Part shown: piece after piece, positions 1 through 40,046 of the stretch | Position numbering within the stretch: the stretch's first letter is position 1 | How the letters are laid out: the number at the start of each line of letters is the position of its first letter | Assembly: GCA_945956975.1 (NCBI GenBank) | Contig: CAMFKC010000001.1 | Coordinates: forward strand, 1-40,046 | DNA length: 40,046 nucleotides | Origin: an uncultured Methylocystaceae bacterium | GTDB lineage: Bacteria; Pseudomonadota; Alphaproteobacteria; Rhizobiales; Beijerinckiaceae | Reading direction: 5' to 3' | Position numbers and translations under genes: made by a program | The notes under the pieces: model-generated | The model's input: the letters and a program-made list of their open reading frames with translations, nothing else | Told to the model about the DNA's origin: nothing | Databases searched by the model: none

Positions 1-770
1 GCTCCATTATGGCGCTGGCGATGGTGTGCATCGCGCTCGCGGCCCAGGCCGGCGTCCCGTGGGAATTCTGCCTGCTGGTCGGTCCGCTCGTCGGGCTTGC
101 CGTCGGCTGGATCAACGGCGCGGGGCTCACCTACCTGTCGCTGCCCCATCCCTTCATCATGACGCTCGGCACGCTCAACATTGCGCGCGGCCTCACCTAT
201 CTCGTGACCGGCGGGGCGCCGGTGACGGGCCTGCCGCCGGAAGTGCGCTTCCTCGGCGTCAAGTACTGGACGCTCGGCCTGTTCGATCCGCCGGCCGGCC
301 TGCCGGTGAGCCTCGTGGTGGTCGCCGTCTGCGCCGTGGGCCTGTGGCTTTTCCTGCACTATACGTCGACGGGCCGCCATATCTTTGCGATCGGCGGCAA
401 TCCGCACGCGGCGCGGGTCTCCGGCGTCAATGTCGAGAAGGTGCTGATCATCGTCTATATGATCTGCGGCTTCTTCGCCGGCCTTGCCGGGCTTCTCCTG
501 GTCGGGCGCACCGGCAGCGGCTTTCCCAATGCCGGCATCGGCATCGAGCTCGATGCCATCGCGGCGGTGATCATCGGGGGCGCGTCGTTCTTCGGCGGCC
601 GCGGCAGCGTGCTGGGGGTCCTTGCCGGCGTGCTGATCATGGGCCTGCTGCGCAACGGCCTCAACATCAACAATGTCAGCGCTTTCTGGCAGATGATCCT
701 GATCGGCATCGTCATCATCATCGCCGTCTATATCGACGTCATCCGCCGCAAGGCCGCGACGCGCAAGTGA
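1..770 (+). CDS. Sugar ABC transporter permease (CUT2, RbsC/AraH-like), 5'-partial at window edge
   Basis: The frame of ORF 9..770 stays open to position 3. The sequence is multi-TM and hydrophobic, with the family-typical block GRTGSGFPNAGIGIELDAIAAVIIGGASFFGGRGS. It starts mid-protein relative to the ~320-aa permease paralogs in this window. Confidence 0.85.
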   Translation, partial: SIMALAMVCIALAAQAGVPWEFCLLVGPLVGLAVGWINGAGLTYLSLPHPFIMTLGTLNIARGLTYLVTGGAPVTGLPPEVRFLGVKYWTLGLFDPPAGLPVSLVVVAVCAVGLWLFLHYTSTGRHIFAIGGNPHAARVSGVNVEKVLIIVYMICGFFAGLAGLLLVGRTGSGFPNAGIGIELDAIAAVIIGGASFFGGRGSVLGVLAGVLIMGLLRNGLNINNVSAFWQMILIGIVIIIAVYIDVIRRKAATRK

Positions 771-840
771 GCATCATCCGCCGGATGCGTGCTCGTCTCC
801 GCGCAGCCGGAAATATTCTGTGAGACTGGGAGGACTGGAA

Positions 841-1743
841 ATGAAAAGAATTCTGCTGTCGGGCGTCGCCATGACGATGATGATGGGCGCGGCTTTCGCC
901 GATACCTATGTCGTCAGCATGAAGGGGCCGGCCTCGGGCAACCCGTACTGGGCGGCCTTCGAGAAGGGCGCGCTGGAGAAGGGCAAGGAGCTCGGCGTCG
1001 ACGTCGTCGTCGTTGCGCCGCCGAGCGAAACCGATATCCAGGCGCAGATCAGCCAGATCGAGGACCTGATCGCACAGAAGGTCTCGGGGATCGCCCTTGC
1101 TCCCACCGATCCGGCCGCGCTCGGGCCGGTCGTCGACCAGGCTAAGGAGGCCGGCATCCCGGTCGTGTTCGTCGATGGCGCTGGCTCCAACGAGGGCGTG
1201 CCCTTCGTCGGCACCAACAACCTCGCGGGCGGCAAGCTGGCCGGCGAGTTCATGTGCAAGAACCTGCCGCAGGGCGCGGAAGTGGCGATCCTGCAGGGCG
1301 TCCTGACGACCACCAACGGGGCCGATCGCTATAACGGCGCCAAGGAGGCGCTCGAAGCCTGCGGCATGAAGATCGTCGCCGCCCAGCCCGCCGACTGGGA
1401 CCGCGCCAAGGGTCTCTCCGTGACGGAATCGATCCTCAGCGGCAATCCGAACCTGGCGGGGGTTTTCGGCTCCAACGACAATATGGCGCTGGGAGCGGTG
1501 GAAGCGCTCAAGGCCGCGGCGAAGCTCGATAAGGTCATGGTCGTCGGCTACGACGCCAATCCGGACGCCGCTAACTCCATCCTTGCCGGCGAGATGACCG
1601 CCTCCATCGCCCAGGCACCGGGCAAGATGGCGGGCCTGGGCATCCAGTCGCTGGTGGACATGAAGGCCGGCAAGGAGGTTCCGCTCGTCACCGACCCCGG
1701 CACGGTGCTCGTCACGAAGGACAATGCCGGCGAGTACAAATAG
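841..1743 (+). CDS. Periplasmic sugar-binding protein (RbsB-like, type I PBP)
   Basis: ATG 841 lies 7 nt after GGGAGGA. N-terminal signal peptide MKRILLSGVAMTMMMGAAFA. The body is typical of ribose/monosaccharide SBPs (GIALAPTDP, VVFVDG, GSNDNMALGA). The GTG at 820 was rejected as start. Confidence 0.85.
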   Translation: MKRILLSGVAMTMMMGAAFADTYVVSMKGPASGNPYWAAFEKGALEKGKELGVDVVVVAPPSETDIQAQISQIEDLIAQKVSGIALAPTDPAALGPVVDQAKEAGIPVVFVDGAGSNEGVPFVGTNNLAGGKLAGEFMCKNLPQGAEVAILQGVLTTTNGADRYNGAKEALEACGMKIVAAQPADWDRAKGLSVTESILSGNPNLAGVFGSNDNMALGAVEALKAAAKLDKVMVVGYDANPDAANSILAGEMTASIAQAPGKMAGLGIQSLVDMKAGKEVPLVTDPGTVLVTKDNAGEYK

Positions 1744-2045
1744 AGGTCAACAAGTTGCGCCGTCTAGCGCAAGACACTTCCCGGATTCGGTTGCCCTCCC
1801 AAGGCGCCCGGCGCGTTCCCGATCGGAAGATCGGGGGCGCGTTCCATCTGGTCGAGATGAGATTGTCAGTCTGGCTCGTTCGGGCTCGTACGGGAACGCC
1901 CCGTCTTGTTCGCCTTGTGCCTGAACTGATGCGTCCTTCCGTGTGATGCATGAAGGAAAGCAGCCGCTTGATTTAACTGCCCTCGGACGAGCGACGCGAC
2001 TTCTCCGTTGAGATTGCCGCACAAAGACAATTCAACATCATAAAG

Positions 2046-2230
2046 AATGCGATGCGTCCCGTTGGTTGCGCAATGCGACTTTCTGTTTCCCGGAAGGCGT
2101 TCAATGCGATGTTACATCAGCCAACTTCGCAAGCGACGAGCCTATTTGAGATTATGGCGTTGGCGTGGAATGCGCGGTATCTTTGGCATAGACGCTTTGA
2201 GTAATGCTAAATCCTAGAAATAATGCGATG
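2046..2230. repeat. Cluster of AATGCGATG 9-mers in an A/T-richer spacer
   Basis: Exact AATGCGATG at 2046-2054, 2103-2111 and 2222-2230. Variants AATGCGAC at 2072-2079 and AATGCGCG at 2169-2176. The last exact copy is part of the hairpin CGATGC-CTTT-GCATCG (2226-2241). Confidence 0.6.
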
Positions 2231-2508
2231 CCTTTGCATCGGAGGACGTACGCTGTGTTCGAAGTTGCCCGAATAATCGCGGTGCCGAAAAATTCTTTAC
2301 ATTGAATTTACTTATGCATGCAGCCGATGCTCACAGTCGCGAGAACTCGCTCTCTACGGCCAACGAGTCGAGCTTGAAGAAATCAGCAGTCCATCTTTTG
2401 GCACGCATCAACCTCACTACGAGGGAGGGCTAGGATATATGGAAACGATTAGGAGCGTGGTATTTCACCTCCAAGCAATTCTGAAAGCAGTATGTGACAG
2501 TGCTCCTA

Positions 2509-2640
2509 TCAGAACGGCAAACCGTAGGCCACGATGAAGCCAGTGGCGATTATGAAGATGTAGAGGAATATTTCCGACCAAATACCTGCACGCCGCTTGA
2601 GAAGTCGGTGGATACGTTTCATAGTCGATTGGATGCGCAT
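2509..2640 (-). CDS. Hypothetical 43-aa small membrane protein
   Basis: Minus-strand ATG at 2640 lies 5 nt after a canonical AAGGAG (2646-2651). Product is MRIQSTMKRIHRLLKRRAGIWSEIFLYIFIIATGFIVAYGLPF: a basic N-terminus followed by one hydrophobic helix. It starts 53 nt downstream of the ATPase stop and is too short for the supplied ORF track. Confidence 0.3.
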   Translation of the reverse strand: MRIQSTMKRIHRLLKRRAGIWSEIFLYIFIIATGFIVAYGLPF

Positions 2641-2692
2641 CTTCGCTCCTTTGCTGTGCGATTGCCGCGACGAGCGGGGAAGCACTCGAATT

Positions 2693-4230
<1,538 letters not shown>

Positions 4231-4234
<4 letters not shown>

Positions 4235-5205
4235 AGGCGATACCCCTCTTGTCCCTTGCGGTTGAGCTGGCGATCGAGGAACAGCACGGCGATCAGGATG
4301 ACGCCGAGGATGACGAGCACGTAGAAGGCCGGCACCTGCATGAGGTTCATGCCGTTTCGCAGGATGCCGATGGCCAGCACGCCGCCGAGCGTGCCGACGA
4401 TATTGCCGGCCCCGCCCGTCAGCTTCGTGCCGCCGAGCACCACGGCGGTGATGACCCAGAGCTCGTAATCCTGGCCGAGCGTCGGCGTCGAGGCGCCCAT
4501 CTGGCTCGCCAGCGTCATACCGGCAAGGGCGGCGAGGAAGCCGAGGATGATGAAGTTGACCATCATGTGCGGGCCGATGCGGATGCCGGCATTGACGGCG
4601 GCCTGGCGATTGCCGCCGACGGCATAGGTGTTGCGGCCGTGGACGGTCTGCGAGAGCAGCCAGTGGACGAGGAGGGCGCAGACGAGAAAGACGACGGCGA
4701 GCGTCGGCAAGGGGCCGATATTGCTGGAGCCGAAATCCGAGAAGGCGAAGTTCGTCGCGTAGAAGGACTGTTCCTTCGTGTAGACGAAGACGATACCACG
4801 GATGCCGAGCATCGCGCCGAGCGTGACGATGAAGGCGTCGACACCGGTCCACCAGACGATGAGGCCGTTGAGCGCGCCGAGCGCCACGCCGGCAAGAAGG
4901 GCCGCCGCGACGGCGGGAACGAGTTGCCAGTCGCCCCAGCCCGCGAAGATCTCCCAGCCCTGGATATCCACGACGAGGCTTGCCGACAGCGCCACGATGC
5001 CGCCGACGCTGAGATCGATGTTGCCGTTGATCATCACCAGCGTCATGCCGAGCGCGATGAGGCCGATCGTCGACGTCTGGACGAGGATGTTCTCGAAATT
5101 CTGGAGATCGAAGAAGAACGGGTTCGCCAGGCTGAAGAAGACGAAGATCAGCAGGATGAAGCCCCAGATCGGATTGCGCGAAAGCCAGCGGAGGGTTCGG
5201 TTCAT
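4231..5205 (-). CDS. Sugar ABC transporter permease (CUT2)
   Basis: ATG 5205 is preceded by GAGGAG and lies 10 nt after the upstream permease stop. Multi-TM protein with INGNIDLSVGG and LGGTKLTGGAGN family motifs. Confidence 0.9.
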
Positions 5206-5215
5206 GGCGCGCTCC

Positions 5216-6190
5216 TCAGGCGAAGGGTGAGAACATGCGGCCGCGCTTGGCCGCGATGTCGAGCCAGACGGCCAGGATGATGACAACCCAGGTGACGAGC
5301 CACTGCACGTAATAGGCAAAGCCGAGCAGCAGGAGGCCGTTCTGGATGAAGCCGAGGATGAGCACGCCGATCACGGTCTTCGCGATGCTGCCGGAACCGC
5401 CGAGCAGGGACGTGCCGCCGAGGATGACGGCGGACAGCACGAGGAGCTCGTAGCCCTGGCCGACATTGTTCTGCGAGCCCATCACGCGGCTGCCGAGGAT
5501 GATGGCGGCGATGCCGGTGCAGAAGGCGGAGGTCATGTAGGTGGCGAGGACGACGCGGCCGCGGCGTATGCCGGAAAAGACCGCCGCTGTCGGGTTGCCG
5601 CCCGAGGCGTAGACGCGCCGGCCGAAGGGCGTATGCGCGAGCACGACATGCATGACGACCGCGAGCACGACGAAGATGAGGATCTGCGTCGGCACGCCGA
5701 GGATCGCGCCGCGGCCGAAGATGGCGAACCAGGTCGTGTCCTGGTTCTGGATGTCGACGTTCTGTCCCCCGGTATAGATGAGCGTCAGGCCCTGGATCGC
5801 CGAGAGCATGCCGAGCGTGACGATCAGCGAATTGAGCCGGGCCACGCCGACGAGAAGGCCGTTGACGGCGCCGACGGCAAGGGCGACGAGGAGCGTGACG
5901 GCGATGGCACTGATCGGGCCGATCTTGTCGTGCAGGTCGACGACCAGCACGGTAGAGAGCGACAGGAGCGAGCCGACGGAGAGGTCGAGGTTCCCGCAGA
6001 TGACGACGAGGGTGACGCCGAGCGCCATGACGCCGATGATCGCCGCCTGACGGAAGACGGCCTGCAGGTTGTCCGCGGTCATGAAGCGATCCGAGACGAC
6101 CGAGAAGCCGACCATGAAGAGGATAAAGGCGATAAGGATGCCCCGCTGCGTGAGAATCCTCGTTGCTGACTTCAGGCGTTCTTCCGCCAT
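5216..6190 (-). CDS. Sugar ABC transporter permease (CUT2)
   Basis: ATG 6190 (MAEERLKS...) is preceded by GGGAGA. ICGNLDLSVGS and LGGTSLLGGSGS motifs. Clear paralog of CDS 24960..25913. The longer 411-aa ORF start was rejected. Confidence 0.88.
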   Translation of the reverse strand: MAEERLKSATRILTQRGILIAFILFMVGFSVVSDRFMTADNLQAVFRQAAIIGVMALGVTLVVICGNLDLSVGSLLSLSTVLVVDLHDKIGPISAIAVTLLVALAVGAVNGLLVGVARLNSLIVTLGMLSAIQGLTLIYTGGQNVDIQNQDTTWFAIFGRGAILGVPTQILIFVVLAVVMHVVLAHTPFGRRVYASGGNPTAAVFSGIRRGRVVLATYMTSAFCTGIAAIILGSRVMGSQNNVGQGYELLVLSAVILGGTSLLGGSGSIAKTVIGVLILGFIQNGLLLLGFAYYVQWLVTWVVIILAVWLDIAAKRGRMFSPFA

Positions 6191-6243
6191 GGCCGGTCTA
6201 TCTCCCGTTTTGACGTCGATGGCGGTTGCAGGCGCGCGCATGG

Positions 6244-7041
6244 TCACACCAGTGTCATCCCGCCGTCGATCATGATGATCTGGCCCGTCATGTAGTCGCT
6301 TTCGCGGGAGGCGAGGAAGGTGGTCGTGCCGGTTATGTCGCTCGGTCGCGCGACGCGCCCGCGAAGTATCTCGGCGGAGAATTCCGCCATGGCCTGCCCG
6401 GGGCGTTCGGCCGCGCCGATATTCATGAGATCGCGGTCCACTTCCTCCCACATTTCCGTCGCCACCACGCCGGGGGCGAAACCCGTGACGGTGATGTCAT
6501 GCGGGGCGAGGGCGCGCGCTGCCGACTGGGTGAGGGAGACGACCGCCCATTTCGAGGCGCAATAGGGCGCGACATTGTCGAAGCCCTGGCGGCTCGCGAC
6601 CGAGGCGGTGTTGATGATCTTTCCGCCGCCGCCCTGCGCGATCATCTGGCGCGCGGCTTCCTGGATGCCGATCAGCACGCCCATGGCGTTGACGTTCATG
6701 ATGAACTGCCAGTTCTCGTCGGTCACGTCGAGGAAGTTCATCGGCTTGTTGACGCCGGCATTGTTGAAGCAGACGTCGAGCCGGCCGAAATTGTCGGCGA
6801 CGGCCTTGACGAGCCGGCGCATGTCCTCGCGCCTCGTGACGTCGACCGCATGTGCCATCGCGCGCCCGCCGGCCGCTTCCGCGCGCGCCTCGTTCGCCGC
6901 CGCGACCTCGGCGGCCAGCGCTCCGTTGACATCGGCGAAACAGACACTGGCGCCCTCGTCGAGCAGCGCCTCGCCGATCGCGCGGCCGATCCCGCGCGCC
7001 GCGCCCGTCACGAGGCAGGAAAGTCCGGAAACACGTCCCAT
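6244..7041 (-). CDS. SDR-family oxidoreductase (sorbitol/galactitol/2,3-butanediol dehydrogenase-like)
   Basis: TGAARGIGRA cofactor motif, NNAG, and the S...YCASK catalytic set. The C-terminal DYMTGQIIMIDGGM is typical of classical SDR polyol/acetoin reductases. Paralog of CDS 16015..16821. Confidence 0.88.
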   Translation of the reverse strand: MGRVSGLSCLVTGAARGIGRAIGEALLDEGASVCFADVNGALAAEVAAANEARAEAAGGRAMAHAVDVTRREDMRRLVKAVADNFGRLDVCFNNAGVNKPMNFLDVTDENWQFIMNVNAMGVLIGIQEAARQMIAQGGGGKIINTASVASRQGFDNVAPYCASKWAVVSLTQSAARALAPHDITVTGFAPGVVATEMWEEVDRDLMNIGAAERPGQAMAEFSAEILRGRVARPSDITGTTTFLASRESDYMTGQIIMIDGGMTLV

Positions 7042-7108
7042 CGATTACTCCATATGCATGAATGCGCGGGCCCCGCCTTGGAGGCCCGCGCGGTCCCGGG
7101 AGGACGTC

Positions 7109-8059
7109 TCAGAAGACCGGCTTGGTGAAGTCCTTCATGTTCGCCTTGGTGATCTTCGGTGTTTCGAAGTAGTTGAGGGCAGGGACCTTCTCGCCCTTGA
7201 CGACGGCGATCGCCGTCTTGAGGGCGTTCTCGGCGTCGTCGACCGGCGACTGGTAGATCGAGCCGTAATATTCGCCGCGCTCCATGGCCTCGTAGCCGAC
7301 GGCGAAGTTCGTCGCGCCCACGAAGGCGATCTTGTCGGCGCGGCCGGCGGCCTTGGCCGCGTTCAGCGCGCCGACGCCCATATTGTCGTCGCCGGAATAG
7401 ACGCCGTCGATCTTGTCGTACTTGACGAGGAAGGCCTCCATGACGCGCTGCGACTTTTCGCGGTTCCAGTCGCCCGGCTGGGTCTCCAGGATCTTGACGT
7501 CAGGGCAGGCTTCGGCGAGGCGATCCTCGAAACCCTTCTGGCGCTCGATGGCGGTCGTATAGCCCGGCTGGCCGGAAATCTGCACGATCTGGCCCTTGTT
7601 GCCGAGCGCCTCGCACATCAATTCGGCCGCCGAGGCGCCCTGCTGGATATTGTTGGGGCCGGAGAAGGAGGCGATGAACTCGGCGCCTTCCGGAGCGATG
7701 TTGGAATTCGTCACGATGACCGGGATGCCGGCGGCCTGGGCCTTGCGCACGGCGGGCACGACGGCCTTGCCGTTGGTCGGCCAGATGATGATGGCATTGA
7801 CCTTCTGCTGGATTAGGTCCTGCACCTGGGCGATCTGGCGGGCGACGTCGCCGCCCGCGTCGAGCACCACGGTTTCCACGCCGCTCTCCGCCGCGGCCGC
7901 TTCCTTGAAGGCCTTCTCATAGGTCGTCTGGTAGCTGTCGACGCCCACATTGTTCTGGGTGATGCCGATCTTGATCGTGTCGGCGAAGGCCGCATGGCCG
8001 CCCATGAGGGCGAAGGCGATGCTGACGCCGCCGGCAAGCTGCTTGAATTTCCTGTTCAT
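7109..8059 (-). CDS. Periplasmic sugar-binding protein (type I PBP)
   Basis: ATG 8059 follows GGGAGGA. Signal peptide MNRKFKQLAGGVSIAFALMGGHAAFA. Paralog of CDS 28495..29490 (shared QPGDWNREK/QPADWNREK and GVY..DD.MG.G blocks). Confidence 0.9.
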   Translation of the reverse strand: MNRKFKQLAGGVSIAFALMGGHAAFADTIKIGITQNNVGVDSYQTTYEKAFKEAAAAESGVETVVLDAGGDVARQIAQVQDLIQQKVNAIIIWPTNGKAVVPAVRKAQAAGIPVIVTNSNIAPEGAEFIASFSGPNNIQQGASAAELMCEALGNKGQIVQISGQPGYTTAIERQKGFEDRLAEACPDVKILETQPGDWNREKSQRVMEAFLVKYDKIDGVYSGDDNMGVGALNAAKAAGRADKIAFVGATNFAVGYEAMERGEYYGSIYQSPVDDAENALKTAIAVVKGEKVPALNYFETPKITKANMKDFTKPVF

Positions 8060-8205
8060 GTCGATTCCTCCCGTTTGTTGGCGTGATACCGGCTAGGTCC
8101 GCAGTTTCCTCCTTGCGATTCCCGGCCGGTGTCTCGGCCCGGCAAAACAAATCCTGCAAACCGACCCCGTGGGCCACGACTGATATATCCATATCTGATA
8201 AAAAA

Positions 8206-8222
8206 TAGTCCAAAATGGATGT
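8206..8222. promoter_or_regulatory. Candidate operator, 7-3-7 inverted repeat (site a)
   Basis: Read on the minus strand: ACATCCA-TTT-TGGACTA. It lies between the divergent SBP gene (start 8059) and regulator gene (start 8269). An extra ATATCCA half-site is at 8185-8191. Confidence 0.6.
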
Positions 8223-8268
8223 TTTGCGTGATACACAGGAATATGAAGTCGAATAGCACGAGGTGAAG

Positions 8269-10095
8269 ATGGCCAAACGATCCGAAGCCGGTTCGTCCGG
8301 TGCGCCGCGCAGGCTTGCGGACAGTTTGGCGCGCGCGGCAACGCACGATCGTTTCGAACGCAGCAGGAGTGGGCTGTCCGCCACCATGACAAGACAGAAG
8401 TCGGCCGAACTGCTCGAGACCGTGGATTTCATGGAGGCATTCGTTTCCGAGCTCGGCTCCGTGCTCGATCTTACCACCCACGATCCGTATCTTTCGATGG
8501 CGCTTCATCTCATGCGGACGCATCTCGAGGGAAGGTCCGTGACGGCGTCGTCGCTCGTCGCGGAATCCGGCGTCGCCTATGCGACGGGCATGCGCAAGCT
8601 TGCGGACATGCAGGAGGCGGGGCTCGTCGAGCAGCGCTCCCGCACGCGCACCGGCAAGAGCTTTTCCCTACATCCGAGCGCCCGGTTGATCGCGAGCTGG
8701 GGTGTCCTCGGCGAGCGCTTGCAGCGCATCGCCGCGCAACGGTACGGCGCGTCGGCGGGCGACAGGGGGGCGTCGGACTACTATTTTGGCGGCACCTATC
8801 TCCAGAGCCATTCGATCCCGCCGCCGAAGGTCCTGTCCGAGCCGCTTTCCGTGCCCGGCGGCATCCGCGTGCTCGTCCATGGCGACCCGACCTTCATGGT
8901 CATGGAGCACCTCAAGCGCCAGTTCGAGCAGATCGTCGGCACGAAGATCCACCAGCGGGCCTTCTCCATCGACCGCCTGCACGAGGAGGTGCTGAAGAAC
9001 GCCGAGCGGCGCACCAGCCGCTACGACATCGTCGCCGTGGATCTGCCGTGGATCGGCGAGCTCGCATCGAAGAACGTCATCCTGCCGCTGGATACCATAA
9101 TGGATATCGACCTGCTCGATCCCGGCGATTTTCACACGGCGGGATGGCAGGCCGCCCATTGGGGCCGGCGGCCCTACGGCGTTCCGAGCCAGACGACGCC
9201 GGAGCTCCTGTTCTATCGGCGCGATCTCTTCGCCCAGGCCGGCCTCGAACCGCCGACGACCACGAAGGGCGTGCTGGCCTCCGCCAAGGTGCTGCATGCG
9301 CCGGCGCTCGGCCGCTACGGCATCGCCTGGAACGCCGCGCGCGGAACGGCGCTCGGGCATACGTTCATGATGGCCTGCGCGGATTTCGGCCAGCCGCTCC
9401 TGAACCTGCGGGCGGTGCATGGCGGCTTCGACACGTCCAACCTTCACCGGGACGATCTCGTTCCGACGATCGATACGCCCCGCGCCCTCGAGGCGGCGGA
9501 ATATCTGATGGCGCTTCTGCAATATTCGCCGCCCTATATCCTCTCCATGTCGTGGTACGAGCGCATCCGGCCCTATGCCGCGGGCGAGGTCGCCATGGCC
9601 TATGGCTACACGCTGCTCGCGCCCTATTTCGAGCTCGACCCGAAATCGCCGGCCTTCGGGAACACGGCCTATCTGCCCCATCCGACGGGCACCGGCGGCG
9701 CGCCGGTCGCCCCTATCGGCGGCTATGTGCTGTGCATCCCCAGCAATCTTTCGGAAGAGAGAATGTCGGCCGCGACGCAGGCGCTGGTGGCCTTCACCTC
9801 GCCAGAGGCCCAGAAGCTCTACATCACCAACGGCAGCCGCACCGCGCCGCGCTATTCGGTCGGCGCGGACCCCGATGTCCGGCGTCTCTCCCCGATCTTC
9901 GAGGCGGTGGATGCCATGTCCTGGCGGGACGAGCTGCAGTTCTGGCCGCGCCCGCCGATCCCCGAGATCGCGAGCATCATCACGATCTGCGGCGAGGAGA
10001 TCCACGACATGCTGCGCGGTGCGATTTCCCCGCGCGAGGCCCTGCGCCGCGCGCAGGCGCGCGTGGAAAGGGAGATGAAGGGCCGGAGGCGGTGA
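8269..10095 (+). CDS. Putative transcriptional regulator: N-terminal winged-helix (MarR/ArsR-like) domain fused to a signal-peptide-less family-1 solute-binding-protein domain
   Basis: wHTH-like segment SVTASSLVAESGVAYATGMRKLADMQEAGLVEQRSRTRTGKSFSLHPS. The C-terminal ~430 aa carry SBP family-1 hallmarks (RYDIVAVDLPWIGE...ILPLD, PYGVPSQTTPELLFYRRDLFAQAGLEPP). No hydrophobic signal sequence. ATG 8269 follows GAGGTG; GTG 8263 is an alternative start. Confidence 0.75.
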   Translation: MAKRSEAGSSGAPRRLADSLARAATHDRFERSRSGLSATMTRQKSAELLETVDFMEAFVSELGSVLDLTTHDPYLSMALHLMRTHLEGRSVTASSLVAESGVAYATGMRKLADMQEAGLVEQRSRTRTGKSFSLHPSARLIASWGVLGERLQRIAAQRYGASAGDRGASDYYFGGTYLQSHSIPPPKVLSEPLSVPGGIRVLVHGDPTFMVMEHLKRQFEQIVGTKIHQRAFSIDRLHEEVLKNAERRTSRYDIVAVDLPWIGELASKNVILPLDTIMDIDLLDPGDFHTAGWQAAHWGRRPYGVPSQTTPELLFYRRDLFAQAGLEPPTTTKGVLASAKVLHAPALGRYGIAWNAARGTALGHTFMMACADFGQPLLNLRAVHGGFDTSNLHRDDLVPTIDTPRALEAAEYLMALLQYSPPYILSMSWYERIRPYAAGEVAMAYGYTLLAPYFELDPKSPAFGNTAYLPHPTGTGGAPVAPIGGYVLCIPSNLSEERMSAATQALVAFTSPEAQKLYITNGSRTAPRYSVGADPDVRRLSPIFEAVDAMSWRDELQFWPRPPIPEIASIITICGEEIHDMLRGAISPREALRRAQARVEREMKGRRR

Positions 10096-10118
10096 TCGCA
10101 TCCTCCGCCCCCGCCGTT

Positions 10119-11240
10119 TCAACGGATGTCGACCGACCGGCCGCTCCGTGCCGATTGCTGGATCGCCTCGACGCAGCGTTGCACCTGCCAGGCCTCGCGG
10201 AAATCCGTGACGCATTTGCCGCCTGACGCCCAGGCCGCCAGCAGCTCCGCGACCTCGATGACCTTCAGGTCGTTGAAGCCGAGATGGTGGCCAGCGGCGG
10301 GGCAGAACGTGCCGTAGGGGGGATGCGCCGGGCCTGCCTCGATCTTCGTGAAGCCGTTGCGGCCCGGCCCGCCGGCATGATGGATCAGCAGTTCGTTCAT
10401 GCGCTCCTGGCTGAAGGCGAGCGCGCCTTTGGTGCCGGTGATTTCCCAGCTCAGGTCCATCGTGCGGCCCGTTGCTGCCCAGTTGGCCTCGATGCTTCCC
10501 TCCGCGCCGTTCTCGAAGCGGAGCAGCGCATGGGTCATGTCGTCCACGACGACGGGTGTACGGTCGAGGCTTCCGGTCATCACGGGCCGCGTCCTGTGAA
10601 TGGTGCGGCTCTGGCCGGCGACGGCCGTGATCGGCCCGAGCAGGTAGCGCGCCATGGACAGGATGTGGCTGCCGATATCGGCAAGGGCGCCGCCGCCCTC
10701 GGGATCGGTGCGGAAGCTGTGCGGCGTGTCGGGATCGCACATGTAGTTTTCCGCATGGCGCCCGCGAAAGCCGGTGATCTCCCCCAGCTCACCCGACCGG
10801 ACGATCTCCTGCGCCAGCTTGATCATCGGATTGCGCAGGAAGTTGAAGCCGACCAGCGTCAGGGTGCCGGCCTTCTCCGCCGCCTCCGTCATCCGCCAGC
10901 CGCTCTCGGCGGTGATGGAAAGCGGCTTCTCGCAATAGACCGCCTTTCCCGCCGCAATCGCCGCCAGCACGATCGGTTCGTGCAGCACGTTCGGCGCGGT
11001 CACGGCGACGATATCGACCTCGGGGTCGGCGACCAGCGTGCGCCAGTCTCCCGTCGCCTTTTTATAACCGAGCAGGGCCGCGTTGCGGATCGCGCTCTCC
11101 TCGGAAATGTCGCTCAGCATGTGCGGCACGGCCTCGACCGGAAGATCGAACAGCCCGCCCACCGACCGGAACGCATTTGCGTGGCAGCGCCCCATGAAAC
11201 CCGCCCCGATAAGGCCGATCCTCGCCTTTCGCCTGTCCAT
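10119..11240 (-). CDS. Gfo/Idh/MocA-family NAD(P)-dependent oxidoreductase
   Basis: ATG 11240 follows GGGAGGA. N-terminal Rossmann motif RIGLIGAGFMGRCHA and the family EKP motif (VYCEKPL). Confidence 0.88.
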   Translation of the reverse strand: MDRRKARIGLIGAGFMGRCHANAFRSVGGLFDLPVEAVPHMLSDISEESAIRNAALLGYKKATGDWRTLVADPEVDIVAVTAPNVLHEPIVLAAIAAGKAVYCEKPLSITAESGWRMTEAAEKAGTLTLVGFNFLRNPMIKLAQEIVRSGELGEITGFRGRHAENYMCDPDTPHSFRTDPEGGGALADIGSHILSMARYLLGPITAVAGQSRTIHRTRPVMTGSLDRTPVVVDDMTHALLRFENGAEGSIEANWAATGRTMDLSWEITGTKGALAFSQERMNELLIHHAGGPGRNGFTKIEAGPAHPPYGTFCPAAGHHLGFNDLKVIEVAELLAAWASGGKCVTDFREAWQVQRCVEAIQQSARSGRSVDIR

Positions 11241-11303
11241 TCGATCCTCCCGTTCGATTTGCATCGGTCTTAGCCCGGCGGGTGGAGGATGCGAATTCCC
11301 CGG

Positions 11304-11320
11304 ATGTCCATTTTGGATAT
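11304..11320. promoter_or_regulatory. Candidate operator, 7-3-7 inverted repeat (site b)
   Basis: ATGTCCA-TTT-TGGATAT in the divergent intergenic region between the oxidoreductase genes starting at 11240 (-) and 11408 (+). Confidence 0.6.
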
Positions 11321-11407
11321 CTGCGGCGTCGAGTCGGCCGGCCGGCCGGCCTATCCAGAACCATCGGCCGGCGAGGAGCGGCTTTGCGAGGCAGTGCGGA
11401 GGACAAG

Positions 11408-13006
11408 GTGGAGCGAGCGGACGTGAAGTACGATTACATCGTCGTGGGGGCCGGCTCCGCCGGATGCGCGGTCGCGGGCCGCCTGGGCGAGGCCGGCAAG
11501 CGGGTGCTGCTGCTGGAGGCGGGCGGCAAGGATACCAGTCCCTGGATCCACATTCCCCTCGGCTACGCCAAGCTCTATGCCAATCCGAAGGTGAACTGGT
11601 GCTTCAACAGCGAGCCCGAGCCCCATCTCAACAATCGCCGGCTCTTCCAGCCGCGCGGCAAGGTGCTCGGCGGCACCGGCTCGATCAACGGCATGATCTA
11701 CATGCGCGGCCAGCCGGAGGATTTCGACAACTGGGAGGCGGGCGGCTGTAGCGGGTGGGGATGGTCCGGCGTGCTTCCCTATTTCAAGTCCTGCGAGGAC
11801 CAGCAGCGCGGCGCGAATGCGTTTCACGGCACGGGCGGTCCCGTATCCGTTTCGGACCTGCCGGGACCGCACCTGCTGGGAGAGGCGTTCCACGCCGCCT
11901 CCGAACGGCTCGGCGTGCCCCGCAACGACGATTTCAACGGCGCGGCCCAGCTCGGCACCGGCTATGTCCAGACGACGACCCGCAAGGGCCGCCGCTGGTC
12001 GACGGCGCGCGGCTACCTGCGCGGTCCCGCGATGGACAACATCACCGTCGCGCTCCACGCCCATTGCGAGAAGGTGGACTTCGAAGGCCGACGTGCCGTC
12101 GGCGTCGCCTGGACCGATCGCACCGGCCGTCACAGCGCCCGGGCGGGCCGCGAGGTGATCCTGTGCGGCGGCACCTTTTCCTCGCCGCAACTGCTTCAGC
12201 TTTCGGGCATCGGCCCCGCGCGCCTGCTGCGCGAGCATGGTGTCGACGTGCTGCACGACCTGCCCGGCGTCGGCGAGAACCTTCAGGACCATTTCGGCAT
12301 CGGCCTCGAATTCGAGAGCACCTCGCCGACGACGGTCAACGATCTCTACAACAACTGGCTGCGCGGCGGCGTCCAGTTCCTGCGCTATCTCCTGACCCGC
12401 AAGGGGCCTTTCGCCGACAACGGCAATTATTCCAACACCTTCATCCATTCCGGGCCCGATATTCCCACGCCCGACATGATGGTCACCTTCATGTCGTGGT
12501 GCACAAACGAGGAGCTGGTGCCCCACCCGTTTTCCGGCTTCACGATCCTGTGCGAGCATATGCGGCCGGACAGCCGCGGCCATGTGCGCATCCGCTCGGC
12601 GCGGAGCACCGACGCCCCTTCCATCCAGTTCAACTTCTTCGAGAGCGATGCCGACCACCGCGCCGCGCTGGCAGGTCTCAGATTCGGCCGGCGGATATCG
12701 CAGACCGACCCGATGCGCGGTTTCGTGCGCCGCGAGGTCTCTCCCGGCCTCGATGTCGAGAGCGACGACCAGATGATCGCCTATTGCAGGCAGAACGGCC
12801 TCTCGCTGCTCCATCCCGTCGGCACCTGCCGCATGGGCACCGGCGCCGACGCGGTGGTCGATCCGCGTCTGCGGGTCCATGGCGTCAGCGGGCTGCGCGT
12901 GATCGACGCCTCGATCATGCCGCGCATCGTCACCGGCAACACCAACGCCGCCTCGATCATGATCGGCGAAAAGGGCGCGGCCCTTGTTCTGGAGGAGACA
13001 GCATGA
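11408..13006 (+). CDS. GMC-family FAD-dependent oxidoreductase (choline/alcohol/sugar dehydrogenase-like)
   Basis: YDYIVVGAGSAGCAVAGRL FAD motif, GKVLGGTGSINGMIYMRG, and C-terminal HPVGTCRMG...VVD..LRVHGVSGLRVIDASIMP. The start is uncertain: GTG 11408 lies 4 nt after GGAGGA, and GTG 11423 is an alternative. Confidence 0.88.
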   Translation: MERADVKYDYIVVGAGSAGCAVAGRLGEAGKRVLLLEAGGKDTSPWIHIPLGYAKLYANPKVNWCFNSEPEPHLNNRRLFQPRGKVLGGTGSINGMIYMRGQPEDFDNWEAGGCSGWGWSGVLPYFKSCEDQQRGANAFHGTGGPVSVSDLPGPHLLGEAFHAASERLGVPRNDDFNGAAQLGTGYVQTTTRKGRRWSTARGYLRGPAMDNITVALHAHCEKVDFEGRRAVGVAWTDRTGRHSARAGREVILCGGTFSSPQLLQLSGIGPARLLREHGVDVLHDLPGVGENLQDHFGIGLEFESTSPTTVNDLYNNWLRGGVQFLRYLLTRKGPFADNGNYSNTFIHSGPDIPTPDMMVTFMSWCTNEELVPHPFSGFTILCEHMRPDSRGHVRIRSARSTDAPSIQFNFFESDADHRAALAGLRFGRRISQTDPMRGFVRREVSPGLDVESDDQMIAYCRQNGLSLLHPVGTCRMGTGADAVVDPRLRVHGVSGLRVIDASIMPRIVTGNTNAASIMIGEKGAALVLEETA

Positions 13007-14004
13007 CCATCGGTATTTCCGTTTTCGGCTCCGGCCGCATCGGCGTCATCCATGCCCGCAACGCGGCGAAGGCCGCCGGGGCGCGGCTTGTCAGCATCAT
13101 GAACCCGGACCGCGCCTTGGCGCAGCCCCTTGCCGACGAGCTCGGCGTGCCCGTCGTCGAAAGCGCGGAACAGGCGCTGTCCGATCCCGCGGTCGATGCC
13201 GTCATCATCTGCACGCCGACCTCCACCCATGTCGAGCTGATCGAGCAGACCGCCCGCGCCGGGCGGGCCGTCATGTGCGAAAAGCCACTCGACCTCGCCA
13301 TCGGCCGCGTCGACCGCGCCGTGGCGGTGCTGGAGGAAACCGGCACGCCCTTCATGCTCTCGTTCAACCGGCGCTTCGATCCCGGCGTCGCTGCGCTTCG
13401 CGCGGCGGTCGAGGCGGGAGAGGTCGGCGCGCTCAACATGCTGTCGCTGACCTCGCGCGATCCCGCGCCGCCGCCGATCGACTATGTCCGCCAGTCCGGC
13501 GGCTATTTCGCCGACAGCACGATCCACGACATCGACCTCGCCTGCTGGATAACGGGCGAACTACCGGTCGAAGTCCACGCCACCGGCTCCTGCCTCGTCG
13601 ATCCCGCCATCGGCGCAGAGGGCGATTGCGATACCGCGATGACGACCCTCAAGATGCCCTCGGGCGTGCTGGTCCATATCAACAATTCGCGCCGCGCCGT
13701 CTACGGCTTCGACCAGCGCATCGAGGCATTCGGCTCGGGCGGCATGGTGCAGACGGCCAACCAGCACAACGACAACCTTCTGCGGACTACCGCCGAAGGC
13801 TTCGCCAGCCAGTCGCCGTTGAAGCACTTCTTCCTCGAACGCTACGAGGCGAGCTTCGCCCATGCGCTCGACGAATTCGTCTCGGCGCTGCGCGAGCGGC
13901 GTGCGCCGTCAGCAACGCAGCGGGACGGGCGCAACGCGCTCGTCATCGCACTGGCATGCGAGGAATCGCGCACCACCGGCCGGGTCGTGCGGCCGCGATT
14001 CTAG
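13003..14004 (+). CDS. Inositol 2-dehydrogenase-like oxidoreductase (IdhA/IolG-like, Gfo/Idh/MocA family)
   Basis: The ATG overlaps the GMC stop (ATGA). Motifs VFGSGRIG, MCEKPL, FNRRFDP. Paralog of CDS 29727..30743 over the full length. Confidence 0.85.
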   Translation: MTIGISVFGSGRIGVIHARNAAKAAGARLVSIMNPDRALAQPLADELGVPVVESAEQALSDPAVDAVIICTPTSTHVELIEQTARAGRAVMCEKPLDLAIGRVDRAVAVLEETGTPFMLSFNRRFDPGVAALRAAVEAGEVGALNMLSLTSRDPAPPPIDYVRQSGGYFADSTIHDIDLACWITGELPVEVHATGSCLVDPAIGAEGDCDTAMTTLKMPSGVLVHINNSRRAVYGFDQRIEAFGSGGMVQTANQHNDNLLRTTAEGFASQSPLKHFFLERYEASFAHALDEFVSALRERRAPSATQRDGRNALVIALACEESRTTGRVVRPRF

Positions 14005-14117
14005 CCCCGGTTTTCGCGACGTTTCCCGCGCTTCCGACGGGAGCGCGGGACAGGCGGTTTTTCCGGATTCCGACTTGGATGGACATTCTCCAAGAATATC
14101 CAAAACGCGATGTTTCG

Positions 14118-14134
14118 ATATCCATTTTGGATAA
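14118..14134. promoter_or_regulatory. Candidate operator, 7-3-7 inverted repeat (site c)
   Basis: ATATCCA-TTT-TGGATAA, upstream of the second fusion-regulator gene. An extra ATATCCA half-site is at 14096-14102. Confidence 0.6.
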
Positions 14135-14290
14135 ATCTGCTGATCAGCGCTCTCCGGATTTCTGTCAGAACTGTCTGCGTCACCTTCCACTCATCCCTGT
14201 GAGCCAGCCGTGAACGAGCATGTTCCCATTTCCCTGTCTCCGCTTCGCACCCGCCTTGGACGGAGGCGGGATGGGATTTACGGTGCGAGG

Positions 14291-16003
14291 ATGAAGATGA
14301 TGGAGGAAAGCAACCGGGGCCTGCGCGACGGGCTGGATTTCCTGGAGAGCTTCTCGACCGAGCTGGGCAGCACGTTCGAGCTCGAGGCGCCGAACCCGTT
14401 TCTCAACATGGCGAGCCATCTCCTGCGGCACCATCTCGACGGTAAGCTCGTCACGCCGACGTCGCTCATCGCCGCTTCCGGCGTGCCCTATGCGACTGCG
14501 TCGCGCAAGCTGAAGGAGATGGAGCGCGCCGGGCTTCTGGAGCACCGCGAAAGGAGCAGGTCCGGACGCACGTTTTCGGTCCATCCGAGCGAACGGCTCG
14601 TCTCCGCCATGACCAACCTCATCGCCCGCAGCCGCCAGCTCGCCTCCCGATACATGGGCACGGGGCAGGACGACGGCAGCGCGTACTATTTCCAGAGCAC
14701 GCACCAGCAGGCGTCAACGATCCGTCCGCCACTCGTCTTGAACCGGGCCCTCTCGCTTTCCGGCGGCCTGCGCATCCTCGTGCATGGCGACCCGACCTTC
14801 ATGGTCATGGATAAGCTCAAGCGCCAGTTCGAGCAGATGGTCGGCGTCAAGATCAACCAACGGGCGTTCTCCATCGACCGGCTGCGCGAAGAGGCGATCC
14901 GCAATGCCGAGCGGCCGGCCAGCCGCTACGACATCATCGCCGTCGACCTTCCCTGGGTCGGCGAGTTCGCGGAAAAGGGCATTCTCGCCCCGCTCGACGA
15001 ACTCATGGACATCGGGCGCCTGAAGCCGGACGACTTTCACCCGGCCGGCTGGCGCGCGACCCATTGGGGCGGGAGGCCCTATGGCGTGCCGAGCCAGACG
15101 ACGCCCGAACTGCTGTTCTACCGGCGCGACCTCTTCGCCGAGGCGGGCCTCGAGCCGCCGGCGAGCGTCGAGGATGTGCTGAAGGCCGCCGAGGTCTTCC
15201 ACCGCCCGTCCCAGGGGCGCTACGGCATTGCCTGGAACGCGGCGCGCGGAACGGCGCTTGGCCATACATTCATCATGGCCTGCGCCGATTTCGGCCAGCC
15301 GGTGCTGGACCTCGCGCCGCTGGCCCATGGCTTCGACGCCGATATCGGCCTTCGCGATGACCTGCGCGCGACGATTGACACGCCGAAGGGCCTGGAGGCG
15401 GCGGAGTACCTGCGCGCGATGCTCGCCTACTCGCCACCCGACATTCTCTCCATGTCCTGGTACGAGCGCATCCGTCCCTATGCGGCCGGCAAGGTCGCGA
15501 TGGCCTATGGCTATACCGCGCTCGCGCCCTATTTCGAGCTGGATCCGGGCTCGCCAGCCTATGGGCAGACGGGCTACCTGCCGCATCCGGCCGGCCCCGG
15601 CGTTGCGCCGCATGCGACGGTCGGCGGATACATGCTCGGCATTCCCGCCAACCTTCCCGCCGAGCGGCGGGCGGACGCCATCGAGGCGCTGATCGCCTTC
15701 ACCTCGGCCGAGGCCCAGAAGCTCTTCGTGGTCAACGGCTCGCGCACCGCGCCGCGCTATTCGGTCGGCGCGGATCCGGAAGTGCGCCGCCGCTCGCCGA
15801 TCTTCGAGGCCGTCGACGCCATGTCCTGGCGCGAGGAGCTGCAGTTCTGGGCGCGCCCGCCCATCCCGAAGATCTCCGAGATCATCCGCATCTGCGGCGA
15901 GGAATTTCACGACATGCTGCGCGGTATCCAGCCGGCGCGCATCGCCTTGCAACGCGCCCAGGCCCGTGCCGACGCGCTCTTGAAAACGACGTCAACGAAT
16001 TGA
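14291..16003 (+). CDS. Putative transcriptional regulator, wHTH + family-1 solute-binding domain fusion (paralog of 8269..10095)
   Basis: Alignable by eye with CDS 8269..10095 over essentially the whole length, e.g. LVHGDPTFMVM.KLKRQFEQ, PYGVPSQTTPELLFYRRDLFA, GIAWNAARGTALGHTF.MACADFGQP. wHTH segment LVTPTSLIAASGVPYATASRKLKEMERAGLLEHRERSRSGRTFSVHPS. Start uncertain: ATG 14291/14297/14300, or GTG 14210 which has no SD. Confidence 0.75.
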   Translation: MKMMEESNRGLRDGLDFLESFSTELGSTFELEAPNPFLNMASHLLRHHLDGKLVTPTSLIAASGVPYATASRKLKEMERAGLLEHRERSRSGRTFSVHPSERLVSAMTNLIARSRQLASRYMGTGQDDGSAYYFQSTHQQASTIRPPLVLNRALSLSGGLRILVHGDPTFMVMDKLKRQFEQMVGVKINQRAFSIDRLREEAIRNAERPASRYDIIAVDLPWVGEFAEKGILAPLDELMDIGRLKPDDFHPAGWRATHWGGRPYGVPSQTTPELLFYRRDLFAEAGLEPPASVEDVLKAAEVFHRPSQGRYGIAWNAARGTALGHTFIMACADFGQPVLDLAPLAHGFDADIGLRDDLRATIDTPKGLEAAEYLRAMLAYSPPDILSMSWYERIRPYAAGKVAMAYGYTALAPYFELDPGSPAYGQTGYLPHPAGPGVAPHATVGGYMLGIPANLPAERRADAIEALIAFTSAEAQKLFVVNGSRTAPRYSVGADPEVRRRSPIFEAVDAMSWREELQFWARPPIPKISEIIRICGEEFHDMLRGIQPARIALQRAQARADALLKTTSTN

Positions 16004-16014
16004 GGAGGAACGTC

Positions 16015-16821
16015 ATGGATCCGAACCGCCTGAAGGGCAAGAACATCCTGGTCACCGGCGCCGCACAGGGCATGGGCGCCTGCAATGCCGAATATTTCGC
16101 CGCGCAGGGCGCCAATGTCTGCCTCGGCGACATCAATGTCGCCGGCGTGAACGACGTGGCGCGGCGCATCAACGAGGCCGGCAACGGCAAGGCGATCGCC
16201 GTCAAGCTCGACGTCACCAGCCGCACCGACAATGCCGAGGCGGTCGCGGCCACGGTCGATGCCTTCGGCTCCATCAACGTGACGCTCCTCAATGCCGGCA
16301 TCAACAAGCCCCTGATGTTCCTCGATATCACCGAGGAGAACTGGGACATGATCATGAACATCAACGCGAAGGGCCAGCTTCTCGGCATGCAGGAGGCGGC
16401 CAAGCAGTTCATCAGGCAGGGCAAGGAGAACGGGCCCTACAAGATCGTCAATGTCGGCTCCATCGTCTCGCGCCAGGCCTTCCTCGACGTCGTGCCCTAT
16501 TCGGCCTCCAAGCATGCGACGCTCGCGCTCATCAATGGCGGCGCCAAGGCGCTCGTCGAGCACAACATCACCGTCAACGGCTACGGTCCCGGCGTCGTGC
16601 GCACGGAACTGTGGGAGCAGCTCGACAAGGACCTCGTCAAGATCGGCATGTTCGAGAAGGAGGGCCAGTCGATGGATCACCTCGCAAAGACAATGATCCT
16701 GATGAAGCGCTACAGCTATCCCGACGACGTTCGCGGGACGGCCGCCTTCCTGTGCTCGCCCGAAAGCGACTACATGACCGGCCAGCTCATCATGATCGAC
16801 GGCGGCATGATCATGCAGTGA
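16015..16821 (+). CDS. SDR-family oxidoreductase (acetoin reductase/2,3-butanediol or polyol dehydrogenase-like)
   Basis: ATG 16015 follows GAGGAGGA. Motifs TGAAQGMG, NAG and S...YSASK. ITVNGYGPGVV and DYMTGQLIMIDGGM resemble BudC-type enzymes. Paralog of CDS 6244..7041. Confidence 0.88.
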   Translation: MDPNRLKGKNILVTGAAQGMGACNAEYFAAQGANVCLGDINVAGVNDVARRINEAGNGKAIAVKLDVTSRTDNAEAVAATVDAFGSINVTLLNAGINKPLMFLDITEENWDMIMNINAKGQLLGMQEAAKQFIRQGKENGPYKIVNVGSIVSRQAFLDVVPYSASKHATLALINGGAKALVEHNITVNGYGPGVVRTELWEQLDKDLVKIGMFEKEGQSMDHLAKTMILMKRYSYPDDVRGTAAFLCSPESDYMTGQLIMIDGGMIMQ

Positions 16822-16898
16822 CCGGCCGCCGCCGACCCTTTCCACCGATCCCTATCGCTATGACGCGCGCCCCTGACGGCTGCGCGAAGGAGAAAGCC

Positions 16899-18203
16899 AT
16901 GGCCATCACCACCGCCCTCAACCCCCGCATCCTCCAGCCCGGAGACATCGACCCGAACTGGCGCTGGGACCGGCATCTGCCGGCGCTCGGCCACACCGCC
17001 GTCGATTTCGAGCGACGCGTCGATCACGACCGCCTGCGCCGCTACCGCCTCAGCCGCGCCAAGGACGCGCTGAAGAAGTCCGGGCTTGGCGCGCTCCTGA
17101 CCTTCGACGTCAACAACATCCGCTACATCACCGGCACGAAGATCGGGGAATGGGAGCGCGACAAGATGTGCCGCTTCGCGCTTCTCGCCGGCGACGAGGA
17201 GCCCTTCGTCTGGGATTTCGGCTCCGCGGCGGTGCATCACAGGCAATATTGCGACTGGCTGAACCCCGACCATTGCCGTGCCGGCGTCGTCGGCATGCGC
17301 GGCACGATCCCGCCGTCCTTCGGCTTGATGAAATACTATGCCGAGGAGATCGCCTCGCTGCTGCGCGCCGCGGGCGTGCTCGACATGCCGGTCGGCGTCG
17401 ACTACGCCGAGACGGCGATGTTCTTCGCCTTGCAGGAGGCGGGCATCAAGGTCGTCGACGGCCAGCAGGTCATGCTCTCGGCCCGTGAAATCAAGAATGT
17501 CGACGAGATCCACCTCCTGACGCAGGCGGCCAGCATGGTCGACGGCGTCTACCACATGATCTGGGAGGAGCTGAAGCCGGGCATCCGCGAGAACGACATC
17601 GTCGCCATGGCCAACAAGCTGCTCTACGAGATGGGCTCCGACGACGTGGAGGCGATCAACGCGATCGCCGGCGAGCGCTGCAACCCGCATCCGCACAACT
17701 TTACAGACCGCCTGTTCCGCCCGGGTGACCAGGCGTTCTTCGACATCCTGCAGAGCTACCAGGGTTATCGTACCTGCTACTACCGCACTTTCAACATCGG
17801 CCGCGCGACGCCAGTGCAGCGCGACGCCTATGTGAAGGCGCGCGAATGGCTGGATGCCTCCATAGCGATGATCAAGCCGGGCGTCACGACCGACAAAGTG
17901 GCGGCGGTCTGGCCGACGGCCGAGAGCCTCGGCTTCCCGAACGAGCTGGCCGCCTTCGGCCTGCAGTTCGGCCACGGCCTCGGCCTTGCGCTGCATGAGC
18001 GCCCGATCATCAGCCGCGCGGTCAGCTTCGAAAATCCCATGGTCATCGAGACGGGCATGGTCTTCGCGCTCGAAACCTACTGCCCGGCCGCGGACGGCTA
18101 CTCGGCGGCGCGCATCGAGGAGGAGGTCGTCGTGACCGACAAGGGCTGCGAGGTCATCAGCCTCTTCCCCGCCGAAGAGCTGCCGATCGCCAACCGCTAC
18201 TGA
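16899..18203 (+). CDS. M24-family (creatinase/Xaa-Pro peptidase fold) hydrolase with an atypical metal site
   Basis: ATG 16899 follows GAAGGAGA. Pita-bread-fold motifs GDQAFFDILQSYQGYRTCYYRTF, FGHGLGLALHERP, GMVFALETY and RIEEEVVVT. The second metal-ligand Asp position is Cys (codon 17775-17777). Confidence 0.8.
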   Translation: MAITTALNPRILQPGDIDPNWRWDRHLPALGHTAVDFERRVDHDRLRRYRLSRAKDALKKSGLGALLTFDVNNIRYITGTKIGEWERDKMCRFALLAGDEEPFVWDFGSAAVHHRQYCDWLNPDHCRAGVVGMRGTIPPSFGLMKYYAEEIASLLRAAGVLDMPVGVDYAETAMFFALQEAGIKVVDGQQVMLSAREIKNVDEIHLLTQAASMVDGVYHMIWEELKPGIRENDIVAMANKLLYEMGSDDVEAINAIAGERCNPHPHNFTDRLFRPGDQAFFDILQSYQGYRTCYYRTFNIGRATPVQRDAYVKAREWLDASIAMIKPGVTTDKVAAVWPTAESLGFPNELAAFGLQFGHGLGLALHERPIISRAVSFENPMVIETGMVFALETYCPAADGYSAARIEEEVVVTDKGCEVISLFPAEELPIANRY

Positions 18204-18259
18204 CATCCCGCCGCGCCGGAGCGTCTGCCTCAGGTGCGGCCTTCACCGGGAAGAGATCC

Positions 18260-19267
18260 ATGACACAAAGGAAGACCAACTCCGACGCCTATCTGCGGAT
18301 GTACCGCCAGATGGTGCGCATCCGCGCCTTCGAGGACCAGGCGAATTCGCTTTACCTGTCGGCCAAGATGCCAGGGCTGACCCACATGTATTCCGGCCAG
18401 GAAGCGGTGGCGGTCGGCATCTGCGAGGCGTTGACGCGTGACGACAAGGTCACCTCGACTCATCGCGGCCACGGCCACTGCGTCGCCAAGGGTGCGGAAT
18501 TCAAGGAGATGTTCTGCGAGCTTCTCGGCCGTGCCGAGGGTTATTGCGGCGGCAAGGGCGGCTCCATGCACATCGCCGACCAGTCGAACGGCAATCTCGG
18601 AGCCAATGCCATCGTAGGCGGCTCGATGGGTATCGCCACGGGGGCCGCGCTTTCGGCCAAGCGTCTCGGGCGCAAGGATGTGACGGTCTGTTTCTTCGGC
18701 GACGGCGCGACGGCACAGGGCCTGCTCTACGAGGTCATGAACATGGCCGCGCTCTGGAGACTACCGGTCATCTATGCATGCGAGAACAACGGTTACAGCG
18801 AATATACCAAGACCGCCGAGATCGCCGCCGGCTCGCTGACGGCGCGCGCCGAGGCCTTCGGTATCGAAGCTTTCACCGTCGACGGCCAGGACGTGCTGGC
18901 AGTCAATGAGCTCGCACAGAAGCTGGTTGCCCGCTGCCGTAAGGGGGAGGGGCCGTTCTTCGTGCAGCTCGACACCTACCGCTATCACGGCCACCATGTC
19001 GGCGATATCAACCGCGAATACTACCGCTCCAAGGACGAGGAGGCGCTCTGGAAAAACGAGCGTGACCCGATCCTTAATTTCGGCCGCTGGCTGTCGGCCG
19101 AGGGCCTCGCGTCGGCCGACGAGCTCGCTGCCATCGAGAAGGCCGTGAAGGCCGATGCGGAAGCCGCCGTCGCCTATGCGCTGGCTGCGCCTTTCCCCGA
19201 TCCCTCGCAGGTGGGACGCCATGTCTTCACCGACATGATCGTCGCCCGAGGAGACCACAATGCGTGA
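18260..19267 (+). CDS. TPP-dependent 2-oxoacid/acetoin dehydrogenase E1 alpha subunit
   Basis: TPP-binding block FFGDGATAQGLLYEVMNMAALWRLPVIYACENNGY, plus YSGQEAVAVG and THRGHGH motifs. Confidence 0.9.
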   Translation: MTQRKTNSDAYLRMYRQMVRIRAFEDQANSLYLSAKMPGLTHMYSGQEAVAVGICEALTRDDKVTSTHRGHGHCVAKGAEFKEMFCELLGRAEGYCGGKGGSMHIADQSNGNLGANAIVGGSMGIATGAALSAKRLGRKDVTVCFFGDGATAQGLLYEVMNMAALWRLPVIYACENNGYSEYTKTAEIAAGSLTARAEAFGIEAFTVDGQDVLAVNELAQKLVARCRKGEGPFFVQLDTYRYHGHHVGDINREYYRSKDEEALWKNERDPILNFGRWLSAEGLASADELAAIEKAVKADAEAAVAYALAAPFPDPSQVGRHVFTDMIVARGDHNA

Positions 19268-20243
19268 AATCACCCTTTCCAAGGCCGTCAACGAGGCAAT
19301 CGCCGAGGAGATGCGCCGCGATCCCTCGATCTTCCTGATCGGCGAGGACGTCGCCGAGGCCGGTACGCCCTTCAAGGTGCTCTCCGGCCTCGTCGAGGAG
19401 TTCGGCCCGGACCGCATCATCGACACCCCCATTTCCGAACCCGGCTTCATGGGCATGGCGGTGGGCGCGGCGATAACGGGCAGCCGCCCGATCGTCGACC
19501 TGATGTTCGGCGACTTCATCTTCCTCGTCATGGACCAGCTCTGCAACCAGGCGGCCAAGACGCATTACATGTCGGGCGGCAAGCTGAAGGTGCCGCTCGT
19601 GCTGCGCACCAATCTCGGCGCTACCCGCCGCTCGGCCGCCCAGCACAGCCAGTCGCTGCATGCGCTCGTCGCGCATATTCCCGGCCTCAAGGTCGCGCTG
19701 CCGTCCTCGGCCTACGAGGCGAAGGGCCTCCTGAAGACGGCGATCCGCGACGACAACCCGGTCGTCATCTTCGAAGACAAGCTGATGTACCAGGAAAAGG
19801 CCGGCGTGCCCGAGGAGGAATATCTCATCCCCTTCGGTGTCGCCAACGTGAAGCGCGAGGGGCGCGACGTAACGCTCATTGCCACGTCCTCCATGGTGCA
19901 GGTCGCCGAAAAGGCGGCCGACATGCTCGCGGCCGAAGGTATTTCGGCCGAGGTCATCGACCCGCGCACGATCGTGCCGCTCGACGAGGAGACGCTGCTC
20001 GCCTCCGCGCGCAAGACCGGGCGCGTCGTCGTCATCGACGAGGGGCACCAGAGCTACGGCGTCACCGCCGAGATCGCCAGCCGCATCGGGGACAAGGCCT
20101 TCTACCATCTTGACGCGCCGGTGCAGCGCATGGGCGCCATGGATGTCCCGGTTCCCTTCTCGCCGGCGCTGGAGGACCTGACGGTGCCGACGCCGGATGG
20201 CGTAGCTGCGCGGGCGCGGGCGCTCGTACGCGGGGAGATCTGA
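19260..20243 (+). CDS. 2-oxoacid/acetoin dehydrogenase E1 beta subunit
   Basis: The ATG overlaps the E1 alpha 3' end. Transketolase-like pyrimidine-binding motifs (IGEDV, DTPISE.GF.G.A.GAA..G.RP) and the C-terminal domain are present. Confidence 0.9.
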   Translation: MREITLSKAVNEAIAEEMRRDPSIFLIGEDVAEAGTPFKVLSGLVEEFGPDRIIDTPISEPGFMGMAVGAAITGSRPIVDLMFGDFIFLVMDQLCNQAAKTHYMSGGKLKVPLVLRTNLGATRRSAAQHSQSLHALVAHIPGLKVALPSSAYEAKGLLKTAIRDDNPVVIFEDKLMYQEKAGVPEEEYLIPFGVANVKREGRDVTLIATSSMVQVAEKAADMLAAEGISAEVIDPRTIVPLDEETLLASARKTGRVVVIDEGHQSYGVTAEIASRIGDKAFYHLDAPVQRMGAMDVPVPFSPALEDLTVPTPDGVAARARALVRGEI

Positions 20244-20245
20244 CC

Positions 20246-21214
20246 ATGGCGAACGATGTCATCATGCCGGCGCTCGGCATGGCCCAGACCTCCGGCGTGA
20301 TCGTCAACTGGCTGAAGGCCACCGGTGACGCGGTGGCCGAAGGCGATCCGCTGATGGAGGTGGAGACCGACAAGGCGGTCATGGAGGTCCAGGCGCTCGC
20401 CTCCGGCTTCCTGATCGAGATCCTGCATCCCGCCGGTGCCGATGTCCCGGTCGGGGAGGTGATCGCCCGCATCGGCGCGAGCGCGGATGCGGTGGTTTCG
20501 GCGAAAAAGCCGGAGCCGGCGCCCGCCGTGGCGGCGGAAGCACCGGCCCGCGCGGTTGACGCAGCCGCTTCGCCCGAACCGGTGCGCAAGGCGCCCGCAC
20601 AGCCGGCCCAGGCGGGCAAAGTATTGGCCTCTCCCAAGGCGCGCCGGCTGGCCGACGAGCGCGGCGTCGATCTTCGCCGCCTCGTCGGCCAGGGCATCAC
20701 CGAGCCCATCCACGTCGCCGATCTCGACCGCTATGTCGCCGTTCCTGCGCCACAGGCCGCAGGCGCCGCGCTGAACGAGATCCTTGCCACCCTTCCGGCG
20801 GATGCGCTCCGGCAATTCGCCGACTGGGCCGAACGGGAAGCCGGGGTCTCGGCCGCCGCGCTGCTGGCGGCGCTTGCCGGCTCCGCGCTCGGCCGGCCGG
20901 CGACGATCCGCGTCGAGCACCGCCATGCGGCGCATGTCTACGACATCGGCGCCCGCCCGTCGCTCGGCGGGCTTGCCGCACGGGACGACGGGCAGGCCGA
21001 ATCGGCCCTCATCCTGCGTGACCTGAGGGGAAGCCGCATCGGGCGGGCAAGGCTGGCGGCCGATCTCGCCCCGGTGCTGACTCTTGCCGACGATGAGGAC
21101 CGGCTTTCCGTGACGCTCACCTTCACGGGCGACCGTTTGGGAACGGAGGATGCCTTCGCCCTGATCGACGCCTTTGCGGCGCGGGTGGAAAACCCGATGC
21201 GCCTGCTTCTCTAG
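20246..21214 (+). CDS. Lipoyl-carrier / E3-binding protein with a degenerate, His-less acyltransferase core (E3BP-like)
   Basis: Lipoyl domain with the VETDKAVMEV lipoyl-lysine motif, an Ala/Pro linker, and a peripheral-subunit-binding domain ASPKARRLADERGVDLRRLVGQG. The short C-terminal region ends ...TFTGDRLGTEDAFALIDAFAARVENPMRLLL. This aligns with the E2 DHR..G motif, but the catalytic His is absent. Confidence 0.75.
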   Translation: MANDVIMPALGMAQTSGVIVNWLKATGDAVAEGDPLMEVETDKAVMEVQALASGFLIEILHPAGADVPVGEVIARIGASADAVVSAKKPEPAPAVAAEAPARAVDAAASPEPVRKAPAQPAQAGKVLASPKARRLADERGVDLRRLVGQGITEPIHVADLDRYVAVPAPQAAGAALNEILATLPADALRQFADWAEREAGVSAAALLAALAGSALGRPATIRVEHRHAAHVYDIGARPSLGGLAARDDGQAESALILRDLRGSRIGRARLAADLAPVLTLADDEDRLSVTLTFTGDRLGTEDAFALIDAFAARVENPMRLLL

Positions 21215-21227
21215 GAGGAACCCCAAG

Positions 21228-22658
21228 ATGTTCCAGACCGAACTCTATATCAACGGCCAATGGCGCCCCGCCTCGGAAGGCGCCCGCTTCGACGTGCTGA
21301 ACCCCGCCGACGAGACCGTGCTCGCGTCCGTCGCCTCCGGGACGGTGGAGGATGCCAGGGCGGCCGTCGATGCTGCGGCGGAGGCGATGAAGGGCTGGGC
21401 GGCGAAGACGCCGCGCGCCCGCGCCGAGATCCTGCGCAAGGCCTTCGAGCTGATGACGGCGCGGCTGGAGGATTTCGCCCGGCTGATCACGCTGGAAAAC
21501 GGCAAGGCGCGTGCCGACGCCATGGGCGAGGCCGCCTATGCGGCGGAATTCTTCCGCTGGTTTTCGGAAGAGGCCGTGCGGGGCGAGGGGCTGCTTGCCC
21601 GTGCGCCGGCCTCGGGCGCGCGCATCCTGGTGCAGCAGCGGCCCGCCGGCGTGGCGGTGCTCGTTACCCCGTGGAACTATCCGGCCGCGATGGGAACGCG
21701 CAAGATCGCGCCTGCGCTCGCCGCGGGTTGCTCCGTTGTCATCAAGCCGGCGTCGGAAACGCCGCTCACCATGCTCGCCTTGATGCCACTCCTCGAAGAG
21801 GCGGGCGTGCCGCCAGGCGTCGTCAACGTCCTGCCTTCCCGCTCGTCCGGTGCGGTGGTCGATGCGATGCTGCGCGATCCGCGCGTGCGCGTCGTCTCGT
21901 TCACCGGTTCCACCGCCGTCGGGCGCAAGCTCCTGCATTCGGCGGCCGAACAGGTGCTCAAGCCCGCGATGGAGCTTGGCGGCAATGCCCCGGTCATCGT
22001 TTTCGAGGATGCCGATATCGATGTTGCCGTCGAGGGCGCGATGCTCGCCAAGATGCGCAACCTCGGCGAAGCCTGCACGGCGGCCAACCGCTTCTATGTG
22101 CATGAGGATGTCGCCGACGCCTTCGTCGATCGCTTCACCGCCCGCATGGCCGCGCTCAAGGTCGGCAACGGCATCGAGGCCGGCGTCGATGTCGGCCCGC
22201 TCGTCAATGCCGATACACGCGACAAGGTGGCCGCCTTCGTCGCCGATGCCGTGGCGAAGGGCGCGAAGGTCCGCCTCGGCGGGAAAGTGCCCGACGGCAA
22301 GGGCTTCTTCTATTCGCCGACGGTGCTGACCGACGTGCCCGACAACGCGGCCTGCGTCGGCGACGAGATCTTCGGCCCCGTCGCCGCCATCCAGACGTTC
22401 CGCGAGGAGGGCGAGGTCATCCGCCGCGCCAACGACACGGAATACGGCCTCGTGGCCTACGTCTTCACCCGCGACATGGCGCGAGGGCTGCGGGTCAGCG
22501 AACAGCTCGATTTCGGCATGATCGGCCTCAATCGTGGGCTCGTCTCCGATCCGGCCGCGCCCTTTGGGGGCATGAAGCAGTCCGGGCTCGGGCGTGAAGG
22601 GGGGCATGAGGGCATGCTCGAATTCATGGAGACCCAATATATCTCGGCGAGCTGGTGA
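21228..22658 (+). CDS. NAD(P)-dependent aldehyde dehydrogenase (succinate-semialdehyde dehydrogenase GabD-like)
   Basis: ATG 21228 follows TAGGAGGA. ALDH motifs VTPWNYP, FTGST.VG, catalytic Glu in MELGGNAP and catalytic Cys in GEACTAANR; C-terminal PFGG.K.SG.GREG. Confidence 0.88.
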   Translation: MFQTELYINGQWRPASEGARFDVLNPADETVLASVASGTVEDARAAVDAAAEAMKGWAAKTPRARAEILRKAFELMTARLEDFARLITLENGKARADAMGEAAYAAEFFRWFSEEAVRGEGLLARAPASGARILVQQRPAGVAVLVTPWNYPAAMGTRKIAPALAAGCSVVIKPASETPLTMLALMPLLEEAGVPPGVVNVLPSRSSGAVVDAMLRDPRVRVVSFTGSTAVGRKLLHSAAEQVLKPAMELGGNAPVIVFEDADIDVAVEGAMLAKMRNLGEACTAANRFYVHEDVADAFVDRFTARMAALKVGNGIEAGVDVGPLVNADTRDKVAAFVADAVAKGAKVRLGGKVPDGKGFFYSPTVLTDVPDNAACVGDEIFGPVAAIQTFREEGEVIRRANDTEYGLVAYVFTRDMARGLRVSEQLDFGMIGLNRGLVSDPAAPFGGMKQSGLGREGGHEGMLEFMETQYISASW

Positions 22659-22665
22659 GGCAACG

Positions 22666-23550
22666 ATGGTCGATTTCGTGGCAAGTCCCGCAACCCGCGC
22701 CTACGCCGCGCAAAAGGGCGTCGATCTGTCGGCGCTCGCGGCCGAGACGGGGCGGACGAACCTCGCGCGCGAGGATGTCGAGCGAAAGCTTTCAGGGGCG
22801 GCGCCCGTCGCCGTGAATACGGCCGATCCCTGGGCGGTGGACCATGGCCAGTGGGGGCCGGTTCGCCACGAGCCGCTGTCGAAGCTGATGCAGCTCGGCG
22901 CGGCCAACCTGTCGGTGGCGCAGCGCCTCATCCCGGCCGTGACCCATCACGACGAGGCGGAGATGGATGCCGTCGAGGCGCTCCGGGCCGGGCTTCGGGC
23001 CGATGCCGCGGAAAAGGGCGTGAAGCTGACGGCGCTCGCCTTTCATGTGCTGGCGCTCGCCGCGTGCCTGAAGGCCTTCCCGCGCTTCAACGCATCGCTG
23101 ACGGCGGACGGCACGGCGCTCGTCCTGAAGGACTATGTGCATATCGGCGTCGCCGTCGATACGCCGAACGGCCTGATGGTCCCGGTCATCCGCGATGCCG
23201 ACCGCAAGGGTCTCCTTGCGGTCGCAGCGGAGATCGCCGACCTTGCCGCCCGCGCGCAGGCGCGAAAAATCCGGCCGGACGAGATGGGCGGCGCGTCCAT
23301 GTCCATTTCCAGCCTCGGCGGCATCGGCGGCAGCGCCTTCACGCCGATCGTCAATCCGCCGGAAGTGGCGATCCTCGGCATCACGCGCGCGCAGATGCAG
23401 CCGCACTGGAACGGCGAGGCTTTCGAGCCGCGCCTGACCGTCCCGCTCGACCTCTCCTACGACCATCGCGCGATCAACGGGGCCGATGCGGCGCGCTTCC
23501 TGTCGTTCTACGCGCGGCTGATCGCTGATCCGCGCCGCCTGCTGCTGTGA
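22666..23550 (+). CDS. 2-oxoacid dehydrogenase E2 acyltransferase, catalytic core with E3-binding domain but no lipoyl domain
   Basis: The N-terminus is directly a PSBD (ASPATRAYAAQKGVDLSAL...AREDVE). A full catalytic domain follows, with the active-site motif SYDHRAINGADAARFL and C-terminal DPRRLLL. No lipoyl-lysine motif upstream in frame. Confidence 0.8.
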   Translation: MVDFVASPATRAYAAQKGVDLSALAAETGRTNLAREDVERKLSGAAPVAVNTADPWAVDHGQWGPVRHEPLSKLMQLGAANLSVAQRLIPAVTHHDEAEMDAVEALRAGLRADAAEKGVKLTALAFHVLALAACLKAFPRFNASLTADGTALVLKDYVHIGVAVDTPNGLMVPVIRDADRKGLLAVAAEIADLAARAQARKIRPDEMGGASMSISSLGGIGGSAFTPIVNPPEVAILGITRAQMQPHWNGEAFEPRLTVPLDLSYDHRAINGADAARFLSFYARLIADPRRLLL

Positions 23551-23557
23551 GGAACGC

Positions 23558-24937
23558 ATGACACGGAAAGTCGATTTTCTGGTGATCGGGGCGGGGCCGG
23601 GCGGCTATGCCGCCGCCTTCCGCGCCGCCGATCTCGGCCGAAAGGTGGTGCTGGTCGATGCCCGGGCGACGCTCGGCGGCGTCTGCCTCAACGAGGGCTG
23701 CATCCCGTCGAAGGCGCTGCTGCACGCCGCGGCCATTCTGCACGAGATGAGCGAGGCGAAGGACTGGGGAATCGCCGTGGAAGAGCGGCCACCGATCGAT
23801 CTTGAAAGGCTGCGGGCGCGAAAGGACGGGATCGTCACCACCCTCACGGGTGGTCTTGCCGGCCTGGCGCGCCGGCGCAAGGTCGAGGTGATCCAGGGTT
23901 TTGCCCGCTTCGGCGGGCCCGACCGCGTCGTCGTCGGCGACGAGGAACTGCAGTTTGCAGATTGTGTCATCGCCACAGGCTCCGCGCCGGTACGCCTGCC
24001 CAGCTGGCCGGAGGATTCGCGGATCTGGGACAGCACGGCCGCGCTGGAGCTGCGTGGCGTTCCGGACCGGCTGGCCGTCGTCGGGGGCGGCATCATCGGG
24101 CTGGAAATGGCGACGGTCTATGCCGCGCTGGGCTCGGCCGTGACGGTCGTCGAGCTCGGCCCGCAGATCGTTCCCGGTGCCGATGGCGAGGCCGCCTCGA
24201 TCCTGCGGGCGTCGCTGGAGGCCTCGGGCTGCCGGATCCTGACCGACACGCGCGTCACGGCGATAACGCCGGGCAAGGAAACCGTCGGCCTCGAGCTTTC
24301 GGGCGCGGTGGAGGAGCATGTCGAGGCCGATGCCGTCATACAGGCCGTCGGGCGCCGGGCGGATGCCGCCGCGCTCGACCTTGCCAAGGCAGGACTGGAG
24401 GCGAGGGCGGACGGAACGCTGGCCGTCGATCCCTACGGTCGCACCGGCAAGGCGAACATCTACGCGATCGGCGACGTCACCGGCGGGCCGATGCTCGCCC
24501 ACCGGGCGACGCATCAGGGCAAGATCGCCGCCGAGCTTGCCTCGGGGCATCATCCCGCGCCGCTTTCCGCCCTCATCCCCTCGGTCGCCTATACCCGGCC
24601 GGAGCTCGCCTGGATCGGCCAGAGCCTCGATCAGGCCAGGGCGGCGGGCGTGAAGGCAAGGGCGGCAAGCTTTCCCTGGCAGGCAAGCGGCCGGAACCTC
24701 ACCTCGGGGGCCGGGGCCGGGCTGACGCGGCTCGTCTATTGCGAGGAGAGCAAGCGCCTGCTTGGCGCGACGCTGGTCGGAACCAATGCCGGCGAGCTCC
24801 TGTCGGAGCTGACGCTGGCAATCGAGATGGGTGCGCGGCTGGAGGACGTCGCGCTGACGGTCCACGCCCATCCAACCCTGTCGGAGACGGTGGCCTTTGC
24901 GGCCGAGCGCGCGCTCGGCACGCTGACCGATCTCTGA
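23558..24937 (+). CDS. lpdA: Dihydrolipoyl dehydrogenase (E3)
   Basis: FAD motif VIGAGPGGYAAA, redox-active disulfide GGVCLNEGCIPSK, NAD motif VVGGGIIGLE, and C-terminal interface motif HAHPTLSE. Confidence 0.92.
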   Translation: MTRKVDFLVIGAGPGGYAAAFRAADLGRKVVLVDARATLGGVCLNEGCIPSKALLHAAAILHEMSEAKDWGIAVEERPPIDLERLRARKDGIVTTLTGGLAGLARRRKVEVIQGFARFGGPDRVVVGDEELQFADCVIATGSAPVRLPSWPEDSRIWDSTAALELRGVPDRLAVVGGGIIGLEMATVYAALGSAVTVVELGPQIVPGADGEAASILRASLEASGCRILTDTRVTAITPGKETVGLELSGAVEEHVEADAVIQAVGRRADAAALDLAKAGLEARADGTLAVDPYGRTGKANIYAIGDVTGGPMLAHRATHQGKIAAELASGHHPAPLSALIPSVAYTRPELAWIGQSLDQARAAGVKARAASFPWQASGRNLTSGAGAGLTRLVYCEESKRLLGATLVGTNAGELLSELTLAIEMGARLEDVALTVHAHPTLSETVAFAAERALGTLTDL

Positions 24938-24959
24938 CGGCGACATAGGGAGGAATGAA

Positions 24960-25913
24960 ATGAGCTGGAAATCGGGCGCGGCCGCGGGCCTGCGCCAGGG
25001 CGGGCTATGGGTCGGCTTCGTGCTGTTCATGGCAATCGTGGCGATCAACGCGCCGGCCTTCCTGAGCCCGGGCAACCTTCTGGACGTGCTGCGCCAGGTC
25101 TCGATCACGGGCACGATAGCGCTCGGCGTGACCTTCGTCGTCATCGCGGGCCGGCTGGATCTTTCCGTCGGTTCGGGCCTGACGCTCCTGACGATCATCA
25201 TCGTCGACCAGCACAACCACGCGGGTCCGGCGGGCGCGATCGCGCTGACGCTGCTCGCCGGCCTTGCCATCGGCGCCTGGAACGGCCTTCTCGTCGGTTT
25301 CCTGCGGTTCAACGCGCTCATCGTCACGCTCGCCATGCTGTCGGTGCTGCAGGGCCTCGCGCTCTGGTATTCCGGCGGCTCGAACGTGAGCGTTTCAAGC
25401 CCGGGATGGTTCGCGGTCTTCGGCCGCGGGACCTGGCTCGGCATTCCGGTTCCCGTCCTGCTCATGCTGGCCGGGGCGGCGCTCGCCGCATTCCTCCTCC
25501 GGCGCACCGCGTTCGGCCGGGCGGTCTTCGCCGTCGGCGGCAACGAGACGGCGGCGCTCTTTTCCGGCATCTCGCCCGCGCGTACCGTGTTCCTCGCCTA
25601 TCTGCTGAGCGGCTTTTCCACAGCGCTCGGCGCAATCATCATGGGCAGCCGCGTCATGGGCGCGCAAAGCACCATCGGCCAGGGCTACGAGCTGAACGTG
25701 CTTGCCGGCATCATCCTCGGCGGCACCTCGCTGATGGGCGGAGCGGGCAGCATCTGGCGCACGCTCTGGGGCGTGCTGATGCTCGGCTTCATCCAAAACG
25801 GGCTCATCCTGATGGGCTTTCCGTTCTATGCGCAGTGGCTCGTCACCTGGGGTGTCATCATCGCGGCGGTCTGGATCGACCTTGCCGCCAAGCGGGGGAG
25901 GATGCTGGCATGA
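24960..25913 (+). CDS. Sugar ABC transporter permease (CUT2)
   Basis: Multi-TM protein with AGRLDLSVGS and LGGTSLMGGAGS motifs. Paralog of CDS 5216..6190, with an almost identical C-terminus (QWLVTW.VII.AVW.D.AAKRGRM). Confidence 0.9.
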   Translation: MSWKSGAAAGLRQGGLWVGFVLFMAIVAINAPAFLSPGNLLDVLRQVSITGTIALGVTFVVIAGRLDLSVGSGLTLLTIIIVDQHNHAGPAGAIALTLLAGLAIGAWNGLLVGFLRFNALIVTLAMLSVLQGLALWYSGGSNVSVSSPGWFAVFGRGTWLGIPVPVLLMLAGAALAAFLLRRTAFGRAVFAVGGNETAALFSGISPARTVFLAYLLSGFSTALGAIIMGSRVMGAQSTIGQGYELNVLAGIILGGTSLMGGAGSIWRTLWGVLMLGFIQNGLILMGFPFYAQWLVTWGVIIAAVWIDLAAKRGRMLA

Positions 25914-26869
25914 ACGGCACCACCGTCCGGCGGCTCGCCGCCGATCACTATGTCTGGATGCTGCTCGCGCTGGTCTGCGTCTTCTTCGCTCTCCTGTCGC
26001 CGCATTTCCTGACGGCGTTCAACATCGGCAACGTGCTGACGCAATCGGCATTCATCGGCCTCTTGGCCATCGGCATGACGCTGGTGATCCTGAACGGCGA
26101 GATCGATCTTTCGGTCGGCGCCACGCTCGCCCTTTCCGCCGCCCTGGCGATCGGGCTGCAGAACAGCGGCTGGCCGACGAGCGCGGCCATCGCGGCGGGC
26201 CTTCTCGCCGGCACGGCGCTCGGCTTTATCAACGGCGCGGTCGTCGTCGCCTCCGGCATGCATTCCTTCGTGGTCACGCTCGGCGCGCTGATCGGCATTC
26301 GCGGGCTCGTCTTCGTCTACACCAAGGGCAATGCGCTGCTGGTCGAGGATTTCACCTATGCGGACCTTCTGGAGGTCCATGTCGGCCCGGTCTCGCTGAC
26401 GGCGATCATCTTCCTCGGCATGCTCGCCTTCTTCCAGTGGCTGCTCTCGGCCAGCCGCCACGGACGCGAGGCCTATGCGGTGGGGGATAACCCCGAAGCC
26501 GCGCGGGACGCGGGCGTCAAGGTCGGCCGCCACAAGATCATCAACTTCACCATTTCGGGCTTCCTGGCGGCGCTCTGCGGCATTCTCCTGTCGATCCGCC
26601 TCGGCACGGCCGAGCCGCAGGCCGGCCGTATCTGGGAATTGTGGACCATTATCGCCGTCGTGCTGGGCGGCACGCGGCTGCAAGGCGGCGTCGGCAGCCT
26701 GTGGAAGACGCTCGGCGGCGTGCTCGTCCTCGCCGTGCTCCAGAATGGCCTGCGGCTTCTCAACACGCCCAACCATGTCGAGCTGATCGTCATGGGCGTG
26801 ATCCTGATGATCGCGCTCGGCATCGACCGATTGATGACCCTGCTGCGCGCAAGAGAGAGGACAGCATGA
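25910..26869 (+). CDS. Sugar ABC transporter permease (CUT2)
   Basis: ATG 25910 overlaps the upstream stop (ATGA). The CDS is embedded in the 3' part of the artefactual 620-aa ORF 25007..26869. LNGEIDLSVGA and LGGTRLQGGVGS motifs. Paralog of CDS 4231..5205. Confidence 0.9.
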   Translation: MNGTTVRRLAADHYVWMLLALVCVFFALLSPHFLTAFNIGNVLTQSAFIGLLAIGMTLVILNGEIDLSVGATLALSAALAIGLQNSGWPTSAAIAAGLLAGTALGFINGAVVVASGMHSFVVTLGALIGIRGLVFVYTKGNALLVEDFTYADLLEVHVGPVSLTAIIFLGMLAFFQWLLSASRHGREAYAVGDNPEAARDAGVKVGRHKIINFTISGFLAALCGILLSIRLGTAEPQAGRIWELWTIIAVVLGGTRLQGGVGSLWKTLGGVLVLAVLQNGLRLLNTPNHVELIVMGVILMIALGIDRLMTLLRARERTA

Positions 26870-28356
26870 CCGACCTATTGATGATCCGCGGCGTTTCCAA
26901 GCGCTTTCCCGGCGTGCAGGCGCTGACCGGTGTCGATTTCGATCTCCGGCCGGGTGAGGTCCATGCCCTGATGGGCGAGAACGGCGCCGGCAAGTCGACG
27001 CTGATGAAGATCCTCGCCGGCCTGCAGCCGGCCGACGACGGCGAGATCCTGCACCGGGGCGAGGCGATAGCGCTTCGCAGCCCGCTCGAGGCGCGCGAGC
27101 GGGGCATTCTCCTCATCCACCAGGAGCTTTCTTTGTCGCCAGAACTCTCGGCGGCGGAGAACATCTATCTCGGCGCCTGGCCGACGAACGGCATCGGGCT
27201 CCTGCGCAAGTCGGAGCTGAACAGGCGGGCGGGGGAGGCGCTGAAGGCGCTCGGCTGTGATGTCGGCCCGCGGACCCGTGTCGGGAGCCTTTCCATCGCG
27301 CGCAAGCAGATGGTTGAGATCGCGCGCATCCACGCCTTCAAGGCCAATGTGGTCATTCTCGACGAACCGACCGCCTCGCTGACCGACGCCGAGCGCGACC
27401 AGCTCTTCGCGACGATCCGGGACCTCAAGGCGCGCGGCGTCGGCATCATCTACATCTCCCACAAGATGGACGAGATTTTCACCATCACGGATCGCATCAC
27501 CGTGCTGCGCGACGGTATCGTGCAGGGCACGCTCACCACTAGCGAAACCGATGCGGACCGCGTCACGCAGATGATGATCGGCCGCAAGCTGGACGCTTTC
27601 TTCAGCCGGGCCGAGGAGCGGTTTGGTGAGGAGGTGCTGCGCGTCGAGGGCCTCGGACGCCGGGGCGACTACCACGACGTCTCCTTCTCCGTCCGGCAGG
27701 GCGAAGTGCTGGGGCTCTACGGGCTAATCGGCGCGGGGCGCTCCGAGGTGGTCGAGAGTCTCTTCGGCATCCGCGGGCCCGACCGCGGCAAGCTCTGGTG
27801 GCAGGGGCGGGAGACGGCCTTTCCCTCGCCCCGGCAGGCGATCGACATGGGCCTCTGCCTTACGCCGGAAAACCGCAAGGAGCAGGGCCTGGTGCTCGGT
27901 CTCGGTGGGCGGGACAACATCGTGCTTCCGAGCCTGAAGGCCTTTTCGCGCTTGGGCATCATGCGCCGTTCGCGCGAGCAGGCGGTGTATCTGACCTATC
28001 GCGACCTGCTGCAGATCAAGACGACCGGGCCGGCCACGGCCCTGCGAACGCTTTCCGGCGGCAACCAGCAGAAGTTCGTGCTTGCCAAATGGCTCTGCCG
28101 CAAGCCGAAGCTCCTGATCCTGGACGAGCCGACGCGCGGCATCGACGTCGGCTCCAAGGCGGCGATCCATGCCCTGATCGCGAAGCTTGCGGAGGAGGGG
28201 CTGGCCGTCATCGTCATCTCCTCCGAAATGCCCGAAGTGCTCGGCGTCAGCCACCGCATTCTCACCATGGCCGACGGCCGCCTGACTGGCGAGTTCTCCG
28301 GCGCGGCGATGACTGAGGAAAACCTGATCCGGGCCGTCGCGCATCACGCGGCCTGA
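26866..28356 (+). CDS. Sugar ABC transporter ATP-binding protein, fused double NBD
   Basis: The ATG overlaps the upstream stop (ATGA). Walker A GENGAGKST and GLIGAGRSE, signature LSGGNQQK, Walker B VILDEPT and LILDEPT. Paralog of CDS 2693..4234. Confidence 0.92.
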   Translation: MTDLLMIRGVSKRFPGVQALTGVDFDLRPGEVHALMGENGAGKSTLMKILAGLQPADDGEILHRGEAIALRSPLEARERGILLIHQELSLSPELSAAENIYLGAWPTNGIGLLRKSELNRRAGEALKALGCDVGPRTRVGSLSIARKQMVEIARIHAFKANVVILDEPTASLTDAERDQLFATIRDLKARGVGIIYISHKMDEIFTITDRITVLRDGIVQGTLTTSETDADRVTQMMIGRKLDAFFSRAEERFGEEVLRVEGLGRRGDYHDVSFSVRQGEVLGLYGLIGAGRSEVVESLFGIRGPDRGKLWWQGRETAFPSPRQAIDMGLCLTPENRKEQGLVLGLGGRDNIVLPSLKAFSRLGIMRRSREQAVYLTYRDLLQIKTTGPATALRTLSGGNQQKFVLAKWLCRKPKLLILDEPTRGIDVGSKAAIHALIAKLAEEGLAVIVISSEMPEVLGVSHRILTMADGRLTGEFSGAAMTEENLIRAVAHHAA

Positions 28357-28385
28357 ACGGGTTCCTTCTCTTCAATCGCAGCCAG

Positions 28386-28422
28386 AGACCCTCCGCAGCA
28401 CCGCTGCGGAGGGTCTTTGCTT
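28386..28422 (+). terminator. Rho-independent terminator after the ATPase gene
   Basis: Perfect 13-bp stem AGACCCTCCGCAG / CTGCGGAGGGTCT with a 5-nt loop, followed by TTTGCTT. It begins 30 nt after the stop at 28356. Confidence 0.8.
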
Positions 28423-28440
28423 CCGGGCCTGTAAGGCAAA

Positions 28441-28468
28441 CGAAAACCCCGCGGCGTGAACCGCGGGG
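28441..28468 (-). terminator. Rho-independent terminator after the minus-strand SBP gene
   Basis: On the minus strand: CCCCGCGG-TTCACG-CCGCGGGG followed by TTTTCG. It lies just downstream of the stop at 28495-28497. Confidence 0.75.
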
Positions 28469-28494
28469 CATAGAAACTGTGAAGATAGTTCTTC

Positions 28495-29490
28495 TTACCA
28501 GCTCGGGCGTTCGAAGTTGTCGATGGTGTCGGCCGTGATCTTGTCGATGGCGATCTCCTGCACCGGCGGCACCGCGATGCCGTTGGCGACCTTCACAGCC
28601 GTCTGGATGGCGAGCACCGCGTCGTCGATGGGCGACTGCTTGCCCGATCCCGTCTGCCAGCCCGCCTTGATGGCGTCCCAGCCTTCGCCGAACTGGTTGC
28701 AGGTGACGAGCTTGACCTCGCCGGGCTTCTTGCCGGCGGCCTGGAGGGCCGAGATGACGCCGAGGCCCATGCCGTCGTCGAAGGCATAGACGCCGTTGAT
28801 CTTCTCGCCATACTGCGTGAGGAAGGTTTCCATCACGGTCTGGGCCTTCTCGCGGTTCCAGTCGGCCGGCTGGCTCGCCAGGATCTTGATGTCGGGATAC
28901 TTGTCCTCCATCGCGTCGAGGAAGCAGTTGCCGCGCAGGATCGAGACGGAATAGCCCGGCGTGCCCTCGATGACCACGACATTGCCCTTGCCGCCGAGCG
29001 AGTCGCCGAGCATCTCGGCGGCCTGCGAGGCGAGCTTGCAATCGTCCGGCCCGGTATGGGCGGTCACGTATTGACGGCCGGCCTCGCCAATCGGGCTGTT
29101 CGATGTGACGACCGGAATGTTGGCGCGCGAGGCCTGGCGCACGGCGGGGATGAGGGCGTTCTGCGATGTCGGCCACAGCACGATAACGTCCATCTTCTGG
29201 GCGATCATGTCCTGCAACTGGTTGAACTGCGTGGCCGGATCGCCCTGCGGGTCCATGACGGTCGCGTCGATGCCGATCTCCTTGGCATAGGAGACGGCGG
29301 CTTCGGCATATTTCGCCTGGTAGGAGTTCGAGCCGGGGTAAAGCACGGTGATGCCGATGCGGGTATCGGCAAGCGGCTTCTTCAGCTCGCCGCCCAGCCA
29401 GTCGGGCGCCGCCTGGGCCGCGGCCGCTCCGTTGCCGGCGATGGAAGCTGTCAGGGTGAGCGCGGCAGCGAGCGCTGTACGTTTGATCAT
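28495..29490 (-). CDS. Periplasmic sugar-binding protein (type I PBP)
   Basis: ATG 29490 follows GGAGGA. Signal peptide MIKRTALAAALTLTASIAGNGAAAAQA. Paralog of CDS 7109..8059. The longer 405-aa ORF start was rejected. Confidence 0.9.
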   Translation of the reverse strand: MIKRTALAAALTLTASIAGNGAAAAQAAPDWLGGELKKPLADTRIGITVLYPGSNSYQAKYAEAAVSYAKEIGIDATVMDPQGDPATQFNQLQDMIAQKMDVIVLWPTSQNALIPAVRQASRANIPVVTSNSPIGEAGRQYVTAHTGPDDCKLASQAAEMLGDSLGGKGNVVVIEGTPGYSVSILRGNCFLDAMEDKYPDIKILASQPADWNREKAQTVMETFLTQYGEKINGVYAFDDGMGLGVISALQAAGKKPGEVKLVTCNQFGEGWDAIKAGWQTGSGKQSPIDDAVLAIQTAVKVANGIAVPPVQEIAIDKITADTIDNFERPSW

Positions 29491-29582
29491 TGGTTCCTCC
29501 GAGGATTGCGCGCGGGGTCCTCCTCTGGACCGCCGCGGTGCCGAAATCATCGGGTGGGGCGGGATCCCCGCCAATGCGGAAT

Positions 29583-29599
29583 ATATCCACTTTGGATAT
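29583..29599. promoter_or_regulatory. Candidate operator, perfect 7-3-7 inverted repeat (site d1)
   Basis: ATATCCA-CTT-TGGATAT with perfectly complementary arms, in the divergent region between the SBP gene (start 29490, -) and the IdhA-like gene (start 29727, +). Confidence 0.65.
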
Positions 29600-29640
29600 G
29601 CGGGCGCGACCGGGCGACCAGCGGCGGTGGCCGTCCGGCC

Positions 29641-29657
29641 ATATCCATTTTGAACAT
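29641..29657. promoter_or_regulatory. Candidate operator, 7-3-7 inverted repeat (site d2)
   Basis: ATATCCA-TTT-TGAACAT, 58 bp (start to start) downstream of site d1 in the same divergent region. Confidence 0.5.
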
Positions 29658-29726
29658 ATTGAACGTTGTTCGGCCCTGGGGCCTGCTCTCTACTCTCCCT
29701 CGCATCTGGCAAGGGGAGGTTTGTGG

Positions 29727-30743
29727 ATGGCTGGTTTTGCAGTTCTCGGCACCGGGCGCATCGGCGCCATGCATGCCGAGATCATCGCCCGCTCGAGGCA
29801 TTCGAGGGTGGTCTGGACCTATGATGCCGTGCCGGAGCTCGCCGAGCGCGCCGCGGCCCTTTGCGGCGCACGGTGGACGGCCGACGTCGACGAGGCATTG
29901 GCCGACGACGCGGTGGAGGCCGTGCTGATCGCCTCGCCGACGAACACCCATGCGGACCTCATCGTCCGCGCTGCCCGCGCCGGCAAGGCCGTGTTCTGCG
30001 AGAAACCGATCGATGCCGAGCTTGCCAAGGTCGAGGAATGCGCGCGCCAGCTCCAGCCCTATTCTGTTCCGATCCAGATCGGCTTCAACCGCCGCTTCGA
30101 TCCGAGCCACGCCGCCGTCGAAGCGGCGGTGCGCGCGGGCGAGATCGGCGAACTGGAAATGCTCGTCATTTCCAGCCGCGATCCGGAGCCGCCGCCGCGC
30201 CCGATCCTCGAAGCCTGCGGCGGCCTGTTCCGGGACACGACCATCCACGACCTGGACATGGCGCGGTTCATCCTCGGCGAGGAGCCTGTAGAGGTCTATG
30301 CGACGGCATCGAACCTCGTCGATCCGATGATCGGGGAAGTCGGGGACGTCGATACCGCGATGGTCGTGCTCAGGACCGCCAGCGGCAAGCTTTGCCACAT
30401 CAACAATTCGCGCCGCACGACCTACGGCTACGACCAGCGGGTCGAGGCCTTCGGATCGAAGGGCATGGTCCGCTCGGACAATCCGCGCCCGACGGCGCTC
30501 GTGCGCTACGGGTCCGGCGGCACCGCCGTCCGCGATCCTCTGCTGCATTTCTTCATCGAACGCTACCGGGACGCCTATGCGCGGGAGATAAACGCCTTCG
30601 TCGATTTCGTCGAAAAGGGCGGTCCCTCGCCGGTCTCCTTCGAGGATGGGCGACGCGCGCTGATCCTTGCCGAAACGGCAATTCAATCCGCCCGCTCCGG
30701 CGTGGCGGTGAAAGTGGATTACGGCGTCAAGGCGACATCGTAA
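29727..30743 (+). CDS. Inositol 2-dehydrogenase-like oxidoreductase (IdhA/IolG-like, Gfo/Idh/MocA family)
   Basis: ATG 29727 follows AGGGGAGG. Motifs VLGTGRIG, FCEKPI, FNRRFDP. Paralog of CDS 13003..14004. Confidence 0.87.
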   Translation: MAGFAVLGTGRIGAMHAEIIARSRHSRVVWTYDAVPELAERAAALCGARWTADVDEALADDAVEAVLIASPTNTHADLIVRAARAGKAVFCEKPIDAELAKVEECARQLQPYSVPIQIGFNRRFDPSHAAVEAAVRAGEIGELEMLVISSRDPEPPPRPILEACGGLFRDTTIHDLDMARFILGEEPVEVYATASNLVDPMIGEVGDVDTAMVVLRTASGKLCHINNSRRTTYGYDQRVEAFGSKGMVRSDNPRPTALVRYGSGGTAVRDPLLHFFIERYRDAYAREINAFVDFVEKGGPSPVSFEDGRRALILAETAIQSARSGVAVKVDYGVKATS

Positions 30744-30813
30744 CGAAGGCGCCTCGCTGCCGGGAGGGAGTTTTCCGGGGGCGGCGCGATATTTTTTCAA
30801 ACGGGAGGAACAC

Positions 30814-31893
30814 ATGAAATCTACAGTCAGGAATCTCCTTCTTGCCAGCGCAATAGCAACGGTGTCCGCGCTACCAGCAGGGGCCACGAGCGAGGCGCCG
30901 AAGGTCTTCTTCATGCTGCCCAACACCACGACCATCCGCTTCGAGCAACGCGACGCGCCGTTCTTCGTCGAGGCGATGAAGGAGAAGATGCCGAACGCGA
31001 CAGTGACCATCGCGAACGGCCAGGGCGATCCGGCGCGCCAGCAGAAAGAAGTCGAGGATGCCATCGTTCAGGGTGCCGACCTGATCGTACTGATCTCCAC
31101 AGACGCCAACCTTGCCGCCGGTAGCCTGAAGGCCGCATCCGATGCCAAGGTGCCCGTCGTGCTCTACGAGCATGACGCCAAGGGCGGCCCGGCGGCGGCA
31201 TCCGTCGTTTTCGATGCGCTTGCCGTCGGCCAGGCGCAGGGCAAGCGCGCGGCGGAGCTGATCGCGGGCCTGAACAAGGATGTTGTGAACATCGCCCGCG
31301 TGAAGGGTGCGCAGGGCGAATGGGGAACCGGCGAATACGAGAAAGGCCAGAACGAGTATCTCCAGCCGCTCATCGATGCCGGCAAGGTGAAGATCGTCTG
31401 CGAGCAGTACACGCCGAACTGGGACCAGACGATCGCCCAGTCCTTCTCCGAGGACTGCCTGACACGCACGGGCGGCGACGTGGACATGTTCCTCGGCATG
31501 AACGACGGCACCACGGGCGGTGCGGTCGCCGCACTCATTTCCCAGGGATTCAAGCCGGGCGAAAAGCTCGTCGCCGGCGGCCAGGATGCCGACGTGCAGG
31601 CGCTCCAGTTCATCGTGCAGGGCTGGCAGGACGACACGGTCTTCAAGGATCTGCGCATCCAGGCGCGCGCCGCGGCGGATATCTCAGTCGCGCTCCTCAA
31701 GGGCGAACCGCTTCCGAAGGACCTGATGAACACGACTTTTGACAACGGCGGCAATGTCATTCCCGGCGCCTCGCTGCCGGTGGAGATCATCACGCCGTCA
31801 GATGTCGCCAAGGTCGTCGATGCGGGTGTCTGGAGCTGGAAGCAGGTCTGCGAAGGGTCAGGCGGTCAGGGTGTCTGCGAAGGCAAGGAGTAA
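30814..31893 (+). CDS. Periplasmic sugar-binding protein (XylF-like, type I PBP)
   Basis: ATG follows GGGAGGA. Signal peptide MKSTVRNLLLASAIATVSALPAGA. PBP type I architecture, longer than the RbsB-like SBPs in this window. Confidence 0.85.
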   Translation: MKSTVRNLLLASAIATVSALPAGATSEAPKVFFMLPNTTTIRFEQRDAPFFVEAMKEKMPNATVTIANGQGDPARQQKEVEDAIVQGADLIVLISTDANLAAGSLKAASDAKVPVVLYEHDAKGGPAAASVVFDALAVGQAQGKRAAELIAGLNKDVVNIARVKGAQGEWGTGEYEKGQNEYLQPLIDAGKVKIVCEQYTPNWDQTIAQSFSEDCLTRTGGDVDMFLGMNDGTTGGAVAALISQGFKPGEKLVAGGQDADVQALQFIVQGWQDDTVFKDLRIQARAAADISVALLKGEPLPKDLMNTTFDNGGNVIPGASLPVEIITPSDVAKVVDAGVWSWKQVCEGSGGQGVCEGKE

Positions 31894-31951
31894 CGGAGGC
31901 CGGCCGGGAGCACGCTTCCGGCCGGTCCATCGTCTCGTGGAGGAGGACTGC

Positions 31952-32746
31952 ATGCAAACGAAAGACACGATCCCATTGGCTCGCCCTGACAGCATCCTGA
32001 GCCTGCGTGGCATCTCGAAATCCTATGGAGGCGTGAAAGCCCTCGAAAGCGTTTCGCTCGACATCTCGGCGGGGGAGGTTGTTGCCCTCGTCGGCGACAA
32101 CGGTGCTGGCAAATCCACGCTCGTCAAGATCATGGCTGGTGCCATCCGCCCGGACGAAGGCGACTATTCCTTCGAGGGCGAGAAGGTTGCCATCCGCTCA
32201 CCATCCGACGCGACGGCACTCGGCATCCAGACAGTCTACCAGGATCTGGCGCTCTGCAACAATCTCGATGCGGTGCAGAACCTTTTCCTCGGCCGGGAGC
32301 CCGTTGGTCCCTCCATTTTCGGCCAGCGAATCCGGCGCGCGGAATGCGAGGTCCGGGCGCGCGAAGTGCTTCGTCGGCTTCGGCTCGATCATATCTCGAT
32401 CACGCGTCCCGTCGGCGCAATGTCCGGTGGCCAGCGCCAGAACATCGCGATCGCCCGCTCCATTCTCTGGAATCCGAAGGTGGTGCTTTTGGACGAGCCG
32501 ACCGCAGCGCTCAGCCATTCGGCAGCGGCGAAGGTCGGCGAGCTGATCCGCAGCCTTGCCGACCACGGCTTGGGAGTGCTCGTTATTTCCCACGACATCC
32601 ACAACTTCGTCGTGACGGTCACGGATCGCATCGAGGTGCTGCGCCTAGGCAAGAACGCCGGCTCCTATCGCGTCGGCGAGGTGAGCGGCGAGCAGATCGT
32701 CAACGCCATGGTGGGCGGCAACGAAGCGATCAATGCAGCCCGATAA
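31952..32746 (+). CDS. Sugar ABC transporter ATP-binding protein, single NBD (FrcA-like)
   Basis: ATG 31952 follows GGAGGAGGA. Walker A GDNGAGKST, signature MSGGQRQ, Walker B VLLDEPT. About 264 aa, so a single NBD. Confidence 0.9.
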   Translation: MQTKDTIPLARPDSILSLRGISKSYGGVKALESVSLDISAGEVVALVGDNGAGKSTLVKIMAGAIRPDEGDYSFEGEKVAIRSPSDATALGIQTVYQDLALCNNLDAVQNLFLGREPVGPSIFGQRIRRAECEVRAREVLRRLRLDHISITRPVGAMSGGQRQNIAIARSILWNPKVVLLDEPTAALSHSAAAKVGELIRSLADHGLGVLVISHDIHNFVVTVTDRIEVLRLGKNAGSYRVGEVSGEQIVNAMVGGNEAINAAR

Positions 32747-32769
32747 AAAGTGAGACAGGGGATAGGACA

Positions 32770-33990
32770 ATGTCAATCATATCAACCGGGCGCGACAGCC
32801 GGGAAAAGTCGATTTGGGCAGGCCTTCGCAACGCCTGCGAGGGCGTTCTCGACATGCGGACCCTGCCGGTCGCGATCGGCCTCGTCCTGCTAATCGCCTT
32901 CTTCTCTTTCCAAAGCGATGTCTTCCTGACGAGCCGCAACCTGACCAACCTGCTCTCGCAGAGCGTGGTGACGGGGATTATGGCGCTCGGGCTCATCTTC
33001 GTGCTTTTGGTCGGTGAGATCGACCTCTCGGTCGCGGCGATCAGCGGCGTGACGAGCGTTCTCCTCGCCAAGCTGATCATGGATTTCGGCTTTCCGCCGG
33101 CCCTTGCCGTTGCCGTGGCGGTTCTCGTCGGTGCGGGGATCGGCGGACTTTCGGCCCGCTGGATCACATGGATGCGTGTACCCTCCTTCGTCGTGACGCT
33201 GGGCGTCGGGCTCGTGCTCAACGGCCTGCAGCTTGCGCTTCTGCCGGAAACAGGCCGCTACAACCTGCTGGGAACGGGGATTGAGAATGTCGCCGGAGCA
33301 TCACTGAAGGGCCCGCCGGCCTGGATTGCTCTCGGCCTTCTGGTCCTCGTCATGGCAGCGATGCGTTTCACCGCCTATCGCCAGCGCAGCACCGCCGGCC
33401 TCGCGCCCTCGCTCGTCACCGCAGTCGTTCTTCCGCTTCTGCCCTTGATCGTCATCGGCGGTATCGGGGTCGCGCTGCTGGACCTGCACAACGGCGTCCC
33501 AGTGCCCGTCGTTCTCTTCACGGCGCTGCTCGTGGTTGCAGGCTATCTCACCCAGGAAACCCGCATCGGCCTTTATCTCTATGCCGTGGGCGACAACATC
33601 GAGGCGGCACGGCGTGCCGGCATCCGGCCGCAGACCGTCAAGCTGTTCGCGTTCATGGTCGCCGGCGCGCTTGCGGCGCTCGCGGGCCTTCTCGCCGCCT
33701 CGCGTATCCTCGGAGTGTCGGTCTCCTCCGGCGGCGGCATCGGCGGCGGATCGCTGCTGCTGGAATCGATCGCTGCGGCGGTTATCGGCGGTGTCAGCCT
33801 CTTCGGTGGAAAGGGGCGCGTGAGTGCCGCGGTGTTCGGCGCGTTGATCATCGGCACCGTTTCAAACGGGTTGAACCTGATGGGGGTCGGAAACGAGATC
33901 CGTCTGGTCGTGACGGGTTTCCTGCTGGTGCTTGCGGTCTCCGTCGACCGCGTCATCGAACGCTTTGCCGGCCCGTTGAGCCGGGATTAG
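32770..33990 (+). CDS. Sugar ABC transporter permease (XylH-like, long CUT2 permease)
   Basis: ATG 32770 (MSIISTGRDS...). Multi-TM protein with VGEIDLSVAA and IGGVSLFGGKGR motifs. Upstream part of the 548-aa ORF rejected. Confidence 0.88.
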   Translation: MSIISTGRDSREKSIWAGLRNACEGVLDMRTLPVAIGLVLLIAFFSFQSDVFLTSRNLTNLLSQSVVTGIMALGLIFVLLVGEIDLSVAAISGVTSVLLAKLIMDFGFPPALAVAVAVLVGAGIGGLSARWITWMRVPSFVVTLGVGLVLNGLQLALLPETGRYNLLGTGIENVAGASLKGPPAWIALGLLVLVMAAMRFTAYRQRSTAGLAPSLVTAVVLPLLPLIVIGGIGVALLDLHNGVPVPVVLFTALLVVAGYLTQETRIGLYLYAVGDNIEAARRAGIRPQTVKLFAFMVAGALAALAGLLAASRILGVSVSSGGGIGGGSLLLESIAAAVIGGVSLFGGKGRVSAAVFGALIIGTVSNGLNLMGVGNEIRLVVTGFLLVLAVSVDRVIERFAGPLSRD

Positions 33991-34003
33991 AGGAGTGAGA
34001 CAC

Positions 34004-34813
34004 ATGACATCGCTGAAGGGAAAGATCGCGATCGTAACCGGTGGAACCCAGGGGTTGGGCGCCGCAATCGCCACCCTTTTCGCCGAACGCGGCGTCGCGG
34101 GCATCGTCACCTGCGGCCGCAGCGCCGAAAAGGGCGAGGCCCGGGCCAGGGAAATCGCTGCCACATCGGGAACGGACGTGCGCTTCGTGCGGGCCGATCT
34201 CGGCAGCGTGGAGGATTGCCGCCGCGTGGTTTTGGAAGCCGACCGGGCTTTCGGACGCGTGGATGTACTGGTGAATGCCGCAGGCAATACCAATCGCGGC
34301 ACGATCCTCGACACGAACCCGGCCCTCTTCGACCTGCTCTTCGCCGTCAACGTGCGCGCGCCCTTCTTCCTGATGCAGGAGACGATCAGGATCATGCGCC
34401 GCGAAGGCACGGAAGGAGCGATCGTCAACATCTCCTCCATGTCCTCGATGGGCGGCCAGCCGTTCATCGCACCTTACTGCGCCTCGAAGGGCGCCCTCGA
34501 CACCCTGACGCGCAACACCGCCTATGCGCTTCTGCGCAACCGCATCCGGGTCAACAGCCTCAATATCGGCTGGATGGCGTCCGAGGGAGAGGACCAGACG
34601 CAGCGCTCCTTCCACGGTTCGGACGAGAACTGGCTTGAGAAGGCTGCTGCCGCCCAGCCGAACGGCCGTTTGATCGACCCGAACGAAGTTGCCCGTGCCG
34701 TCGCCTTTCTCGCGAGCGGCGAATCCGGCCTCATGACCGGTGCGATCGTCAATTATGACCAGGCGATCTGGGGCGCTTACGACACATCTCCTCATCCGGA
34801 AGCGGCGCTCTAA
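34004..34813 (+). CDS. SDR-family oxidoreductase
   Basis: ATG 34004 lies 7 nt after AGAGGAG. Motifs TGGTQGLG, NAAG and S...YCASK. Confidence 0.88.
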   Translation: MTSLKGKIAIVTGGTQGLGAAIATLFAERGVAGIVTCGRSAEKGEARAREIAATSGTDVRFVRADLGSVEDCRRVVLEADRAFGRVDVLVNAAGNTNRGTILDTNPALFDLLFAVNVRAPFFLMQETIRIMRREGTEGAIVNISSMSSMGGQPFIAPYCASKGALDTLTRNTAYALLRNRIRVNSLNIGWMASEGEDQTQRSFHGSDENWLEKAAAAQPNGRLIDPNEVARAVAFLASGESGLMTGAIVNYDQAIWGAYDTSPHPEAAL

Positions 34814-34830
34814 GGGCTTCCTCCCCGTGC

Positions 34831-34869
34831 AACGCCTGGCGATTGAGGCTCGCTTCAACGCCAGGCGTT
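34831..34869 (+). terminator. Inverted repeat / possible terminator after the SDR gene
   Basis: Perfect 11-bp arms AACGCCTGGCG / CGCCAGGCGTT separated by 17 nt. A second weaker hairpin AGCTGTT-CAAGA-AACAGCT followed by TTTAA is at 34884-34905. Confidence 0.45.
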
Positions 34870-35125
34870 GTATCGGGGTATTCAGCTGTTCAAGAAACAG
34901 CTTTAACGCCGAAACTGGTTTTGTCCCTCGTCTGCGCCGGGACGGCCCTGTGAAACCAGATTTTCTGCCTGCACTCGTCTGTTGACTCTTCTCGTGCTCC
35001 ACAATTAATATTGCGGGCAGTTAGCGATTGCAATTTTTCGTTTTCAATAAACCCCCGGCCCCAAGGCGCCTGGTGTGGGAACCATGGATGCTGCCCGGGG
35101 CAGCAATTCTGACAGGAGGATTTCG

Positions 35126-36235
35126 ATGAATGATATTGCAACGGTGATCGATCTTGTGCAATTCCGGCGCGAGGTGGAGACTGAAACGACGATGGCGATG
35201 TGCCCGACGGCGATCGCCATCGAGAAGAACATTCCCATTTATGACGGGGTGGCCGTCGATGACGGCATCGGCCCGGAATGGGCCTCGGTCATCGGCGAGG
35301 GGCCGGGCGTCTTCGTCGTCAAGCGCGCCTTCGCCGATCCCGGCGCGATCGACGCGGCGAGCGAGGTGTTCCGCCAGATCATCGCCGACGAGCGTGCGGC
35401 CGGCACGGCGGCGGGCGACCATTTCGCCAAGGCCGGCGCCAACGACCGCATCTGGAACAGCCTCCAGAAACTGTGCCTTCGCGATCCCGCCGTCTATGCC
35501 CGCTACATGGCCAATCCGGTGATCGACATCGCCTGCCGCGCCTGGCTCGGGCCGGGCTACCAGATTGCCACCCAGGTCAACCAGGTGCGCCCCGGCGGAA
35601 AGGCGCAGGCGCCGCACCGCGACTACCATCTCGGCTTCATGAAGCCGGAGCAGATGGCGCAGTATCCCACGCACATCCACGCGACCGGCCCGACGCTCAT
35701 CCTGCAAGGTGGCGTCGCCCATTGCGACATGCCGGTCGAAAGCGGCACGACGAAGCTGCTGCCGCATTCGCAGCGCTACCTGCCGGGCTACGTCGCCGCC
35801 ACGCGGCCGGAGTTCCGGGACTATTTTGAGGAGCATTATGTCCAGCTTCCGCTGGAAAAGGGCGATGCCATCTTCTTCAGCCCCGCGCTTTTCCACGCCG
35901 CCGGCGAGAACCGAACGAGCGATGTCGTGCGCATGGTCAACCTCATCCAGACGGCCTCCGCCTTCGCCCGCCACATGGAAAGCCTTGACCGCACGGCGAT
36001 GGCGCGCGCAGTCTATCCCTATCTGGCGGCGCTTTCGCCGGCCGGGCGGCGGGCGGTGATCGCGGCGACAGCGGACGGCTATCCGTTCCCGACCAATCTC
36101 GACACGGATCCGCCGCTCGGCGGCCTTGCGCCGGAAAGCCAGCAGGACCTGCTCGCCCGCGCCGTCGCGGAAGGCTGGGACCAGGCACGGCTCGACGCGG
36201 CCCTGGTCGCACAGGGTGCCAAGCGCGCGGCCTGA
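35126..36235 (+). CDS. Phytanoyl-CoA dioxygenase (PhyH)-family Fe(II)/2-oxoglutarate-type dioxygenase
   Basis: ATG 35126 follows AGGAGGA. Candidate facial-triad motif HRD (in QAPHRDYH) plus a distal His in FFSPALFHAAGENRT. Size and layout fit the PhyH family. Assignment by eye only. Confidence 0.7.
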   Translation: MNDIATVIDLVQFRREVETETTMAMCPTAIAIEKNIPIYDGVAVDDGIGPEWASVIGEGPGVFVVKRAFADPGAIDAASEVFRQIIADERAAGTAAGDHFAKAGANDRIWNSLQKLCLRDPAVYARYMANPVIDIACRAWLGPGYQIATQVNQVRPGGKAQAPHRDYHLGFMKPEQMAQYPTHIHATGPTLILQGGVAHCDMPVESGTTKLLPHSQRYLPGYVAATRPEFRDYFEEHYVQLPLEKGDAIFFSPALFHAAGENRTSDVVRMVNLIQTASAFARHMESLDRTAMARAVYPYLAALSPAGRRAVIAATADGYPFPTNLDTDPPLGGLAPESQQDLLARAVAEGWDQARLDAALVAQGAKRAA

Positions 36236-36320
36236 GCATGCTTCAGAAAAATCGGAAGATTACCCGCAACGGCTTCGGGCGGGGAGCGAACAGGAAGCCA
36301 ATTTCGGGAGGAAGTTACAC

Positions 36321-37265
36321 ATGAAGAAAATCCTGCAGTCCCTGGCGCTCGGCGCCCTTCTCGCCACCACTGCGCTTGCCGGCGCGGCCCATGCCGACGG
36401 TGAGAAGTTCGTCTGGATCAGCCACGGTCCGGATAGCGATAGCTGGTTCAACGTCATCAAGAACGCCATCAAGGTTACGAGCGAGCAGATGGGCGTCACG
36501 ACCGAATACCGCAATCCGCCAACAGGCGACCTCGCCGACATGGCGCGCATCGTGCAGCAGAGCTCGGCGGCCGGCGTCGACGGCATCATCGTCACCATCG
36601 CCGACTACAACGTGCTGGAAGGGCCGATCAAGGACGCCGTCTCCAAGGGCATCCCGGTCGTCACCGTGAACTCAGGCACGGTGGAGGAGAGCCAGAAGCT
36701 CGGCGCGCTGCTGCATGTCGGCCAGCCGGAATACGAAGCGGGCCTCGGCGCCGGCAAGCGCGCGAAGGAGGCGGGGATCACCAGTTTCGTCTGCGTCAAC
36801 CACTACATTACCAACCCCGCCTCGGTGCAGCGTTGCCAAGGCTTTGCCGACGGCATCGGCGTCGAACTCGGCAACCAGATGATCGATTCCGGCATCGACC
36901 CGTCGGAAGTGCAGAACAAGGTGAAAGCCTATCTGACGGCCAACAAGGACACCGGCGCGATCCTGACGCTCGGCCCGAACTCGGCCGAGCCCTCGATCCG
37001 CGCGGTCAAGGAGATGGGCCTTGATGGCGACATCTATTTCGGCACCTTCGACCTCTCCTCCGAGATCTCGGCGGCGATCAAGGACGGCACGATCAACTTC
37101 GCCATCGACCAGCAGCCCTTCCTCCAGGGCTCGATCCCGATCCAGGTGCTGACGAGCTATGTCCGCTACGGTGTCGCCCCGGCCAACTCGATCTTCACGG
37201 GTCCGGGCTTCGTGACCAAGGACAACATCGCGCTCGTCGAGTCGCTGGCGGGCCAGTACCGCTGA
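36321..37265 (+). CDS. Periplasmic sugar-binding protein (type I PBP)
   Basis: ATG 36321 follows GGGAGGAAG. Signal peptide MKKILQSLALGALLATTALAGAAHA. Confidence 0.88.
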   Translation: MKKILQSLALGALLATTALAGAAHADGEKFVWISHGPDSDSWFNVIKNAIKVTSEQMGVTTEYRNPPTGDLADMARIVQQSSAAGVDGIIVTIADYNVLEGPIKDAVSKGIPVVTVNSGTVEESQKLGALLHVGQPEYEAGLGAGKRAKEAGITSFVCVNHYITNPASVQRCQGFADGIGVELGNQMIDSGIDPSEVQNKVKAYLTANKDTGAILTLGPNSAEPSIRAVKEMGLDGDIYFGTFDLSSEISAAIKDGTINFAIDQQPFLQGSIPIQVLTSYVRYGVAPANSIFTGPGFVTKDNIALVESLAGQYR

Positions 37266-37336
37266 CCTGACGGTCCGTCGGGGCGCGCCGGTCGACGGCG
37301 CGCCCCGAACGATTTTCGAGGGAGGAGAATGCATTC

Positions 37337-38458
37337 ATGACGGACGTCATTAACGGCGCGTCGAAGGACGAGCGCATCAAGCCCGTCTCGCCGCTTCGGC
37401 GCGCGCTGATCCGGCCCGAGCTCGGCGGCATCTGCGGCACCATCCTGGTCTTCCTGCTGTTCGCCATCGTCGCCGGCGACAGCGGCATGTTCGCCGCCGA
37501 AGGCGTGATGAACTGGACCGTGGTCTCGGCACAGTTCATGGTCATCGCGGTCGGCGCCTGCCTCCTGATGATCGCGGGCGAGTTCGACCTTTCCACCGGC
37601 TCGATGATCGGCTTTTCCGGTTTGATGATGGCGATCCTTTCCGTCCATCTCGGCGTGCCGCTGTGGCTTTCCATCATTGCCACCTTCGTCTTCTGCGTCT
37701 TCATCGGCGCGGTGAACGGCTGGCTGGTCATCCGCACGGGGCTGCCGTCCTTTATCGTGACGCTCGCCTTCCTCTACATCCTGCGCGGCCTGACGATCTG
37801 GGGCTCGGTCTACTTCACCCGCCAGACGATCATCGGCGGCGTCGGCGAAAAGGCGGCCGGCGACTGGCTGGCGCCGCTCTTCGGCGGCAAGATCCTGACC
37901 GGCTTCTTCGCCTGGATGGGTGAGGCGGGCTGGATCGCCACCTTCACCCGCGGCAACCGCGCCGGCCAGCCTGTCATCGACGGTGTTCCGATGCTCGTCG
38001 TCTGGGCCATCGTGCTCGTCGTCTTCGGCCACTGGCTGCTGACCCGCACCAAGTTCGGCAACTGGATCTTCGCCTCGGGCGGCGACCCGCTCGCCGCGCG
38101 CTACGTCGGCGTGCCGGTCAACCGGGTGAAGATCCTGATGTTCATGTTCTCGGCCTTCTGCGCCTGCGTCTTCGCCACCTGCCAGGTGATGGAGTTCGGC
38201 TCGGCGGCGGCCGACCGCGGCCTGCTCAAGGAGTTCGAGGCGATCATCTGCGTGGTCATCGGCGGGGCGCTCCTGACGGGCGGCTACGGCTCCGTCATCG
38301 GCGCTGCGCTCGGGGCCATCATCTTCGGCGTGGTGCAGCAGGGCCTGTTCTTCGCCAATGCCGAAAGCTCGCTGTTCCGCGTCTTTCTCGGCGTCATCCT
38401 GCTCACGGCGGTGATCATGAACACCTATATCCGCCGCATCATCACGGGAGAACGCTGA
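37337..38458 (+). CDS. Sugar ABC transporter permease (CUT2, FrcC-like)
   Basis: ATG 37337 lies 9 nt after GGGAGGAG. Multi-TM protein with AGEFDLSTGS and IGGALLTGGYGS motifs. Confidence 0.88.
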   Translation: MTDVINGASKDERIKPVSPLRRALIRPELGGICGTILVFLLFAIVAGDSGMFAAEGVMNWTVVSAQFMVIAVGACLLMIAGEFDLSTGSMIGFSGLMMAILSVHLGVPLWLSIIATFVFCVFIGAVNGWLVIRTGLPSFIVTLAFLYILRGLTIWGSVYFTRQTIIGGVGEKAAGDWLAPLFGGKILTGFFAWMGEAGWIATFTRGNRAGQPVIDGVPMLVVWAIVLVVFGHWLLTRTKFGNWIFASGGDPLAARYVGVPVNRVKILMFMFSAFCACVFATCQVMEFGSAAADRGLLKEFEAIICVVIGGALLTGGYGSVIGAALGAIIFGVVQQGLFFANAESSLFRVFLGVILLTAVIMNTYIRRIITGER

Positions 38459-39234
38459 TGACCGCCATCGTGGAGATGAGGAACATCCAGAAGCACTTCG
38501 GCCATGTCATCGCGCTGGCCGGCGTCTCCTTCGACATCCGGCCGGGCGAATGCCATTGCCTCGTCGGCGACAACGGGGCCGGCAAGTCGACCTTCATGAA
38601 GATCATGTCCGGCGTCTACAAGCCGAGCGACGGCGAAGTGCTGGTGGAGGGTACGCCGACACCCTTCCACAGCCCGCGCGACGCCATGGCCGCGGGTATC
38701 GCCACGGTCTACCAGGACCTCGCGATGATCCCGCTGATGAGCGTCAGCCGTAATTTCTGGATGGGGCGCGAGCCGGAGCGGGGCATCTGGCCGTTCAAGA
38801 CCTTCGATACGTCGAAGGCAGACGAGATCACCGTGACGGAGATGCGCAAGATGGGCATCAACCTGCGCGGGCCGGACCAGGCCGTCGGCACGCTCTCGGG
38901 CGGCGAGCGGCAGACCGTCGCCATCGCGCGGGCGGTCTATTTCGGCGCCAAGGTGCTGATCCTCGACGAGCCGACCTCGGCGCTCGGTGTGCGCCAGACG
39001 GCCAATGTCCTCAGCACCATCGACCGCGTGCGCAAGCAGGGCATCGGCGTCGTCTTCATCACGCACAACGTCCGCCACGCGCTCGCCGTCGGCGACCGCT
39101 TCACCGTGCTCAACCGCGGCCAGACGCTGGGCACGGCCGAGCGCGGCACGGTGGATGCCGCCGCCCTGCAGGACATGATGGCGGGCGGGCAGGAGCTCGC
39201 TTTGCTGGAAAGCTCGCTCGGCGGCACGATCTGA
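38458..39234 (+). CDS. Sugar ABC transporter ATP-binding protein, single NBD (FrcA-like)
   Basis: The ATG overlaps the permease stop by 1 nt. Walker A GDNGAGKST, signature LSGGERQ, Walker B LILDEPT. Paralog of CDS 31952..32746. Confidence 0.9.
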   Translation: MTAIVEMRNIQKHFGHVIALAGVSFDIRPGECHCLVGDNGAGKSTFMKIMSGVYKPSDGEVLVEGTPTPFHSPRDAMAAGIATVYQDLAMIPLMSVSRNFWMGREPERGIWPFKTFDTSKADEITVTEMRKMGINLRGPDQAVGTLSGGERQTVAIARAVYFGAKVLILDEPTSALGVRQTANVLSTIDRVRKQGIGVVFITHNVRHALAVGDRFTVLNRGQTLGTAERGTVDAAALQDMMAGGQELALLESSLGGTI

Positions 39235-39242
39235 AACGAGGA

Positions 39243-39275
39243 AAGGCGTGGCGGACGATTTGCCCGGCACGCCTT
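39243..39275 (+). terminator. Hairpin after the ATPase gene (possible terminator)
   Basis: AAGGCGTG / CACGCCTT arms with a 17-nt loop, beginning 9 nt after the stop. No clear T-tract. Confidence 0.35.
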
Positions 39276-39340
39276 GTCGAATGTTCGGAGGTTGCGGCCT
39301 TACCCCGTTCTCCCACGTCATCCCCGGGCCTGAACCGGAG

Positions 39341-39399
39341 ATCCACGCGGCACCTCCCGGCGTGGATGGCCGGCCCTCAGGTCAAACCGAGGGCCGGCC
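39341..39399. repeat. Two adjacent GC-rich hairpins between convergent genes
   Basis: ATCCACGC-N11-GCGTGGAT (39341-39367) is immediately followed by GGCCGGCCCTC-N10-GAGGGCCGGCC (39368-39399). Confidence 0.5.
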
Positions 39400-39416
39400 G
39401 TGACGGCGGAGGGAGC

Positions 39417-40046
39417 TTAGCGGACCACCTCGTAACCGGCGGCCGCCATGACGCGCAGGAGTTCCTTATGGCCGATCTTCGCCATGTCGAGCGGCGGATT
39501 GTGAGCGGGGTCCTGCTCCGCCTCGACGACGAACCAGCCCTCGTAGCCATGGGAGGCGAGGCGCTTGACGATGGCCTCGAAGTCGAGGCTGCCGTCGCCG
39601 GGGACCGTGAAGGCGCCCTTGATCACCGCGTCGAGGAAGCTTTCCTTCGTGCGGTCGAGGGCCGCGATGACGGGCAGGCGGACGTCCTTGGTGTGGACAT
39701 GGCTGATGCGCTTGTGGTGTTTGTCGATGACGCGCAGCACGTCACCGCCGGCAAAGGCCATGTGGCCGGCGTCGAAGAGCAGCGGCAGGCCCTCGCCGGA
39801 ATGCTTCATCAGGAGATCGAGCTCTTCCTCGGTCTCGATGGGCGCGGCCATGTGGTGATGGTAGGAGATCGGCATGCCCTGATCGGCGCACCATTCGCCG
39901 AAGGCGGTCATCTTGCCGCCATAGGCGCGGATCTCGTCCTCGGAGAGCCGGCGCTTGGTGGAGAGCGGCGCGTTGCGGTCGCCCTGGATGGTGCCGGCCG
40001 TCTCGCCATAGACGATGCAGGGCGCATCGACCGCCTTGAAGAGCGC
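39417..40046 (-). CDS. iolE: Inosose dehydratase-like sugar-phosphate isomerase/epimerase TIM-barrel protein (IolE-like), 5'-partial at window edge
   Basis: The frame stays open to the right window edge. Motifs HHHM, DAGHMAFAGGD, HVHTKD, FTVPGDGSLDF and GWFVVEAEQDP match my recollection of the IolE family. Confidence 0.75.
   Translation of the reverse strand, partial: ALFKAVDAPCIVYGETAGTIQGDRNAPLSTKRRLSEDEIRAYGGKMTAFGEWCADQGMPISYHHHMAAPIETEEELDLLMKHSGEGLPLLFDAGHMAFAGGDVLRVIDKHHKRISHVHTKDVRLPVIAALDRTKESFLDAVIKGAFTVPGDGSLDFEAIVKRLASHGYEGWFVVEAEQDPAHNPPLDMAKIGHKELLRVMAAAGYEVVR

What the first reader, a model, noticed from the sequence alone, without database searches (positions are those of the whole stretch)
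8269..10095. Cytoplasmic family-1 solute-binding domain fused to a winged-helix DNA-binding domain: candidate new regulator architecture (copy 1)
The first ~150 aa contain a MarR/ArsR-style winged helix (SSLVAESGVAYATGMRKLADMQEAGLVEQRSRTRTGKSFSLHPS: recognition helix plus basic wing). The remaining ~430 aa look like the mature part of an extracytoplasmic family-1 (MalE/UgpB/SmoE-like) ABC solute-binding protein, with RYDIVAVDLPWIGELASKNVILPLD, PYGVPSQTTPELLFYRRDLFAQAGLEPP and GIAWNAARGTALGHTF. There is no signal peptide, lipobox or Tat h-region. PBP-fold sensor domains are well known in LacI/GalR and LysR regulators, but I know of no characterised regulator built from a wHTH plus a MalE-like family-1 SBP. 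The gene is divergent from a sugar ABC/SDR operon, and the shared 17-bp palindrome lies 47 nt upstream of its ATG, consistent with autoregulation. No LacI, GntR, DeoR, ROK or LysR gene occurs anywhere in the 40 kb, so this protein and its paralog are the only candidate regulators.
Basis: partly seen in the sequence, partly recalled or inferred. Interest (0 to 1): 0.85.

Follow-up and report, generated by a model that had tools for sequence, protein, structure and literature searches.

The report
Cytoplasmic sugar-binding-protein transcription regulator
This gene fuses a DNA-binding domain to a whole transporter-type sugar-binding protein that stays inside the cell; it most likely acts as a ligand-controlled switch for nearby sugar/polyol genes and belongs to a widespread family that databases label only as transporter parts.

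Summary
ORF 8269-10095 (+) is intact and encodes 608 aa. It has a variable N-terminal tail, a MarR/ArsR-like winged helix (aa ~45-160; AF2 pLDDT 93.7, Foldseek top hits MarR and ArsR/SmtB regulators), a conserved linker, and a complete family-1 solute-binding domain (SBP_bac_1 E=2.8e-23; best solved relative is the ribitol-bound SBP 5IAI). It has no signal peptide or membrane segment. A paralog (64% identity) lies at 14210-16003.

The architecture is not a one-off. The scan found 537 relatives in species-representative genomes, and every organism identified was an alphaproteobacterium. All are annotated only as "extracellular solute-binding protein". I found no paper describing such a regulator.

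The palindrome ATATCCA-N3-TGGATAT is the top palindrome upstream of the orthologs in 80 genomes. All 80 have at least 2 sites, about 200-fold denser there than elsewhere, with fixed 21- and 34-bp spacing. It also flanks 30-49%-identical homologs that sit beside different sugar loci. In the window, six strong sites mark four promoter regions.

Best reading: a one-component, autoregulated, ligand-responsive regulator, probably a repressor, of a conserved and unassigned polyol/sugar catabolic regulon. DNA binding, the effector and the sign of regulation are inferred, not shown. It is a new variant of a known kind.

The parts
8269..10095 (+). REG1: 608-aa winged-helix + SBP regulator gene, stop codon included. 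An alternative start is ATG 8386, giving 569 aa.
   Evidence: ORF; domain hits; colinear with about 600-aa homologs; SD-like element conserved in position; start ambiguity.
8269..8400 (+). Variable N-terminal tail (aa 1-44), predicted disordered and possibly partly untranslated.
   Evidence: Not conserved in the alignments; pLDDT below 35; atypical codon-position GC.
8401..8748 (+). MarR/ArsR-like winged helix-turn-helix domain (aa 45-160). The recognition helix is aa ~104-116 (YATGMRKLADMQE, 8578-8616) and the beta-wing is aa 120-136. Long flanking helices are the likely dimer interface.
   Evidence: AF2 pLDDT 93.7; Foldseek hits to MarR and ArsR/SmtB regulators, probability 1.0; weak MarR_2, HTH_IclR and TrmB HMM hits in 9 of 10 members; Y, T and R of the recognition helix are invariant even in 30%-identical homologs.
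8749..8859 (+). Linker (aa 161-197) with the conserved motif DYYFGG...I.PP.VL.EPL.
   Evidence: Y171 and Y172 are invariant in both alignments; F173, I183, P186, V188 and L189 are invariant in the 13-sequence alignment; low pLDDT in the full-length model.
8860..10080 (+). Family-1 (MalE/UgpB-type) solute-binding domain (aa 198-604), the proposed cytoplasmic ligand sensor.
   Evidence: SBP_bac_1 E=2.8e-23 and SBP_bac_8 E=5.9e-20; 5iai_A E=3.2e-27 over aa 203-599; 5IAI holds ribitol (PMC8468352).
8183..8203 (.). Operator O1 (ATATATCCATATCTGATAAAA, 18.8 bits), centred 134 bp from the SBP start codon at 8059.
   Evidence: PWM scan; same position as site 1 in orthologous loci.
8204..8224 (.). Operator O2 (AATAGTCCAAAATGGATGTTT, 24.4 bits), 21 bp from O1. 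Its core ends 47 nt before ATG 8269.
   Evidence: 21-bp spacing seen 79 times across 80 loci.
2693..8059 (-). Divergent target operon: CUT2 SBP (7109-8059), SDR (6244-7041), two permeases (5216-~6130 and 4231-5319), and ATPase (2693-~4228).
   Evidence: Pfam; the same five genes in the same order next to the regulator in almost all of the loci recovered.
11302..11322 (.). Operator (GGATGTCCATTTTGGATATCT, 24.0 bits) between Gfo/Idh/MocA gene 10119-11264 (-) and the GMC oxidoreductase plus Gfo/Idh/MocA genes ~11423-14004 (+).
14116..14136 (.). Operator (CGATATCCATTTTGGATAAAT, 24.5 bits) upstream of the paralog REG2.
14210..16003 (+). REG2: paralogous winged-helix + SBP regulator, 64% identical to REG1. 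The likely start is ATG 14291-14300, after a GAGG. It heads the SDR-M24-E1-E2-ALDH operon.
   Evidence: It is as close to the orthologs as REG1 is (66.6 vs 67.1% mean identity).
16000..24937 (+). Downstream target operon: SDR, M24-family hydrolase, TPP-dependent E1 alpha and beta, lipoyl/E3-binding protein, SSADH-like aldehyde dehydrogenase, E2 catalytic domain, and E3.
   Evidence: Pfam and NCBIfam; SDR, M24, E1 alpha and E1 beta follow the regulator in most of the loci recovered, and ALDH, the lipoyl protein and the E2 catalytic domain in many of them.
29581..29659 (.). Two operators (29581-29601, 21.9 bits; 29639-29659, 23.3 bits) between CUT2 SBP 28495-29490 (-) and the Gfo/Idh/MocA-SBP-ATPase-permease-SDR operon that starts at 29727 (+).

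Best explanation
REG1, and its paralog REG2, is a cytoplasmic one-component transcription factor.

Proposed mechanism:
- A MarR-like winged-helix domain dimerises through its long flanking helices.
- The dimer binds the palindrome ATATCCA-N3-TGGATAT.
- The sites are arrayed 21 bp apart, on one face of the helix, in the divergent promoter region between the regulator gene and a CUT2 sugar-type ABC/SDR operon. Further sites lie at three other promoter regions of the window.
- The C-terminal MalE-type solute-binding domain, which has lost its export signal, acts as a Venus-flytrap sensor. It most likely binds a polyol, a ketose-like substrate or an intermediate of the adjacent catabolic pathway.
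- Ligand-induced closure repositions the DNA-binding domains and releases the operators, derepressing transport, catabolism and the regulator's own gene.

What is shown: the domain architecture, the absence of an export signal, conservation of the family, and co-inheritance of the palindrome with the gene.

What is inferred: DNA binding by this protein, dimerisation, repression rather than activation, and the identity of the effector.
For: Architecture.

Family:
- 1653 database hits, about 600 aa long.
- 537 relatives in species-representative genomes.
- The N-terminal domain profile finds 403 clusters at 50% identity. All seven full-length members tested carry SBP_bac_1.

Operator in orthologous loci:
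- An unbiased count of 5-N-5 palindromes in 500 bp upstream of 80 orthologs gives ATCCA-N3-TGGAT in 35 regions; the next 5-N3-5 palindrome is in 6 and the best at any other spacing in 19.
- All 80 loci carry at least 2 PWM sites, with spacing peaks at 21 bp (79 cases) and 34 bp (44 cases).
- Sites of at least 14 bits occur at 6.05 per kb upstream against 0.029 per kb elsewhere.
- Site positions are fixed relative to the SBP start codon.

Operator in distant loci:
- Homologs of 30-49% identity lie in different gene neighbourhoods in Agrobacterium, Rhizobium, Sinorhizobium, Shinella, Aminobacter and Skermanella. Nine of ten carry a site of at least 18 bits in the intergenic regions next to them. 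The background is 17 such sites in 1.5 Mb.
- The recognition-helix residues Y, T and R are invariant across these subfamilies.

Sole candidate: no other regulator domain or riboswitch occurs in the 40 kb, and no other regulator is conserved in the syntenic core.

Repressor-type position: in the orthologs a third site abuts the SD of the regulator gene. In the window a site lies 48 bp from the start codon of gene 10119-11264.
Against: - There is no experimental evidence of DNA binding.
- REG1's winged helix scores below Pfam thresholds.
- The full-length AF2 model is poor (pLDDT 57), so the geometry between sensor and DNA-binding domain is unknown.
- A consensus sigma-70 scan found no promoter in the intergenic region, so the position of the operators relative to the promoters is not established and activation is not excluded.
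- One distant locus (Loktanella, L086) has only weak variant sites.
- The effector is unknown. The transporters of the regulon use unrelated CUT2 binding proteins, and the sensor is not a recent copy of a neighbouring SBP.
Confidence: 0.75

Rival explanations
1. The protein and operator are as described, but it is a ligand-dependent activator or dual regulator rather than a repressor. The 21-bp tandem sites would sit upstream of the -35 boxes of the divergent promoters and recruit RNA polymerase when the sensor is loaded.
For: The sites are centred 134 and 155 bp from the SBP start codon and 101-159 bp from the start of SBP 28495-29490. With long 5' UTRs these distances would suit class I or class II activation. 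No promoter could be mapped.
Against: In the orthologs a third site lies directly before the SD of the regulator gene, about 21 bp from its start. In the window one site is 48 bp from a start codon. Both are positions typical of repression. From general knowledge, most wHTH sugar and aromatic catabolic regulators of the MarR, IclR and TrmB types are repressors.
Confidence: 0.2
2. The palindrome is the site of another regulator encoded elsewhere. On this reading the wHTH-SBP protein has a non-transcriptional role, for example as a cytoplasmic ligand buffer or chaperone, or with the winged helix used for protein-protein contacts.
For: There are no binding data. The wHTH scores below family thresholds. 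Winged helices can mediate protein contacts (general knowledge).
Against: The only gene shared by all loci that carry the palindrome, both orthologous and distant with different target genes, is this one. The recognition-helix residues co-conserve with the operator core. No other regulator is present in the 40 kb.
Confidence: 0.04
3. It is an ordinary exported ABC-transporter binding protein. On this reading the N-terminal 200 residues are an annotation or assembly artefact: a wrong start, a fused upstream ORF, or a frameshift.
For: Public annotation calls it an extracellular or ABC-transporter substrate-binding protein, with varying starts of 554-610 aa.
Against: The reading frame is continuous, and the N-terminal domain is conserved at protein level in hundreds of genomes. 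It folds confidently as a wHTH. There is no signal peptide at any candidate start. No CUT1 permease genes are adjacent.
Confidence: 0.01

Closest known systems
MarR-family regulators (e.g. HcaR, MexR, SlyA, MepR)
   Same: The winged helix has flanking long helices. It gives the best Foldseek matches (4rgx, 1lnw, 1lj9 and others; probability 1.0, TM 0.45-0.55). Palindromic operators lie in a divergent promoter, and the gene appears to be autoregulated.
   Different: MarR proteins are about 150-aa single-domain dimers that bind ligand at the interface between the dimerisation and DNA-binding regions. Here a 400-aa SBP domain is appended. REG1 does not reach the MarR or MarR_2 Pfam thresholds.
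LacI/GalR and LysR-type regulators
   Same: They use the same logic: a periplasmic-binding-protein-fold Venus-flytrap sensor fused to an N-terminal DNA-binding domain, controlling catabolic or transport operons in the cytoplasm.
   Different: Those families use HTH_LacI + Peripla_BP_1/3 (type I fold) or HTH_1 + LysR_substrate (a small type II fold). None of these Pfam models matches REG1. Here the sensor is a full-size SBP_bac_1 (MalE/UgpB-type) protein, and the DNA-binding domain is MarR-like.
ABC-transporter family-1 (CUT1) polyol and sugar binding proteins, e.g. the ribitol-bound 5IAI, sorbitol-binding 4RYA, and trehalose/maltose-binding 1EU8
   Same: There is sequence homology over the whole mature SBP (E=3.2e-27 to 7.4e-07). 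The Pfam SBP_bac_1 hit is above threshold.
   Different: REG1 has no signal peptide or lipobox and carries a DNA-binding domain. It is not next to CUT1 permeases. It is not a recent copy of neighbouring SBPs.
TrmB (archaeal sugar-sensing regulator of the trehalose/maltose ABC operon)
   Same: An N-terminal winged helix is followed by a sugar-binding domain, and the protein represses a sugar ABC transporter operon. Nine of 10 N-terminal domains give a weak TrmB Pfam hit (best E=7.8e-4).
   Different: TrmB's sugar-binding domain is not an SBP fold (from my own knowledge). No TrmB C-terminal domain was detected here.
PBP_like/ModA-like domain + HTH regulators (e.g. the tungstate-responsive TunR). 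This is recalled from memory; the paper is not in the searchable library.
   Same: A transporter-type type II binding-protein domain fused to an HTH, cytoplasmic, and sensing the transported solute.
   Different: The binding-protein class differs (small oxyanion-binding ModA type against the 400-aa MalE type). The HTH type and the taxa also differ. This comparison was not tested here.

Membership tests
MarR family (Pfam PF01047 / PF12802) | HMM score at or above the gathering threshold | tested here: not met
   MarR_2 scores 15.0 bits for the whole protein and 18.7 bits for the isolated domain, against a cut-off of 27. Nine of 10 family members give weak hits. One short representative (P0251, 122 aa) reaches 29.6 bits.
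MarR family (Pfam PF01047 / PF12802) | Winged helix-turn-helix fold with N- and C-terminal helices available for dimerisation | tested here: met
   AF2 pLDDT 93.7 with topology H-H-H-H-beta-beta-H. The top Foldseek hits are MarR-family crystal structures.
MarR family (Pfam PF01047 / PF12802) | Single-domain protein of about 140-170 aa | tested here: not met
   The protein is 608 aa with an extra SBP domain of about 400 aa.
Bacterial extracellular solute-binding protein family 1 (SBP_bac_1, ABC importer receptor) | SBP_bac_1 HMM above threshold | tested here: met
   83.8 bits against a cut-off of 26. PDB relatives align across the mature domain.
Bacterial extracellular solute-binding protein family 1 (SBP_bac_1, ABC importer receptor) | N-terminal Sec/Tat signal peptide or lipobox for export | tested here: not met
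   There is no hydrophobic region in the first 70 aa or anywhere else; the 19-residue hydropathy maximum is 1.21. The neighbouring CUT2 SBP shows a clear signal peptide. This is a hydropathy test only; SignalP was not available.
Bacterial extracellular solute-binding protein family 1 (SBP_bac_1, ABC importer receptor) | Encoded with cognate CUT1 permease and ATPase genes | tested here: not met
   All transporters in the window are of the CUT2 type (BPD_transp_2 with Peripla_BP_4). The same holds in the orthologous loci recovered.
LacI/GalR family | HTH_LacI domain plus Peripla_BP_1/3 sensor | tested here: not met
   Neither model appears among the Pfam hits at E up to 1.
LysR family | HTH_1 domain plus LysR_substrate domain | tested here: not met
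   Neither model appears among the Pfam hits.
TrmB family | TrmB wHTH above threshold plus the TrmB C-terminal sugar-binding domain | tested here: not met
   Only sub-threshold TrmB hits were found in the N-terminal domain. The C-terminus is SBP_bac_1.
One-component transcription factors (sensor domain + DNA-binding domain in one cytoplasmic protein) | A DNA-binding domain and a small-molecule-binding domain in one soluble polypeptide | tested here: met
One-component transcription factors (sensor domain + DNA-binding domain in one cytoplasmic protein) | Sequence-specific DNA binding modulated by ligand | not testable with these tools
   Supported only indirectly, by co-inheritance of the palindrome with the gene.

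The most novel reading that the evidence does not exclude
REG1 and REG2 would represent a previously unrecognised family of alphaproteobacterial one-component regulators. In this family an intact MalE-type ABC solute-binding protein has been moved to the cytoplasm and coupled to a MarR-like winged helix. The family has diversified into subfamilies that control different sugar, polyol or cyclitol oxidation loci through one conserved operator core (TCCA-N3-TGGA). Here it would govern an undescribed catabolic route built around a TPP/lipoyl-dependent C-C cleavage complex with a split E2, a DddP-like M24 enzyme and an aldehyde dehydrogenase.
Probability: 0.55. Interest if true: 0.72.

Novelty: new variant of a known kind. 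Interest (0 to 1): 0.66.

Why it matters
- It would add a new domain combination to the set of bacterial one-component regulators. It would show that the large MalE/UgpB class of transporter receptors, not only the LacI-type and LysR-type PBP folds, has been recruited as a cytoplasmic sensor.
- It exposes a systematic misannotation. The scan found 537 relatives in species-representative genomes, and the named ones are labelled "extracellular solute-binding protein" or ABC transporter component. That hides the regulator of a widely conserved marine and rhizosphere catabolic island.
- The predicted operator gives a handle for reconstructing the regulon and for identifying the unknown substrate.
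- MalE-type domains are favoured biosensor scaffolds, so a natural SBP-to-DNA switch could be useful for engineering.

Tried and rejected
- **Full-length AF2 model.** With a 13-sequence alignment it reached only pLDDT 57, good only for aa 45-160. It was not used for fold search. The N-terminal domain was modelled separately instead.
- **NCBIfam.** There was no meaningful hit for REG1 and no equivalog-level hit for any of the ten regulon proteins scanned, so the substrate could not be named.
- **Sigma-70 and terminator scan of 8000-8330.** It found nothing.
- **A second "palindrome".** TGTCG-N4-CGACA appeared in 17 of 80 upstream windows, but it lies inside the conserved coding sequence of the divergent SBP gene. 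It was rejected as an operator.
- **Origin of the sensor.** I tested whether the sensor domain is a recent duplicate of the neighbouring transporter's SBP. The regulon's SBPs here are of the unrelated CUT2 type. In two distant loci that have CUT1 SBPs, similarity to the regulator is negligible (E=0.32 and 0.002). The idea was rejected.
- **Other regulators.** I looked for a hidden regulator or riboswitch. The 950-bp gap at 1743-2693 has no Pfam hit, and the window has no Rfam match.
- **Literature.** Six searches for wHTH/MarR + solute-binding-protein regulators found nothing relevant. A search for the TunR precedent returned nothing from the library.
- **Frameshift or fusion artefact.** It was rejected because the frame is open and colinear with about 600-aa homologs.
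Full report
**1. The gene**

The window contains an uninterrupted ORF at 8263/8269-10095 (+) of 610 or 608 aa. A second copy at 14210-16003 is 64% identical over residues 28-604. I call them REG1 and REG2.

Composition is typical of a high-GC alphaproteobacterium. The 90% identity cluster of REG1 holds Shinella sp. entries named "ABC transporter substrate-binding protein".

**2. The two domains**

*C-terminal domain.*
- Pfam finds SBP_bac_1 (E=2.8e-23, aa 249-516) and SBP_bac_8 (E=5.9e-20) well above threshold.
- Against solved structures, aa 203-599 align with residues 35-418 of the 422-residue chain 5iai_A (E=3.2e-27). Trehalose/maltose-, maltose-, sorbitol- and UgpB-type binding proteins follow.
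- 5IAI is a ribitol complex (PMC8468352).
- So the C-terminal ~410 residues are a complete mature family-1 SBP of the polyol/sugar type.

*N-terminal domain.*
- In REG1 this region gives only a sub-threshold MarR_2 hit: 15 bits for the whole protein and 18.7 for the isolated domain, against a cut-off of 27.
- Nine of ten N-terminal domains of family members give weak MarR_2, HTH_IclR and TrmB hits.
- A profile of the domain finds the winged helices of CodY and an IclR protein in the PDB.
- An AlphaFold2 model of aa 44-165 built on 32 sequences is confident (pLDDT 93.7, pTM 0.85). It shows a long helix, a helix, the helix-turn-helix, a two-stranded wing and a long C-terminal helix.
- Foldseek against the PDB returns MarR-family proteins (HcaR, MexR, SlyA, MepR, MftR-DNA complex) and ArsR/SmtB proteins (SqrR, BigR, SmtB) at probability 1.0 and TM 0.45-0.55.

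*Full-length model.* It was poor (pLDDT 57) except for aa 45-160, so I make no claim about how the domains pack.

**3. Location in the cell**

- Hydropathy shows no hydrophobic stretch in the first 70 residues and no membrane-spanning segment. The 19-residue maximum is 1.21 in REG1 and at most 1.68 in 59 family members.
- The exported CUT2 binding protein next door has a textbook signal peptide.
- The protein is thus predicted to be cytoplasmic. SignalP and TatP could not be run.

**4. The start codon**

- ATG 8269 has GAGG 5 nt upstream. An SD-like GGAGG-type element is conserved at exactly that position relative to the operators in 78 orthologous loci.
- Against this, codons 1-39 have atypical GC1/2/3 of 0.62/0.72/0.69. 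The region is not conserved. NCBI entries in the cluster are 554 or 569 aa; 569 aa would correspond to a start at ATG 8386.
- Either start keeps the whole winged helix. The finding does not depend on this point.

**5. The family**

- A search of 5.8 billion proteins returned 1653 hits. The best 120 are 561-650 aa long and 64-72% identical apart from one 98% near-duplicate. Those that carry a name are called extracellular solute-binding protein, ABC transporter substrate-binding protein or multiple sugar transport SBP.
- A scan of one genome per species found 537 relatives. The 80 retrieved are Rhodobacterales and Hyphomicrobiales, plus unclassified alphaproteobacterial MAGs.
- On plasmids there are more distant full-length homologs, 30-49% identical and aligned from residue ~45 onward. 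They occur in Agrobacterium, Rhizobium, Sinorhizobium, Shinella, Aminobacter, Loktanella and Skermanella.
- A profile of the N-terminal domain alone finds only 403 clusters among 1.84 billion 50%-identity representatives. Full-length hits are 541-633 aa. All seven full-length ones tested carry SBP_bac_1.
- The winged helix of this type is thus essentially always fused to the SBP domain.
- The architecture is real, conserved and widespread, and it is invisible in annotation.

**6. Genomic context**

In almost all of the 82 loci examined, wherever the contig extends far enough, the regulator lies between two units (annotated examples):
- a divergent operon: CUT2 SBP, SDR, two permeases and an ATPase;
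- a co-directional operon: SDR, M24-family protein, TPP-dependent E1 alpha and beta, then often a lipoyl/E3-binding protein, an SSADH-like aldehyde dehydrogenase and the E2 catalytic domain.

In the window this unit is split:
- REG1 keeps the transporter side.
- REG2 keeps the catabolic side.
- A Gfo/Idh/MocA-GMC oxidoreductase-Gfo/Idh/MocA block lies between them.
- REG1 and REG2 are equally close to the single-copy orthologs (67.1 and 66.6% mean identity).

The rest of the window holds four more CUT2 systems, oxidoreductases, a PhyH dioxygenase and a xylose-isomerase-like protein. It has no LacI, GntR, DeoR, ROK, LysR or other regulator domain and no Rfam match.

**7. The operator**

*In the window.*
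- ATCCAWWWTGGAT with up to 2 mismatches occurs 7 times against 0.82 expected.
- Six occurrences are strong PWM sites, all in promoter regions: 8183 and 8204 (REG1 and the divergent SBP), 11302 (Gfo and GMC), 14116 (REG2), and 29581 and 29639 (SBP and Gfo operon).

*In the orthologous loci.*
- In the 500 bp upstream of the 80 orthologs, an unbiased enumeration of 5-N-5 palindromes puts ATCCA-N3-TGGAT first. It occurs in 35 regions; the next 5-N3-5 palindrome occurs in 6 and the best at any other spacing in 19.
- A refined PWM reads wwATaTCCAwwwTGGATaTww. It finds at least 2 sites in all 80 loci, with sharp spacing peaks at 21 bp (79 cases) and 34 bp (44 cases).
- Sites of at least 14 bits are about 200-fold denser there than in the other 1.5 Mb (6.05 against 0.029 per kb).
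- Positions are fixed: about 135, 156 and 190 bp from the SBP start codon.
- The window's two sites sit at 134 and 155 bp, matching sites 1 and 2.
- The third site in orthologs is a variant (tTCAAtTTGAACA) that abuts the SD of the regulator gene. It is degenerate in the window.

*In the distant loci.*
- The palindrome follows distant homologs into different neighbourhoods.
- Strong sites of 18-28 bits lie in the intergenic regions flanking the regulator in A. tumefaciens, Rhizobium sp. WL3, R. tumorigenes, Sinorhizobium sp. B11, two Shinella loci, Aminobacter and Skermanella. Only weak variants occur in Loktanella.
- The background is 17 sites of at least 18 bits in 1.5 Mb.
- The recognition-helix residues Y, T and R (PYATxxR) are invariant across these subfamilies.
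- The only gene common to all palindrome-bearing loci is the wHTH-SBP gene. This is the core argument that the protein binds the palindrome.

**8. Mechanism**

*Shown:* the architecture, the lack of an export signal, the conservation, and the co-inheritance of operator and gene.

*Inferred:*
- A dimer forms through the flanking helices, as in MarR proteins.
- The recognition helices read the TCCA/TGGA half-sites, and the wings contact the AT-rich flanks.
- Two dimers sit 21 bp apart on one face of the DNA.
- The SBP domain closes on a cytoplasmic ligand and, through the conserved DYYFGG linker, alters the geometry of the DNA-binding domains.

I favour repression, at roughly 0.6-0.7 given that it is a regulator at all. 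In orthologs one site lies between the likely promoter and the SD of the regulator gene. In the window one site is 48 bp from a start codon. No promoter could be mapped, so activation remains possible.

The effector is unknown. The closest solved SBPs bind ribitol, sorbitol and disaccharides. The regulon's SDRs are nearest to acetoin reductase, butanediol dehydrogenase and iditol dehydrogenase, but below NCBIfam cut-offs. A polyol or its keto derivative is my best guess.

The sensor is not a recent copy of a neighbouring transporter SBP.

**9. Comparison with known systems and novelty**

- The protein works like LacI/GalR, LysR and TrmB regulators: a binding-protein-like or sugar-binding sensor plus a DNA-binding domain. 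It is a member of none of them; the membership table gives the tests.
- Its DNA-binding domain is structurally MarR/ArsR-like but fails the MarR HMM thresholds. Its sensor is a bona fide SBP_bac_1 domain that fails the export and gene-context criteria of a transporter receptor.
- A precedent for transporter-type binding domains fused to an HTH exists from memory (ModA-like PBP_like + HTH regulators such as TunR). It could not be retrieved.
- Six literature searches found no regulator with a winged helix fused to a MalE-type SBP. The PDB search matched only the SBP region of REG1.
- I therefore rate it a new variant of a known kind: widespread, conserved and uncharacterised.

**10. Verdict**

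- It would interest specialists in bacterial regulation and ABC transport. The main limits are that the general principle (a PBP-fold sensor in a regulator) is textbook and that no function is yet shown.
- Interest is 0.66.

Noticed in passing
window 16000-24937 (also L001, L003-L082): A gene cluster of unassigned function, much of it conserved across genera, follows the regulator. It holds an SDR, an M24-family protein whose best NCBIfam match is DMSP lyase DddP but far below cut-off (106.6 vs 600 bits), TPP-dependent E1 alpha and beta, an SSADH-like aldehyde dehydrogenase, and E3. The E2 is split: a lipoyl/E3-binding protein (20246-21214) is separated from the catalytic domain (22594-23550) by the aldehyde dehydrogenase gene. 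The substrate is unknown.
   Followed up: partly
window 9-1743, 2693-8059, 24960-29490, 30814-33990, 36126-39234: Five separate CUT2-type (Peripla_BP_4 / BPD_transp_2) sugar ABC transporter systems lie in 40 kb. Only two of the five (2693-8059 and 30814-33990), plus the separately transcribed binding-protein gene 28495-29490 of a third, lie next to the palindromic operator.
   Followed up: partly
window 1743-2693: A stretch of about 950 bp in a lower-GC part of the window (0.60 for 2001-4000) has no ORF longer than 96 aa, no Pfam hit in the small ORFs, and no Rfam match. It may be a decayed gene or a long regulatory region.
   Followed up: partly
L084, L086, L089, L091, L085 (plasmids of Rhizobium, Loktanella, Sinorhizobium, Aminobacter): Regulator subfamilies of 30-36% identity sit beside a recurring set of genes: YciI, Gfo/Idh/MocA, Zn-dependent dehydrogenases, and a '2,3-butanediol dehydrogenase'. 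In several of these loci an intradiol ring-cleavage dioxygenase is also present, with maleylacetate reductase in some. This hints at a route from a sugar or cyclitol to hydroxyquinol.
   Followed up: no
L003-L082, about +45 to +65 bp from the first operator centre; degenerate at window ~8238-8258: The third operator in orthologous loci uses a variant half-site (tTCAAtTTGAACA, i.e. GTTCA/TGAAC instead of ATCCA/TGGAT) and directly precedes the SD of the regulator gene. The window's site at 29639 (ATCCATTTTGAAC) is a hybrid of the two half-site types.
   Followed up: partly
window 35032-35052: A weak operator-like site (AATTTTTCGTTTTCAATAAAC, 12.6 bits) lies just upstream of the PhyH-dioxygenase / CUT2 transporter operon that starts at 35075. 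It may be a degenerate member of the regulon or a chance match.
   Followed up: no
window 7936-7949 and the corresponding position in 17 of 80 loci: The apparent palindrome TGTCG-N4-CGACA is enriched 'upstream' of the regulator, but it lies within the conserved coding sequence of the divergent SBP gene. It is a coding artefact, not a regulatory site.
   Followed up: yes

What the first reader, a model, noticed from the sequence alone, without database searches (positions are those of the whole stretch)
14291..16003. Second wHTH + solute-binding-domain fusion regulator heading an enzyme operon (copy 2)
This is a full-length paralog of 8269-10095 with the same architecture. Long blocks are identical (LVHGDPTFMVM, KRQFEQ, PYGVPSQTTPELLFYRRDLFA, GIAWNAARGTALGHTF, SRTAPRYSVGADP), and near-identical DNA stretches occur (e.g. 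catggcgacccgaccttcatggtcatgga in both). Divergent segments fall where SBPs normally line the ligand cleft. Here the regulator is co-directional with, and separated by only 11 nt from, the SDR / M24 / dehydrogenase-complex genes. Palindrome site c (14118-14134) plus a half-site lie upstream. Two diverged copies that appear to share an operator motif raise questions of cross-talk, heterodimerisation, or two effectors converging on one regulon.
Basis: partly seen in the sequence, partly recalled or inferred. Interest (0 to 1): 0.75.

Follow-up and report, generated by a model that had tools for sequence, protein, structure and literature searches.

The report
Cytoplasmic sugar-sensor regulator, second copy
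This gene, annotated everywhere as a transporter's solute-binding protein, is most likely a cytoplasmic transcription factor: a MarR-like DNA-binding head fused to a maltose-binding-protein-type sensor, from a widespread family for which I found no description, and present here in two diverged copies that share one operator sequence.

Summary
The sequence facts hold. Window 14291-16003 (+) encodes an intact 570-aa protein that is 65% identical to the product of 8269-10095. It has a MarR-like winged-helix head (aa 1-122), a conserved linker, and a MalE-type solute-binding domain (aa ~159-565). It has no signal peptide, and it stops 11 nt before the SDR gene.

A 15-bp palindrome, TATCCA-N3-TGGATA, lies upstream of both copies and in two more intergenic regions of the window. 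In 82 related loci it is about 345 times denser just upstream of the homologous gene than elsewhere, often as two sites exactly 21 bp apart. These two genes are the only transcription-factor candidates found in the window.

My best reading is a one-component regulator, probably a repressor, that binds the palindrome as a dimer and responds to a sugar or polyol.

- The copies are not a recent duplicate. Copy 2 belongs to a separate clade that travels with a GMC/GFO oxidoreductase module, and this module sits between copy 1 and the ancestral operon.
- The identical blocks, not the divergent ones, coincide with canonical cleft positions. Divergence is greatest in the predicted dimerisation helices.

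The family occurs in more than 500 species, always annotated as a transport protein. I found no description of it. The closest analogue is E. coli SgrR.

The parts
14291..16003 (+). REG2: gene for the 570-aa wHTH + SBP fusion protein. The likely true start is ATG 14297.
   Evidence: P0001 is 99% identical and 568 aa.
14291..14656 (+). N-terminal MarR-like winged-helix domain, aa 1-122. Elements: alpha1 2-29, alpha2 36-49, alpha3 56-62, recognition helix 67-79, wing strands 83-87 and 95-99, alpha5 101-122.
   Evidence: AF2 pLDDT 92.4. The top 50 Foldseek PDB hits are almost all MarR-family regulators. MarR_2 is hit by 33 of 34 family members, below the cut-off.
14657..14764 (+). Linker, aa 123-158. 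It carries the family-conserved motif D-YYFGGSY...PP-VL. AF2 models it with low confidence.
14765..16000 (+). MalE-type (SBP_bac_1 / SBP_bac_8) solute-binding sensor domain, aa 159-570.
   Evidence: Pfam. PDB by sequence: 5iai, 1eu8, 4rya. Foldseek E 8e-27, TM 0.81 normalised to the target.
14119..14133 (.). Operator: perfect palindrome TATCCATTTTGGATA upstream of REG2.
14097..14111 (.). Degenerate upstream operator (left half TATCCA only), 22 bp before the perfect site. It is a remnant of the canonical tandem pair.
8269..10095 (+). REG1: paralogue of the main clade, with the ~38-aa N-terminal extension typical of the family.
8186..8221 (.). Tandem operators TATCCATATCTGATA (8186-8200) and AGTCCAAAATGGATG (8207-8221), 21 bp apart. 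They lie between the divergent sugar-transporter operon and REG1.
11305..11319 (.). Operator TGTCCATTTTGGATA between the divergent GFO/IDH/MocA gene (minus strand) and the GMC oxidoreductase gene (plus strand).
   Evidence: The same position is occupied in L083, L084 and L087.
10119..11264 (-). GFO/IDH/MocA oxidoreductase, part of the module that travels with the REG2 clade.
   Evidence: 71-77% identical in L083, L084, L087.
11426..14004 (+). GMC flavoprotein oxidoreductase (11426-13006) and a second GFO/IDH/MocA oxidoreductase (13003-14004), directly upstream of REG2.
16015..24937 (+). Operon headed by REG2: SDR 16015-16821, M24 creatinase/prolidase-like 16899-18203, E1 alpha 18260-19267, E1 beta 19260-20243, lipoyl carrier 20246-21214, aldehyde dehydrogenase ~21174-22658, E2 catalytic domain ~22594-23550, E3 23558-24937.
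   Evidence: The gene order is conserved in 80+ loci.
2693..8059 (-). Divergent operon: Peripla_BP_4 binding protein 7109-8059, SDR 6244-7041, two BPD_transp_2 permeases and an ABC ATPase. This is the canonical partner of the regulator gene.
29584..29656 (.). Two more operators, TATCCACTTTGGATA (29584-29598) and TATCCATTTTGAACA (29642-29656). They lie between a Peripla_BP_4 gene (minus strand, start ~29492) and a GFO/IDH/MocA gene (plus strand, 29727).

Best explanation
REG2 (14291-16003) is a cytoplasmic one-component transcription factor.

Proposed mechanism:
- Its N-terminal MarR-like winged-helix domain dimerises through the long helices alpha1 and alpha5.
- The dimer binds the 15-bp palindrome TATCCA-N3-TGGATA, one recognition helix per half-site.
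- In the canonical family layout, two dimers sit on tandem sites 21 bp apart, which is two helical turns, so they lie on the same face of the DNA.
- The C-terminal MalE-type solute-binding domain closes around a small sugar, polyol or oxidised-sugar effector.
- The conserved linker passes this closure to the dimer, which changes DNA affinity.

I think it is most likely a repressor that the effector releases. It would control its own transcription together with the SDR-M24-E1/E2/E3-aldehyde dehydrogenase operon it heads. Through the sites at 11305 and 29584/29642 it would also control the GFO/GMC oxidoreductase genes and a second binding-protein/GFO cluster.

REG2 belongs to a clade that travels with the GMC/GFO module. 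That module, with its own regulator, lies between REG1 and the operon that REG1-type regulators head in nearly all other genomes. Both proteins keep the same recognition-helix and wing residues and nearly the same cleft, so they probably read the same operators.

Shown: the sequences, the domain families, the predicted folds, the absence of an export signal, the synteny, and the motif enrichment and spacing.
Inferred: DNA binding, dimerisation, the sign of regulation, the effector class and the cross-regulation.
For: Domains:
- SBP_bac_1 scores 102.7 bits.
- The full AF2 model matches sugar-binding SBPs 5iai, 1eu8 and 6dtq at E 1e-27 to 1e-23.
- The N-domain model has pLDDT 92.4 and the wHTH order H-H-H-H-E-E-H. 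The Foldseek hits are almost all MarR-family regulators, several of them solved on DNA.
- 33 of 34 family N-domains hit MarR_2, and many also hit TrmB, IclR or HTH_20.

Cytoplasmic location:
- No segment exceeds a Kyte-Doolittle score of 1.25 over 19 residues, and the N-terminus is polar.
- The neighbouring transporters have their own Peripla_BP_4 binding proteins and BPD_transp_2 permeases.

Operator:
- The window holds 5 matches with at most 2 mismatches, against 0.30 expected, and all are intergenic.
- In 82 related loci there are 124 sites in 29.6 kb of upstream zones (4.19 per kb) against 16 sites in 1317 kb elsewhere (0.012 per kb).
- 68 of 82 loci have at least one site, and 32 have a pair exactly 21 bp apart.
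- Most loci scored as empty carry degenerate versions at the same place.
- In the REG2-clade loci L083, L084 and L087, nearly all good matches lie in intergenic regions next to the GMC, GFO, PhyH or REG genes.

No rival regulator: no other HTH protein turned up among the window's candidate ORFs.

Conserved candidate DNA-contact residues: T55, Y67, R72, R86 and G92 are invariant. P66, A68, T69, R88 and H98 are at least 90% conserved.

Both copies are under constraint:
- They deviate at 6 (REG2) and 9 (REG1) of 222 highly conserved columns, against a family median of 3 and maximum of 17.
- dN/dS of the SBP part is 0.30.

Clade and module.
Against: - No experiment supports DNA binding.
- The head does not reach Pfam's MarR cut-off, and a profile of it finds nothing significant among PDB sequences.
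- Foldseek TM-scores are only 0.45-0.56.
- No sigma-70-like promoter was found near the sites, so the sign of regulation is a guess.
- The N-domain shows dN/dS of about 0.86 between the two copies. This could mean relaxed constraint on the very domain proposed to bind DNA.
- The REG2 control region has one perfect site plus a half-site rather than the canonical tandem pair.
- The effector is unknown.
Confidence: 0.72

Rival explanations
1. The protein is what the databases call it: an ABC-transporter solute-binding protein. On this view the N-terminal 160 residues are an unusual anchor or leader.
For: Every source name is 'extracellular solute-binding protein' or 'multiple sugar transport system substrate-binding protein'. 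The SBP domain is a strong match. ABC transporters lie close by.
Against: - There is no signal peptide, lipobox or hydrophobic segment.
- The N-terminal part folds with high confidence as a MarR-like wHTH.
- The adjacent transporters have their own type-I (Peripla_BP_4) binding proteins and BPD_transp_2 permeases, and no MalF/G-type permease was found in the window.
- The gene heads an enzyme operon, with a conserved palindrome upstream.
Confidence: 0.04
2. The palindrome is the operator of some other regulator encoded elsewhere in the genome. The fusion protein would then act without sequence-specific DNA binding, for example as a cytoplasmic ligand buffer, an enzyme partner, or a co-regulator that binds another transcription factor.
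For: DNA binding is untested. The head scores below family cut-offs. The SBP domain is far more conserved than the head, which is unusual for a transcription factor.
Against: - The motif tracks the fusion gene in 68 of 82 loci from two orders, at a fixed distance and spacing.
- It also tracks the gene in REG2-clade loci with different neighbours.
- No other regulator gene is conserved in these loci.
- The recognition helix and wing are the conserved part of the head.
Confidence: 0.1
3. It is a DNA-binding regulator of this operator but works as an effector-dependent activator, as SgrR does at sgrS, rather than as a repressor.
For: No promoter could be placed relative to the sites. The sites lie about 70-170 nt upstream of the start codons, which also fits class-I activation. 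The analogous SgrR is an activator that represses its own gene (PMC7786190, which cites Vanderpool and Gottesman).
Against: - MarR-like heads usually repress (general knowledge).
- The canonical layout has 2-4 sites running from the divergent promoter zone into the first codons of the regulator gene. That pattern looks like promoter occlusion or a roadblock.
Confidence: 0.25
4. One of the two copies is redundant and decaying, so only one regulator is functional.
For: - REG2 has lost the N-terminal extension and the canonical tandem-site control region.
- REG1 deviates at 9 conserved columns, including P103A in the helix-turn-helix region and G300R.
- In L086 a second, adjacent paralogue appears frameshifted.
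Against: - Both ORFs are full length.
- Both share all of the roughly 130 invariant columns.
- Their deviation counts lie within the family range.
- SBP dN/dS is 0.30.
- The REG2 clade is conserved in other genomes, where it is the only copy seen on the sequence fetched.
Confidence: 0.08

Closest known systems
E. coli SgrR (SgrR_N wHTH + SBP_bac_5 solute-binding domain)
   Same: It is a cytoplasmic transcription factor of similar length (551 aa) built from an N-terminal winged-helix DNA-binding domain and a C-terminal domain of the kind used by ABC-transporter binding proteins. It is thought to be switched by a small molecule bound at the C-terminus, and it is autoregulated (PMC7786190).
   Different: - There is no detectable sequence similarity (BLASTP E 1.8).
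- The head belongs to a different family: SgrR_N is not hit, and MarR_2 is the best weak hit.
- The sensor belongs to a different SBP family (family 1/8, MalE-type, against family 5, oligopeptide-type).
- The targets differ (catabolic operons against an sRNA gene).
- It is therefore an independent fusion.
MarR-family regulators (e.g. MepR, PefR, HosA, MftR, SlyA)
   Same: The predicted head has the same fold and element order: long N- and C-terminal helices, a helix-turn-helix and a beta-hairpin wing. It is associated with a short palindromic operator, often in tandem copies.
   Different: - It scores below Pfam's MarR and MarR_2 cut-offs.
- MarR proteins are about 140-160 aa and bind ligands in a cleft between the dimerisation and DNA-binding regions.
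- Here a separate 410-aa SBP domain is attached and presumably does the sensing.
LacI/GalR and LysR regulators (HTH fused to periplasmic-binding-protein folds)
   Same: They follow the same design principle: a DNA-binding head plus a Venus-flytrap binding-protein fold as the cytoplasmic effector sensor, controlling sugar catabolism and transport from palindromic operators (general knowledge).
   Different: LacI uses a type-I PBP fold and a different HTH. LysR uses a small type-II fold. Neither contains a full MalE-type SBP_bac_1 domain, and neither family is hit here.
TrmB (Thermococcus/Pyrococcus sugar-specific regulator)
   Same: It has an N-terminal wHTH and a C-terminal sugar-binding domain, and it controls a sugar ABC transporter. 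The TrmB HTH model is weakly hit by 27 of 34 family heads.
   Different: The hits are far below the cut-off (best E 0.0028). From general knowledge, the TrmB sugar-binding domain is not an ABC-type SBP fold. Nothing in the C-terminal domain here points to TrmB.
Periplasmic sugar/polyol-binding proteins 5iai (Agrobacterium radiobacter Arad_9887), 1eu8 (trehalose/maltose-binding protein), 4rya (Agrobacterium vitis AVI_3567; chain named as a sorbitol-binding protein)
   Same: These are the best sequence and structure matches of the C-terminal domain: 20-24% identity, TM 0.72-0.81 normalised to the target. They suggest a sugar or polyol ligand.
   Different: Those proteins are exported transporter components without a DNA-binding head. 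The sensor here is cytoplasmic and much more strongly conserved within its family.

Membership tests
SBP_bac_1 / MalE-type solute-binding proteins (fold and domain) | Sequence match to the Pfam family above its curated cut-off | tested here: met
   PF01547 scores 102.7 bits against a cut-off of 26. PF13416 scores 76.4 bits against 27.
SBP_bac_1 / MalE-type solute-binding proteins (fold and domain) | Two-lobed binding-protein fold | tested here: met
   The AF2 model matches 5iai, 1eu8 and 6dtq at E 8e-27 to 4e-23, with TM 0.79-0.83 normalised to the target.
ABC-transporter substrate-binding component (function) | Export signal (signal peptide or lipoprotein box) | tested here: not met
   The N-terminus is polar. 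The maximum 19-residue hydropathy is 1.25, and 0.96 within the first 70 residues.
ABC-transporter substrate-binding component (function) | Encoded with matching MalF/G-type (BPD_transp_1) permeases | tested here: not met
   All permeases found in the window are BPD_transp_2, and they are paired with Peripla_BP_4 binding proteins.
MarR family | Match to Pfam MarR or MarR_2 above the curated cut-off | tested here: not met
   MarR_2 scores 22.3 bits (full protein) and 25.5 bits (head alone) against a cut-off of 27. MarR scores 14.6 bits against 24.6.
MarR family | Winged-helix fold flanked by long N- and C-terminal helices | tested here: met
   The head model has pLDDT 92.4. Its elements are H2-29, H36-49, H56-62, H67-79, E83-87, E95-99 and H101-122. 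Nearly all of the top 50 PDB matches are MarR-family proteins, at E 2e-4 to 2e-3.
MarR family | Homodimer that binds a palindromic operator | not testable with these tools
   The evidence is indirect only. A 6-3-6 palindrome is about 345-fold enriched upstream of the family's genes, with 21-bp tandem spacing.
SgrR family | SgrR_N head and SBP_bac_5 sensor | tested here: not met
   E. coli SgrR hits PF12793 and PF00496. REG2 hits neither. The pairwise BLASTP E-value is 1.8.
One-component transcription factors with a binding-protein-fold sensor (general class) | DNA-binding domain and small-molecule sensor domain in one cytoplasmic polypeptide, encoded next to its targets, with a conserved operator | tested here: met
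   DNA and ligand binding themselves were not testable.

The most novel reading that the evidence does not exclude
This is an undescribed and widespread family of transcription factors: a MarR-like head fused to a full MalE-type binding protein, found in more than 500 species of marine and soil Alphaproteobacteria and annotated everywhere as transporter parts.

In this genome, two anciently diverged members share one operator code and an almost identical ligand cleft, but they have diverged most in their dimerisation helices. On this reading they form an insulated pair of homodimers that compete or cooperate at the same operators. Four promoter regions of a sugar/polyol oxidation island would then be under two-regulator combinatorial control.
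Probability: 0.35. Interest if true: 0.72.

Novelty: new variant of a known kind. Interest (0 to 1): 0.6.

Why it matters
If the reading is right, the practical consequences are these:

- **Annotation.** Hundreds of genes in Rhodobacterales and Hyphomicrobiales genomes that are labelled as extracellular solute-binding proteins are really the local regulators of a conserved but uncharacterised catabolic island. That island comprises a ribose-type ABC transporter, two SDRs, an M24 hydrolase-like protein, an acetoin-dehydrogenase-like complex and an aldehyde dehydrogenase.
- **Regulon prediction.** Correcting the annotation gives an operator, TATCCA-N3-TGGATA, with which the regulon can be predicted genome-wide.
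- **Finding the substrate.** The highly conserved sensor domain could be screened for its ligand, which would be a route to the unknown substrate of the pathway.
- **Biosensor design.** It adds a second, independent example beside SgrR of an ABC-type binding protein recruited as a cytoplasmic sensor. This matters for biosensor design because MalE-type domains are easy to engineer.
- **Paralogue insulation.** The two-copy arrangement offers a natural test case for how paralogous regulators that share an operator are kept apart or made to cooperate.

Tried and rejected
- **Profile of the N-domain against PDB sequences.** Nothing was significant. The best hits were HTH regions of an Mga-like and an IclR protein at E 0.24-0.3. 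The fold assignment therefore rests on the AF2 model and Foldseek.
- **NCBIfam.** There is no family model. Only a weak MalE hit appeared.
- **phmmer of the head against 1.84 billion representatives.** It returned 149 hits. All eleven that I inspected are the same fusion or fragments of it that continue into the DYYFGGSY linker and the HGDPTFMVM motif. I saw no stand-alone head and no other partner domain.
- **Promoter and terminator scans** around both control regions found nothing, so repressor and activator cannot be told apart.
- **Rfam scan of the window.** No hit.
- **Nine literature searches.** Queries covered SBP_bac_1/SBP_bac_8 with HTH or DNA-binding terms, MarR with solute-binding fusion, Phaeobacter plasmid locus tags, and the gene-cluster content. 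They found no description of the family or of the pathway.
- **Recent local duplication or gene conversion.** Rejected. dS is similar in head and sensor (0.65 and 0.70). The two copies fall in different clades. The other REG2-clade loci examined lack a REG1-type copy nearby.
- **A regulator role for ORFs 10284-11273 and 12984-14213.** Rejected. They have no Pfam hits. The real genes there are GFO/IDH/MocA on the minus strand (10119-11264) and GFO/IDH/MocA in another plus frame (13003-14004).
- **Mapping variable positions onto 3D coordinates.** I used an hhalign mapping to E. coli MalE instead. Its probability is only 43%, so residue equivalences are approximate.
- **Identifying the substrate of the pathway.** I could not do this.
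Full report
**1. The observation**

ORF 14210/14291-16003 (+) is intact. Its product aligns with the product of 8269-10095 at 65% identity and 79% similarity over 565 residues, with two gaps.

The quoted 29-nt DNA string occurs exactly twice, at 8878 and 14783, with none expected by chance. The sensor-coding halves of the two genes are 78.5% identical over 1186 nt. The head-coding parts are not detectably similar at the DNA level.

The stop codon is at 16001-16003. Eleven nt containing GGAGGA follow, and then the ATG of the SDR gene at 16015. The palindrome is TATCCATTTTGGATA at 14119-14133, and a TATCCA half-site lies 22 bp upstream. The closest database relative, P0001 (99% identical), is 568 aa. 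That length and the RBS position favour ATG 14297 as the start. This changes nothing of substance.

**2. What the protein is**

- *Sensor domain.* Residues ~159-565 are a family-1/8 bacterial solute-binding domain (PF01547 at 102.7 bits, PF13416 at 76.4 bits). The nearest solved relatives by sequence are sugar or polyol binding proteins: 5iai, 1eu8 and 4rya. An AlphaFold2 model built from 63 family members (mean pLDDT 79.6) matches these and MalE-type proteins, at Foldseek E 8e-27 to 1e-18 and TM about 0.8 normalised to the target.
- *Head by sequence.* The N-terminal 125 residues are only weakly recognisable by sequence. MarR_2 scores 22-25 bits against a cut-off of 27. A family profile finds nothing significant among PDB sequences. 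Even so, 33 of 34 family heads hit MarR_2, and many also hit the TrmB, IclR or HTH_20 models.
- *Head by fold.* Modelled on its own, the head folds with pLDDT 92.4 as helix 2-29, helix 36-49, helix 56-62, helix 67-79, hairpin 83-87/95-99 and helix 101-122. Nearly all of the 50 best PDB matches are MarR-family regulators, including MepR, PefR, MftR and ST1710 solved on DNA (E 2e-4 to 2e-3, TM 0.45-0.56).
- *Conserved head residues.* The invariant or nearly invariant residues sit in the helix-turn-helix and wing: T55, P66, Y67, A68, T69, R72, R86, R88, G92, H98.
- *Linker.* Between head and sensor lies a linker that AF2 models poorly. It nevertheless carries a conserved D-YYFGGSY motif.
- *Location.* There is no signal peptide and no hydrophobic segment.

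**3. Context in the window**

The gene map follows from Pfam scans:

| Coordinates | Strand | Content |
|---|---|---|
| 2693-8059 | - | ABC ATPase, two BPD_transp_2 permeases, SDR (6244-7041), Peripla_BP_4 binding protein (7109-8059) |
| 8269-10095 | + | REG1 |
| 10119-11264 | - | GFO/IDH/MocA oxidoreductase |
| 11426-13006 | + | GMC oxidoreductase |
| 13003-14004 | + | GFO/IDH/MocA oxidoreductase |
| 14291-16003 | + | REG2 |
| 16015-16821 | + | SDR |
| 16899-18203 | + | M24 |
| 18260-20243 | + | E1 alpha, E1 beta |
| 20246-21214 | + | lipoyl carrier |
| ~21174-22658 | + | aldehyde dehydrogenase |
| ~22594-23550 | + | E2 catalytic domain |
| 23558-24937 | + | E3 |
| 24960-28356 | + | a second set of permeases and an ATPase |
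| 28495-~29492 | - | Peripla_BP_4 |
| 29727-30743 | + | GFO/IDH/MocA |
| beyond 30743 | | further binding-protein and ABC genes, an SDR and a PhyH dioxygenase |

No other helix-turn-helix protein turned up among the candidate ORFs I scanned or inspected.

**4. The operator**

The pattern TATCCA-N3-TGGATA, allowing up to 2 mismatches, matches five times in the window against 0.30 expected. Every match is intergenic:
- 8186, with a 3-mismatch partner at 8207 that is 21 bp away, upstream of REG1;
- 11305, between the divergent GFO and GMC genes;
- 14119, upstream of REG2;
- 29584 and 29642, between a binding-protein gene and a GFO gene.

I fetched 80 related loci from species-representative genomes. 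I added two plasmid loci.

In nearly all of them the layout is the same. A transporter operon (ABC genes, SDR, Peripla_BP_4) runs one way. A single regulator gene runs the other way, followed by SDR, M24, E1 alpha, E1 beta, lipoyl carrier, aldehyde dehydrogenase and E2. No locus had a second regulator copy within 8 kb.

In the zone from 320 nt upstream to 40 nt downstream of the start of the match to the regulator there are 124 sites in 29.6 kb. The remaining 1317 kb holds 16 sites. That is 4.19 against 0.012 per kb. Of the 82 loci, 68 have at least one site and 32 have two sites exactly 21 bp apart. Most of the loci scored as empty carry degenerate versions at the same position and spacing, such as TATCCAATCTGAACT-N6-TATTCATTTTGGACT.

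The aligned control regions give this consensus:
- TATCCAtatTGGATA, then ttTtta, then TATCCAnnaTGGATa;
- then a conserved gc.aTAc;
- then a third, weaker element tCAattTGaACA;
- then the RBS and ATG.

Often a fourth site lies inside the first codons of the gene.

This is the usual comparative-genomics signature of an autoregulated local transcription factor. The fusion gene is the only regulator candidate that travels with the motif.

**5. The two copies are not a local duplicate**

In a neighbour-joining tree of 63 family members, REG1 falls in the main clade. REG2 falls in a separate clade with P0002-P0007, P0013 and P0022.

The contigs of four such relatives show a consistent partner set:
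- L083: GFO (minus) | GMC-GFO-REG-SDR-M24, the same layout as the window.
- L084: PhyH, a binding-protein ABC system, GFO, an AP_endonuc_2 protein, REG, and a divergent GMC-GFO | GFO pair.
- L086 and L087: GMC, GFO, AP_endonuc_2 and SDR genes.

The window's GMC protein is 77-85% identical to theirs, and GFO_10119 is 71-77% identical to its counterparts in L083, L084 and L087. In L083, L084 and L087 nearly all good matches to the palindrome lie in intergenic regions next to these genes.

So REG2 is the regulator of a GMC/GFO oxidoreductase module. In this genome, and in L083, that module sits directly upstream of the SDR-M24-dehydrogenase operon. Here it separates REG1 from the operon that REG1-type genes head in other genomes.

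The transporter is duplicated too: 2853-7505 and 24960-28896 are 71-79% identical.

dS is similar for head and sensor (0.65 and 0.70). dN differs greatly (0.56 against 0.21). There is therefore no sign of recent gene conversion.

**6. Are both copies functional, and do they differ in ligand or DNA specificity?**

*Function.* Among 222 columns that are at least 95% conserved in the other 61 sequences, REG2 deviates at 6 and REG1 at 9. The family median is 3 and the maximum 17. Both keep every invariant column. Neither looks like a pseudogene.

*Ligand cleft.* A profile alignment of the family to E. coli MalE (probability only 43%, so equivalences are approximate) was combined with textbook knowledge of the MalE ligand residues: D14, K15, W62, D65, R66, E111, E153, Y155, W230, W340, Y341 and R344. 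These map to REG2 D167, P168, V218, P221, W222, T271, R319, G324/H325, Y414, I532, R533 and G536.

Most of these lie in the blocks HGDPTF, AVDLPW, PSQTTPE, AWNAARGTALGH and LAPYFELD. All except R533 are identical in the two copies, and most are invariant in the family.

Only nine positions separate the two clades consistently. Three of them (T251P, L410A, P443T) lie next to cleft-mapped invariants and could tune specificity. A different effector is therefore less likely but not excluded.

*DNA specificity.* The recognition helix and wing are conserved, and both clades use the same operator consensus. Both proteins probably read the same sites.

*Where they differ most.* The copies are least alike at residues 1-40 and 101-140, at 25-45% identity. 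These are the helices that form the dimer interface in MarR proteins. That pattern fits insulated homodimers. These are also the least conserved parts of the family in general, so the point is only suggestive.

**7. Mechanism proposed**

REG2 is a cytoplasmic one-component regulator. The MarR-like head dimerises and binds the 15-bp palindrome. In the canonical layout, two dimers bind on the same DNA face at 21-bp spacing. The MalE-type domain captures a sugar, polyol or oxidised-sugar metabolite. Closure is transmitted through the conserved linker and changes DNA affinity.

I favour effector-released repression, with about 60% of my belief in the transcription-factor model. The reasons are the MarR-like head and the run of sites that extends from the divergent promoter zone into the start of the regulator gene. 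No promoter could be placed, so activation as in SgrR remains open.

Because the regulator is the first gene of the operon it controls, it would be autoregulated. The sensor (type-II, MalE-like) is unrelated to the transporter's own binding proteins (type-I, Peripla_BP_4). It may therefore sense an intracellular intermediate rather than the transported compound. The substrate of the pathway is unknown.

**8. Comparison with what is known**

- *SgrR.* The closest analogue is E. coli SgrR, which I confirmed here to be SgrR_N plus SBP_bac_5. The architecture and logic are the same. There is no sequence similarity, and both the head family and the SBP family differ, so this is an independent fusion.
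- *MarR family.* The head is MarR-like in fold but fails the Pfam cut-off. Unlike MarR proteins, it carries a separate sensor domain.
- *LacI/GalR and LysR.* These share the principle of an HTH plus a binding-protein fold, but they use other folds.
- *Solved structures.* No solved structure among the top matches covers both domains.
- *Database names.* All names given by public sources are transporter names. NCBIfam has no model.
- *Literature.* Nine full-text searches found no paper describing the family. The searched library is incomplete, so a prior description cannot be ruled out.

**9. Verdict**

I corrected two details: the copies come from old, separate clades, and the ligand cleft is conserved rather than divergent.

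I rate it as a new variant of a known kind: a one-component regulator with a binding-protein sensor. Interest is moderate to high. The family is large, consistently misannotated, has a very clean predicted operator, and controls an uncharacterised catabolic island. This genome also offers a natural two-regulator, one-operator case. Everything beyond sequence, fold prediction and comparative genomics remains inference.

Noticed in passing
L003, L004, L022, L028, L032, L071 and other related loci, about 85-105 nt downstream of the first operator; compare window 8269-8300: In canonical loci a fourth operator-like site (aaATCCAnnnTGGACAa) lies inside the first ~10 codons of the regulator gene. It encodes K-S-x-L-D-N in the otherwise unconserved N-terminal extension. 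The extension may be conserved at the DNA level as an operator rather than at the protein level. REG2 lacks this extension.
   Followed up: partly
window 2853-7505 and 24960-28896: The ribose-type ABC transporter (binding protein, two permeases, ATPase) is present twice at 71-79% nucleotide identity. The transporter is therefore duplicated as well as the regulator. The second set follows the E3 gene of the REG2-headed operon.
   Followed up: partly
window 20246-23550; also L001, L002, L085 and most of L003-L082: The E2 component of the acetoin-dehydrogenase-like complex is split. A lipoyl/E3-binding protein (20246-21214) and a catalytic-domain protein (~22594-23550) are separated by the aldehyde dehydrogenase gene. 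The arrangement is conserved across genera.
   Followed up: partly
window 16015-24937 with 2693-8059: This is a highly conserved gene set of unknown substrate: ribose-type ABC transporter, two SDRs, an M24 creatinase/prolidase-like protein, E1 alpha/beta, E2, E3 and an aldehyde dehydrogenase. It is found in Rhodobacterales and Hyphomicrobiales, often on plasmids (Marinovum, Pacificitalea, Phaeobacter, Tritonibacter). I found no description of it.
   Followed up: partly
window 1743-2693: About 900 nt have lower G+C (the 2001-4000 window is 0.60, against about 0.65 on either side). There is no convincing ORF and no Rfam match. The stretch lies between a binding-protein gene and the end of the ABC ATPase gene.
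   Followed up: no
L086 6296-7985: A second, distant paralogue of the regulator (about 40% identical) lies 2 kb upstream of the P0006 gene. It matches in two separate pieces, and only 366 aa were called as a gene, so it looks frameshifted. Adjacent regulator pairs therefore recur, and one member can decay.
   Followed up: partly
window 14291-16000 against 8269-10092; alignments A1 and A2: The sensor domain is much more conserved than the DNA-binding head. Between the two copies dN is 0.21 against 0.56. Mean column identity is 65% over the whole protein against 47% for the head. About 130 columns are invariant across 63 sequences from two orders. This is unusually strong constraint for a binding-protein domain.
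   Followed up: partly
window 34813-35130, and 35075-39234: The PhyH dioxygenase, binding protein, permease and ATPase module has no TATCCA-N3-TGGATA site upstream in this window. The homologous module in L084 has one (site 3490, before PhyH at 3662). The window's upstream region has other AT-rich repeats that I did not analyse.
   Followed up: no
window 820-1743, 7109-8059, 28495-29492, 30814-31893, ~36300-37265: Five Peripla_BP_4 sugar-binding-protein genes lie within 40 kb, together with three GFO/IDH/MocA, three SDR, one GMC and one PhyH oxidoreductase genes. This is a dense sugar, polyol or cyclitol oxidation island.
   Followed up: no

What the first reader, a model, noticed from the sequence alone, without database searches (positions are those of the whole stretch)
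29583..29657. Shared 17-bp 7-3-7 palindrome marks four promoter regions: a candidate regulon operator for the fusion regulators
There are five copies, all intergenic. They are 29583-29599 ATATCCA-CTT-TGGATAT (perfect arms), 29641-29657 ATATCCA-TTT-TGAACAT, 14118-14134 ATATCCA-TTT-TGGATAA, 11304-11320 ATGTCCA-TTT-TGGATAT, and 8206-8222 (minus strand) ACATCCA-TTT-TGGACTA. Isolated ATATCCA half-sites lie at 8185-8191 and 14096-14102. The sites precede the two paralogous SBP/ABC operons, both fusion-regulator genes, the divergent MocA/GMC oxidoreductase pair and the IdhA-like gene at 29727. By eye I did not find the motif in the other promoter regions (770-840, 30744-30813, 34814-35125, 36236-36320). 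That separates a palindrome regulon (roughly 2.7-30.7 kb) from the flanking transporter loci. A dyad of this size fits binding by a dimeric wHTH protein. The A/T-rich motif stands out against the GC-rich background.
Basis: seen in the sequence. Interest (0 to 1): 0.8.

Follow-up and report, generated by a model that had tools for sequence, protein, structure and literature searches.

The report
Operator of misannotated sugar-sensor regulators
A 17-bp palindrome (ATATCCA-N3-TGGATAT) found in four promoter regions is very likely the DNA docking site of an uncharacterised regulator family, a MarR-like DNA-binding head fused to a transporter-type sugar-binding domain, which public databases label as "extracellular solute-binding proteins" in hundreds of marine and soil alphaproteobacteria.

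Summary
All five 17-mers are at the stated coordinates. The "half-site" at 8185 is really a sixth, degenerate full site, phased 21 bp from 8206. All six sites are intergenic. Enrichment holds against shuffles of intergenic DNA alone (5 observed vs 0.10 expected; none in 37 kb of coding DNA). A PWM trained only on other species scores the six sites 22.8-29.0, and the next best hit scores 12.4.

In 83 of 83 loci from other species, the motif lies just upstream of the orthologous regulator gene, usually as a tandem pair exactly 21 bp apart (69 cases). A second regulator subfamily, about 39% identical but with the same recognition helix and wing, carries the same motif in both of its divergent promoter regions.

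The regulators are cytoplasmic. They combine a distant MarR-like winged-helix head with an intact CUT1/MalE-type SBP sensor domain. No database or paper I could search calls them regulators.

The most likely mechanism is dimers binding each palindrome to autorepress and to repress CUT2 transporter and oxidoreductase operons, with release by a polyol- or cyclitol-like effector. Binding, its sign and the effector are all inferred. I rate this a new variant of a known kind, of moderate to high interest.

The parts
8185..8201 (.). Operator site A1 (ATATCCATATCTGATAA). A degenerate palindrome and the distal member of the 21-bp tandem pair in the SBP_A<->Reg1 divergent region.
   Evidence: PWM 19.1 and 22.8 with the other-species PWM. 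The 21-bp phasing to A2 equals the spacing seen 69 times in other species. The CTGATA-type half recurs in class-II loci.
8206..8222 (.). Operator site A2 (minus strand ACATCCATTTTGGACTA), the proximal member of the tandem pair. It ends 41-48 bp before the Reg1 start (8263 GTG or 8270 ATG).
11304..11320 (.). Operator site B (ATGTCCATTTTGGATAT) in the MocA1<->GMC divergent region. It lies 40 bp from the MocA1 ATG (11264) and 103 bp from the GMC start (11423).
   Evidence: The orthologous GMC<->MocA regions in L085 and L086 also carry sites, as does the Reg'<->GMC region in class-II loci.
14118..14134 (.). Operator site C (ATATCCATTTTGGATAA), upstream of Reg2.
   Evidence: The identical site is conserved in the near-identical contig L084.
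14096..14102 (.). Orphan ATATCCA half-site, 22 bp upstream of site C. Probably a decayed remnant of the distal tandem site.
   Evidence: Sequence. No PWM hit >=9 here.
29583..29599 (.). Operator site D1 (ATATCCACTTTGGATAT, perfect arms), 93 bp from the SBP_D ATG (29490, minus strand).
   Evidence: SBP_D orthologs carry sites 109-305 bp upstream in 29 of 30 informative loci.
29641..29657 (.). Operator site D2 (ATATCCATTTTGAACAT), 70 bp upstream of the IolG ATG (29727) and 58 bp from D1.
   Evidence: The same 58-bp pair occurs in the 98%-identical contig L087, and 58/59 bp recurs in Reg'<->GMC regions.
8263..10095 (+). Reg1: a cytoplasmic regulator with a MarR-like wHTH head and an SBP_bac_1 sensor domain.
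   Evidence: Pfam SBP_bac_1 83.8 bits. 64% identical to Reg2. No signal peptide. Conserved wHTH signature.
14210..16003 (+). Reg2: paralogous wHTH-SBP regulator. The true start is probably the ATG at 14291 or 14297.
   Evidence: Pfam SBP_bac_1 102.5 bits, MarR_2 22.2 bits, sub-threshold. AF2 models. MarR-family fold neighbours. P0001, the product called on the near-identical contig, is 568 aa, matching the ATG at 14297 (M30).
2693..8059 (-). Target operon 1: SBP_A (Peripla_BP_4), SDR, two permeases and an ATPase (a CUT2-type ABC importer).
   Evidence: Pfam. The divergent SBP_A is conserved in 82 of 83 loci.
10119..11264 (-). Target gene MocA1 (GFO/IDH/MocA oxidoreductase). Its best NCBIfam hit is levoglucosan dehydrogenase, below cut-off.
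11423..14004 (+). Target operon GMC oxidoreductase plus MocA2.
16000..28356 (+). Genes downstream of Reg2, presumably one operon: SDR, M24 (creatinase/DddP-like), E1 alpha, E1 beta, E2 lipoyl protein, aldehyde dehydrogenase, E2 catalytic protein, E3, two permeases and an ATPase.
   Evidence: Pfam. SDR in 83 of 83 loci, M24 in 72 of 83 and E1a/b in 58 of 83 are syntenic downstream of the regulator.
28495..29490 (-). Target gene SBP_D (Peripla_BP_4, has a signal peptide).
29727..30743 (+). Target gene IolG (inositol 2-dehydrogenase equivalog).
   Evidence: NCBIfam TIGR04380 415.6 bits against a cut-off of 355.

Best explanation
The 17-bp palindrome (cross-species consensus ATATCCA-WWW-TGGATAT, with A/T-rich flanks) is the operator of a family of cytoplasmic one-component regulators. 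Reg1 and Reg2 in this window belong to that family.

Architecture. Each regulator has an N-terminal, distantly MarR-like winged-helix head. The recognition helix reads 'PYATA.R+L.EM' and the wing reads 'RPR..SGKSFS.HPS'. This head is joined to an intact CUT1/MalE-type solute-binding domain that serves as an intracellular ligand sensor.

Proposed mechanism. A dimer occupies each palindrome, with half-site centres 10 bp apart (one helical turn). At the ancestral divergent promoter (regulator <-> CUT2 transporter operon), two palindromes sit exactly 21 bp apart, which places two dimers on the same DNA face. Several sites lie 8-50 bp from start codons, so occupancy most likely blocks transcription: autorepression plus repression of the transporter and oxidoreductase operons. 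Binding of a sugar-alcohol or cyclitol-type effector, or a pathway intermediate, would close the Venus-flytrap sensor and release the DNA.

This window. It merges two such systems. Class I is SBP_A, SDR and the M24/E1/E2 genes. Class II is SBP_D and the GMC/MocA genes. Both are under two class-I paralogs, with IolG also recruited.

Shown here: motif statistics, promoter restriction, cross-species conservation next to the regulator gene, domain architecture, and lack of a signal peptide.
Inferred: physical binding, dimer or tetramer stoichiometry, repression rather than activation (about 65-70% in my estimate), and the nature of the effector.
For: Statistics in the window.

Phylogenetic footprint, class I. 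83 of 83 loci from different species (Rhodobacterales and Hyphomicrobiales) have at least one site in the 600 bp upstream of the regulator, and 77 of 83 have at least two. Spacing is exactly 21 bp in 69 cases. 146 of 155 PWM hits in 1.09 Mb lie in that region. The anchored information profile shows that only the two palindromes, a third weak site and the RBS are conserved.

Class II. 88 of 101 hits in 170 kb fall in the two divergent promoter regions flanking SBP_D and Reg'. The one locus lacking a Reg' gene next to SBP_D/GMC (L091) also lacks sites.

Only conserved regulator. The fusion protein is the only regulator gene conserved across these neighbourhoods.

Head. The domain-only AF2 model (pLDDT 84.7) has a1-a2-a3-a4-wing-a5 topology. 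Its PDB neighbours are nearly all MarR-family proteins, including DNA complexes. MarR_2 hits are sub-threshold in 19 of 19 members.

Shared reading head. Reg' is 39% identical overall but keeps the recognition helix and wing, which matches a shared motif.

Sensor. SBP_bac_1 is above threshold. The closest solved relatives are sugar and polyol SBPs (5iai, 1eu8, 4rya).

Cytoplasmic location. No signal-like segment, unlike the four true SBPs in the window.

Site positions near start codons. 40 bp from the MocA1 start, 41-48 bp from Reg1, and 8 bp from Reg' in L105.

Helix-motif covariation. Arg at the start of the recognition helix goes with TTCA half-sites, the best of 486 tests.
Against: There is no experimental binding, TSS or expression data. 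The E. coli-type promoter scan found nothing in any of the four regions, so operator-promoter overlap is not established, and repression versus activation rests only on distance to start codons. Some of those start codons are uncertain (Reg1 8263, 8270 or 8386; Reg2 14210, 14291 or 14297).

The covariation signal reduces to about 2 independent evolutionary changes, so it is weak on its own.

The head does not reach any Pfam gathering threshold (25.3 vs 27 bits), and fold matches are modest (TM 0.40-0.49).

Spacing is not uniform outside the class-I promoter (58 bp, 45-123 bp, and single sites), so a single 'tetramer on one face' model cannot hold everywhere.

The effector is unknown. The polyol idea rests on distant SBP relatives and on gene content.
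Confidence: 0.8

Rival explanations
1. The palindrome is a real operator and the fusion proteins bind it, but they act mainly as ligand-dependent activators. Alternatively, they play a dual role: autorepressor plus activator of the transporter operon.
For: In the class-I divergon the tandem pair sits about 126-150 bp from the SBP_A start codon. That distance is compatible with an upstream activator position for that operon. No promoter elements could be placed. Some MarR-family members do activate (general knowledge).
Against: Several sites lie too close to start codons to sit upstream of a -35 element: 40 bp from MocA1, 41-48 bp from Reg1, and 8 bp from Reg' in L105. Local sugar-catabolic regulators with palindromic operators in divergent regions are typically repressors (general knowledge).
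Confidence: 0.15
2. The motif is an operator, but for a different, unlinked transcription factor. The fusion proteins would then be sensors or chaperones that merely co-occur with it.
For: Binding has not been shown. The head misses Pfam thresholds. The helix-motif covariation amounts to only about 2 events.
Against: The fusion protein is the only regulator gene conserved in 83 class-I and about 22 class-II neighbourhoods. The motif tracks its promoter in 83 of 83 loci. Two subfamilies 39% identical overall keep the same reading head and the same motif. The head has a confident wHTH model with MarR-family neighbours. The locus without the regulator lacks sites (L091).
Confidence: 0.04
3. The palindromes are not protein-binding sites. 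They would be chance A/T-rich inverted repeats, remnants of a mobile or REP-like repeat, or RNA or DNA hairpins.
For: The motif is A/T-rich and intergenic DNA is A/T-richer than coding DNA (GC 0.51-0.67 vs 0.66). One terminator-like hairpin call overlaps D2.
Against: The intergenic-only shuffle gives 0 of 2000. The position and 21-bp phasing are conserved across genera while surrounding bases are not. There are no Rfam hits. A 7-bp A/T-rich stem with a 3-nt loop is not a stable hairpin. No flanking repeat structure typical of mobile elements was seen.
Confidence: 0.01

Closest known systems
MarR-family transcription regulators (e.g. MarR, MepR, PefR, HcaR, MftR)
   Same: The winged-helix head has a1-a2-a3-a4(recognition)-beta wing-a5 topology. 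Nearly all top PDB fold neighbours are MarR proteins, and MarR_2 hits are sub-threshold in every member. The inferred operator is a 16-20-bp palindrome at the regulator's own promoter, often in tandem, which is the usual MarR arrangement (general knowledge).
   Different: No Pfam MarR model reaches its gathering score (25.3 vs 27 bits), and TM-scores are only 0.40-0.49. Classical MarRs are single-domain proteins of about 150 aa that bind ligand in or near the dimer/wHTH interface. Here a separate SBP domain of about 400 aa is the presumed sensor.
TrmB family sugar-sensing regulators (Thermococcus/Pyrococcus TrmB, TrmBL1)
   Same: The functional logic is the same: an N-terminal wHTH plus a C-terminal sugar-binding domain, controlling a sugar ABC transporter operon through a palindromic site and released by sugar (general knowledge). 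The TrmB HTH model gives weak hits in 15 of 19 heads.
   Different: The TrmB hits are far below threshold (15.8 vs 25.6 bits). The TrmB sugar-binding domain is not an ABC-transporter SBP fold, whereas here the C-terminus is a bona fide SBP_bac_1 domain.
LacI/GalR and LysR families (HTH fused to periplasmic-binding-protein-like sensor domains)
   Same: The principle is the same: a Venus-flytrap PBP-fold domain recruited as a cytoplasmic effector sensor for a DNA-binding head. LacI-type members repress sugar catabolic and transport operons from palindromic operators.
   Different: The head differs (LacI-type HTH or LysR wHTH, not MarR-like). The sensor class differs too: type I Peripla_BP_1/3, or a short LysR_substrate domain, rather than a full-length CUT1/MalE-type SBP_bac_1 that still aligns end to end with transport SBPs (5iai, E 4e-30). 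The motif also differs.
CUT1 ABC-transporter solute-binding proteins (MalE, TMBP, SmoF, Agrobacterium polyol and sugar SBPs)
   Same: The C-terminal ~400 aa are homologous (Pfam SBP_bac_1 83.8 and 102.5 bits; PDB sequence and fold hits). Every source that names these proteins uses a transport-SBP label, e.g. 'extracellular solute-binding protein' or 'ABC transporter substrate-binding protein'.
   Different: There is no signal peptide or lipobox, and an N-terminal wHTH domain of about 150-180 aa sits in its place. No CUT1 permeases are adjacent: the neighbouring transporters are CUT2 type with their own Peripla_BP_4 SBPs.

Membership tests
Transcription-factor operator / local regulon | Motif statistically over-represented relative to composition-matched DNA | tested here: met
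   4 vs 0.42. 5 vs 0.10 in intergenic-only shuffles, 0 of 2000. Six hits >=22.8 with the other-species PWM against a null of 0.1 at >=15.
Transcription-factor operator / local regulon | Restricted to promoter/intergenic regions | tested here: met
   0 relaxed-core matches in 37 kb of coding DNA. 146 of 155 hits in 1.09 Mb lie within 500 bp upstream of the regulator. 88 of 101 hits fall in class-II promoter windows.
Transcription-factor operator / local regulon | Conserved in orthologous regulatory regions and co-occurring with the candidate regulator gene | tested here: met
   83 of 83 class-I loci. L085 and L086. 29 of 30 informative SBP_D loci, and co-absence in L091.
Transcription-factor operator / local regulon | Direct binding by the regulator, and a regulatory effect of the site | not testable with these tools
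   This needs EMSA or footprinting, plus reporter or knockout data.
MarR family | Match to Pfam MarR/MarR_2 at the gathering score | tested here: not met
   Best MarR_2 score is 25.3 bits against a cut-off of 27. All 19 of 19 members are sub-threshold.
MarR family | MarR-type winged-helix fold (a1-a2-a3-a4-b-b-a5) | tested here: met
   The domain model has pLDDT 84.7 and this topology. The top ~50 PDB fold hits are nearly all MarR-family proteins, but TM is only 0.40-0.49 and E is 5e-4 to 6e-3.
MarR family | Single-domain ~150-aa protein with ligand sensing within the wHTH dimer | tested here: not met
   The proteins are about 570-610 aa with a separate SBP_bac_1 domain.
MarR family | Homodimer through the N- and C-terminal helices | not testable with these tools
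   Only monomer models are available. The long a1 and a5 helices are present.
CUT1 ABC-transporter solute-binding proteins | SBP_bac_1 domain above the Pfam threshold | tested here: met
   83.8 and 102.5 bits against a cut-off of 26.
CUT1 ABC-transporter solute-binding proteins | Export signal (signal peptide or lipobox) | tested here: not met
   Maximum 15-aa hydropathy is 1.1 and there is no N-terminal hydrophobic segment. The true SBPs in the window score 1.6-1.9 and have clear signal peptides.
CUT1 ABC-transporter solute-binding proteins | Encoded next to cognate CUT1 permeases | tested here: not met
   The neighbouring permeases are BPD_transp_2 (CUT2 type) with their own Peripla_BP_4 SBPs.
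TrmB family | TrmB HTH domain at the Pfam threshold, plus the TrmB-type C-terminal sugar-binding domain | tested here: not met
   TrmB scores 15.8 bits against a cut-off of 25.6. The C-terminus is SBP_bac_1.
LacI/GalR family | LacI-type HTH plus a Peripla_BP_1/3 sensor | tested here: not met
   No such Pfam hits in Reg1 or Reg2.

The most novel reading that the evidence does not exclude
An intact CUT1 (MalE-type) ABC-transporter binding protein was captured as a cytoplasmic ligand sensor by a divergent MarR-like head. This founded a self-contained regulator family with the following properties.

- Size: at least 1,573 clusters at 90% identity, at least 535 species-level genomes, and about 155 clusters at 50% identity for the head domain.
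- Annotation: every source that names these proteins labels them as transport SBPs (extracellular solute-binding or ABC substrate-binding proteins).
- Shared DNA code: its subfamilies use one operator code, ATATCCA-N3-TGGATAT.
- Diverged sensors: the subfamilies have diverged in their sensor domains, and so presumably in their effectors.
- Targets: they control a conserved but biochemically unassigned catabolic module (two SDRs, an M24 hydrolase-like protein, an acetoin-dehydrogenase-like E1/E2 complex and an aldehyde dehydrogenase), together with GMC/MocA oxidoreductase modules, in marine Rhodobacterales and Hyphomicrobiales.
Probability: 0.65. Interest if true: 0.7.

Novelty: new variant of a known kind. 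Interest (0 to 1): 0.62.

Why it matters
1. Annotation. It would re-label a protein family found in hundreds of marine and soil alphaproteobacterial species from "extracellular solute-binding protein" to transcription factor. This affects transporter censuses in ocean metagenomics, where SBP counts are used as proxies for substrate use.

2. Testable predictions. It supplies an operator, a site architecture (21-bp tandem pair, 58-bp pair) and a target list, all ready for direct experimental testing.

3. Evolution. It shows a recent capture of a full transporter SBP as a cytoplasmic sensor. This is a living analogue of the ancient events that produced LacI and LysR, and a natural scaffold for biosensors, because CUT1 SBP ligand pockets are well understood.

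4. Metabolism. It marks a highly conserved but unassigned catabolic module for pathway discovery. M24 is 82% and E1 beta 85% identical (median) across genera.

Tried and rejected
- Promoter placement. Sigma-70 consensus scans of all four regions found no promoters. This is uninformative for an alphaproteobacterium, so sites could not be placed relative to -35/-10.
- RNA families. Rfam over the whole window gave no hits.
- Full-length model. The full-length AF2 model was mediocre (pLDDT 63.9), and its fold search only recovered MalE-like SBPs and artificial MBP fusions. I therefore used a domain-only model.
- Head vs PDB by sequence. A profile of the head against PDB sequences gave only marginal hits, with E values of 0.05-1.1.
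- Naming models. NCBIfam has no naming model for the regulators.
- Literature. Seven full-text searches found no description of the family, the motif or the conserved pathway. 'HVO_A0261' returned nothing.
- Covariation. The helix-motif covariation looked very strong (p = 2.5e-7), but I downgraded it after a tree check showed only about 2 independent changes.
- Effector and pathway. I could not go beyond 'polyol/cyclitol-like'. An acetoin-type cleavage of a keto-polyol by the E1/E2 complex is speculation only.
- Weak extra sites. I considered the hit inside the Reg1 coding region (9091-9107) and those at 34995 and 35034 as additional sites. I rejected them: scores are <=12.4, and 9091 is explained by the conserved protein sequence.
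- Plasmid search. It gave partial matches only (<=25% coverage), so the window's replicon and organism remain unidentified. The nearest sequence is a metagenomic contig.
Full report
OBSERVATION

The window is 65.6% GC. All five 17-mers are at the stated coordinates with the stated sequences, and the two ATATCCA half-sites are present.

- The exact core TCCA-N3-TGGA occurs 4 times against 0.42 expected (0 of 100 shuffles reach 4).
- A symmetric PWM built from the five sites finds six strong hits (>=19) against 0.05 expected at >=15. The sixth is 8185-8201 (ATATCCATATCTGATAA).
- The motif is A/T-rich and intergenic DNA is A/T-richer, so I repeated the test on the 2.8 kb of intergenic DNA alone. 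The relaxed core occurs 5 times against 0.10 expected (0 of 2000 shuffles), and 0 times in 37.3 kb of coding DNA.
- To remove circularity, I trained a PWM only on 195 sites from other species. In the window the six sites score 22.8-29.0 and the next best hit scores 12.4.

GENE CONTEXT

| Region | Coordinates | Content |
|---|---|---|
| Operon 1 | 2693-8059 (-) | SBP_A (Peripla_BP_4), SDR, two permeases, ATPase |
| Intergenic A | sites 8185, 8206 | |
| Reg1 | 8263-10095 (+) | wHTH-SBP regulator |
| MocA1 | 10119-11264 (-) | GFO/IDH/MocA oxidoreductase |
| Intergenic B | site 11304 | |
| GMC + MocA2 | 11423-14004 (+) | oxidoreductases |
| Intergenic C | site 14118, orphan half-site 14096 | |
| Reg2 operon | 14210-28356 (+) | Reg2, SDR, M24, E1 alpha, E1 beta, E2 lipoyl, aldehyde dehydrogenase, E2 catalytic, E3, two permeases, ATPase |
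| SBP_D | 28495-29490 (-) | Peripla_BP_4 SBP |
| Intergenic D | sites 29583, 29641 | |
| IolG | 29727-30743 (+) | TIGR04380, 415.6 bits vs cut-off 355 |

Reg1 and Reg2 are 64% identical.

THE REGULATORS

- Domains. Both carry SBP_bac_1/SBP_bac_8 domains above threshold, plus an N-terminal region of about 150-180 aa with only a sub-threshold MarR_2 hit.
- Location. They have no signal-peptide-like segment (maximum hydropathy 1.1). The four genuine SBPs in the window score 1.6-1.9 and have clear signal peptides.
- Family size and labels. Homologs number at least 1,573 clusters at 90% identity. Wherever a source names them, it calls them 'extracellular solute-binding protein', 'ABC transporter substrate-binding protein' or similar transport-SBP names. 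NCBIfam has no naming model.
- Conserved head. An alignment of 23 members shows a strongly conserved head: 'VTPTSL..SGVPYATA.RRL.EM..AGLIEQRPRTRSGKSFSLHPS'.
- Fold of the head. Modelled alone, the head gives pLDDT 84.7 and pTM 0.75, with topology a1(2-27), a2(35-48), a3(55-61), a4(66-78), beta-hairpin wing (82-98), a5(100-121). Its PDB fold neighbours are almost exclusively MarR-family regulators (PefR, MepR, MarR, BldR, HcaR, HosA, MftR, several DNA-bound). Similarity is modest (TM 0.40-0.49, E 5e-4 to 6e-3).
- Sequence-level relation of the head. MarR_2 hits 19 of 19 members and TrmB hits 15 of 19, all sub-threshold. A PDB sequence profile gives only marginal hits.
- Sensor. The sensor domain aligns end to end with CUT1 sugar and polyol SBPs (5iai, E 4e-30; TMBP 1eu8; 4rya labelled 'Sorbitol'; SmoF).
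- Distribution of the head. Searched against 1.84 billion representatives, the head matches only 155 clusters. None are ordinary MarR proteins, and every full-length hit is about 540-630 aa. The distant representatives I read share the two-part architecture. The head therefore seems to exist only as this fusion.

PHYLOGENETIC FOOTPRINTING, CLASS I

A scan of one genome per species found relatives in at least 535 genomes. I kept 80 loci, from Rhodobacterales and from Hyphomicrobiales such as Oricola, Hoeflea, Stappia, Roseibium and Cucumibacter. I added three annotated plasmid loci from Marinovum, Pacificitalea and Tritonibacter.

- Synteny. Divergent SBP_A is present in 82 of 83 loci, both SDRs in 83 of 83, M24 in 72 of 83, and E1 alpha/beta in 58 of 83 (the last limited by flank length). 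MocA1, GMC, MocA2, SBP_D and IolG are found in 0 of 83 within 6 kb.
- Position of the motif. Of 89 exact cores in 1.09 Mb, 71 lie in the 300 bp before the regulator match. At PWM >=17, 146 of 155 hits lie within 500 bp upstream.
- Number and spacing. Every locus has at least one site and 77 of 83 have at least two. The distance between successive sites is exactly 21 bp in 69 cases. A third site is common 34, 84/85 or 139 bp further toward the regulator.
- Conserved columns. Anchoring all regions on the pair gives the consensus AAATATATCCATTTTGGATATTTT-TATATCCATAATGGATATTTTGG. Little else is conserved apart from a weak third site (ATTTGAACA) and an RBS/ATG about 53 bp after site 2.

EXPANDED AND CLASS-II REGULONS

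- Closer relatives of Reg2 (L085 at 73% identity, L086 at 69%) sit next to the same GMC-MocA2 <-> MocA1 divergon, and that intergenic region carries sites. L085 has sites in three further promoter regions, all intergenic.
- 33 metagenomic relatives of SBP_D (68-98% identical) show a second conserved layout: ATPase_D <- perm <-> SBP_D ->, <- Reg' <-> GMC ->.
- Reg' is only 39% identical to Reg1 overall, but it keeps the reading head: 'GVPYGTAMRRIGEL..RPRSKSGKSFSLHPT'.
- Sites occur 109-305 bp upstream of SBP_D in 29 of the 30 loci with enough upstream sequence. They also occur in the Reg'<->GMC region, often 58 or 59 bp apart. 88 of 101 hits in 170 kb fall in these two windows.
- The one locus where SBP_D is followed directly by GMC, with no Reg', has no site (L091).
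- Window region D has the same 58-bp spacing, as does its 98%-identical relative L087.
- The window therefore combines class-I and class-II target genes under two class-I paralogs, with IolG added.

MECHANISM

- Shown: an over-represented, promoter-restricted, phylogenetically conserved palindrome that tracks the promoter of a cytoplasmic wHTH-SBP protein in two subfamilies.
- Inferred: a dimer binds per palindrome (half-site centres are 10 bp apart). Two dimers sit on one DNA face at the 21-bp pair. The A/T flanks suit minor-groove wing contacts.
- Repression. I think repression is likelier than activation (about 65-70%). Sites lie 40 bp from the MocA1 start codon, 41-48 bp from the Reg1 start and 8 bp from the Reg' start in L105. 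Promoters could not be located, and some start codons are uncertain.
- Effector. The nearest solved relatives of the sensor, and of both transporter SBPs (2ioy; 5hko, 4rs3 and 4rsm from M. smegmatis, which I recall as polyol complexes, from memory only), together with the SDR, MocA, GMC and IolG content, suggest a sugar alcohol, a cyclitol or a keto intermediate. This is a lead, not a result.

COVARIATION

Arg at the first variable position of the recognition helix (PYAT[A/G]-R) goes with TTCA rather than TCCA half-sites: mean 2.54 vs 0.79 of 4 half-sites, p = 2.5e-7, the best of 486 tests. On a tree built from the sensor domain, the Arg state needs only 2 changes. This is consistent with co-evolution but adds little independent weight.

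COMPARISON WITH KNOWN SYSTEMS

- It works like a MarR- or LacI-type local repressor with a palindromic operator, and like TrmB in pairing a wHTH with a sugar-binding domain to control a sugar ABC transporter.
- It is not a member of Pfam MarR, TrmB or LacI by their thresholds.
- It fails two defining features of transport SBPs, namely an export signal and cognate CUT1 permeases.
- Seven full-text searches found no description of the architecture, the motif or the conserved pathway. That library is incomplete, so prior description cannot be excluded.

VERDICT

Novelty: a new variant of a known kind, an uncharacterised and misannotated one-component regulator family together with its operator. 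Interest is 0.62. The finding is solid and immediately testable, it corrects annotation in at least 535 species-level genomes, and it points to an unassigned conserved pathway. The regulatory principle itself is conventional.

Noticed in passing
window 1744-2692: A 949-bp stretch with no convincing ORF and lower GC (52% against 66% for the window), between an SBP gene and the ATPase end of the SBP_A operon. It has no Rfam hit. It holds only small ORFs, including a 58-aa hydrophobic one at 2509-2685 (minus strand).
   Followed up: partly
window 16000-24937, and L001-L003, L086: A highly conserved, biochemically unassigned module lies downstream of the regulator: SDR, an M24 protein (creatinase/DddP-like; its best NCBIfam hit is DddP at 105 bits against a cut-off of 600), acetoin-dehydrogenase-like E1 alpha/beta, an E2 split into a lipoyl-domain protein and a catalytic-domain protein with an aldehyde dehydrogenase gene between them, and E3 in this window. 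Median identity across genera is 82% for M24 and 85% for E1 beta.
   Followed up: partly
window 24960-29490, compared with L088-L119: In most relatives the SBP_D gene is divergent from its permease/ATPase genes. In this window, and in the 98%-identical L087, the arrangement differs. The ATPase gene is convergent with SBP_D, and in the window the permease and ATPase genes lie at the tail of the long Reg2 operon. This implies an inversion or fusion that merged the two systems.
   Followed up: partly
window 9091-9107: A weak palindrome-like match, GATACCATAATGGATAT (PWM 11-12), lies inside the Reg1 coding region. It encodes the family-conserved 'LPLDTIMDID' segment, so it is probably a by-product of the protein sequence.
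   Followed up: partly
window 29650-29675: Just after, and overlapping, site D2 there is a direct repeat of TTGAAC (TTGAACATATTGAAC), followed by a small palindrome, GAAC-GTT-GTTC. These could be extra half-sites for the same regulator (the TGAACAT variant) or a site for another factor acting on IolG.
   Followed up: no
window 29627-29642 and 11333-11351: GC-rich elements sit next to operator sites: a 6-bp-stem hairpin, GTGGCC-GTCC-GGCCAT, abutting D2 (flagged as terminator-like), and a (GGCC)n run, GGCCGGCCGGCCGGCC, 13 bp after site B. Their significance is unknown.
   Followed up: no
L085 (Logan SRR27010089) 1-16408: A relative with a larger regulon. Sites lie in five promoter regions that control AP_endonuc_2 (sugar-phosphate isomerase/epimerase-like) genes, a PhyH dioxygenase, several MocA oxidoreductases, a CUT2 transporter and the GMC/MocA divergon. 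This suggests that the regulon's content is evolutionarily plastic.
   Followed up: partly
P0171: A distant family member with a strongly low-GC, Lys/Asn/Ile-rich sequence. The wHTH-SBP architecture therefore extends beyond high-GC Rhodobacterales and Hyphomicrobiales. Its organism and operator were not examined.
   Followed up: no
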